Source of the DNA: Psammoneis japonica
Taxonomy: Eukaryota
Reading direction: 5' to 3'
Length of the DNA: 40,707 nt
Assembly: GCA_008632985.1 (NCBI GenBank)
Contig: QPGO01000210.1
Span: forward strand, 76,365-117,071
A program made the position numbers and the translations under genes. The notes below the pieces were generated by a model. The model was given only the letters and a program-made list of their open reading frames with translations. It did no database searches and had not been told where the DNA came from. How positions within the stretch are numbered: the first letter of the stretch is position 1; every line of letters starts with the position of its first letter. Of the stretch, positions 1 to 40,707 are shown piece by piece.

Positions 1-2560
1 GCTCCAGCCCCCTCTTCAGGCCAAAAGAAGGCCAAGCTGTTCTTGCAGATTGCTTTGATTGAGAACCATGCTGCAGGTGCTGGTTGTTGTGGCAAATCCA
101 TCACAAAAACTTGCACCCCAACTGGTGCCAACTCTTGAGCAAGCTTGCTGAGATGGAAGGTGTCAAGGGCTGGGCCTTGATCAACAAGTCCATTGCTGTG
201 AAGGCTTGTGCTGCATTGAGCCAAACAACCCTTGAAGCAATTCTGGCAGAAATTGTTGAAATGGTCAGAGTGACCCACACATCCAATCATCATGGTGGAA
301 ACCAGACAAATTCTTTTGCCAACAGGAGTCAAGGAACCAACTCCAACAGAAGAAACCAACAGCCCAACACTGCATGTCCCGTGCACAGCATTTTACAAGC
401 AGCATCAACAAAGCTGTGCCAACCGTGGTCAACAATGGCAAGGCTCCAACAGTCACAACCAGAGCAATCAGAAGACTCAGCCAAACCATCAACACAATGC
501 AAGGAGTTGTTCTCATCAGTTGGGAAGAGAACAATCAAGTTCAGAGTCAACCTGCTCATTCAACTCAAGTTTGTTTGTTTGTTTGTTTGAACCCAAGCAA
601 TGCTGACAGCACATTGTTGCAAGACATCAACAAAATCTCTGATGTGTTTGAAGTGATGAGCACTGTTCAAGAGCCCCAACCAAAAGTGCTGGACCCTGCA
701 ACAACTGCAAAAGTGACAGCTCAGTTTCTCAATGATGGAACAGGCCAGAGCAAATGTCACCTTGGCCTGCTCAACACTGGGGCACGTGGTGATTTTGTCA
801 AGCGTGATGCACTCAAGTCTGTTCCTCATTCCATCAAAGGGGCTGTGGGTGCAAAAGTCAATGGAGGGTGCAAAGCGATCAAATCTTCCCAGCTTCCCAA
901 CATTGAAGTCAAGCTTCTGGAATTTACAAGCATGAAGAAGCATCTGCCAATGCTTGCATCAAAGAGAAGCAAGGCAACTGGGTGCCTTGATGTTGTCATT
1001 GGCGCTGCTGAGCACACCAAAGCAATGGCATTGTCCGCAACTTCAAGACAGACTGCCTGTTGCACAGGATGATGTTGCTGTCCCAACGTGTCCAGAAGGG
1101 TTGATGGACCAAAACAAGGCTTTGCCTGACTTTGTGCTGGCTGCCACACAATGTCAGACTTGCACCATTTGAAGCAATGAGTGTGTGAGCAGCTCAGTTG
1201 TCAGAAGATGGCATCATGGTGCAATGATTTGACAGCAGAAAGTCAAAAAGAAGATCTGTTGGAATTGATTGGATGTCATCCCAGTTCAGTTGATGAAGCT
1301 CTTTGTGAAGCTCCTGGACCTCTGAACATGCTCTGAGTCAAGCCTGGTGCTGAGCCTTGTTGTGCCAGAGCTTGTGTCATTCCTCAAGCTCTTTGTCCCA
1401 TTGCAAGGGAAGAAGTTTTGATGAGCTTGAAATTGTTGGCATTGTTGCTTGCAATGTTGCTTTTAAGTGGGGCAAGCCATGTTTGTTCTCACCAAAGGAA
1501 AACAGTGGAGTCCAACATGTCTTAACCAACTTGAAGCACCCCAACTCATGTCTCACAAGTCACCCTCATCTGATGTCAAACCCTGATGATGTGATTTGGA
1601 AAATCAACAGGTTTGCATGGGTGCTTGCTTTGATCTCAACCACATGGCCATCATCATTCTTTTGTTCTTGACTGCCAGTCAAGCAAGCTCTGAGCAACCA
1701 TCTTGCCATGGGGCAAGTGTTGTCAGCCACCCTCAACTCCCTCAAGGAGCCACGCCTTCAAGAAGTGACATCTTTCAAGCTTTTGTGAGCCAGTGCTTTG
1801 GTGATGCAGAAGACACCGCTGCTTTCTTTGACAATGTTCTTTTGTTTGCAAAATCAGCCTTTGTTCAGCACCTTCTTCAAAAACTTGTCAAGAATGACCT
1901 TTGCACACACATTGAAGGAACTTTTCTTGCTGGTGCCAAGGTTGGCATTTTTGGGACATCATGTCAAAAGGAAGGGTGTCACGCCTCAGAAGCAGAAAAT
2001 TGTTCCCATTTTTTTGCTTTGCTTCTCCCAAAAACAGAAGTCAGCTGAGGTCATTTAATGGATTCACAAATTTCCATGAGAAATTGTGGCATTGCAAGAG
2101 ACACACACCACGACACCTCTGATGGCTGTGGTCACTCCCAAGATCAAGCTCAAGTGGTCTGAAGTCAAAGAGCAATCTTTCCAAGCCATGAAGAAAATCA
2201 TTGCTTGCCAAGTCTTGTTGCACTTTCCTGATTTCAGCACAACTTCTGCATCTACCCTGGTGCAAGTGACTGTCAACTTAGCACCACCACAATTCAAGTG
2301 TTTGAAGATGGCAAGTGGCCCATTGCACTCTGCAGTCACAAATTGTTTGAAGCTCAGTGCAGCAGAGAAGGAGTTGCTGTCCATCATCAAAGCAATGAGT
2401 GCACTTCACTTGGCTGTTGTTCAGTTCAAGTCAGAGCACATCAAACACAGGCGGCACCTCTTGTTGGAAGAGTGTTGCTGCACTTTTGAACACTGTCCTG
2501 GCAAGGACAATGTCATCACCAACAGTTTGAGCCACTGTCCAGTGATTGATCATGTCTCCA
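1..2560 (+). mobile_element. Degenerate Ty3/Gypsy LTR retrotransposon, gag-pol remnant (protease, RT, RNase H), cut by the window start
   Basis: Motif remnants in Gypsy order across several frames: protease LLNTGA (ORF 374-1072); RT WGKPCLFSPKENSGVQHVLTNL and SDIFQAFVSQCFGDAEDTAAFFDNVLLF; linker KWSEVKEQSFQAMKKIIACQVLLHFPDFS; RNase H PIALCSHKL, AEKELLSII, LLLEECCCTFEHCPGKDNVITNSLSH. Many frameshifts and stops; no integrase or LTR pair recognised. Confidence 0.85.
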
Positions 2561-4620
2561 CTGATTGCTTTGAAGAAGCCATGACCTTGGGCTGTCTGGC
2601 TGGGGAAGCAAGTGCTGCGGGTGTGCATGCTTTTTTTGTGCATGTGTCCTGTTCTCATTTCTCAGTGATCTTCAGATTTTTCTCTGTCTTTTCATCAAGT
2701 CATTTCAGTGGCTTGTCTCTTTTGCAAAACAAGTCTTTTCAATGACTTGTTGCATGTGTCTGGGCTTGGTTTGCATTCCGCACAATTCTGTGAGATGTCC
2801 AAGAGAGCAGCTCCAAGGGACCTGTTCTGTCTCATCTCACAACTCAAGCATCTGGGTGGTTGAGCCTCATTTCACTCACAATTGGCCTCTGAGGACAATT
2901 CATTTTTCATTTCCATGTGTGCTTCCTCCACATTGTCAAACAGCACAAGTGTTTCAGTCAGTTTTGTGGACAAGCAGTGAAACAGGGTCCAAAGTTGATG
3001 CCATCGTGTGGGCTGAGTTTCGCTTCTTCTCTCACGTGTCTTCTTGAACTCAAGTGCCGCCAACGAATGTTTTGCACAATCTGTTGTGCACAATTTGTGC
3101 TCACATGTTCAAACAAAACACCACTTGTGTCTTGTTCAAGAGCCAACTTGTGTGCAAGAATGCGTGCTTTGTGTTTTTTCTTTTGGGCATCGCAGCAGCT
3201 GCAAATCGCTCATCAGAAAACTGAGCTCTTGTCTCACAGCTCCACCCCATTTGGTGATTGATGGCTTGGTGCATCATCAGTTGTGAATGCATGGGTGCAC
3301 ACATGAGACCTTTCCATGTGCCACAACAACACATTTGAAAATTGTCATGTCTCAGCTGTTGAAAATGGTGCCTCAAGTTCAGACAACGCGTTTCATGCTA
3401 AAAGGGTCATTTTTTTTCGTGCAAACACACACCCAAGTCTGGAACAAGTCTCAAGTGGAGAGTGGAAGGAGCACTTGCTTGAAAAGGTGCCCTTGTTTTT
3501 GCCACTCACAGCAAAGCAGCTGCCCACACCAGCGTTGGCAACACAGTCTGTGCGCACATTGTGGGGAAGTGGGGCCAAAGGAGGGCACACAAGAGGAGAG
3601 AGCTGCCAGGGGGTGGCAACCTTTGCGGCTTCCACTTGCCAATCATTTTCACTGTGTGTCTTTTTTCCCACTTCTCACAGTGCAAAAGATTCATTCCAAA
3701 AAAAGTGCAAGACATCATCACCCGCTTCAGTCGTGACAACAGGTGGCCGTGTCGATTTTGTGCGGCGGCGATTGGCCCGGTTTTTTCATTCATTCGGAAC
3801 CCGGAACAAGGCATTCCAGTGCGTCAGGCTCGCTCGCGAGAGGACGCACAATGACGTCAGAAAGATCAGATCGAATGAATCTTTCTGAGATTCTCGCGAA
3901 ACAAGCTCGCTCGCACGCAGAAGTCTGCGGGCCCAATGTCGCACGGATTCCCACCTGCGTCTGGAACGCGTCTGCTCCCATTTCTTGTCTCCCAGTCCTG
4001 GACAAACTCTCCCTCACTTGCTGGCAAATCAAGTGCTCTGTTGTGTGCAGTGATCTTTCTGTTGTTTCATTTCTTTGAGGTTTGAACGAGGTTTTCCACT
4101 TGATGAGCGACAGCCTGTGGTTTGGCACTCTTCCTTTGACTTCCTTTTGGCTTCCTTCATGGCTCTCATGTGAATTTTTCCCAAATGCAACTGTCCTCTG
4201 TGGTGGTGGTGTAACCAACGTGTGTGTCACCAGCAATGCCACATCAAACTCCAAGTGTTGTGTTGTGCTCTCTGCACCAACTTTTTCCGTCGGGCGTCTC
4301 CTCAGGGAGACGCCAGTTCAGGCCAATCGCGTGTGTTTCTGCCACATCTCCAAGCGGGGTGCACTGGAAGTGTGGGTCAGCTGGCGCTAGTGTTGCTGGG
4401 CAAAGGTGCAACAGCACTTAAAATTGGGTTTGTTTTTTTTTCCTCACCGACCACAGTGCGGCGTGATGTGCTGGTGCTCAGTTTCACGGCGTTCTTCTTT
4501 TTGCGTCATTCTTGCGCGAGTTCGCAGTGACGTCAGAAAGATCGGATCGGATGAATCTTTTGAGATTCCTCTCCCTCCGACCTCCGAGGCGACGCACGAC
4601 GCACGGCATCACACCATGAC
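2560..4620. repeat. TpA-depleted repeat-derived sequence, family not identified
   Basis: Same TpA-poor composition as the flanking retroelement; no recognisable protein motif; contains the 3852/4529 direct repeat. Confidence 0.5.
3852..4568 (+). repeat. Imperfect ~40-bp direct repeat (3852-3893 and 4529-4568)
   Basis: tgacgtcagaaagatcagatcgaatgaatctttctgagattc versus tgacgtcagaaagatcggatcggatgaatcttttgagattc; weaker similarity extends upstream (gcgtca...cgcgag). Confidence 0.85.
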
Positions 4621-4722
4621 ATAGACGCACTTGAACACACATAACGCTGTTTTGTTTTTCCAAGACTTGACACTTACACCAACACTTCCTTGACTAACAC
4701 ACCTCTCATACGTGTGTCTTGC

Positions 4723-7700
4723 ATGTTGGCAGTGACTGTAACTGTTTTTGTGATTTTTGTTTCATATTTCAGTACCGCACAAGCTTTTGTTGTTGTTTCA
4801 CATCATACGCTCGTTTCTGCAAAGAAAAAGTATAATTTGACTGAATTGAAAATGACTGACGATCAACACAAGTTTCATTTTGCCATTGACCGGGGCGGAA
4901 CCTTTACCGATGTTCACTGTAAGCTCCCTGATGGAACAGAACTTGTTTCCAAATTACTTTCCGAAGACCCCATGCACTACAAGGACGCTCCCACCGAAGG
5001 CATTCGTCGCATTCTCGAACAATACGATACATCCACTTCCTATACTCGTGGCAAACCCGTTTCGACGCAATCGATTGGAAGCATACGCATGGGAACGACC
5101 GTGGCTACGAACGCCCTGCTGGAGCGGGACGGTGCTCCCATGGCTCTGGTCATTACCGACGGCTTTGCCGATTTGCTCGAAATTGGAAATCAAGCACGAA
5201 GTGACATTTTTGATTTGACCTGTGCCAAACCCAGTCTTCTGTACAAGGATGTGGTGCAAATTCAGGAACGGGTCGTGTTGGAAAATTACGTCACGAGCGA
5301 ATCGGGTCTAGGAGAGGGAGTCTCGTCCCACGAGGGAATTACCGGTGAATCGGTACGCGTTTTGCAAGCTCCCGATTTGGACCAAGTCAAAAAGCAGTTG
5401 CAATCCTTGGCCGACAAGGGTATTACCAGTATTGCCATATGTCTCATGCATTCCTTTGCCTATCCACAACATGAAGTCATGATTGGTGATTTGGCCAAGA
5501 GCATGGGTTGCTTTGATCAAATCTCACTTAGTAGTTCCGTCATGCCCATGATCAAGATGGTGAGTCGTGGCCACACGGCGTGTGCTGCGGCGTACCTGAC
5601 ACCCAAAATCACCTCCTATCTATCATCCTTTCAACAAGGCTTTGATGAGAACTTAAAGAATGTGGCATTGACCTTTATGAAATCCGATGGTGGTTTGGCA
5701 CCGGTCCACGATTTTGGTGGACACCAGGCAATTCTGAGTGGACCAGCCGGAGGCGTTGTGGGATATGCCAAGACATCGTATCATCATCAAGATGACGATA
5801 TGCCCGTGATTGGATTCGATATGGGAGGTACATCGACTGATGTATCCCGATATGATGGCTCGTGGGAACTCGTCTTTGAAACAACAACTGCTGGAGTGGC
5901 TATTCAAGCGCCTCAACTGGACATCCACACGGTGGCGGCCGGCGGTGGATCCCGGTTGTTTTTGAAACGAGGCATGTTTATCGTGGGTCCAGAGTCGAGT
6001 CGAGCCCATCCTGGACCCGTCTGTTATCGCAAGAATGGGTACTTGGCAGTGACGGATGCCAACGTCGTGCTCGGCCGAGTCATTCCAGAAGAATTCCCAA
6101 GCATCTTTGGACCCAACGAAGACGAGCCACTGGATTTAGACGGAGCCAAGCAAGCTTTTTTAGAATTATCCTCGCGTCCCGAAGCTCAAGGACGATCGGT
6201 AGAAGAGTTGGCCTTTGGCTTTTTGCAAGTGGCCAATGAAGCCATGTGTCGTCCCATTCGTAACTTGACACAAATGAAGGGACACGATATCACCACTCAC
6301 AAGTTGGCGTGCTTTGGTGGTGCGGGTCCGCAGCATGCGTGTGCCATGGCCAAGGCATTGGGGATTTCCAAGGTCTTTGTTCATCGGTATGGGGGTGTAC
6401 TCTCCGCCTACGGACTATCCATGGCAGATGCGGTTCATGAAGAGCAAGAGCCGACGGCGCAAGTATACGCCAACAAGGACGGGAGTGAGGTAGACCCGAG
6501 CGGCAAGGTTCGAAATGAACGATTGACACTATTGGGTGAAAAAGCTCAGAAGGCTTTGGAGAAGCAAGGTTATGATGCCAAAGACATTGTGTTGGAGCGC
6601 TATTTGAACATGAGGTACGATGGTATTGGTAATATCGTCAGCTCTTTCGTTCCTTGTTCTTGTCTCAATCCTGTCTCTCGTTTATCATATACCTCTGCCT
6701 TGTATCGTTTCAATGTAGGTACGAAGGAACGGACAATGCTATAATGATTCAAGAAAGCAATGAAAAGAGTTACGGCGAATGCTTTGCTGCACAATACTTG
6801 AGAGAGTTTGGTTTCAAGTTGGAGGGACGAGAGATACTGATTGATGATTACCGCGTCCGTGCGGTTGTTCCGGGCCATTCGCCTCCTCAAAACGCAAAGC
6901 CTACATCGTTGGGTAGTCCACCTGCTACAGGCAAGACCCGCACCTATTTTGAAGACGGGTGGCGAGAAGTATCTGTCTATCGAATGGAAAAACTACAACC
7001 TGGACACGAAGTGGCGGGTCCAGCCATTATCGTACAAGAGATTAGTACCGTGGTGTTGGAAGTCGGTTGCACTGCCTTTGTCACGGCGGATGGTGACTTG
7101 GACATTACCGTCGACCGAGCTGTGGACCACCATGGCGATTTACGAACCAAATCTGCCGACGAAATAAAGGAGGATCCGGTACAGCTATCCATCTTTTCTC
7201 ACCGTTTCATGGGCATTGCTGAGCAAATGGGTCGAACACTTGCACGGACCGCCATTAGCGTCAATATGAAGGAACGACTGGATTTCTCGTGCGCTCTCTT
7301 CACCTTGGACGGTGGTTTGGTGGCAAACGCTCCGCACATTCCGGTTCACTTGGGTGCCATGCAGTCGGCAGTTCGCTTTCAAGTAGAGTACTGGAACAGC
7401 GAGGGTCGAGAGGGACTTCAAGAAGGCGATGTGCTTGTCTCCAACCACCCTCAGCTCGCAGGCGGATCTCATTTGCCAGATATTACTGTCATTACGCCTG
7501 TGTTTTTCAAGGGGTCCATCATTTTCTTTGTCGCAAGCCGTGGCCATCATGCCGACATTGGGGGTATTGCTCCCGGTTCCATGCCACCTCATTCAACCAG
7601 ACTGGAAGACGAGGGTGCCATGATTATTGCATTCAAGCTTGTCAAGAGTGGCAAATTCCAAGAAGAAGGTATTACCGAGATACTAGAAGCCCCCTGGAAA

Positions 7701-8763
7701 GTTAAAAGGCAACTCTGGCACCCGCAACTTGCGAGATAATCTGAGTGACTTGCGAGCTCAAGTCGCTGCCAATAATTCGGGTATCCGCCATTTACAAGAG
7801 CTGGTCGAGGAGTATGGTCTTGGCGTCGTTCAAGCGTACATGGGCTTTATTCAACACAACGCCGAAGGATGCGTTCGTACCATGTTGAAAGAGTTTGCAG
7901 AAAAGCATGGCTCCCGTGCTCACGCAATCGATTATATGGACGATGGAACTCCGATTGAATTGACAATTACAATCGACAAAGACACCGGCAGTGCCTTGTT
8001 TGATTTTACTGGTACAGGTCCACAAGTCTACGGCAATCACAATGCTCCACCCGCCGTGACGTACTCGGCTGTCATTTACTCGCTACGGTCTCTTGTTGCC
8101 CAAGATATTCCTCTCAATCAGGGTTGCTTGGCGCCCATTGAGTTTGTGATTCCCAAGTATTGTCTCTTGAATCCGTCGTCGGACGCCGGTGTCGTGGGAG
8201 GAAACGTATTGACAAGTCAACGCGTGGTGGACGTTGTACTCAAGGCATTCAAGGCTTGCGCTGCGAGTCAGGGCTGTATGAATAATTTGACCTTTGGCGA
8301 CAAGGAGTTTGGATACTACGAGACGATTGCCGGGGGCGCCGGAGCTGGAAGCACTTGGAATGGTCGCAGCGGAGTGCATACGCATTGTACCAATACTCGT
8401 ATTACCGATCCGGAAATTCTGGAACGTCGATATCCCGTCTTGTTGCGACAGTTTGCCTTGCGTCACGGTAGTGGAGGGAAGGGACAACACAAGGGCGGCG
8501 ACGGCGTCATTCGTGAAATCCAGCCATTACGTCCTCTCATTATGAGCATTCTCAGTGAACGTCGCGCTCTTCATCCCTATGGCCTTGACGGTGGTGAGGA
8601 CGGTGCTTGTGGAATCAACTTGCTCGTAAAGGAAAATGGTATTGTTGTCAATATGGGCGGACGGTGCAGCGGTACAATTACTGTTGGCGAACGACTTAGA
8701 ATTGTAACTCCCGGTGGTGGTGGATGGGGCAAATACGAAGCCTCAGGGGAAATGAACAGTTAG
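4723..8763 (+). CDS. OXP1: ATP-dependent 5-oxoprolinase (fused hydantoinase A/B type); intron 6615-6718; apparent +1 indel in the C-run at about 7690-7694
   Basis: Motifs [102 protein letters not shown]. The GT..AG intron joins LNMR|YEGTDN. Core protein starts at ATG 4852; in-frame ATG 4723 adds a presequence. Confidence 0.95.
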
Positions 8764-8826
8764 TCTAGTTCCTTGCAAATAACAATGCAATAGCATGAAT
8801 AAGGTTTTGAACAATTACAAGTGTAA

Positions 8827-8925
8827 TGGACCGAAAAATTTCGGTCCACTTTGGGTCCCTTTTCGGTCCATTGCCGCGCGTGCGCGCGACGAAAATGGAC
8901 CGAAATTGCGACATTTTTCGGTCCA
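8827..8925. repeat. Cluster of 10-bp TGGACCGAAA motifs in both orientations
   Basis: tggaccgaaa at 8827 and 8896; reverse complement tttcggtcca at 8839, 8861 and 8916; degenerate copy at 8850. Confidence 0.9.
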
Positions 8926-9159
8926 CGCTTCCCTTGCACGCACGCACGTACGGGCCGCGCAAGGTCATAATGACGTGGCATTTCCCCGCGCTATTTGTAT
9001 CGCTAAATATCTATAAATAATCTAGCCTCATGAATGAATAAAACTAATTGATGAGCCTTCCGACACGAGGCAAAAAACAAAAACATCAGCCGACCATCAT
9101 ACAACAGCAACAGACATCACGTCGTGTCGACACAAGCGAGCATCCCATTCAAAGAAAAC

Positions 9160-9609
9160 ATGACGTATGGGACAACGACTATAGACTTTGGCAAGGCAGT
9201 AGTATTGTTGTCTTGTTTCATGAATGCCGGAATGGTATTTTTCATCTACAAGGATCCAGAACGAGTTATTGCATCTCCCTTTGGCGGTTGGTGGGACCCT
9301 CTACAGAAAATAGACAACGATGAAAGAACTCATATTTACCCTCGTATATGGGCGTCTCATTTGGTCTATCAATTGGTGGTTCGACTTCATTGGGTCTTTA
9401 CCGAAGAAACGGCACCGTCCCTCTATCGGTGTGTCTTGATTTCGTACATGCTCCCGATTGCACAGTATTTTCTCGAAACAAGTTATTACGAGTCCATGCC
9501 ACCCATGGAAACATCCGAGGTTACCTTTATGATGATTCCAATATTGTCCCTATTAGTGAATTATCTCAAGTACACCGACGAGAGTGCAAGAGGGAAAAAG
9601 CTTCAATAG
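9160..9609 (+). CDS. Small multi-pass membrane protein, possibly Erg28-like
   Basis: Open frame with several hydrophobic segments. RIWASHLVYQLVVR...LYRCVLISY...YFLETSYY resembles the Erg28 pattern by eye only. C-terminal KKLQ fits a di-lysine ER-retrieval signal. Confidence 0.5.
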   Translation: MTYGTTTIDFGKAVVLLSCFMNAGMVFFIYKDPERVIASPFGGWWDPLQKIDNDERTHIYPRIWASHLVYQLVVRLHWVFTEETAPSLYRCVLISYMLPIAQYFLETSYYESMPPMETSEVTFMMIPILSLLVNYLKYTDESARGKKLQ

Positions 9610-10356
9610 CAATATGCCATAGGAGATATACGTCGTGATTGGCTTGGGGGATTTTTGTTTATGTTTTGGTTCGTGAAAGTAAATGTGAAAGTGTATATGT
9701 GAAAGTATTGGTAAAAGGTTCAGTTTTTCATAAAATAGGGAAATAGGGGATGTCAGAGGGGTAATGGAGAAAAACTAATCACAGACTCAAGGCCTCGCTA
9801 TAAGGGCGAGTTTGTCTTTTGGTCAGTGTGTTCAATCTGCATAAATACAATAACAATGTCGTGCAAAGCCACGCAATCGATTCTATTTGTGGTCGACAGG
9901 TGTATAGAACAGCTTCACTATCGTAGCCGTGCTTTGTCGACCGTAAGACCATGCTTTCAATCTCTCATCTCGGGTGGAGCTTTTTGTTGTGAGTCCTACT
10001 ACATAGTTGTTGAACGAAGAACAGCAAACACAACAAAAAGGACTTTTGATGAGCTCCTTTGCCTTTCTGTTTCGTATTTATCAACAGCATTACTCTAGAG
10101 TGCTCTTACCGGTACCTCCATAATACTGTAGCTTAGCTAGAGTCTAAGCGCAGCTAGAGCTACCATAGCTAGCTCACCGACCCACAGCAGTCTTTCCGTC
10201 TCACCACCAAACAGCTGCCGGAAGATGTCTGTGACCGCGTCCAATCAAAATTCGTGCATTTTGTCTGGTACATTTTCAAGTAGATTCTACGACAGAATCC
10301 TTTCACATTTTTTCTGCGAAAGATCCCCTCACAAAAATACCTTTTCCCTCGTGACC

Positions 10357-11712
10357 ATGGCGTTTTTTCAAACGCTGCAACTGTTGCTATTACTGTTGGG
10401 TTCTGTCCACGCCTTTATTCCAACAACAAGGACAAGGAGTATCCATAGAAATGTGTTGTATGCAGTCAAATCCACCTCTCGCATTGCTCAAGTAGGTGGA
10501 GGATTGCCTCTTTCCGATGTCGTGTTTGATCCGGAAGAACAGGGAAAACTACAGGGAAGTGGTGAATTGACGAGACGAATCGCCAGTGGATCATCGTATT
10601 ATCTGTCTGCGTCGTCTTCTTCTTCAACAACAACTTCCACACAACATGATTTACAAGACGCACAACACTGGCTCGAAGACATTGGTTTGCCACTCAATTT
10701 TGCAAAGCCACAGGCACCGGCCACCGCACCGTGTTGGGACGGACGCGTTTGATTTCGCCAGATGCCCCCGGGGATATTCAACACGTCATTCTTCAATTGC
10801 CAGAGGGATTTCACTACGTCGAGGGACAATCTCTTTCCGTCCTTCCACCCGGAGTCGATGAACGAGGCAAAAAGCACAAGCCACGGTTGTACAGTATTGC
10901 GTCGACGCGTTATGGCGACATTGTCGACGGCAATACGGTGTCTCTCTGTGTCCGACGTGCCGTCTACGTAGATCCCGAAACGGGTCTTGAGGATGAATCG
11001 AAAAAGGGAGTTTGTTCCAACTTTTTGTGTGACGTACAACCCGGTACAACCGTCAGTGTCGCGGGGCCCATTGGAAAAACCATGCTACTACCGGACGATC
11101 CAACCACCGATATCATCATGGTGGCGACGGGTACCGGAATTGCACCCTTTCGAGCCTTTTTACATCGACTATTCATGGAAAATACACTGGCGCGACACGT
11201 CTTTCAAGGAACCGCGTGGCTTATACTGGGCGTTCCAGTGACGGGTGGTTTGTTATATCCAGAAGAATTCCAAGCCATGCAACAACAAGGTATGATATGA
11301 GAATAGAAAACAAGAGAGAGTGTGTATTGTTTGGTATAGTAGTTTGTTTTTATTTTTTGAATTTGTGTCTTGTGCTCACATTTCCAATCTCTACTCGTTT
11401 TCGATCTCATCTTGCTCCATTTTTCTCATGATAGCACCCCCCGGTTCGCTTCAAATTGATTATGCCATTTCTCGTGAAATGAAAAACAAACAGGGCGGCA
11501 AACTCTATGTTCAGGACGTGCTGGCCGAAAAGGCCAATGAGCTATGGGATCGATTGGACAAGGGTGCGCACGTTTACTTTTGTGGACTCAAGGGTATGAT
11601 GCCGGGTATTTTGGAGGCGTTGGATCAAGTGGCAACCGATAAAGGAGAGGATTGGTCGGAAAAACTCAAACAACTCAAGGATAATGGACAGTGGCATGTG
11701 GAAGTATATTAA
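10357..11712 (+). CDS. petH: Plastid-targeted ferredoxin-NADP+ reductase (plant-type FNR); intron 11290-11434; one-base indel near 10730
   Basis: Signal peptide ending SVHA|FIP; motifs [45 protein letters not shown] and C-terminal WHVEVY. Confidence 0.93.
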
Positions 11713-12243
11713 TTAACTTGAATGTGGATAGATCGATGTGATTTTGAAATAGAGTAACGTTAATTGCGTGAGTCAACCTTTAGAGTAGCAATTTCGCACA
11801 TGAAACCAAAACCATGTATCACTCAGCGTGGAATGCAGGTGCCGTAATCGTTTCGAGATGAACGACTCCTCCCTTGCTCAATTCCAATCGGAAGGACGGC
11901 ACAAAGGGAGTGTTCTCGGCGCTGACGCGTTCGAAGAATCCGTCACACGACTGACAAAGCGAGGATCATAAATATATATGCAAAGTTGGATAAGTTATAG
12001 GTCGATGAGTCCCGGGTTGCCACATTTCGCTCGCCTCCGTAAGTTGGCGGTTATTGAGTGCACTCCTTTGGTCTCAGAGTCGCAAAGCGACACGCCAATA
12101 ATGTAAGAGTGTCAATCGAGCGCCACTCCATAAGAGTGACAAGAGAGAGAGAATACACTCCCTATATCTGCCATTTCTTTTCCGGCATACAACAATTTCT
12201 TCACACAATCAACCTCCGTCACGCTTCGTCGACGTCGTTCAAC

Positions 12244-15173
12244 ATGTCTCCAAATCCAATGTCGGATGTGCCATTGCCCATGACGCCGCAAAGGTCTCTT
12301 AGAAGCTCCCATGCACTACCTCATCCAAAAGATATACCACTTCCCGAGACGCCCAGGCGATCCGGCAGAGGTCCTACGTATTGTGTACCGTTACTGCAGA
12401 CACCAGACGACGACCTTGATCGACCGTATGCAAAGGAGGAGGAGAAACGACTGACAAAGAAGGCGCCACATATTGGTGCTCGAATTGTTCCTGAACAAGT
12501 TCCCAAGGTCATCGACGTCCAGGACAAGCAAAAGGATGAAAAGTCTGTCGTTTCAAACCTCACCATGCCAAAGGCACTGCGGCCTTCACGGAATCACAAG
12601 ACAAAAAAGGCCACGCCGCAAGAAGCCTTGTTTGCGCAAGTATTGAAGGAAGAGCAAGAAAAGGCAAGGACAATGAAAGTGCCCAAGGCGGATGCGGAGA
12701 AAGCCTACGAGAGCGCCACGTTTTCAAACATGTTGGGTCTCGACCCCAACCCGCCGACCAATCTCGTCAAGGTCGACAAGGATCAAGAATCGCTGTGTGA
12801 CTCGACACTCTCCGGAAGTGATCCGCCGCAAAAGGCCAACGTCTTTCGTCGATTTCAGGGACAATTTGTAGCTGGAATTCATTTGGCTAGCACCAAACTT
12901 GCAAAGTCCTCGTCCATGGAGGAACGTCCTGAAAAGGACTCTAGATTTTTTGTGCCGAGCACGCCATCGCCTCGTCCGAGTCCCAGACGCTCGTCCGCAC
13001 ATTCCAAGTCCTCTCCGGAACTCACGACTCCTACTCGTGCCAAGAAACCGTTCCTTCTTGATCGGATCTTGCCGTCACCTAGAATCTCCAACAATGCCTC
13101 CTTCCTCCCGAGGCACTTGACGTTTAACCGGTCCGAAGATGACGAAGATGGTTCCTTTCTGGCCGACTTGACGACTCAAGCTGTTGGATCGGTTCTCAGT
13201 GCGGCACTCGATATACCCGAGGACGAGGAAACCCGTAATGACTGCAGGTCTGAAAGCCAAGCCGACCCCGAGCCGCGAGATGAAGGATCCCCAGTGCAGA
13301 ATGACACAGAGCAGTACCATACGGTCGATTTGGAGGAGAACTCCGGGTGCAAGAATTTGCAAACAGTTCAACCGAAAGAGACCGCTCCGCCCAATACGGG
13401 CAGCGAGCACGACGAATCCTTTCACGGTATCCATGTCATCAATGTACCGGTTCGTAAACACGCTGGGGCATCCGTGACTGACCCAGCACCAAAGCGCTTC
13501 GCCAACCCATCCGTTGCTAGTGAAGTGGACGAGGAAGCCGCCGTACCGCAGGATGACAGAGACGATGACGTTCCCTCCAATGATACGACGCCCATTTATA
13601 AACGCGTGTGGTTCTGGATTCTGATGGTTTTGGTGGCTGCTGCGTGGTTGGAGGTGTTACGGGATTGCTGTTTGGGTTAGCTCTAAAGGACGACAAAAGC
13701 GCTGGCGCGGCCGCTGCAACAGGCGAAGAGACAGAAAATGGCTCGATTTCGTTGGTCCCTTCTACCGTACCAACAAGCCATCCAACTTTGGTACCTTCGG
13801 CATCTCCCACCCTCGCCCCGACACGTCTCCTACTGCGAGGCCTACCAATCCGGATATTATTGTCACAACACCTCCAGTACCGTCGTCTTCTCCTGTATCC
13901 ACTCCTGCTCCGACCAAGCCAAAGAACTTTGCCGATATATCTTGGACAGCTCCCCTGAAACAAAGTTGGCCTTTTTGAACCCAATCAGTCCGCAGTCCAG
14001 AGCACTCGGCTGGCTGGAGGAACATACAGTCGAGCTTACCAACGAGGAGGTTATTCAGCGCTTTGCTCTTGCAACCATCTTTTACAGTCTCAACGAGGCT
14101 CAAGGCGGATGGAATCGCGACGACTTTTGGCTGTCCCACGCCGATTCCGAGTGCTCGTGGTTTGGAGTGTCTTGCAACAATTTCGAACAGGTTTCGATTG
14201 TGAATTTGAACTTTAACAATCTGGGTGGTACACTACCGAAGGAGTTGTCGCTCCTTTCAAACTTGCGAGTCTTGTCTTTGGGAGGCGGTACAGGAGACGC
14301 CGTGACGAGGAGCAGTGTGACTGGCACGATTCCGACATCATGGGGAGATTTCACAAACCTTGAAACGCTGGAACTCTTTGACAACATGCTGAGCGGGGCG
14401 ATACCAGAGACGTTTGGTCAATTGACTCGGCTCAAGACACTACGCTTGTACCGCAATAACTTGTCGAGCAACCTTCCTACTCTTCTTGGGAATATGAAAG
14501 ACCTTGAAATTACCGAAATGTCATCCAACAAGTTTTCTGGCGAGTTGCCCACGGAGCTTGGGTCGTGTACTTGCTGACAACCTTGGCTCTAGCACGAAAT
14601 CGTTTCCACGGTAGTTTGCCAACCGAGATTGGAAAGCTCACGTCGTTAACTGAGTTGCATTTGAACGGAAACAACTTGTCTGGCGTGCTGCCAAATGAGC
14701 TATGGGGTCTTTCAAGTTTGTCTTGGATCGCCATGTATAACAACTACTTTCGAGGCGCACTCCCTTCGGAAATAGGACAGCTGAAGATATTGGTGAGTCC
14801 ATATTTTTGTTGCGTGGCTGCTTTCGTCATTTTGCTGATTTTGCTTCTGACGTTTGTTCTCGTGTTGTCTGATATACTTGCGAGTTCAGAGGCATTCAAT
14901 TTCACGGAAACCAGTTTGAAGGATCGATTCCACTTGAAATCAGTCAGTTGGATGAATTGCGCGTCTTGGACTTGTCCAACAACCAGTTGACGGGCTCCGT
15001 TGTACCGACCGAACTCCAATCCTTGAACAAGCTTGCCGGTTTGTATCTGCACGAAATGATTAGACGGCGAAGTTTCCCAAGTGATTTGCGACTTGATGGA
15101 TTCCGAACTGCGACAGCTATGGACGGATTGTAGTTCCAAAGTCACTTGTCCGTGCTGCACAAAGTGCTTTTAG
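12244..15173 (+). CDS. Type II membrane leucine-rich-repeat protein (long disordered N-terminus, TM helix, S/T/P stalk, plant-type LRRs, C-terminal CPCCTKCF); intron about 14793-14889; several indels
   Basis: TM segment near 13605-13680; SPQSRALGWL, QRFALATIFYS, ECSWFGVSC cap; repeated LxLxxNxLxGxIP units; terminal tgtccgtgctgcacaaagtgcttttag. Confidence 0.85.
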
Positions 15174-15316
15174 AACCGAGTCATTATGAATAAGTTGACT
15201 TGAACAAATCGTGTATCAGTATAAAGAAGGCCTTGTAAAGAGTGGAACGGCGTAAGCATCCTTTCCATTTATATAACTTTCTCTTCAGCCTCTTGTCTAT
15301 ATCTATTTATGTAGCC

Positions 15317-16541
15317 TCAGGTAGTAGAGATAATTCCTCTATTTCTATGGATATCGGTAGGGTCGCTTGCGGTAACGTCCATGTTTGTCGTGTTGCTGTT
15401 TCTTCTCGCGTTTGTTGCTGTACTCTCATTGAGAACAGAATACGAAATCCCTGCACACGGCGAAAGCACATGTGGATACCACAAGTGGTAAACAATCGTC
15501 CCGCACGTACTCCCCAACAAGCATCCCGCCAAAACATCGGCGGGATGATGCCAATGATCGGCAAGACGGGTGGCAGAAACAAAGGCGGCAAAGGACCACG
15601 GCACAAGACACGAAACGAGCGCCAACAAGCGACGGCGTGCCTCGTACTTGGTCGGCCGTGCCAATCCGACCTTGCCCAAAAAGAACCAAACCAAAAATGT
15701 CATGGCGCAAAAACTATAGATGCATATTGTACGGTGCTGTTGTGTGAGAGACAGTAGAAAAACAATTGCAAAGCCAGGACAATTAATTTCATTCCATACG
15801 TACCTCAGAGACGTATGACCCGATGGGAAACTGAGACGACTCTCTCGCAATCTCGAAAGCGGAGCTTCGCAAACAAGTTTGTCATGTTGAATCCACAGAG
15901 CTGGTAAAAGTTTGGACGCGTCCGCTGGACAAAGAGCTTCAACAGTTGCGTGCACCCCTCACTGCATCCCACCGCCGTGAAAAAGGCACAAACGCTAGCT
16001 CGCAAATCGAGTGGATTCCGGAGGCATACGCCAAAGGCAACCAGAACCGCAACAGGAGCCCAGATGCACGTATGAACCAGCATGGCCGCTGAGTGAGGAA
16101 ATACAAGCGGCGGTCAGTCACATGCTCAGATTCAGCAGCAATCAATCAAAGCCCACATTTACGACTTACAGGGTATGGCAGGATTGGGAAGGTACTCATG
16201 ATTTAACCCAAAATCCAAAATAACATCACCTGCAGCAGTCGTTTGATAGGGAATGGGTCGAGCTTGAAGCTCTTGTTCCGACGGCAACAACGCTTTGGGT
16301 CCATAGTACCCCAACAAGAAGAACAATAGCACAGTACGGGCTCTCGTAAGAATTCCATCCAATTCATGGATCGAGACATTTCAATAATTTGTAATCCCTG
16401 TTGAGATGACGAAGAATACATGAGTGGAGATGCTTCGTGTGCACCATCAAACGTAAAGGAACCGCCCCCCGTGTCCATGGACAAGTGCGTAAGAAATTTC
16501 GGACGAAAGGATTCTTCTTTTTCTGATTCTGCTTCACTCAT
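15317..16541 (-). CDS. PAP2-family lipid phosphate phosphatase; introns 16089-16169 and 15714-15803; indels present
   Basis: Three catalytic motifs KLFVQRTRP, SFPSGH and TRLADHWHHPADV, plus TM segments; canonical GT..AG introns on the minus strand. Confidence 0.9.
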
Positions 16542-16786
16542 TTTTGTTGCTTCTGAAGTTGTAATTGGTAGGATCGCTGTTGCTTTGTTCGCTAGAGTTC
16601 TTACAGAAGAGGACGATCTTTGAATCAGAGTCTTGCTGCTCTTGCTCTTTTCGAATTTCATGGTTGTGGTTCCGTGGTTAGACTACATGTTGCATGCTGA
16701 ATACCTACGTGGTGCTCTGTCCAACGTCGCCCTCAAATTTTCAAAATGGCGTAGAAACACGTACATAAATACTACAGTATTTTCCT

Positions 16787-16804
16787 TACGTAGATTCTAC
16801 GTAG
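16787..16804. promoter_or_regulatory. Palindromic GTAGAWTCTAC motif, putative promoter element (also at 10280-10290 and 31276-31286)
   Basis: Exact gtagattctac three times, each within about 250 bp upstream of a start codon; variants at 26164, 26855-26872 and 28800. Confidence 0.5.
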
Positions 16805-16899
16805 GACGAGAGCGATTCTATGGGCACAACATCGTACAGTACGAGCGATGGTGGTGTTCGCATAACATAAATTTATGATTGCTATTAATATAGAATATG

Positions 16900-17621
16900 A
16901 GTTAGCCGGGGTAGGGCTAGTTGGTCGCGCACGTTTGGGTTCGATGCAGCCGTGCAACTAGCCATACCCTGCAGGAAGAGCTAGCTGTTGGTGGCGCGCG
17001 AGCAGAAGCAACAAAGCAAAGAACACGGCGTGGGTCAAAACGTTGTAAAATGACGCAACAACAAGCAGCGAGAAGAAACCCAACTTGACCCATGAATACA
17101 GCGCATACATATTGTCCAACCACTTCAATAGTATCTCGTATTCCCAGCTTGTAGATGAGGGGACGGCGTTCGCGTTTCTCGCCATGGTGTTGTTGTGCGT
17201 TATCGTGTTGTTTGCGCGCGAAGACCACGGGATCTATTTATCCGATAATAACTCCTTTTTGGTAATAGTAGATGTTTTACTGTATTCAATCTGAAAATAT
17301 TTTGAGAAGCGCTTCGGGGCGACCCTGTTCGCACCGTTAAATAGAAATTTTTTTATCCAGATTCCAGAGTTCTTTCGGGGTGTTCTGTCAGACTTTTGAA
17401 TTGGTATATACATATATTAGAGGCCTTAGCAAAATCAATGATATGTAATAGCCTCAGAGACCAACATAAATTTATGTTCCATGTAGACCACGTAGATTGT
17501 GTACCGGCGGAAAATCCACGGCATGTCAATCACTCAGTAGTGATTCTACGTACATCCTACTTACACCTCACACACGTACACACACCTACACAGTCTAATA
17601 ACCGCGCACACGTGCGCGAGA
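16900..17621 (-). mobile_element. Short non-autonomous Helitron2-like element
   Basis: Shares both ends with the long element at 18297-26581 (about 80 bp at left, about 380 bp at right). 10-bp asymmetric inverted repeats tcgcgcacgt (16925-16934) / acgtgcgcga (17610-17619). On the minus strand it starts TC after host A, has a 5' hairpin cgcgcac-gt-gtgcgcg and a 3' hairpin tagcc...ggcta. Confidence 0.85.
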
Positions 17622-19181
17622 TAAACCAGAAATTTCAGAAGAATTACAACACGCCCAACGCCACACAACATGCACACACACAACGAACACGCCGCTAACC
17701 GATGTCAAGCATCATCAAAGACGTCGTCCGGAACTGACGACGACTGTTTCAGGAACCACTTACGAATGTCCATATAAAGCCAACTGGGAATGCTCTCACC
17801 CTTTTCATCTGAATCTGGTTTGATGAGCTGAATTGTGGAAGTGAGTTCATGCTGTCAGGAGTGGGAAAGACCCCCACTGTGGTGGCTCTTCGTCAACCCC
17901 ACTCTCATGCCGCTCGCTCTCGTGTGTCTTCAGAATAGCATGTTTATTTTTAAAAATGTCACCTCAATGGATTCACCTGGCAACTCCTGAGCAGAACTCG
18001 GCAAGGTCGATTTTGCCTCTGATGAATTCTGCAGAAGCATGCCCTGTGGATGTCCGGGATGAAATCTTCTTCAATTTGTCGCTGTTGCTAAAAGTATTTT
18101 AACATGCGCTCAACCACAGCATCATCAACAAGCATGCAAAATTCTTTTAGCAACTGACCGGCAGTTTTCAAGAACGTGGCCGCATCGGTTCTTTGCCATC
18201 GTCGTTTGTCGGCTTTTCTCGTGCTTCAGTGTGTGGGCGGGCGGGCAAAAACATGCAGTCGAACTAGTCAAGTTTCTGCGAACACCAATTTTATGAAGTT
18301 AGCCGGGGCACCGGCAGGGCTAGTTGGTCGCGCACGTTTGGGTTCGATGCAGCCGTGCAACTGGCCACACCTTGCAGGCAGAGCTGTGATGTTGATTGCA
18401 CCATGTGATTTTCGGACATGAGAAGAATGTGTTCTTTAGAATGCTTCATCTTCAGAGCAATGAATGCATCTCCTTCATCATCCGACACTTGAGCAAGGAT
18501 GTCACATCATGTCACGGAGCGGGTCACGGAGTTGCTCACCAAAGGATTTTCCCGACCCCTCCTCCCCTCCCCCACTCCCCACGGCCAGACGCAGTCTCAG
18601 TGCATCATGCACTCAGATTCATCATGTCCTGAAGATTGCAAACGACATCATCATCACCCAACCCTTTCAGATTTGAATGAAAACACAAATCGCATCAAAC
18701 ATGTAAGATTTGCCTTTGCTTGAAATGCGCCGCACGCATTTTGTCAAAACACAGCAGTGCGCAGTTGGGAGCGCAGCACCAGTGCTCACATCAGGAGCAC
18801 AGGCGCTTGCACAGCATCGCAGTGAGCAACATGCACTTTGCTGCGTGCTGGAAATGGCCGTTTCTCCCACCACCACCACAAACATCATCAACACGGAGCA
18901 CCTCCAACAATGGCCGTCGCCGCTGAAAACGAGCATTGTCGATGTTGCATTGATGCCATTGGACCTGCTGTTGTCAACACAAAAACTGATTCACAATGAA
19001 AACAAATGAGAACATTCTCTTGAGCCGAAATGTGTTTCTTCAATCTCACATTCTCAGCGAGTGAATCAAATCGCTCCACTGCATTTGACAGAATCTGTTG
19101 GTTCAATGCATTTTTTAGTTTTCTCCACTTCTTGTTCTCCTTTGATCTTTGACCGTATTTCCACAGGAAAATTTCACATCA

Positions 19182-19368
19182 TGCTGGGCGGCTCAAGTTG
19201 ACACCATTTCAAACGGGGCGGTTCAAGCAGGTGCTGCATCATGCAAGGCACGAGGCTGCTCAAGCGGATGCCAACACCTTGCTGGGCAGCTCAAGTGGAC
19301 ACCTGCACCTTGCTGGGTGACTCAAGCAGATGCCAACACCTCTCTGGGTGACTCAAGTGGGTGCCAAT
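19182..19368. repeat. 31-bp degenerate minisatellite inside the Helitron
   Basis: Units starting ctcaag at 19259, 19290, 19321 and 19352, plus two looser copies at 19182-19240. Confidence 0.85.
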
Positions 19369-19855
19369 GTTGAACATCACATGGAGTGGTCCAAGGGTGA
19401 GGAGCATTTTTCATTTTAAAATCCACAATCTGCCGCTTTTGGGAAAGTCCCGACACAAAGGGCAGACGAGGTTGCTCTCGTCTCCAACAATTACGAGCAA
19501 CTGTGCCAAGGCAGCTGACTGCAGCAGCGCCTCGGCATTTTTTTTCTGCAAGATGGCCTGCGAGAGCCAAGGTCCCCGGCGAGACTGAGAGTGGCACCTC
19601 CAAGGAAGGGGGTGCCACTCGACGTGCCATGACCCGAATCTCAGTTGGACAGGGTTCGCCTGCCCTCAAAGGTGGTGATTGGTTGTTTGCAAGGAATGCA
19701 GCAGGATGGAAGGATAAAACAGCTGGATTCAATTGATTTGCAGTGCAGAATGGTTGTCGAAAAGCTTGGATGGTCATGCGGAGTAGGACGTCTAGACGCC
19801 TCTCCTCCTGCAGACGCTTGTCCATTTTCTTGTGCTTGCACACCTTCTTACAAAG

Positions 19856-22800
19856 TCAATCTTGCACAATGCCATCAACCAATCCAATGTCTGAAAGGCT
19901 TTGGGCATGGGAAAAAGCAGTGCAGGTCAAACCATGCTCCTTCTCGTGGTTGGACAAATCGATGACAAAATGGGACTTGATGGTTTGGCCTTGAGCTTTC
20001 CAAACAGTCATCGCCCAGCAAAGCTTCAAGGGCAACACAGCATGAGCATGTTCATCACAGCCCGCATCATCTCGCTTTCGAGTGCACACAGCTGCAGTCA
20101 CAGGGTGAATTGGCACCCAACCTCGGCGACTGTCATTGTCGGGAAAAAACGATCCTCCACCGTAGTCTCTGCCGAAGTCAACCCACACAAACTTTGGAAG
20201 AGATGGAGCCAAGCCTGATTCGTCATGCACAATGTCCTTTGCTGTCTCAGTTGCTCCATTGCACAATCCCGCCGACTGAGCAACATTCATGGCAAGCATT
20301 GCTTGTGCTCCGACGCTGAGGTGCACCGAGTTCTCCAAGCCTTGAAAGGAATCGGCCGTCTTTTTCTTGCCGTCACCAGTGTTTTTAGCTTGCACCAGAG
20401 CAATGGGCTTGCCAAGCGTCTTGAGATTCTTGTTGTTGAATTCTTCCACTTCAGAATTGGTCGTGAACAGATGCGGCGTTCCANTCATTTTCAAACCCCG
20501 ACTCGCACCATTTGTAAAGACCCATGGAATGTCGTGAGCACGTGCATCGTGCCTTGACCCAGTCCGCTTCTGTACAATTTCCATCATGAAGACGCTCTGG
20601 GAAGCCACAGAACCAAACTGATTCGGGATCGTTGGGGTCGATGCGATTGTTTTTTGTCAGCTTGATGACTGTGTTGAACATTTGGCAGAGATTGCATCCG
20701 TTTCGATCATCATTGCTTGTAAACCCAGTCGCTTCCCACAAACAACGTCCTCCCACTGGTGGCAACTGTCCAGGATCACCAGCCAATGCCACAATGACTC
20801 CGCCAAATGGTTCGTTGACACCTTTGATTTCACGCAATCTCCGGTCAATGTGATGAAGCTCTCTTTGACGCAGCATCGAGAACTCATCAAGAATCAAAAG
20901 CTTGAGATTCGCAAACTTGTCTTGAGCTTCAGCGAGATTTTTGTTCGTGAGAGGACGATGACGTCCACCAGAGAGGGGTGTTCCCAGTCCTTCTTGGTGA
21001 GAGTGAACTGCAGATCTGCCAATGACCATCTCAGCCTTGCGCCATGAGAGCACAGCTGCTTGTCGGAAGTCCACGGTCCCAGAGAGTGGCAGTGACAGCA
21101 TCAACAGCAAATGATTTTCCTGTGCCTCCCATCCCAACAAGGAGAGTGCACTGTCCCTCACTCTCTCCAACAACAGCACTTGCAATTGCGTCGTGAGCCA
21201 GACGTTGTCGTTCATTGAGCGAGTCGAAAGAAACTTGACTCCTTGCAGCTCAATCGACGGGGTTGGACATGAGATGATCATGCTTTCGCTCCACTTCCTC
21301 GTCCCATCCATCATGTTCCAGATGGTCATGCTCGAGTTCTGAAAAATCATGATCCTCTGACCATTTGAGATTGCTTCCAGAAAGAGCTGATGCATCGTCC
21401 ATCTGCGCAGCATGCCCCACATCCATCCAAGAGTCTTGGCTTGCATCCGTTGAACCAGAATCCGAGTCGTCACCCATTGGCGCGTCAACGTTGGGCAAGC
21501 GCAAGCTCGATTCAATCTCGCGTTGAAGGAAACCAGGAATTTGTCGACCTTGTCACATCAGAAATGGAGCATGCTGGCTCCAAGCATGAATGATGTCGTC
21601 ATTGGATGCGTTGGCGCCACCCCAAGCAGATTCAAATGCACCACTCCATGGTTGATGCTTGATCAATGAGTGCTTGCAGTGCTTGACAAAGTCAGGACCG
21701 CCAGGAGAACTTGGGACTCGAGGTGCAAAAACAGCTGCCGTGTTGGGTTTCTGGTGGCAGCGGATTTTCTTCTTGTGCTTTCCCGACTTGCCAACATAGA
21801 ATCCAGCGGCAAATTCTTGAAGAGTGAGGTCTCTAAGTCCTGGCTCAAAGGCTGCAAAAACTGAATGATCGGCCCAGGCTTCTTGGTTGAGGTGTGCAGC
21901 GCATGCATCAACGACCGTCGGCATTGCAGCAGAATCCACTCCTGCATCGGCGCCAACGTCTCCATCAGAAGGATTGTCCGACTCCTCCAGGTCAACTTGC
22001 CCAGTGGCATTTTCGAGATTGACAGTTACAAAGGTGTGGGAGCAAGAGACAAGAGGCAAACTTAAAATGAGATGGCACGTCTCCTGTTTGGAAACCATTC
22101 ACTCGCCTGTTTGGGGCAACCATTTTGATTCATTCAAAGAATGAACAACACACTGTGAGCAGAAATGCAAAGTCACACAAGGATCAAATCAAAACCAGAC
22201 GTGCCCAAAAGCTTGGCCATTGCACTCTTCAACACTGCCTGTGCACTGCATCCATCATCGATTTTCTGCTCCACTGTTTTGTGAACCATCGCGGTCATTC
22301 GCATGGACGGCATGCTGGATTCAGACTTGGAGACGCACTTGGTCATGTGCTCAATGACCTCACCGGCATCTGCAACAAGTCGGAAATCAATGTTTGCTCT
22401 CCAAACCTCGAATGTTGGGACGCAATGACTGTTGATCCACTTGTCGTTGCGTGCCAATGCCATCTCCATTCTTGAGACTTTTTGGGTCTCTCCAGCTTTG
22501 TTCTTGACAAGCTTCTCCACAACAACCAGACGAGAAATTCTTGAAAGCTGCAAAGGACATCCAAAGCGACAGTCCAAAATGTGTTCATCTGCTTTTGCCT
22601 TGTCGCACTTGGACTTGTTGCGGTCACAGCAGCCGCCGGGCTTGCACACATGCCATTCCACCACGTCACATAGATTGCAGCAGTTGCCAGTGCGGTCATC
22701 TCTCGTCATCTCTGGCACATCTTGAGGCCTGTCATTGCTTGGGTGCACTCCATCCACCCCGGGACAAAACTTGGTGGACTCTAGCCGCTCGTCGGATGCA

Positions 22801-24860
22801 GCATCTTCTGGAGGGCTGGGGTGAAACGCAGAGATGAGAAAATCATTGAAGGCAACAACCACGTCTTGTGCCTCCTTTCCATCTCTGACAGCTTGTGGCA
22901 TCTGTTCAAAAGAAAGCTCCTCGTCATCTTTGCATTCAAACTCCTCTTCATGTGCATCCAGTTCACGATCCTCCTTGGCAAAATCGTCATCCTCATCCAG
23001 CAGACCTTGTTGGCGGAGTTTCAAAGCAGCCAATCTTCCTTCCAAAACAACCTGTGACAGGTCTGTCAGCCCCGGGTCAGCCTCTGGTCGCAAACATCCA
23101 TGAACATGAGCGGCACCGCGGGCTTGGTGTTCGATCCGAAACCAAGTCCAGCTTGTTTTCATCCCATTCTTTCCAAAGAAGCTCTTCATCATCAAATTGA
23201 CCCGTTCTTGAAAGAAGGCGTCAACAATGTGAGGGTTGTCTTGGACAGCCTTGCAACGACAGGCGGCTTTCTCTTCTTCTGAAAACTCTTCACAGTTGCA
23301 GTTGCAAACCAACAAGGCGTGAAGGTCCGCCCAGTGGTTGTCGGCGGCTGAAAAAGCAAACCACAATGCAGGCATTCCGCACTGGTCTGTCAGAGCCTCG
23401 AGCTCCTTCTTCTTCTTGTAGAAATGCGAATCGCTGCCTGGGATGTTCGCGTTGAACTTTTGAATGTTGGAAACAAGTTCTTTGAAGCGCGGCCCGTTCT
23501 CTTGCACTGTGTGCTTCAGCTCTTCCTCGGTGAGCTGTGCGTCTTCTGGGCACTTTCGCAGGCACACTTTCTTTTGATCCTGGTGACGATGCCGAGTGGC
23601 AGCATTCTCGGCCCAATGCATCCACCGATTGTGGCGTGCAAACGGATGCACCCACTCTCCCTCCTTGTCATCAAAACAGGCATGCTGCAGCAAGTGCTTG
23701 TTCGCCTCCGCCATGGTGACATTGATGCGGCGATCGTCATGCGTGACATCCCCGTCGCCGCACGGGAAGAGAGCAGGAAAGGCCAGGCTTTGAAGCCGAG
23801 GAAAGGTGCAGTCATTGATGGGCTGGCCATTGTTTTCAATCTCTTGGACGACGGAAGTAGGATCAAATCGATCACGGAGAGTGCCAGAAATTTCGGCGCA
23901 CTGCTGACCTGGATGAGGGCCAGATGGTGGATGCCCAGACGCGACATCCTCGCCCTCCTGTCCACTTGCCCCGCCTTGTTCTGGACCACTTGCAGCAGCG
24001 TCTTGGTCTTCACTTGCATCGCCTGCTGGCTCACTCTCATCTGAAATGGAAGACACAGAACCCGCAACTGATCCGTCCTGCAGAAGCAACAAAAGATTGT
24101 CCAGGTTGATGTCGATGTCACAACAGCCTGGATGATTTTCCTTCAGCCAGACAAGCCATTCTGTGACATTGTCGTGGCAAACCTGAAAGTCTTTGCATCC
24201 ATTTGGTGTCCTTTGGTTTGGCTTTCGAAGGACAAAAACTGGAAAGTCGGAAACCTTGAGTGGAAGGCTCGCAATGACTTCACTCACATCCTTTTCAAGA
24301 TTCACGACGGATCCTTTGCACCCGACTTGCCCGGACTGAAGGCGACAGCACTTCATGACAGTGTGAGTGCGAGCAATGAGCATCTCTTCAACCTCAGATG
24401 GCTCGGGCAGGTGTGCAGGACGTCCCTTGGCGTAGATGTCCATGTCGTTTGCTGCAGAGAAACGACTCAAGCCATGCTCCTTGACATCCTTGGAACAAGC
24501 AAGGCACTGCCGCGGGTCGGACTTGTTCATGTTCATGTTGAACCAGCGCTTCTTGCAAGTGGCACACCGTGTCATTTCTGTCTTTGAAATTCCGTCCACA
24601 AATTCATCTTGACAAGCTTTCATCTGTGGACCAGTCAAACAAGAGTGAGAACCATTGAAGAGGAAAGTGACGACAATCAACATCATGTCTCTTACATCGG
24701 GGTGGTCTTCTAGATTGACACCTGGATGCCAGCCATCCCTGCAAGCTTCAAAACATTCATCAAGAGAAGAGGGTGGAACTGGAGGGTTGTCAGAAGAGGA
24801 TGAAGCAGATGACGACGAGGAGGAGGAAGATGACGAGGATGAGGAAGGGTCGTCGTCCAT
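19856..24860 (-). pseudogene. Helitron Rep (HUH endonuclease)-PIF1-like helicase, inactivated; probable intron 22107-22204
   Basis: Rep motifs: FPALFPCG, PALWFAFSAAD, RIEHQARGAAHVHG (HUH), CRFGCP, WRANIDFR, EHMTKCVSKSE (YxxKY position). Helicase motifs: GMGGTGKS near 21110-21145, LILDEFSM, PFGG..LAGDPGQLPPV, GLCNG, WAMTVWKAQGQT. In-frame stops and frameshifts present. Confidence 0.95.
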
Positions 24861-25244
24861 CGATTGCCTTTTTCATCTGTTTGCTTGTTTTGTTGCTTGG
24901 CGGTTTTGTGGTCTTGCTTCTGCCATTGACACCCCTTTGAAAAATCTGGCTTCTGCATTTGATTGGCGTTGTTGAGCCCTTGCCGTTTCTTGCCATTCTT
25001 GAGTCGACAGGTGTTCTCGTGCTCGTGCTTGAGATTGCTCCTTCCTTCCACTCGCAACTCTGTGATTGTTGGTGGAGGAATCAATGGCAGCCTGCAGATC
25101 TGGATGAGCAAGAACAGATAAAGTAGAACCGTGAGTAAAAAAATTCGACAAAGTAGAACCAACAAAATGGAAACACTTGCGACTCGAAGTGCGCTGTCGT
25201 TTCGCATCTCTGTCAGAAGAATCATCAACAGCGCCGGTCACTCA

Positions 25245-26102
25245 TCAAGTTCTGTGATGAAACTCAGGATCAGTGATGTTTGAAACCTCCGAATCTTGCG
25301 TTGACGAAATCTCAATGTGATCGACTGGAAGAGAAAACTCGGGATGTTTGGCGCGACTCTGGAAAGTGTCCTCTCGGCTGCGCTTCCTGACGTCTTTTAC
25401 GGCTCGATCCTCCGCTCGGCGTTCAGCACGTCTCTTTCGGCTTCGTTCTCTTCTGCGCTGTGCAGAGGTTGAAAATGAATCGGGGGTTCCAAATGCTGCA
25501 TCCTGCGATCCATGAGAATGGTGCGCATGCGGCGATCCAAAACATGCATGTGGCGGCATGTGATGGGGAGCAGGAGGTGGACGAAAGCAAGCAGCCGACA
25601 TCCAATGATTACAGGGAGGAGACAAAAAAGCTTGAGCCGGAGCACACTGGCATCCAAGATTGGGCACACCCGGCGGCATCATGAAAGCATCGCAGGGGCG
25701 AGAGTTCCTCACATCGAGAGAGCCATGAACGACAGGAGGAGAAAAAGCAACACCATTTCGAATGCACTCGTTCCACTCATCAATCAAAGAAGCTTGAGAT
25801 TTGGCGGAATGGGTCGATGCGGGCGATGCAGGTTCTGGAGCTTCCGGTGGAACGTCGGGTCCGGCGGAAAAGAATGCCTTCTCAACAAGCTCTTGCTCCT
25901 TTGGATCCGTTGTCGCTTGTCCCACCAGACGACGAGTGGGCATGGGAAAGGAAGCAAAAGAAAAGAGGAGGATGAGTGTAGATGCAAGAGGTGCAATCTT
26001 CATCGTGTCGAAAGCGATGTCGAGACGAGACGATGAGTTTTGTGTTTGGCGGGATTTTGTTTTCCACGGGAAAAGTGAGTGGCGAGACCTCGTTTCAATC
26101 AA
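25245..26102 (-). pseudogene. Accessory ORF (or upstream exon) of the Helitron, function unknown
   Basis: 285-aa open frame upstream of and co-oriented with Rep-helicase; basic cluster QRRRERSRKRRAERR; Pro/His/Cys-rich segment. Long ORFs arise easily in TpA-free DNA, so support is limited. Confidence 0.4.
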
Positions 26103-26671
26103 GAGCTCGCAGGCGCGGAAGTTAGGTGCGACTATTCGTGGTTGAATATTTATTGAAATTGACGTAGAATCCTACTGAAATCAAGTTGAATTCTATTTTA
26201 CCGATAGTGACTCTGTTTTGGTAATAGTAGATGTTTTACTATATAAAAACTGTAGATATTTTGAGAAGCGCTTCGGGGAAACTCTGTTCGGACCGTTAAA
26301 TAGAAATTTTTTTTATTCAGATTCCAGAGTTCTTTCGGGGTGTTCTGTAAGATTTTTGAAATGGTATATGTATATATTAGAGACATAAGCAAATTCAATG
26401 ATATGTAATAGCCTCAGAGACCGACATAAATTTATCTTCCATGTAGACCGCGTAGATTGTGTACCGGCCGAAAATCCACCGCCTGTCAACTCATCAGTAG
26501 TAATTCTACGTATATTCTACATACACCTCACACACGTACACACACCTACACAGTCTAATAACCGCGCACACGTGCGCGAGATTAATTTTTTCAATTCTAT
26601 ATAAAGTTGATTATGGAACGGTTTCTACGGGATGTTGTGCCCATAGATTCCCACGAGCTCGAAATAATGTA

Positions 26672-26992
26672 CCGTGATTATCATAGAAAATCTGTGCCAC
26701 AGATTTTGGTTCAACATTAGTACAGATTTTCAAGTATTCCGGAGAAATAGATACAGATTCTCAAAAAGTATAGATTTTCACTGATGATTCTGCTAAAACT
26801 TGATTTGGGTTTTCTCAGATTTGAAGAACCCCCTCCCCAGTTAGGCCTGGCGCGTTCTACGTAGATCCTACGTACATTTGTACTGGGGTACAGATTCCAG
26901 ATTTCCGTTCAGAATAGGTACAGATTTTCTAAAGCCCTGAAAAAATAGGTACAGATTCTGATTTTGGCACAGATTTTCTATGATAATCACGG
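26672..26992. mobile_element. MITE with perfect 28-bp terminal inverted repeats, probably Tc1/mariner-type
   Basis: ccgtgattatcatagaaaatctgtgcca (26672-26699) and its exact reverse complement (26965-26992); flanked by TA on the left and CA on the right; internal repeated tacagatt motifs. Confidence 0.9.
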
Positions 26993-27598
26993 CACCGGTA
27001 TTTAGTAACCCGGATCGTTACACTGTTGTCACTTGTAACATTTCAATGAGCAGAACTTTTTAGAGCTATGAATGTAGTAACGTGATACTGGTAGATACAA
27101 AAGGTGAAATCTGACTTGGACTCGTTTTGGACAAAACGGCGCCTCTCGTCAAGAGATATTCTTTCTTGAGCACCAATCGCCTTGACTTTTGACGATGAAG
27201 CTAACGGTATTTTCGCGGAGGAAGACAGGAATGATGAGACGATCGCGTTGCGAAAATGGGCGAGTTCGCGTGCCGCTTGGCTTTGTCAGAATAAACCAGG
27301 TCCGTGCCCTGTAGGGCCCCACTTTTCTGTTTGGAGGTGTCGAAAGAGGATAATAGAGAGGCGAACAATTACGGCATAGTGCGTGTGGCGTTTCAACCAA
27401 AAGACTAACTCTCTCGAGACAATACAAGATAGACACCGATAGGAATTATGAACCATAATTTGAGATTCTCCGGCGGGAGACAGCGTCTAAATTTTCAACC
27501 AAAGGACTAGCTCTCAAAGTAGATACAAAGAGAAATTATAAACATTATGAATTATGAGTATACGTACCTTGCTTACCTTACCTATTTCTTCACTTCCC

Positions 27599-28675
27599 TC
27601 ACCAGTTGACAAGTTGTTCCATCGAGACAACCGTGATTCTTCCAAACATCGAGTCGACTCGCTGCTCAACCGACTTGATAAGAAACTTTGTGCCTGGCCG
27701 AAACAATACTTCACATTCATGCTGATTCTTTTTGAGTGCCAGTGCTTTTACGTCCAAGCCCGTCTTGCTTTCAATCTCGAAGAGAGTATTGCGGCCGCCT
27801 TCACCGGTGATAAAGCTCTTGCACTTTTCCTTCTTGCGAGATGAACTCAGAAAGGCTAGGTCGCAGAAGGTACCACCAGGCTTCAACAAATCGTATAAAT
27901 CTTGCGATAATTCGGTACCACGATACACAACACCATTGAAGGAGTTTAGCTTTGGAGAATATTGGAGGGCGTGATCCACGTCGCTGGCTCGTGACTTCAA
28001 CATTTCGGGATTAACCACCGTTTGTTGACCACGAAGCAACTTGTTAATCTCCGAGTACCCCGAGCCTGTGTAATCCTGGATCGCAAGCTTATCCGCTTTG
28101 TCTTGCTGGCGCTTCTTCTTTGTATGCAGTCTCTTGATATCTTTGTAAACCTTCTTCATCAAGTTGGCTCGTGACTCGACGCGTCTCTTCTTTTCTCGTA
28201 CGAAGTCTTGAACGGCTCGGCACAACTGCATTCTTTCAGCAATCTTGCAACGGCATTCCAACAGAATCATGATCCATCTGAGAGGGAAAGTGGGACGACA
28301 TGGTACGATCTGCGTAGAAGAGAACGAAGGAGAAACAGAATCGGTGAGTGGTAAAGTAAGAGGGACATTGCAAGAATCAGCGACGGCCCGCTGTGCCACT
28401 ACAAGAGAAGAACTCAAGCCGGGCGAGAGTGTAGTAGTCAGCGAACGTCTCATTCCGAGTCCCACGGGGACCGTCATGATGGTGGGTAACTGAACAAACG
28501 CCAAATGTTGCCCACCAGCGATCGATGCAAAAGGACGCTGCTGCCGAGTCACGAAAACCGCAGCAGCAAGCACAGTTCTTTGTTGTGGGTCATGAACTGC
28601 AATACCCATCACGCCAGAACGAAGCTGGGTGCAAAAGCGAGAGCGCATGTATCGAGTTGATAGCATAAAAAGCAT
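27599..28675 (-). CDS. Mono-ADP-ribosyltransferase of the R-S-E (VIP2/C3/ARTC-like) class with a long N-terminal extension
   Basis: AIQDYTGSGYSEINKLLRG helix, VYRG (catalytic R), AFLSSS (STS motif), LFEI, ECEVLFRPGTKF (ExE); uninterrupted 358-aa frame. Confidence 0.88.
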   Translation of the reverse strand: MLFMLSTRYMRSRFCTQLRSGVMGIAVHDPQQRTVLAAAVFVTRQQRPFASIAGGQHLAFVQLPTIMTVPVGLGMRRSLTTTLSPGLSSSLVVAQRAVADSCNVPLTLPLTDSVSPSFSSTQIVPCRPTFPLRWIMILLECRCKIAERMQLCRAVQDFVREKKRRVESRANLMKKVYKDIKRLHTKKKRQQDKADKLAIQDYTGSGYSEINKLLRGQQTVVNPEMLKSRASDVDHALQYSPKLNSFNGVVYRGTELSQDLYDLLKPGGTFCDLAFLSSSRKKEKCKSFITGEGGRNTLFEIESKTGLDVKALALKKNQHECEVLFRPGTKFLIKSVEQRVDSMFGRITVVSMEQLVNW

Positions 28676-30195
28676 AACTGCAATAGCAAGGGGTACAACC
28701 GTAACTCTACAACGAGCAAGAGGATTGTGAGAGCTTCAGCAGCAGAACTGATTTTGCCGATTTGCTTCGATGGTCTGTGGTGGGATTGCTTGTGGTACTG
28801 ATTCTACGTATTTCTACGCAGTGATTTTTGAAACTGCAGGTTTGCCCTCCATTTACCCTCGCCGAAAGTCTCGCCAAAAGTGGGTTGCTTGAGGTAGGTT
28901 CGATCAGAATTTTGTCGTGAAATGAGGTTCGTTTGAAAAAAGTTCATTGGAAACTGCTACTTGCGAATGTGTGGGTTTCGGGCGTCACCCAGACGTAGAA
29001 GCGAGTTGACCGCCAGATGGATGCTTGACGACACCATTCTATGATGGCATTGTAGCAAGCGATTAGACTAGCTGTTGAGTCACATGGAGCCGTCCGAGAT
29101 TTGCTCAAGCAAGAATATAGGCTCATTGAGTTTTGTGTCTCTATAGAGTGCAATCTAGCTTCTAAAAAAATGCTGGGGCTAGAGTATAGAAGCAACGTAA
29201 CAACATTATTGGTCGAGACCCGTTTTCATTTCCAACAAAGCATGACATTGCGTGTACTTTTTTGGTTCCCCATCATTCTTTCTATCTGCGCATTCTATTC
29301 TTCTTCTTGTACCTTTGCCATGGATATCCCTCTCGTGCCTGTACAGTGCAACTGGTCGCCTGACATGATTGAGTCGATCCTTTCTTGAGACGTCAGTTCA
29401 TTCCACTCAAAAGTGCAGGGGTGCCAGTCAAAGAAAGGTGACCATTCTACATGCGAACTAAGAGGTACAAATGCCAATACTCTACTTTACAGTCCAGTCG
29501 AAAGCAAAATCTTCAAAAATTATTTTACGTAGACTTTTCTGCAAGCGACGGCTTCCAATCAAGCCCAACCGTGTTCGTCTTTTCAAATGCAATACAGTAC
29601 CGTCCATATTGCTTACGATGCAGTGGCAGTGGCAGCGTGAGCGTGAGCGGGTTGACCAACAATGCCGTCATAGTTACGAATGTACTACGACCCAAGATGC
29701 TCTGCAACCATGTAGGATTTTCGAGATGGATTCTCGCCCATGTTCTCGAGTAGCTGATCGTAATAATGCAGCTGGTGTAGCAACACCAACGCGGAGCAAG
29801 ACGAACTGGCAGGCACCGAAGAGCGTGCATACTCCTTGAAGGCATTCGCGTCACTGGCTAGAGATTCCTCGCTGAGATCTGCCTTGATCTCTCCGAAAAG
29901 GGTTCGCGCCAGCCATTCGGCTTGTAAACCTGAGTTTGTACAGTTGAAAATGAAGCTATGAAGTGGTTACCGAATATCCAAAAAAACATGAAGCATTGCG
30001 GCAAAACAATGAAAGATTGGATGCTTCGTTTTCAATTTTATTGGCCGTACCATATGAAAATCTTGTGCTTAGGGCTCGAAAGCGACCATTTCGAATATGC
30101 GGTTGCACAAGGTGGGGAACGGTTGCTTTTGCGTCGCGCAAAACCTTCGCTCAGCCGAAGTAGCGAGAAGACAATATGCTTCCGGGTAAAGTCTG

Positions 30196-31144
30196 CTATG
30201 CATCGACACGAGGTACCAAAGTGTCAAGAATCCAATTCAGCTTTGAAGTTACCTCGTCCATTGTCCTCCTCAGACGCCATTTAGCACGGTCCAAATCTAT
30301 GTGGTAAAAGGTACCGTTGGCATCGACCATGACTTGAAAGTCATGTATTAAATTAGCAATTTCAGCGACCTTGTCTTTCAATCTTTGCTGTTCCTCTTCT
30401 CGTATTGGATTAGTAATCAAGGGGCGAAATGTTTTCAAACTATGAATGGTAAGCTTGAAGTTGTTGCGCCAAGATCCAAGCTGCCACAAGCATGTTTGGA
30501 ACTGGGGATCCGTCTCATCTTTTGTATAATCACGATGGGGTTATCTCTGAAAAGTGTCACCTGGGGTTCGCCGGCAGCTTCTCTAGGGAGTGGTAGACAT
30601 AGTCATTCAGCACGACGAGCTGTTCTTTGGTAAGGTTAACCTTGTATGGGAATTCCATTCCCAACTTTTCAATCCCATAGTCTGCGTACAACACCTCTTC
30701 GAGGCGATGTGCCCCTTCCATGGCAGAATGGAATTTTCCCATTGCTACTAGATATCCCATTGATTGGTTGGTGGTCGAATCATAATAGCATTTATGGTCT
30801 CCACAGTTGCTTCGGCTGGTGCTCCAATACATGTCCGACCACGGATAAATCTCGCCCATGACTTCTTGTACGGTTTTGATATCGGCTTGAAGCTTTGTTT
30901 TTCAATAACTTGGCTTGTGATTTGACCGGGTCCTCTGTAGTAGTTGTCTGATTAGTATTCCCGATCCCCGTGGCTTGTCTGCCATGATTACAAAGCTCGC
31001 AATGGCCATATTCCTTGCAGACTCGTACTGTAGTAGTCATTCATGTCCTTCATGCGCAAGAAGGTGTACCGTACAGGACATTGAGAAGAAGAGCCACACC
31101 AATGATAGACAGAGCGAAGCAGCTATTCGAGAGGCCACCTTCAT
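30196..31144 (-). CDS. Membrane-anchored protein with a possible minimal atypical kinase-like domain; frameshifted in this assembly
   Basis: N-terminal hydrophobic anchor MKVASRIAASLCLSLVWLFF; consecutive ORF pieces 30792-31040, 30557-30859 and 30196-30489; C-terminal IHDFQVMVDANGTFYHIDLDR with two Asp spaced like kinase catalytic and Mg-binding loops. Confidence 0.55.
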
Positions 31145-31413
31145 CTTTGGCTTGCTATGTCTTCTTAATCGCTCGCTCGGAGACGGTGAAGTCAATGAAG
31201 CGCTTGACAGATCAATCACGAAAAAGTGGTCGTCGAGCAACTCCGTTGATTCAGGTTTGCCCGATGTCTCTCTGTGTAGATTCTACGTAAATGTCATACT
31301 ACTCTGAATCTTGCAGGGAACATGACTTTTGACATTTCTTCCAAATCACAATTTGCCGCGCAAACAGCATGAGATGACAACTCACAGAGCAAATTCGCAA
31401 TCACAATAGAACC

Positions 31414-33431
31414 ATGGGCTTCCTTTACGAGAGTGAGAAAGACAATGACGCTAAAAGTAGGCAACGTGTAAACCAGCGCTTTGTACGGCTCATGGTGTTG
31501 ATTGGTATTTGCATATTTGGAGTTGGTTTGGTCGTACATCAAGACTCGTCGTCGGCGGCGCTGAAAGGAGTCTCTTTACGAACCGTCGTGTCGTTTTCTT
31601 CAGGATCCAGTAAAGACGCTATCGAGAAACTCTTGTATCGTGCAGAAACTGGCGAGAAGCGAAGCTGTCACTCAACTCAAGATTGACTATGGAGAAGAAT
31701 ATTTCAACAAGCTGTTCGTCACGGAAAGCGGTGAATCGATTGGCAAGACAATCTTTACGTCTCCCAAACATGATCCCAAAGATCCCGAGTATGATATTGA
31801 AGACGATGATTCTCGCTTTCGTTTCGTTCAAGGCCTCATGAAAAAAATTGTGCAGGCACAATTGAAGCAAGAACCGCGTTTTGTTTGGGCCACGGGCGGT
31901 CATTCGGCTGCTGCAGGACACGGGAATTTCCATAATGAGTCTTTCACGGCCTTTATGGAACGTACCTCCAAGAATATGTTTGCTGCAGTAGGCATTGATA
32001 TGGAGGCGCGTAACTATGCCATGGGAGGAATGAGATCTGCACCAGAATTGGCGCTATGCAATGAAGCCGTGTATGGAAATGATGCCGATGTTTTAACATG
32101 GGATTTTAGCATGACAGAAGGTAATAATTATTGGGCAACCATGCTCTATGGTCACCGTGCCGGTATTCATCGGAATCGTCCTGCTTTGTTCGAGTTTGAT
32201 GCAACTCAACCCAAATTCAAGCATCGACTTGAAAATTTGGCCACTTTGGAAGGCATGGGAATGGCGACATTTGCATACCGCTTCGAAGATGCTTTATATG
32301 AAAAGTTGCCGGACATGCAAATTATAGTTGAGCCAGAGGAGATCGATGCAATTCCAGAATTTGTGCGGCACTTTAAATGTGGAGAGCAGCTAGAGACTGG
32401 AGATCCGTCGTGCGCCGAGCACAAGTATACGCCGGTCGACTATAAAATTAAGGGACGAGTGAGCTGGCATCCTGGGTGGTGAGTATATCGTTATCTTTTG
32501 CTGATTGTTGTTAGCTTGATTGACAGTCAAATAAGATACAGTGAAGGTGTCATCTAAGCATTTTTCGGTCCTCTTCCCCTCTCTGGCTCATATCAGGAAA
32601 TTCCAAGCTTTGAAGGGAAACATGATTGCTCTGTTTTTGATGGACGCATTAGAGGAAGCTTTGATAGAATTGATCGACATGTACAATGATAATCCAGACA
32701 TTTCGCCGCTACATATGCTGGAAGTGCTACAGGAACAGCAGGACCTGGACTACGAGAAGTTTCAGATCTTGGGAAAAGATAAATTGCTGGACTCGCCAAG
32801 GATACTGGAGGAAAAACCGGAAGAATACAATGTCTTGTTGCGCAATCGCGCCTTGTGCCACACAGGACTACTGCCATCAAAATCTCGTTATTTGGGCATC
32901 TCGTCCAACACACCCGGCGCCTTTTATGAGGGTTCCAGCGCATGGGATGAACCACCGCCACCTACCAATGGTGAAAGTGAATGGCGTCTCGTTTTCGATC
33001 CGAACGAGCACCACATGTATTCGGGACTGACTAATCGTACGGTGCTGATTGATTACAAAGATTGGTACCAAATTGATACGGCCAATGGTGCCTCATCCCT
33101 TGTATTACCCAACCAGGCTGAGTTGGATGCGTACCTAGAAAAAGAACCTTTGAAACAAGCTTCCTTGATTGTAATGTGTCTTGCAACTTGTCCCTGGGGC
33201 AAGTGTGCCAAAGGCACCATGGGTATGGAAGATATCAACGATGGCAACGTGACGATATCTGTCAATGATCAGCGCGTATCTAAGGTGGAAGATTTGGGAA
33301 AGTGCTTGGTCTTTCAGAACGAAAACGAGAAGTACGAATGGCAGCCCAACAGCAACGGCCAGTACAAGGTGACGGTGCAAGTTCATCCCGCAGAATCCTT
33401 TCTCAAAGTGTCATCCGTTATCATACTATAA
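31414..33431 (+). CDS. Type II membrane protein with SGNH-hydrolase-like domain; intron 32479-32596; indel near 31640
   Basis: N-terminal TM helix; GGHSAAAGHGN (block I-like), RNYAMGG, DADVLTWDFSMTE, SWHPGW|K across a GT..AG intron. Confidence 0.7.
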
Positions 33432-34020
33432 ACCGACCACAAATGTAATAGTCACTAGCACTATATCTACTAGGAAAGGGTTGCAATGCAGATAAATCAC
33501 GCAACCAACACTTAGTAGCTGTTGTGCGCGTGTGGTCCGCAGTCTCTAGGCACAACTTACTCCTCGTACTACCATACCCTATTTGATGAGCATGGACCTT
33601 TAGTCTACTATAACAGGTCACCCGTTTCTGAATCATTCCCTTTTTAGGGAAGGAAGAATCAAAGATTTGCCAAGGGTAACTCGCTGTCGATAGAAATGCA
33701 CTTATACCGCCTGTCATGCTGCCAGGCAAACGTCACCATTGCACTGGATGAAATAACAACCATTCTAGAGGAATCCTTGGCGGCCAAACCAAAGTCATAC
33801 CTGACTCTTTAACTGCGCGAGTTCCCTCATGACCGTACCGTGGCTAGCACTTGGCTTTTTGAATGAGCAATCGCAACTACATAATACAGAAAGCTCAGTC
33901 TCTAAACGAGTAAGGCAACAAGACGGCCCAATTGCCTATACCCAATTATTTTCTCATTCCGTCCATCTTCGCTATATGCCTCTGTCAATTCTAAACAAAA
34001 ATAGAATACTACCTACTGCC

Positions 34021-34521
34021 CTAAGAAAGCCCCATGAGAATGAGCAACACGAGAAGAATAGACAATCCAGCAATAATCAAGTAGAGCCTCCATACAGACT
34101 GATTGGCCTTGACTTGAGCCGCTCTCCTCGTTTCTCCTTCCAATCCAGCTTGAGCTAAATCGACATTTTGCTCGACATCTCCGAGTAAGCCCACGTGCAT
34201 TCTGGCTTCGTCTGAAATCATGACGGTTTGATCCTTGAGCCTTCCCACCCCGATTGCCAATTCATCAATCATATCGTCTTGTTGCTTCATGGCGTTCTGA
34301 ACCGCCGAGGCCTTTGGCTGTTGCAAGTGCTGAATCAATCGACGTCGACGAGAAATCTCCGGAGCGGAGAGCGGCAACGAATTCAATTCATGATCGAGTC
34401 GGCCAAGTCCCATCTGAAGGGCTTGTTGCGACTGAGCGTCCGAACGCATACCCTGAGTACGCATCTGACTTGCCACACGGGCCAAGCGAGCGTATTCATT
34501 GTCCCAATCAGCAACAGACAT
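34021..34521 (-). CDS. Qc-SNARE (syntaxin-8/SYP5-like)
   Basis: EISRRRRLI helix, SNARE heptads MKQQDDMIDELAIGVGRLKDQTVMISDEARMHVGLLGDVEQNVD, and C-terminal TM anchor. Confidence 0.88.
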   Translation of the reverse strand: MSVADWDNEYARLARVASQMRTQGMRSDAQSQQALQMGLGRLDHELNSLPLSAPEISRRRRLIQHLQQPKASAVQNAMKQQDDMIDELAIGVGRLKDQTVMISDEARMHVGLLGDVEQNVDLAQAGLEGETRRAAQVKANQSVWRLYLIIAGLSILLVLLILMGLS

Positions 34522-35116
34522 GGCGGTAATGTTTAAGTAACAACTTGAAACTGTAGCAGACTGTAGCGACCGGGTGTCTGCTGCGTTGCTTTGTTGCTTT
34601 GCTGTGTTTCTTTCCCGGGTGGTGCGCTCGTGTTGTTGTCTGTGTTGTTTGTTGTCTGGCTGTGTTGTGTTGATTTGCGCGAATCGAAAAAGCTCGCGAA
34701 GAACTCTTGCCGCATAGTCTACGCATGCCATCATGAAGGTTGCATTACTGCGAAATACCTGACAATTGTCATAATGAAAAGTGGCAAATTTCTTTTACAT
34801 TTTTTTTCAGTCAACCTCAACCAAAGTTCAAAACAAAAGTTGCGCGCTTCGGTTCGCTCTCGCACACTTGTGCGTGTGGCTGGTGCTCTGACTTCTCATG
34901 TTGTTGGCAGCACAGCTCAAATGATTGCTTCCATCAAACGAGCAATGGTCATCATTGCAACGAGGACATCAACATGGAAGCTGCGGCACAGCAGACTGCA
35001 CGACGTGCAGTGCAGAATGACCCTGCGGATCAAAGGGCGGCTGCCCGCATTGCCGTTGGGGCTCACAGGGAGCTCTGAGTGACACGTGCACGGCTCCCCG
35101 ACCCACCACGTGGTGG

Positions 35117-36150
35117 ATGCTGCTGAGGGCATCCAGCTTGGTTCCGCGAAGTGGAGCTGCAGCGATTCTTCAATGGCAAAGACACCAGCACATCAATGCG
35201 ATCCATTGCTCATTGGTGCAACCAACTGGATCCATGCTGAATGACTGGCAACAGCGATCGAACAAACTTGGTGGGCGTGTTGATCAGCTCTCAATGTGTC
35301 TGCACCTCATGGGTTGCGCCTGCATGCCAACGAAGATGAAACCACGGCATTGTTCATTGCGGGTCAAGGCGAAAAGATCTGTGGATGAGCCATCATTTCC
35401 AAGTGAGTGAAGGAGATGAAACTCAACTTGAAAAGAGGGTCCACTGGGGCATCCCAGGCAATGTCACCCATCAACACAGCCAAACGCAAAATGTTCTGGA
35501 GCATGCCCCCACCCCTTGGTTTTCATCTTGTTGTGAGAAGGCATCTTGCCGACTTTGATGAGTTTGGCATCATGTCAAACCAAGTCAATCGAAAACATGG
35601 GCATGCTTTTGTTGGTTTGCGTGTCAAAAAACTTGGGCACTGTGTCCGTGGTGTGAAGTTTGCCATGATTTTGTGTGTTGAGCCAGGTGACCCCTGACTT
35701 CCTCCCCACATGTGCATGGCAGCGTGCAGCGGCCTTGACGGTGGACAAGTGTGAGGCAAGTTGGAGGTGCAGACCAATTTGTGTTTGCTGATTTTGTCAA
35801 CCAGGTGCTGTCTTCAATCAAGGCGAACCCATTGCTGGTCTGGATGACCGCCAAACTTTGATGTGGGACAGTCTCAATTCTCGTCTCACTCCACTTGTGA
35901 CCCAAACAGTGGAAAGTCGCAACACTCCAGGACATCACTTTGAAATTGTCCAGAGACCGCCCCACCAGCCAGCCCAAGGACAGTCCTGTGGAGCATGCCA
36001 TTTGCCAGATCATGAACCGGCTCAAGGACCAGCTTTTTTCCATCAACAGCCTCCACAATCTGGAGCAACAAATCTGCGCAGTTGCCACCCAAGAGTTGCA
36101 CGGCATTGACAATGCCTTTCACAACTGTGGCTGCATTTGGGGCTGGTGCA
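35117..36150 (+). mobile_element. Degenerate Tc1/IS630-like DDE transposase remnant
   Basis: LADFDEFG (first D), LMWDSL (second D), and IVQRPPHQP + DSPVEHAI (compare the PxYSPDLNPIE motif) in order across frameshifts. Confidence 0.7.
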
Positions 36151-39150
36151 ATGGAACAAAACAGACAGAGGTCAACTCCAGACTTTGACTCGTGTCGACA
36201 GCTTGTGCCACTGCCAACATCATGAGCAAGAAACAAGCAGTGCTGTTTTTCCATCAAGTCCACAGCCCATTGGCACATGCAGCACCTGCAGTCATGATGA
36301 TTCTCTTGACTGCAGTGCAACTCAGACAACCCAAATGGATGACAATTGACTTTTCACCCAGCTCAGCTCAAGGCAACACGTGGCAATGTCAAGCGCAATT
36401 TCCATGATGTCTTGCAAACCGATTTCCTGCATGGCATCACCCTCAGCAATGGAGACCATTTCATCACCTTGAGTGAGGTTGCGACAGAGGGCGCGGAGCT
36501 TTTTTCTCTCTGCAAAATGCAAAAAATGGGTGGAATCCAAGATGCCCGGGAAACGGAAGAACAGACAATGAGTGAGAACACAGATTGATTGCAAATGAAA
36601 CGCTGACAAAACAAAAGAGGAGCAAGCTCACCCGGATTTGCATCACACAAGTTGGCCATGTTGCGAAGGGTTGCATCCATGACTCATTTGGCCATGCTTT
36701 TCTTCAGAGTTTGGCGCACAGGAGTTGCCAAGGCCTCGTCCGAAGCCTCCGGACTGTTGTCACGCATTTCAATGACCTGCTCTTGAGGTGGCAATTGAGC
36801 AACCAAGGGCCCTTTTCCACTGGAACCTTGTGCTGCAATCAAAGGATCCAGCCTGCTGTGGCAAAGACTGCTGTTGGTGGCACTGCCGCTGGCGCCTCCA
36901 GAGCTGTTGCACTTGAGCTGCCTTGCTTCACTCACATGCTCACAAGCATTGTCAATGTGCGGCACTGCTCTGTCAGACATGGAAGCAAATCCCGCAACAC
37001 CAAGCCCTTCCAAGGTGACATTGCACTGGCTTTTGCTCTCATCGCTGCCTTGACTGGCACACATCATGCCGTTCCTGATGTTGTCACCAGTGAGACCTTG
37101 TGGCATTTCAAGCTGCCTCTGTGGTGCAGCCCCAGCAGCCTGGTTCTCAAAATCTTTTGCGTGCTTTTCAAGGCAGACATCCCTCATGATCTTGGTTCTC
37201 TGGATGCCGAGAAATGGAAATCACAGTGGGCCGCTCCAAAAAACACAAGCACATGAACCCACAGATCTGTGTCTTTTTTACATGGATTTTTTTTAGCTGT
37301 CCACCTGGGCTGCCAATCTTGATCTTTGTCAGAGCTTGAAAGGGCAAATGGAACCCTGCATTTTTTCATTCAATGCCCAATGACGCCACCATGACATTCA
37401 GCACCCATGATGGCTCAAGTTTTGTCACCTTGTGGCAACAAGAAGAACCTTTGTAGAACGGGCGCAATGCATGTGATCATGAGGGTGTTGTCTCAGCATC
37501 ATGAAGCACTTGTGATTGGCTTGTGTTTGATTTTAGACACAGCAAAACCATGCAGCAGATTTTGCAAACAGCGGCAATGGCCGCCCTGTTGTTGCGGAAA
37601 AGGGACAGGTGACCTTTCCATTGAATCCTCCACATTTGTTTTGGCCACGTGAGGTTCCATCATCGCGCTCGCCTTGGCTCTGGAGGCCTTGCAGCTTGCA
37701 TTTGTGACGACACAACAACAGTGCAATTTTTTGCATGACAAACAATGCACCGTGTTCTTCACATGAGTTGCCACAGCTCATCTCATCTTTTGCACTGTGG
37801 GTCATTGCTCAATCAACATTGTCAACTGCATTGAGTGGCGTGATGATTGATTGATGAGAAGTTGCCACAAAAGGGATTCCAAAGCACCGCTGCATTTCAC
37901 GCCCATTTTTGTTGTTGAGATTCCTTCTTGTTTGTGTCACAAGGCACAAAATCTGGCAGACGTGCCTTCGCGTCTTCCAGATTCATGCAAAAAAGACACA
38001 AATCCATGTGCTCATGACCCGATGATTCCGCGCAACACAAATTTGTGTTTTCATGTTTTCCGGAGTGACCCAGCATCAGCAGAGCCACAATGAAAAGAAT
38101 TGGCAAACAACACCACCTTCAATGAACTTGCCTTGCACATTGTGTGGCTTGTGTTGCATGGGCAGCAACAAATGGCACAACACACTGCTTCCTTTCAATG
38201 CGGTGAAGCCGATGTCATTCTTTCAACATGCTTGCTGGTTTTGCTCATGGTCTCTGTTCAACCATTTGCTTGTCAACCCATCTTTTCAATGGCGCCAGGC
38301 ACCCACTCCTTTGAATCTTTCATGCTTCCATGATGCTCAGCTGTGTCCTTGCCCACGTCTCTGATCCAACACAACCTTGCTGTGCCCTCTTTCAGCAGAC
38401 CCTTGACAACTTCCCCACAGCAAGGTCCTCCAGTGATTGTCTCTTTGCCTTCATCCAGCAGCTGTTGCCACAATCCACTACATGAGTTGTGCATTTGGGT
38501 TCTTGATGCTTTCCAACTGGCCTTTCTGGCTTCTGTGTTGGGATTTCATGGCTTGCCAATTGGTGCGTGCTTGCTGGTCTCACCAACCCCCAAACTCACT
38601 GCATGGATTGCAAACACAGCCATTTTCTTCACTGCTGCAGACAATGGCAACATTTTCATGTGTTGCTCACTGCATCTTCATGGGTTTTGCAGACTTGGCG
38701 CCCTTCCAGCCTCTTGTCTTGTGCCTCACTGTGAGTCTAGAAGGCAGTGGACATTCAGGGGATTGGGGTTGGCAGCTGAAGGCCTTCATGTGGAGGGCAT
38801 CAACAATGATGGGAGCAATGCACATTTTTGCAAGATGAGTCACAGTGCAAAGGATGAATCTCTGCTTTCTGTTGCTGGGGTGGGCATGTTGGTGACTCTG
38901 AACAAGACAAAAACTGTGCGCATGGGTGACTTTAGAGAGCAGCTGCTTTGGTCCAGGGCACTGCCACCACCTCAGCAGGACTGTGCGCTGATGACATGAC
39001 ACAGCAACGCTGCCAAATGGGAGCAACAACCACACACAAATGCATCCAATGTGCAGCACACACACAAACATGTGTGCTCATGAGTTGCTGCTGTGACAGC
39101 AGCCAGGAAAACAGGGAACAAATCTGCGTGTGTGACTGTGCCCATTTGTC
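36150..39150. repeat. TpA-depleted nested repeat remnants, families not identified
   Basis: TpA nearly absent and CpG low; diverged inverted repeats at 37225-37290/37980-38075 and 37785-37806/38835-38858. Confidence 0.55.
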
Positions 39151-39154
39151 CACC

Positions 39155-39252
39155 TTTGGCAAGTTTTGCAAGTTTGTCAACTTTGGCAATTTTGGCAAGT
39201 TTGGTGACTTTGGTGACTTTGGCAAGTTTGCTGAGTTTGGCGAATTGGCAAG
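39155..39252. repeat. 9-bp tandem repeat (tttggYRav), about 11 units
   Basis: tttggcaag ttttgcaag tttgtcaac tttggcaat tttggcaag tttggtgac tttggtgac tttggcaag tttgctgag tttggcgaa ttggcaag. Confidence 0.92.
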
Positions 39253-39268
39253 CAATGGGAGCATCTCA

Positions 39269-40360
39269 ATGTTTGTCAAGAAACAGATTGCTGGTGGCAA
39301 CATGGACACTTCAAATTGGTCAGGAACTTGGGAGGAATGGGCAAAAAAGGCGGCAAAAAGGCAAATTGACAATTGCAGAAACACGGTGTGTTCGGCTGAT
39401 GGGGCGGAGGCAATGGCCTGCAAGCCAAGTGACCAATGTGTGTGATTCGAGAGTTGCGCGCATCTCACAAGAAGATGGCGGTGATGCTTCATCCATGTGG
39501 GCGTTGTCGCTGACAAAGAGGGAAAGGAAAAAGAAAAGAAACTCAAGGCGGCAGTCAGGAGGAAAAAGCAAGGCAGGAAAAAGTCAAGCCGGAACAAGAA
39601 TGAAGAGAATGACATCCCATTTGTGCCGACATGGGATCCGTTTAGCCTGGACACCATCGCCGGCAGCAAACGGAGGAACAAGCAGGCATGCAAGTGGTTC
39701 TGTGATCACATCCTGCCTCAAACCATTCAAAAGCAGGCACGGAGCAGCACCATCAAAACTGGGAATGCACAGGTCTCACAGTTGTTTGCGGTCAGTGACA
39801 AAGCTTTGGCGCTGTTGGCCATGGAGAATTGTTGGCAGGTGTGGGCATGCAGGAACAAGGAGGAGGCGGTGGAAGAATTGGGTGAGGAAATGGAGCCCGA
39901 AGAAACAAGGCCTGCCCCTTGGCACATGAAGCCAAAGAAACAATGAGTGTCTTGGGGAGACGACGGAATCAATCGGTTCAACGATTTGTGCCAAGAGGTG
40001 ACGAAAGATGGAGACTCCAAGGAGGGAAAGGAGTTTGAAAAGTGGCATGCGGAGATCAAGAAAAGCGAGCACAAGAAGTCTGGAGAAGCAAAAAAGAAGA
40101 AGAAGAAAGCACCGACCGGTGATGCGGAGAAGGTGAAGGCAATGAACAGCCCAATGGCGGAGAGCCGCAGGGACAACAACAGCAACGACAATGAGCAGGA
40201 GGAAGGCGCAAAAGGCAAAACAAATGACGGAGGAGACGAGTCCGATGGAGACGAGTCCGATGATGATCGTTGGCTCAGCTCAAGAGAGTTGCAGCAAGAA
40301 AATGTGTGCACAGTCAACACAGCACTCGGTCATTGCACTGCAGACGTAACAAGGGATTGA
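39269..40360 (+). pseudogene. Degenerate transposon-associated ORF of unknown function
   Basis: Collinear fragments (WEEWAKKAAKRQIDNCRN; WFCDHILP; VSDKALALLAMENCW; WGDDGINRFNDLCQEV; acidic/basic tail) interrupted by TGA stops and frameshifts; no Tyr; lies between two 9-bp arrays. Confidence 0.5.
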
Positions 40361-40657
40361 CTTGACCGATGAAGTGCTTTTCTTGTTTAAAATGATGTTT
40401 GTGAAAATTGACAAACCAAGGATTGTGCGGCAATGCAATCACGCATTGGCATGTGGCAACAAGGCGGAGGCAGAAACAGTGATGTGGACACAGTGAAAAA
40501 TGGCACACATGATTCTTGACAAGTCATTGCAACATTGGTGCCAAACTTGCAACCGGAGGTTGGCCTGTCATCACACCACAACAATTTTTTGCAACATTTC
40601 GACAAATTGTCATCACGCAAATCTGCACATTTTTGACATTTCATGCACTCTGATGAA

Positions 40658-40707
40658 CTTTGGCAACTTTGGTTTGGCAACTTTGGCAATTTGGTGAGTT
40701 TGGCAAC
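40658..40707. repeat. Second array of the 9-bp tttggcaac repeat, cut by the window end
   Basis: tttggcaac tttgg tttggcaac tttggcaa tttggtgag tttggcaac. Confidence 0.85.

Follow-up and report, generated by a model that had tools for sequence, protein, structure and literature searches.

Three TpA-poor mobile-element blocks in a diatom resemble what a targeted A-to-G DNA mutator would leave behind over a long time

Described mutators and editors of mobile DNA

The only earlier report so far of a mutator confined to TpA comes from an unrelated alga, the chlorarachniophyte Bigelowiella natans (Mettrop et al., 2026, bioRxiv 10.64898/2026.01.13.699255). This preprint describes how integrated DNA of NCLDVs and virophages is hypermutated A->G/T->C at TpA only. 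The rate in the integrated viruses was ~6e-7 per site and generation, and new TpA mutations also arose in a silent, untranscribed NCLDV insert. The initial annotation of the DNA analyzed here, which knew of no described eukaryotic system of this kind, is outdated in this respect, since TpA-only hypermutation has now been described. TpA hypermutation in diatoms was not found in our literature search.

The present window, a stretch of 40,707 nucleotides, contains three blocks of mobile-element remnants whose signature matches the one arising live in B. natans mutation-accumulation lines. Common to both are changes solely from TpA to TpG/CpA, hits on both strands, and confinement to foreign or mobile DNA. 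The footprint in B. natans consists of TpA-poor, CpA- and TpG-rich 1-kb clusters, with a TpA frequency of ~0.002 in coding sequences compared with 0.003 (56/18361) over the three blocks here. We count as a further likeness that the 324 TpA-poor coding sequences of B. natans are enriched in DDE and RT domains, and the responsible enzyme is only putative in both cases, the candidate there being an ADAT2 homologue. Unlike in B. natans, the host is a diatom (Stramenopila) and not a chlorarachniophyte (Rhizaria), the targets are a Helitron and other repeats instead of giant-virus or virophage inserts, and the footprint is historical and saturated, whereas new mutations were observed there. CpG decay in the same blocks, the sparing of a high-copy repeat, and a preference for TAY over TAR go beyond the accessible B. 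natans account.

Repeat-induced point mutation (RIP), known from Neurospora and other Pezizomycotina, likewise defends the genome by hypermutating mobile or duplicated DNA through transitions, and it leaves dead, dinucleotide-skewed elements with fairly sharp borders. However, it converts C to T mainly at CpA and makes TpA, whereas here TpA is destroyed and CpA made; it also needs duplication, whereas a repeat of tens of copies is spared here. Deamination of 5mC at CpG resembles the present case in that a symmetric YpR step decays to TpG/CpA within silenced elements, and it is present in the same blocks, but it acts on C and not on A/T and cannot remove TpA. The process runs opposite to RIP, as the initial annotation had it, and is separate from the CpG decay of these blocks. 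TadA/ADAT2-ADAT3 enzymes are tRNA adenosine deaminases that naturally act on A34, which follows the universal U33 and so forms a UA step with it. DNA editing is reported for some members, the inosine product reads as G, and to our knowledge a chromatin-targeted action on double-stranded DNA has not been described for the family. According to the accessible texts, amphioxus ADAT2 acts on DNA (PMC10354150), and mRNA editing by fungal Tad2/Tad3 favours UAG (PMC11087585), unlike the present case, in which survival is highest for TAG and TAA. In animals, hyper-editing by ADAR of dsRNA that derives from repeats also gives clustered A->G changes aimed at repeats with a preferred 5' U; ADAR acts on RNA alone, however, and is heritable only via retrocopies, whereas a Helitron has no RNA stage. 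We know of no ADARs in diatoms.

Extent, borders and composition of the TpA-poor blocks

TpA was nearly absent from 1-4620, 18293-26122, and 34797-40707, with observed/expected (o/e) values of 0.03-0.07, compared with 0.65 (0.63-0.68) in the host DNA of the window. Summed over the blocks, 56 TA were seen against ~762 (206+310+246) expected at the host value. In 1-kb windows, TpA o/e was 0.00-0.16 across 1-4000, 18001-26000, and 35001-40707 and 0.42-0.89 outside, with intermediate values at the edges (0.27 at 4001-5000; 0.39 at 34001-35000). Both measures agree with the initial annotation, which had noticed near-absence of TpA in three transposon blocks and normal TpA in adjoining genes; its estimate of about two dozen TpA in 19000-24800 proved to be exactly 24. 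We found in addition that the depletion is near-saturated and that its borders match the element ends: TA borders are sharp at 26123 and 34796, and the longest run without TA (34796-37279) spans 2483 bp.

Table 1. Features of the window, with coordinates, strand, and supporting evidence or composition.
Feature	Position	Strand	Evidence or composition
TE1, TpA-free remnant, probably retroelement, cut by window start	1..4620	+	11 TA per 4620 bp, o/e 0.03; CA 1.82, TG 1.63, CpG 0.33
RNase H-like ORF of reverse-transcriptase polyprotein in TE1 (weak evidence)	2080..2742	+	Pfam and ESM Atlas
Host 5-oxoprolinase gene, three frames	4690..8763	+	Pfam Hydantoinase_A, Hydantoinase_B, E 1e-52 to 7e-127
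Repeat R, high-copy, non-coding, probably non-autonomous Helitron	16902..18292	-	depth, shared 3' end
TE2, dead autonomous Helitron, almost without TpA	18298..26122	-	35 TA per 7830 bp (18293-26122), o/e 0.07; CA 1.51, TG 1.43, CpG 0.71
Helitron 3' terminus	18298..18385	-	reverse complement ends ...CCCCGGCTAA; GC-rich palindrome (read directly)
PIF1-type helicase part, two frames	19856..21515	-	PIF1 E 5e-11 (20451-21515); Pif1_2B_dom E 3e-6 (19856-20608)
Rep (HUH nuclease) ORF, 895 aa, 2 Tyr	22173..24860	-	Pfam Helitron_like_N E 2e-24, DUF6570 E 3e-21
A', second copy of 392-bp part of R (17233-17622)	26192..26582		90% identical; far side of Helitron
TE3, TpA-free repeat in multiple copies, no family found, truncated at window end	34797..40707		10 TA per 5911 bp, o/e 0.03; CA 1.76, TG 1.74, CpG 0.44

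CpA and TpG were raised to an equal degree in each block (CA/TG counts 510/481, 748/690, and 663/629; binomial p 0.37, 0.13, and 0.36), so that both strands must have been hit, in line with the earlier remark that both outcomes occur on one strand. CpG was also low (o/e 0.33-0.71 vs 1.02 in host DNA), and both symmetric YpR steps thus drain into CA/TG. Relative to the host baseline, the combined TpA and CpG deficits (375, 432, and 447) roughly equalled the CpA plus TpG excesses (330, 316, and 445). The loss of TpA was more complete than that of CpG, with ln(expected/observed) of 2.2-3.2 and 0.36-1.1, respectively.

The initial annotation had also put forward error-prone repair, in which a Pol-eta-like polymerase working in repeated patches on silenced DNA inserts G opposite T at TA hotspots. 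During immunoglobulin hypermutation, the errors of Pol eta do include A:T->G:C changes at WA motifs. WA, however, covers AA, and AA/TT remained undepleted (o/e 1.21-1.36, at or above the 1.11-1.20 of the host), which makes this motif a poor fit. In addition, TA specificity was near absolute, and transversions were not enriched among the changes at conserved columns of the Helitron Rep protein. We consider this explanation highly improbable.

The initial annotation took the blocks for an LTR retroelement, a Helitron, and a DDE transposon, of which the Helitron was borne out. TE1 is probably a retroelement, on the weak evidence of one ORF whose match to Pfam RT_RNaseH_2 (E 4e-4, 20.7 bits) lies under the 29.8 cut-off and whose ESM Atlas matches were RT RNase H clusters in 28/30 cases (score 0.93). 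CpG o/e was uneven in this region, being 0.08-0.11 in 1-3000 and 0.68-0.77 in 3001-5000. The DDE assignment of TE3 was not supported: neither its ORFs nor six read-through frames had a Pfam match, and the atlas and representative searches gave no usable one. Contig depth at its border rose from 71 (bin 33843-34509) to 366 (bin 34510-35176) and was 146-223 beyond. The 5-oxoprolinase gene beside TE1 (TA o/e 0.53-0.72) was used as a TpA-normal control; as a taxonomic marker it indicates a diatom host, since the organism-named matches among the 120 listed were all from diatoms, with 74-84% identity.

The dead Helitron and the spared repeat beside it

The Rep ORF of TE2 has the two Tyr residues first counted, and its Tyr content is 0.2%, compared with 3.2% in homologues. 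When Rep was aligned with six homologues, none of the 20 Tyr columns kept Tyr (C 9, H 4, F 3, R 2, L 1, G 1, Y 0), so that the HUH catalytic tyrosines are lost; the catalytic motif reads HMTKCVSK (22326-22349). The initial annotation had quoted five motifs in which family-conserved Tyr reads His or Cys. All are present, namely GCKG (24312-24323), FPCG (23757-23768), EHQARG (23115-23132), CRFGCP (22554-22571), and, as helicase motif VI, LTCTAFS (19910-19930), and His or Cys occupies 13/20 of the aligned Tyr columns. Strongly conserved columns were otherwise kept in 150/191, which places the TA loss far ahead of general decay. Contig depth over TE2 was 211-1347, indicating several copies, and normal TA density resumes beyond it, from 26123.

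Repeat R, the high-copy non-coding repeat adjoining the Helitron, is spared, which had not been noticed before. Its contig depth was 3396-4139 (16501-17834), compared with ~51-77 in single-copy parts, and its composition was ordinary (TA o/e 0.84, CpG 1.18). The initial annotation had let the second block start at about 17700; the actual start is at ~18293-18298, and 16902-18292 is this different repeat with normal TpA. Its suggestion that the mutator is aimed at repeats or heterochromatin holds insofar as the depletion is confined to mobile elements, but "repeats" is too broad, since R is spared. R and TE2 copies start with an identical TTAGCCGGGG word, and their 3' ends are alike over 73 bp (16910-16982 vs 18313-18385, 93% identical); three of the five mismatches are TA in R and CA/TG in TE2. 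Copy A' also has normal TpA and differs from 17233-17622 by 36 substitutions, many of them transversions and ~5 of them TA<->CA/TG (contexts read by eye). Contigs joining 18292 directly to 26581 represent the empty-site form.

Metagenomic Helitron relatives had ordinary TpA in 19/19 cases (matched-gene TA o/e 0.33-1.0), which indicates that TpA depletion does not characterize the family. Many viruses and genes show a mild suppression of UpA and CpG, and selection or intrinsic composition might make these families avoid TA, for example as protection from a nuclease that cuts at TA, from RNA decay directed at UA, or from insertions that target TA. This explanation, to which we assign a negligible probability, is already contradicted by the 19 relatives, by the replacement of family-conserved and catalytic Tyr with destruction of function, by the shared 3' terminus that is TA-normal in R, and by an o/e of 0.03, far outside known avoidance.

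Direction, neighbour context and candidate chemistry

The CA/TG symmetry, the Tyr columns, and the mismatches between R and TE2 all point to a mutational change from TA to CA/TG on both strands, restricted to mobile elements, as the initial annotation proposed. Comparison with sequencing contigs gave 2043 differences from the window, of which 40 were listed, ~27 of them in the blocks (contexts read by eye): seven were CA/TG in the window and TA in the contigs, and ~13 were CA/TG in the window and CG in the contigs. Since only these 40 were listed and the changes from window to contig were near-symmetric overall (A>G 401, T>C 365, C>T 357, G>A 348), the other copies are not demonstrably less mutated. 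The sequencing runs may be the source of the assembly and are thus not independent of it.

For several listed differences, all contigs stood against the window, whose own allele was absent there (e.g., in 35661-35695 at depth 64, where four of the five changes restore CG), and the best run contained 0.39 of the sampled words of the window, so that some assembly error in repeats is possible. Such figures might suggest miscalls of strongly modified transposon DNA, with TA and CG both read as TG/CA, that a long-read assembly left uncorrected in the repeats. However, TA-free 35011-35518 is covered by a contig of 508 bp whose depth (51) is that of single-copy DNA and which has four differences where tens would be expected were TA real, and at least there the TA-free state is not a long-read artefact. 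Moreover, the non-TE flanks by themselves could account for ~0.21 of the window, less than the 0.39 found; a palindromic step miscalled strand by strand should also yield CG, which is depleted instead; and the accessible B. natans account has the same signature from Illumina reads. An artefact is thus extremely unlikely.

Survival of TA relative to the host depended on the 3' neighbour, a preference for TAY over TAR that is new here. Survival was 0.23 (24/104) with neither strand in TAY context, 0.064 (30/470) with one, and 0.006 (2/321) with both (chi-square p 1.5e-12), as measured against the host NTAN spectrum, which may differ from the ancestral spectrum of the elements, and with surviving TA that may include newly arisen ones. 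In Rep, a purine precedes the codon in 4/4 Tyr->His changes, and Cys is found at 4/4 sites with antisense context TAG.

We consider it likely that these dead diatom mobile elements were rewritten by a host TpA->TpG/CpA process acting on DNA in particular silenced elements. On either strand, the A of TpA would undergo an A:T->G:C transition, with ordinary 5mC-type decay of CpG to TpG/CpA operating alongside. As preferred chemistry, we propose that an enzyme of the TadA/ADAT2 type, or another nucleic-acid deaminase, converts adenine to hypoxanthine; it would prefer 5'-T-A-Y-3' and would be recruited to, or allowed in, CpG-methylated chromatin. The chromatin link is suggested by co-location alone, CpG being low in 3/3 depleted blocks and normal in the one spared repeat. 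The sharp edges fit targeting in situ and, equally, transposition in trans of already mutated copies.

Decay of a modified adenine would give a similar picture. A TpA-specific DNA methyltransferase would mark silenced elements with 6mA on their two strands, in a palindromic counterpart to CpG methylation, and the mark would then be deaminated or miscopied to G, much as 5mC decays to T. TpA is self-complementary, which fits equally hit strands; TpA loss and CpG decay share blocks and edges; and spared repeat R has normal CpG too. The 3'-neighbour preference suits a methyltransferase as well as a deaminase and does not discriminate. Against this route, the eukaryotic 6mA systems known to us have ApT of active genes as their target instead of TpA of transposons, and we know of no strong mutagenicity of 6mA; we regard it as unlikely. 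Alternatively, the T of TpA might be modified (e.g., by JBP/TET-type oxidation to 5hmU or a derivative) or miscopied, giving T->C, with A->G as its reflection on the other strand. Sequence alone does not separate the two, and the CA/TG symmetry suits both. On the T-bearing strand, the preference would be for R before TA, equally odd under either model, and the B. natans authors lean to adenine deamination as a hypothesis. We hold this thymine route to be very unlikely.

An RNA intermediate cannot be required for this pattern, as the initial annotation argued; the Helitron, its clearest case, is a DNA transposon. It is hardly probable that sense/antisense dsRNA was A-to-I edited at UA and the edits returned by reverse transcription or RNA-templated repair. 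Such dsRNA would account for both-strand hits and transcript-coincident edges, a probable retroelement is among the targets, and ADAR usually prefers U upstream of the edited A (10.64898/2026.01.13.699255, Discussion). However, the best-defined target lacks an RNA or cDNA stage, its non-coding 3' terminus is also hit, and near-complete conversion would take many rounds. The outcome of the TpA conversion would be permanent inactivation, with all Tyr codons turned into His or Cys and tyrosine-dependent nucleases killed. As TAA and TAG stops are lost in the same way, long ORFs survive in the dead elements.

TpA loss and its compositional signature

The three mobile-element blocks of the window (TE1, TE2 and TE3, counted as blocks 1 to 3; the remainder is called host) were nearly free of TpA, as the initial annotation had claimed: the observed/expected ratio (o/e) was 0.03-0.07 in the blocks versus 0.63-0.68 in host. 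In 1-kb windows, TpA o/e was 0.00-0.16 in 1-4000, 18001-26000 and 35001-40707 and 0.42-0.89 elsewhere, with intermediate values in the edge windows 4001-5000 (0.27) and 34001-35000 (0.39). Block borders were placed by the positions of TA. The blocks contained 56 TA in total versus about 762 expected from the host o/e, and the longest TA-free run was 2483 bp. In 19000-24800, where about two dozen TA had been estimated by eye, 24 were counted. At 26123 and at 34796, TA density switched over tens of bases; the latter edge sits in the same bin as a rise in contig depth, and the left edge of TE2 is the probable Helitron terminus. Within the window, the process was limited to mobile DNA, and host stretches kept their TA.

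Features of the window, with dinucleotide o/e values and Pfam matches
Feature	Position	Strand	TA (n)	TA o/e	CA o/e	TG o/e	CpG o/e	Pfam match
TE1	1-4620		11	0.03	1.82	1.63	0.33	
TE2	18293-26122		35	0.07	1.51	1.43	0.71	
TE3	34797-40707		10	0.03	1.76	1.74	0.44	
Host	remainder			0.63-0.68	1.12-1.17	1.14-1.17	0.97-1.05	
Repeat R	16902-18292			0.84			1.18	
Partial copy of R	26192-26582							
Rep ORF (TE2)	22173-24860	minus						Helitron_like_N (E 2e-24) + DUF6570
PIF1 (TE2)	20451-21515	minus						PIF1 (E 5e-11)
Pif1 2B domain (TE2)	19856-20608	minus						Pif1 2B (E 3e-6)
358-aa ORF	27599-28675	minus						ADPrib_exo_Tox (E 2e-12), ART (E 2.5e-6)

The depletion was specific to TpA: in the blocks, AT o/e was 0.71-0.95 and AA/TT o/e was 1.21-1.36, neither being reduced comparably. 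Repair of the Pol-eta type, with its errors at WA, is weakened as an explanation, and was set aside, because AA/TT is undepleted. The products were TpG and CpA, both found on one strand, and the CA/TG counts were alike in each block (510/481, 748/690 and 663/629), which indicates that the two strands were equally affected. Relative to the host baseline, the deficits of TA plus CG were 375, 432 and 447 in blocks 1, 2 and 3, versus excesses of CA plus TG of 330, 316 and 445; CpA/TpG is the sink for two symmetric steps, TpA and CpG.

CpG depletion with gain of TpG/CpA was a second signature confined to the elements (host CpG o/e, 1.02), of the kind produced within methylated transposons by 5-methylcytosine (5mC) decay. 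CpG decay cannot account for the TpA loss, which was the more complete of the two (ln[expected/observed] of 2.2-3.2 for TA versus 0.36-1.1 for CG). CpG was low in all three TpA-free blocks and normal in the spared repeat R. This distribution suggests that the mutator and cytosine methylation may follow a common silencing mark. Two marine metagenome contigs carrying Helitron relatives, L017 (2193 bp) and L011 (7506 bp), had CpG o/e of 0.30 and 0.63, CA/TG o/e of 1.35-1.42 and TA o/e of about 0.5; they show CpG decay without a TpA purge, so the two signatures are separable.

Stop codons were affected as well: TAA+TAG counts were 6+2, 9+18 and 2+6, versus 106-182 TGA (19322-26171 and blocks 1 and 3). 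With TAA and TAG nearly gone, dead elements show numerous long ORFs, overlapping and on both strands. This is a trap for gene callers, since TpA-free elements retain long ORFs and appear 'intact' though dead.

A dead Helitron, its spared relative and the direction of change

TE2 is a Helitron that encodes Rep/HUH and a PIF1-type helicase, arranged as expected and both on the minus strand. Helitrons characteristically have a 3' end of CTRR behind a hairpin and insert between A and T. The probable 3' end of TE2 lies at 18298, where the reverse complement of 18298-18315 terminates in ...CCCCGGCTAA and a GC palindrome adjoins. The coding region is broken into at least five ORFs, and the HUH catalytic motif, YMTKYVTK in the Rep homologue P0125, reads HMTKCVSK in the window. 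As the catalytic Tyr is missing, this copy is dead. A lone N occurs at 20484 in the helicase region and may stem from masking or from an ambiguity in the assembly.

The 895-aa Rep ORF had been described as containing 2 Tyr, and this count was confirmed, as were all five of the peptide motifs quoted in the initial annotation. We aligned the Rep ORF with six homologues, which are 33-41% identical, so that no nucleotide-level ancestor is inferable from outside the genome. At the 20 Tyr columns (those where three or more homologues are present and half or more of them have Tyr), the window had Cys at nine, His at four, Phe at three, Arg at two, Leu and Gly at one each, and Tyr at none; overall Tyr content was 0.2% versus 3.2% in the homologues. 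Strongly conserved Rep columns agreed with the window at 150 of 191. Among the 41 changes, TA to TG/CA could give five Y>C, three Y>H, four T>A and two L>P, and CpG decay could give R>C, R>Q and R>W (one each). The TA purge is complete and the general decay modest, which rules out selection for a TA-free functional element; selection against TA was accordingly rejected as the reason for the depletion. Nor is TpA poverty a family trait, because all 19 metagenomic loci with relatives had ordinary TA (o/e of 0.33-1.0 within the matching gene).

The same direction of change was seen at the nucleotide level. Contigs of one public sample were placed on 16501-36500, and 40 of the 2043 difference rows were examined. 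About 27 of these lay in TE blocks (contexts read by eye): in seven, all local contigs had TA and the window CA/TG, and in about 13 the contigs had CG and the window CA/TG. A paralogue within the window gave a comparable result. A segment of the Helitron's 3'-terminal region (18313-18385) matches TA-normal DNA at 16910-16982 over 73 bp, and three of the five mismatches were TA in the normal copy and CA/TG in the depleted copy.

Miscalling of modified DNA, which would make the TpA loss an artefact, was weighed against these contigs and is very improbable. If a palindromic step carrying a modification were miscalled strand by strand, CG would be expected among the products too, but CG is depleted. 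Moreover, a 508-bp contig of depth 51 spans the TA-free segment 35011-35518 with just four differences, showing that TA-free sequence is genuinely in that data set; contig depth was about 51-77 where the window is single-copy, and each piece there showed 0-2 differences. On the side of an artefact, the best run contains only 0.39 of the sampled words from 17000-26900, the window's letter was in no contig at several of the examined rows, and the run is possibly the same data as the assembly source. At 35661-35695, five differences in 35 bp were found against the only contigs there (depth 64, near single-copy), four restoring CpG and one TpA; these may stem from the other allele, from a closely related paralogue or from an error in the local assembly.

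The TA-normal DNA beside the Helitron belongs to repeat R, whose TA and CpG o/e are both normal. R lies in bins of contig depth 3396-4139 versus about 55 for single-copy DNA, which indicates tens of copies or more. It shares with the Helitron the terminal word ending in CCCCGGCTAA (at 16902 in R) and the 73-bp segment of the 3'-terminal region. R flanks the Helitron on both sides: a 392-bp part is repeated past it at 26192-26582 with 90% identity, and some contigs link 18292 straight to 26581. Between the two copies, 36 substitutions were found, many of them transversions and about five TA<->CA/TG (contexts read by eye). R and its partial copy probably also share a 5' segment with the Helitron. 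None of the ORFs of R had a recognised family, and Rfam and tRNA scans of the whole window gave no match, so that R is no recognisable tRNA-derived SINE. R looks like a non-autonomous Helitron family. The initial annotation had named 'repeats' as the target, and here it was overstated: R is of high copy number and yet normal in TA and CpG, so copy number or homology alone is no trigger, unlike in fungal repeat-induced point mutation (RIP). As an alternative to a shared silencing mark, R may have escaped simply by being too young.

Sequence context, candidate mechanism and known systems

The 56 surviving TA were normalised to the host NTAN spectrum and grouped by the number of strands on which the A lies in 5'-TAY-3'. 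Measured against the host spectrum, not the elements' ancestral one, and with some surviving TA possibly new, survival was 0.23 with no TAY strand (24 survivors/104 in host), 0.064 with one (30/470) and 0.006 with two (2/321; chi-square p 1.5e-12). Changes at Tyr codons were in line with this preference: all four Tyr-to-His sites, which reflect an antisense-strand edit, had a purine ahead of the codon, and all four Tyr sites with the antisense context TAG had become Cys. TAY was also present at six of the seven contig-supported TA to CA/TG sites and at two of the three paralogue sites (read by eye).

These results show a DNA-level, both-strand, TpA-specific A:T to G:C process that is limited to particular mobile elements and fast compared with background decay. 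The hypermutation proposed in the initial annotation thus stands in its core, and was overstated as to element classes and repeats as target. RIP was rejected as the cause on account of its opposite dinucleotide skew and the spared R: it changes C to T at CpA and leaves a TpA excess with CpA/TpG loss, whereas the window has almost no TpA and an excess of CpA/TpG; it is triggered by duplication and hits all long repeats, whereas the high-copy R is unaffected. RNA editing copied back into DNA is weakened, given that the main target is a Helitron. ADAR-type hyper-editing via retrocopies, which would act on the transcribed strand only through an RNA/cDNA cycle, was rejected for the same reason and for the symmetry of CA and TG.

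The proposed chemistry is deamination of adenine, giving hypoxanthine, by a nucleic-acid deaminase. Enzymes of the TadA/ADAT2 type are attractive candidates, since A34, their natural target, is preceded by the universal U33. Amphioxus ADAT2 has been reported to deaminate DNA (PMC10354150). A fungal Tad2/Tad3 mRNA editor is described as favouring UAG (PMC11087585), unlike the TAY preference in the window. Alternatively, 6mA may be placed at TpA and then decay, or the modification may be on the thymine side.

Heritable hypermutation in transposon defence has so far been known essentially as cytosine chemistry (RIP, 5mC decay and APOBEC). The initial annotation knew of no described system of the present kind; this is superseded by a 2026 preprint, which is the first report of an adenine-side counterpart, in one chlorarachniophyte (bioRxiv 10.64898/2026.01.13.699255). 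According to its main text, 231 of 302 nuclear point mutations in mutation-accumulation lines of Bigelowiella natans fell in integrated NCLDV and virophage sequences, and 230 of the 231 were A to G/T to C, all at TpA, at a rate of about 6e-7 per site per generation; the local rise in mutation rate is episodic among lines. The B. natans genome is reported there to have 124 clusters of windows poor in TpA and rich in CpA+TpG, together with 324 TpA-poor CDS in which DDE, RT and endonuclease-RT domains are enriched; its authors suggest an ADAT2-like deaminase (bioRxiv 10.64898/2026.01.13.699255). The window is alike in TpA-specific loss, in its TpG and CpA products and in restriction to mobile DNA, and represents a second lineage with the same kind of process, described once before, plus additional features. 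Diatoms, 6mA and flanking context are unmentioned in the main text of the preprint, whose supplements may contain flank-context data, and our full-text literature searches turned up no description of transposon hypermutation specific to TpA in diatoms; a SPLASH paper (PMC9258296) among the matches proved unrelated.

The saturated footprint in a diatom implies that the process is neither unique to a single species nor restricted to inserts of giant viruses, and that it reaches classical transposons. It is possible, though we would not call it likely, that a dedicated, chromatin-targeted editor of DNA adenine exists in diatoms and acts on each strand of silenced mobile elements at 5'-TAY-3', as an adenine-side mirror of 5mC decay and RIP. 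The same proposal would hold this to be the system of Bigelowiella, hence an old (or repeatedly acquired) genome defence of the SAR lineage, operating via a natural A-to-G DNA deaminase active in a double-strand context. Testable handles are provided by the TAY context, by the coupling to CpG decay and by the fact that a short relative of high copy number was spared. Diatoms are ecologically dominant and have genetic tools, so the enzyme should be findable, and a natural enzyme for A-to-G change in chromosomal DNA would be of interest for base editing.

Flanking elements and host genes

Of the classes assigned in the initial annotation (LTR retroelement, Helitron and DDE transposon), the Helitron was confirmed by the Pfam Rep and PIF1 domains, the retroelement is probable only, and the DDE label was not upheld, no such domain being found in the Pfam, ESM Atlas and phmmer searches of TE3. 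TE1 gave one weak RNase H match (Pfam RT_RNaseH_2, E 4e-4, under the cut-off), and in a language-model look-up of a TE1 ORF in the ESM Atlas, 28 of the 30 nearest clusters were RT RNase H; on these two matches, TE1 is probably a retroelement. Its read-through frames gave nothing in Pfam at E<=0.01, and self-comparison of the window revealed no LTR pair and no similarity among the three blocks. CpG o/e in TE1 was 0.08-0.11 in 1-3000 and 0.68-0.77 on the 3001-4620 side, while TpA o/e stayed at 0.02-0.04. This step suggests either a nested pair of elements that differ in age or in methylation, or a single element whose CpG is unevenly methylated.

TE3 is multi-copy, with contig depth of 71 at 33843-34509, 366 at 34510-35176 and 146-223 further on. 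No Pfam family at E<=0.01 was found in six frames translated across their stop codons (entered as X), and its 21 ORFs (of 41 scanned in the window) gave no relevant Pfam family. The best ESM Atlas score was only 0.77, and a phmmer search against 1.84 billion representatives returned three weak matches, each of 5-6 short stretches.

Among the host genes, a 5-oxoprolinase had its best match without an organism name at 86% identity, and all organism-named matches among the 120 listed were diatoms at 74-84% identity (Mayamaea, Fistulifera, Nitzschia, Cylindrotheca, Thalassiosira and others). The window is therefore from a diatom, one absent from the named protein collection. The 358-aa ORF with ADP-ribosyltransferase-type Pfam matches (ADPrib_exo_Tox and ART) sits between the blocks and has normal TpA.

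Follow-up and report, generated by a model that had tools for sequence, protein, structure and literature searches.

Near-saturating loss of TpA, including both catalytic tyrosine codons, in a dead Helitron copy

The window considered here (the whole stretch of DNA analysed, 40,707 nucleotides) most probably contains a dead Helitron copy in which TpA has changed to TpG on either strand, almost to saturation, in a process restricted to mobile or foreign DNA blocks. A probability of about 0.8 is assigned to this reading. Both catalytic tyrosines of the Rep nuclease are replaced, one by His and the other by Cys. Tyr is the sole amino acid with TpA in all its codons. Enzymes acting through a tyrosine nucleophile are therefore obligate casualties of such a process, and two of the three stop codons vanish.

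The catalytic motif and the RepHel gene

The gene lies on the minus strand, with the following features.

22173-24872, minus strand: P0001, an 899-aa stop-to-stop open frame, with an N-terminal DUF6570 region and the Helitron_like_N Rep nuclease
23100..23108, minus strand: HUH motif H589-V-H591, intact
22347..22349, minus strand: codon CAC of His842, where the Rep YxxxY motif has its first catalytic Tyr
22335..22337, minus strand: codon TGC of Cys846, column of the second catalytic Tyr
19757..22107, minus strand: rest of RepHel with the PIF1-like helicase, supported by Pfam and by tblastn of 13 relatives

The minus strand at 22352-22326 reads gag cac atg acc aag tgc gtc tcc aag (E-H-M-T-K-C-V-S-K), in frame within P0001. 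An earlier note on this DNA had read the same codons and had placed CAC (22349-22347) and TGC (22337-22335) exactly; only its overall span of 22333-22351 is slightly narrower than the nine codons. It had also assigned them to the catalytic motif of the Rep nuclease, and the relatives bear this out. Tyr occupies the columns of His842 and Cys846 in all 24 aligned relatives with a residue there, and the two columns read Y..Y in all 20 metagenome loci spanning the motif. By tblastn, the first of them is Tyr in 13/13 relatives. The motif consensus of the relatives is YMTKYVTKxE, with the i/i+4 spacing of Y727 and Y731 in Helraiser. His842 is classed as a single TA to CA step and Cys846 as a single TA to TG step, in agreement with the claim that each catalytic Tyr was lost by one transition at TpA.

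Because both Tyr codons (TAY) contain TpA, Tyr became Cys or His. Cleavage of single-stranded DNA by Helraiser requires its second Tyr, Y731 (PMC4778049). With both catalytic Tyr gone, the covalent 5'-phosphotyrosine intermediate is not possible. The two catalytic Tyr (Y-x-x-x-Y) that a Helitron requires downstream of HUH are thus absent from this copy, which is a member of the RepHel group by descent and not a functional member. The HUH motif itself is preserved, with H589 and H591 invariant in alignments A1, A3 and A4; His codons are devoid of TpA.

The identity of the gene is secured by several domains. P0001 matches Pfam Helitron_like_N (PF14214) at residues 411-592 (E 2.2e-24, 87.1 bits versus a cut-off of 28.9) and DUF6570 (E 3.4e-21). 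The remainder of RepHel matches PIF1 (PF05970, E 5.2e-11) and Pif1_2B (PF21530, E 3.7e-6), carries the Walker A motif GMGGTGKSF and is colinear in its helicase with full-length relatives. This remainder is split over three frames. In total, TGA interrupts the copy in frame at four positions (22101, 21555, 21252 and 19858), and the frame changes three times, once at the sole N of the window (20484). The amino acid composition of P0001 is extreme: Tyr amounts to 0.22%, the lowest value among the 158 proteins compared (1.12-6.25% in the others, median 3.28%), and Cys to 4.67%, the highest. Only two Tyr codons are left in P0001, with their TpA at 24433 and 23419.

Structural comparison gives a weaker picture. 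Searches of PDB sequences with P0001 (phmmer) and with the profiles of A1 and A4, a Rep-only profile included, gave no match to a Helitron Rep. The profile of A3 matches PIF1 helicases and Helraiser 7lcc_A (E 1.8e-45), with its best stretch in the helicase. Since only this helicase part reached 7lcc_A, the Tyr columns are not alignable residue by residue to Y727 and Y731. An AlphaFold2 model of P0001 built on A4 has a mean pLDDT of 46; the top Foldseek match of this low-confidence model is again 7lcc_A, albeit weak (E 0.02 over 126 columns). Correspondence to the catalytic residues of Helraiser is thus weakly suggested, by motif spacing and the weak fold match.

TpA-poor blocks in the window

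TpA odds fall to 0.00-0.16 in three blocks of the window, versus 0.4-0.9 in the host genes between them. The blocks and their surroundings are as follows.

1..4600: block A, TpA-free in character (11 TpA), with CpG nearly gone in 1-3000 (odds 0.09)
17233..17624, plus strand: a dispersed repeat of 390 bp, left copy, TpA intact (odds 1.06)
17625..18296: flank in which TpA is depleted to an intermediate degree (odds 0.30; 14 TpA in 672 bp), past the region where the Helitron apparently has its 3' end
18297..26120: block B, TpA-poor, containing the Helitron (35 TpA in 7824 bp, measured in three segments)
26192..26582, plus strand: the same 390-bp repeat, right copy at 90% identity to the left one, TpA intact (odds 1.12)
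34797..40707: block C, TpA-free in character (10 TpA, none in 34797-37278), without Pfam match

Altogether, the three blocks contain 53 TpA in 18,189 bp versus 1003 in the remaining 21,859 bp of the window. TAA and TAG together number 18, 38 and 16 in the three blocks, counted on both strands, versus 264, 367 and 298 for TGA. Low TpA odds (0.00-0.16) coincide with CA/TG odds of 1.4-2.1 over 1-4000, 18001-25000 and 35001-40707. Positions 25001-26000 have TpA odds of 0.12, yet CA and TG odds of just 1.18 and 1.30. The segments of block B have TpA odds of 0.07-0.09, CA/TG odds of 1.2-1.8 and CpG odds of 0.65-0.98. A nearby 5-oxoprolinase gene has TpA odds of 0.59.

The right-hand edge of depletion in block B is sharp, between 25979 and 26123. 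At the left, the summed contig depth steps at ~18296, with loose ends at 18313 and 18317. Helitrons begin with TC and end with CTRR preceded by a hairpin, and they insert at AT. Near the depth step and the loose ends, a minus-strand palindrome GCCGG...CCGGC is followed by CTAA at 18302-18299, the next base not being T. A hairpin near the 3' end is also described in PMC4778049. The 5' end of the Helitron, looked for in the sequence, was not located. The 390-bp repeat adjoining block B has a very high summed contig depth, a measure not taken here as copy number, and its TpA is untouched.

The designation of mobile DNA is established for block B only and is weakly indicated for block A. Pfam scans of 45 and 75 open frames, taken from blocks A and C, both ends of the Helitron block and the host genes, gave no convincing family in A or C. 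The sole hint of a family is a weak RT_RNaseH_2 match in block A at 2080-2742, plus strand (E 4e-4, below the cut-off). Still weaker sub-threshold matches to COX17 and FAM60A in these two blocks are taken for chance.

Mutation spectrum and its origin

Conserved columns of the protein give the direction of change. Among 437 such columns, 343 are unchanged and 94 changed. The changes comprise 14 TA to TG, 13 TA to CA, 7 CG to CA and 5 CG to TG, together with two other A:T to G:C transitions, three other G:C to A:T, 29 transversions and 21 multi-step changes. A TpA context is thus found in 27 of the 29 single-step A:T to G:C changes. The 17 conserved-Tyr columns across RepHel are now His in seven cases, Cys in six, Phe in three and Tyr in one. 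A count of this kind had been put forward as a check in the earlier note, and 13 of the 17 columns hold His or Cys. Putting back TA in silico, also suggested there, is no test, since a profile score must rise by construction when the consensus Tyr takes the place of His or Cys. In a leave-one-out control, His or Cys occurs in 8 of 387 Tyr-consensus cells of 25 relatives, versus 9 of 11 in P0001. The loss of Tyr in P0001 is well beyond chance.

The mutator of TA to CA or TG that the note had proposed is upheld by these counts together with the TpA odds over the element. Its further contention, that the change started from TA and not from CG, stands as regards TpA specificity and is too strong otherwise, since CpG decay made 12 of the 94 changes on the same element, including two Arg to TGA stops. 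Arg columns have turned into His, Cys, Gln, Trp or TGA. This second, parallel process, CpG to TpG or CpA, is probably due to deamination of 5-methylcytosine. The idea of death without a stop codon fares similarly: TA to CA or TG cannot make stops, but the copy does carry its frame changes and TGA stops. Since the TpA process makes no stops and erases TAA and TAG, a frame of 899 aa has stayed open.

Two simple accounts are rejected. CpG decay alone explains neither the loss of TpA nor the change of Tyr to His or Cys. Low TpA inherited from a donor is contradicted by the derived state of the protein columns and by the related metagenome loci gathered with alignment A1, none of which (0/38) has TpA odds below 0.33.

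By analogy with the Bigelowiella natans system described below, the agent would be a host enzyme that deaminates adenine after T in DNA (A to I, read as G). The same pattern could arise by another chemistry, without any adenine deaminase. In silenced chromatin, TpA might carry a modified base that mispairs, or TpA repair might be error-prone. Modified thymine or N6-methyladenine, mispairing at replication, are examples of such bases. Strand symmetry is what a palindromic TpA mark would give, and it is observed both at the conserved columns (13 TA to CA versus 14 TA to TG) and in block B as a whole (736 CA versus 673 TG). CpG decay in the same blocks also suggests DNA modification and silencing, and the deaminase of the B. 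natans preprint is a candidate by homology only. On the other side stand the surviving TpAs. TAT accounts for 5 of their 106 strand contexts versus 30% in host DNA, and survival differs by context, with block over host counts of 32/389 for TAG versus 5/609 for TAT. Such a neighbour preference fits an enzyme reading one strand, although a sequence-specific modifying enzyme is compatible with it as well. On balance, a modified base or faulty repair is an unlikely origin. The near-absence of TAT among the survivors is a testable clue to the enzyme.

It is distinctly less probable that editing occurred while the element was single-stranded during rolling-circle transposition, much as APOBEC acts against retroviral cDNA, so that the mutations would be older than each insertion. 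Transposition of Helitrons does use a single-stranded DNA intermediate (PMC4778049), and the sharp right-hand edge of depletion agrees with such a mode. Nonetheless, only one strand is transferred, yet TA to CA and TA to TG are equally common. The same state is also found in two blocks without Helitron similarity, one of them with the weak reverse-transcriptase RNase H hint, and the 672-bp flank past the apparent 3' end is half depleted. Moreover, the B. natans preprint reports mutation in situ in integrated DNA (bioRxiv 10.64898/2026.01.13.699255).

Other copies of the Helitron family

The family is multi-copy. In total, 955 contigs from a sequencing run match the element at 90-100% identity; this run may be the assembly's own source, so that the contigs do not amount to independent confirmation. 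They differ by 407 transitions and 74 transversions, and adjacent swaps of CA and TG are found among the 40 differences listed out of 482. Taken alone, these swaps cannot separate TA from CG ancestry, but two are polarised by protein columns. At position 20227 this copy has His and another has Cys, the residue being Tyr in 8/11 relatives. At position 20756 GTG (Val) in this copy corresponds to GCA (Ala) in another, the residue being Val in 13/13 relatives. The Tyr codon retained at 24433 is Cys in other copies. Separate copies have thus been hit independently.

These contigs also bear on the suspicion of a sequencing or assembly artefact, in which TpA would be systematically miscalled in some regions. 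The assembly may derive from the sole run with this stretch, for which no library type is recorded, and the window includes the N at 20484. The listing of runs with the stretch includes none of RNA. Against miscalling, 262 contigs reproduce the region at an identity of at least 99%, one of them, 350 bases long, with no difference at all; copies differ in product at one site (20227); and the adjacent host genes and the TpA-rich repeat read normally. TpA hypermutation in B. natans was, moreover, measured with Illumina data, according to the preprint (bioRxiv 10.64898/2026.01.13.699255). An artefact is therefore highly improbable.

Proposed course of events and significance

The preferred reading, a TpA-directed process acting on a dead Helitron, can be put as a sequence of events. 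The locus would be a dead copy of a multi-copy Helitron, with RepHel on the minus strand at about 19.7-24.9 kb. The family would have spread in the genome first, and the mutational process would have come after. TpA would then have changed to TpG on either strand, read as TA to TG or TA to CA, until nearly saturated and only within blocks of mobile or foreign DNA. Tyr codons (TAY) would have become TGY (Cys) or CAY (His), those of the two catalytic Tyr of the HUH nuclease included, and the nuclease would have lost the ability to form its covalent 5'-phosphotyrosine intermediate. CpG decay to TpG or CpA would have added changes of Arg to His, Cys, Gln or Trp and the Arg to TGA stops.

Editing of RNA offers a different route to the same product. 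ADARs have a 3' G preference. Hyperediting of double-stranded RNA from A to I by an ADAR-type enzyme, fixed in the genome through reverse transcription, agrees with the weak RNase H hint in block A, but it can be given next to no weight, as Helitrons do not pass through an RNA copy, non-coding ends and the flank are affected as well, and the better survival of TAG than of TAT goes against that preference. A preferred 5' U and editing of both duplex strands, points in favour of ADARs, are mentioned in the Discussion of the B. natans preprint (bioRxiv 10.64898/2026.01.13.699255). As the end state of the process on a DNA transposon, the locus represents a setting in which an origin in RNA editing is all but excluded.

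If the TpA-directed process is a defence, chromatin or RNA cues presumably direct it to foreign DNA, copy number alone not being the guide. It is tempting to go further and to propose a saturating 'reverse RIP', that is a DNA-level, TpA-directed A to G defence that acts in situ on both strands of every mobile class and does not choose its targets by copy number, the last point being drawn from the untouched neighbouring repeat of far higher contig depth. This extended proposal is tentative, with chances slightly below even. Every mobile class refers here to the Helitron, the retroelement remnant and the unrecognisable block. If the proposal is true, long 'ghost' reading frames would remain while genes are disabled by missense, and every enzyme with a tyrosine nucleophile would be killed, including HUH Reps, the tyrosine recombinases of Crypton and DIRS elements and viral topoisomerases.

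There are practical consequences as well. In blocks of this kind, gene prediction will report long open frames even where the gene is dead, P0001 with its 899 aa being an example, and the elements will be under-detected in homology searches; neither block A nor block C gave a convincing family match.

Comparison with known systems

CpG decay by cytosine methylation resembles the present case in the depletion of CpG (odds 0.09-0.98) and the excess of TpG and CpA, but it can neither remove TpA nor convert Tyr to His or Cys.

Helraiser (PMC4778049; PDB 7lcc) shares with the gene described here an N-terminal region, an HUH nuclease and a PIF1-like SF1 helicase, and its HUH motif with two Tyr four residues apart is found in the relatives. 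This copy differs from it: His and Cys stand for the two Tyr, and the gene carries frame changes and four TGA stops. The distance from HUH to Tyr is 251 aa here versus 134 in Helraiser (H593/H595 to Y727/Y731; PMC4778049), and in the Rep domain the divergence is too great to permit a match to 7lcc by sequence.

RIP in ascomycete fungi also produces block-wise, near-saturating transitions in transposons beside intact genes, and the partly depleted flank resembles RIP leakage. Its polarity is the opposite: RIP changes CpA to TpA, which raises TpA and creates stops, whereas here TpA is destroyed and TAA and TAG are erased. With TpA nearly absent and CpA and TpG in excess, classical RIP is rejected. 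A RIP-style dependence on duplication is not evident either, the neighbouring repeat of high contig depth being untouched.

The closest precedent is found in B. natans. TpA-targeted A:T to G:C hypermutation is a newly described form of genome defence in eukaryotes, and a literature search for it returned one preprint only. The idea of a TpA mutator is thus not new. According to this 2026 preprint (bioRxiv 10.64898/2026.01.13.699255), integrated viral DNA of B. natans undergoes hypermutation of TpA to CpA or TpG. In mutation-accumulation lines, 230 of 231 mutations were A to G or T to C, all at TpA and in integrated viral regions. Coding sequences low in TpA are enriched in transposon Pfams, and an ADAT2-like candidate enzyme is proposed. 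The present window is alike in having TpA as exclusive target, CpA and TpG as products, local blocks beside normal host DNA and an association with foreign or mobile DNA. The cluster thresholds of the preprint are a Rho TpA of at most 0.43 and a Rho CpA+TpG of at least 1.52. With the latter approximated by the mean of the CA and TG odds, all 1-kb windows wholly inside blocks A and C lie within these thresholds, whereas about half of the block B windows fall short for CpA+TpG.

The differences lie in the target, the extent and the consequences. The target here is a Helitron, a term with no mention in the main text of the preprint, where 'tyrosine' and 'stop codon' are likewise absent. TpA makes up ~0.3% of dinucleotides, near saturation, versus 3.3% in B. 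natans, within its NCLDV region. The locus adds independent hits in different copies and, if the window is not from B. natans, places the system in a second lineage.

The catalytic motif of the Helitron Rep

P0001, the Rep part of a dead Helitron RepHel gene, has His842 and Cys846 where relatives have two catalytic tyrosines. The minus strand at 22352-22326 reads gag cac atg acc aag tgc gtc tcc aag (E-H-M-T-K-C-V-S-K), exactly as the earlier note had read it.

22173-24872, minus strand: P0001, stop-to-stop open frame of 899 aa containing both replaced codons
22349-22347, minus strand: His codon (CAC), in frame within P0001
22337-22335, minus strand: Cys codon (TGC), in frame within P0001

P0001 matches the Pfam families Helitron_like_N (residues 411-592, E 2.2e-24) and DUF6570 (E 3.4e-21), and PIF1 helicase and Pif1_2B domains follow in the frames downstream, which makes the locus a Helitron RepHel gene. 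A word-based homologue search gave eight relatives with 35-44% identity. A full HMMER search with P0001 reached 2935 proteins at E <= 0.001, and 25 relatives were picked from the best 150 of these on length and on coverage of the query's C-terminal part. In their alignment, every relative with a residue at positions 842 and 846 has Tyr there (24/24), within the consensus YMTKYVTKxE. Among 38 related loci in metagenome contigs, the motif is covered in 20 and reads Y-x-x-x-Y in all 20. The replaced residues are thus the Rep catalytic tyrosine positions, as had been proposed. Upstream, H589 and H591 (HUH) are intact and invariant in the alignments.

The two columns share the i/i+4 spacing of Y727/Y731 in Helraiser, as given in the available text of PMC4778049. 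Profiles, model and Foldseek gave no residue-level correspondence of the P0001 Tyr columns to the solved Helraiser structure: a Rep-only profile had no match in the PDB, a full-length profile reached 7lcc_A with the helicase, not Rep, as its best stretch, and the poor structure model (mean pLDDT 46) had 7lcc_A as a weak top Foldseek match (E 0.02).

Lesions and tyrosine loss across RepHel

Followed by tblastn of relatives, RepHel falls into four frame pieces on the minus strand (24872-22173, 22107-21082, 21038-20493 and 20500-19757), with four in-frame stops, every one TGA. The Walker A motif of the helicase is intact. The window's single N, at 20484, coincides with one of the frame changes, in the helicase; this break may be an assembly artefact, because the base is missing from a contig of another copy. 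With its frame pieces, TGA stops and lost Tyr nucleophiles, the copy is, judged by its sequence, dead several times over. In Helraiser, double Tyr mutation abolishes single-stranded DNA cleavage, as does Y731F alone (PMC4778049, available text). Tyr loss would by itself be enough to kill the RepHel copy; the claim that it inactivates the enzyme without a stop codon holds in this sense, but the four TGA codons mean that it is not the sole lesion.

Tyrosine makes up 0.22% of P0001, the lowest value of 158 proteins compared (others 1.12-6.25%), and Cys 4.67%, the highest. At the 11 columns where 60% or more of the relatives have Tyr (26-sequence alignment), P0001 has C 6, H 3, F 2 and Y 0; in a leave-one-out control with the 25 relatives, 387 cells at Tyr-consensus columns include Y 309, F 39, H 6 and C 2. 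When the whole broken RepHel is read through tblastn of 13 full-length relatives, its 17 conserved-Tyr columns hold H 7, C 6, F 3 and Y 1. The count suggested by the earlier note, conserved-Tyr columns now His or Cys, is therefore 9/11 in P0001 against 8/387 cells in relatives, and 13/17 over the whole RepHel. The replacements at 842 and 846 are part of a systematic tyrosine loss. One of the 157 relatives, P0019 (486 aa), is low in Tyr (1.44%) and high in Cys (3.91%) and His (4.12%), and could belong to a Helitron of other origin in which TpA has been partly mutated.

Polarity and context of the changes

The 437 conserved columns comprise 343 unchanged and 94 changed. The latter were classed by the single nucleotide step that would turn a codon for the consensus residue into the window codon, with the window's neighbouring bases.

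Table. Changed conserved columns of RepHel, by class
TA>TG: 14
TA>CA: 13
CG>CA: 7
CG>TG: 5
Other A:T>G:C transitions: 2
Other G:C>A:T transitions: 3
Transversions: 29
Multi-step: 21

TpA is the context of 27/29 single-step A:T>G:C changes, which bears out the core idea of a TA->CA/TG mutator. Both strands are affected equally, and Tyr>His/Cys is joined by Ile>Val/Met, Thr>Ala, Val>Ala and Leu>Pro among these changes. Derivation from TA rather than CG, also claimed at first reading, is right for these 27 changes and incomplete for the gene: CpG decay is, by these codon comparisons, a second, lesser source, to which two Arg>TGA stops (22101 and 19858) are assigned.

TpA-depleted blocks and their edges

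Three blocks have TpA odds of 0.00-0.16, against 0.4-0.9 in the rest of the window.

1-4600: block A, 11 TpA
~18300-26120: block B, holding the Helitron
34797-40707: block C
17233-17624 and 26192-26582: 390-bp direct repeat flanking block B, 90% mutual identity
27602-28735, minus strand: ADP-ribosyltransferase-domain ORF (PF03496 E 2.5e-12, PF01129 E 3.6e-6), where TpA is normal, after block B and before block C

Pooled, the blocks have 53 TpA in 18,189 bp, the remainder of the window 1003 in 21,859 bp. CA and TG are in excess within the blocks (odds 1.2-2.1). On both strands, TAA+TAG number 18/38/16 in blocks A/B/C versus 264/367/298 for TGA; because TGA is nearly the sole remaining stop, long open frames are numerous in all six frames. 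Such spurious frames would lead gene finders to over-call genes.

Within-window comparison found no DNA similarity between the blocks. The one family hint in block A is a sub-threshold RT_RNaseH_2 match (2080-2742, plus strand). Its CpG odds are 0.09 in 1-3000 and 0.70 in 3001-4600; CpG being nearly gone from the first part and not from the second suggests two elements or two ages. Block A ends ~45 bp ahead of the 5-oxoprolinase open frame. Block C has zero TpA over 2482 bp (34797-37278) and CpG odds of 0.42-0.46, and its open frames of at least 70 aa match no Pfam family, bar one sub-threshold match taken for chance. The host genes between blocks encode 5-oxoprolinase, a cytochrome-b5-reductase-like protein, an LRR protein, a PAP2 protein and the ADP-ribosyltransferase-domain ORF; the two measured have ordinary TpA odds (0.54-0.59).

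The right edge of block B is sharp, with a final sparse TpA at 25979 and dense TpA again from 26123. On the left, the odds rise from 0.09 (18297-19321) through 0.30 (17625-18296) to 1.06 in the repeat. The half-depleted 17625-18296, which separates the Helitron 3' region from the left repeat, could reflect spread of the process past the element or less-mutated older sequence. A palindrome, GCCGG...CCGGC, followed by CTAA (18299-18320, minus strand), near a contig-depth jump and loose ends at 18313/18317, may mark the 3' end of the Helitron. Positions 18313-18385 recur as a 73-bp copy at 16910-16982 (93% identity). The repeat copies differ by 20 transitions and 22 transversions and are untouched by the TpA process (the right copy has odds of 1.12).

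Independent mutation of other copies

Other copies were compared through contigs of one DNA run, which is possibly the assembly's own source and so not independent support for base calls. The 955 matching contigs (262 at >=99% identity, 296 at 95-99%, 397 at 90-95%) show 407 transitions and 74 transversions relative to the window; the Helitron family is therefore multi-copy. Of the differences (40 + 442), the best-supported 40 were examined individually. Block B holds 33, among them 12 forming six adjacent CA<>TG swaps, 4 TA<>CA and 7 CG<>TG or CG<>CA.

Protein columns polarise two swaps. At 20227, His in the window copy is Cys in another, and Tyr in 8/11 relatives; at 20756, GTG (Val) is GCA (Ala) in another copy, and Val in 13/13 relatives. 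The TpA at 24433, in one of two Tyr codons remaining in P0001, has given Cys in other copies. The same ancestral TpA was thus struck independently in different copies after their separation, which points to mutation in place rather than an inherited state.

Mechanism and targeting

Collectively, the process is TpA-specific, strand-symmetric A:T>G:C, block-confined, near-saturating and separate per copy, with CpG decay alongside. Editing of a single-stranded Helitron intermediate fits poorly with the symmetric hits on both strands and with unrelated blocks being affected too. RNA editing is opposed by the DNA-only life cycle of Helitrons. The preferred reading is that a host enzyme would deaminate adenine after T in DNA, probably aimed at silenced foreign DNA. 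Copy number alone is an unlikely trigger, because the 390-bp repeat is untouched despite a higher summed contig depth (1341-6593 versus 134-580 in the Helitron interior from ~19.3 kb; rough values, depth not being copy number); its short length may be relevant to its sparing.

Table. Trinucleotide contexts of TpA, blocks / host DNA (both strands pooled; small numbers; host DNA, rather than the ancestral element, serves as baseline)
TAA: 40 / 379
TAG: 32 / 389
TAC: 29 / 629
TAT: 5 / 609

Next to a surviving TpA, a 3' T or a 5' A is very rare: TAT accounts for 5/106 strand contexts in the blocks versus ~30% in host DNA. This bias suggests that the mutator may prefer a sequence longer than TpA itself, which could offer a clue to the enzyme.

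Comparison with known systems

The phenomenon is real in the window sequence and striking, and its kind has been reported once, very recently. A literature search on TpA hypermutation gave one relevant paper (bioRxiv 10.64898/2026.01.13.699255), its other matches being fungal RIP; a search on Helitrons and catalytic tyrosines gave fungal RIP papers only. Fungal RIP has a polarity opposite to that of the TpA process here. According to the available text of the preprint, 231/302 nuclear mutations in Bigelowiella natans mutation-accumulation lines fall within two integrated viral regions; 230/231 are A>G or T>C, each of them in a TpA. DDE and reverse-transcriptase Pfams are over-represented among low-TpA CDS, and an ADAT2-like deaminase is the proposed enzyme. 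That main text, as available, has zero mentions of Helitron, tyrosine or stop codon. Relative to it, the RepHel locus adds a DNA transposon as a new target class, seen at its end state, in which tyrosine nucleophiles are obligately lost and stop codons are spared or erased.
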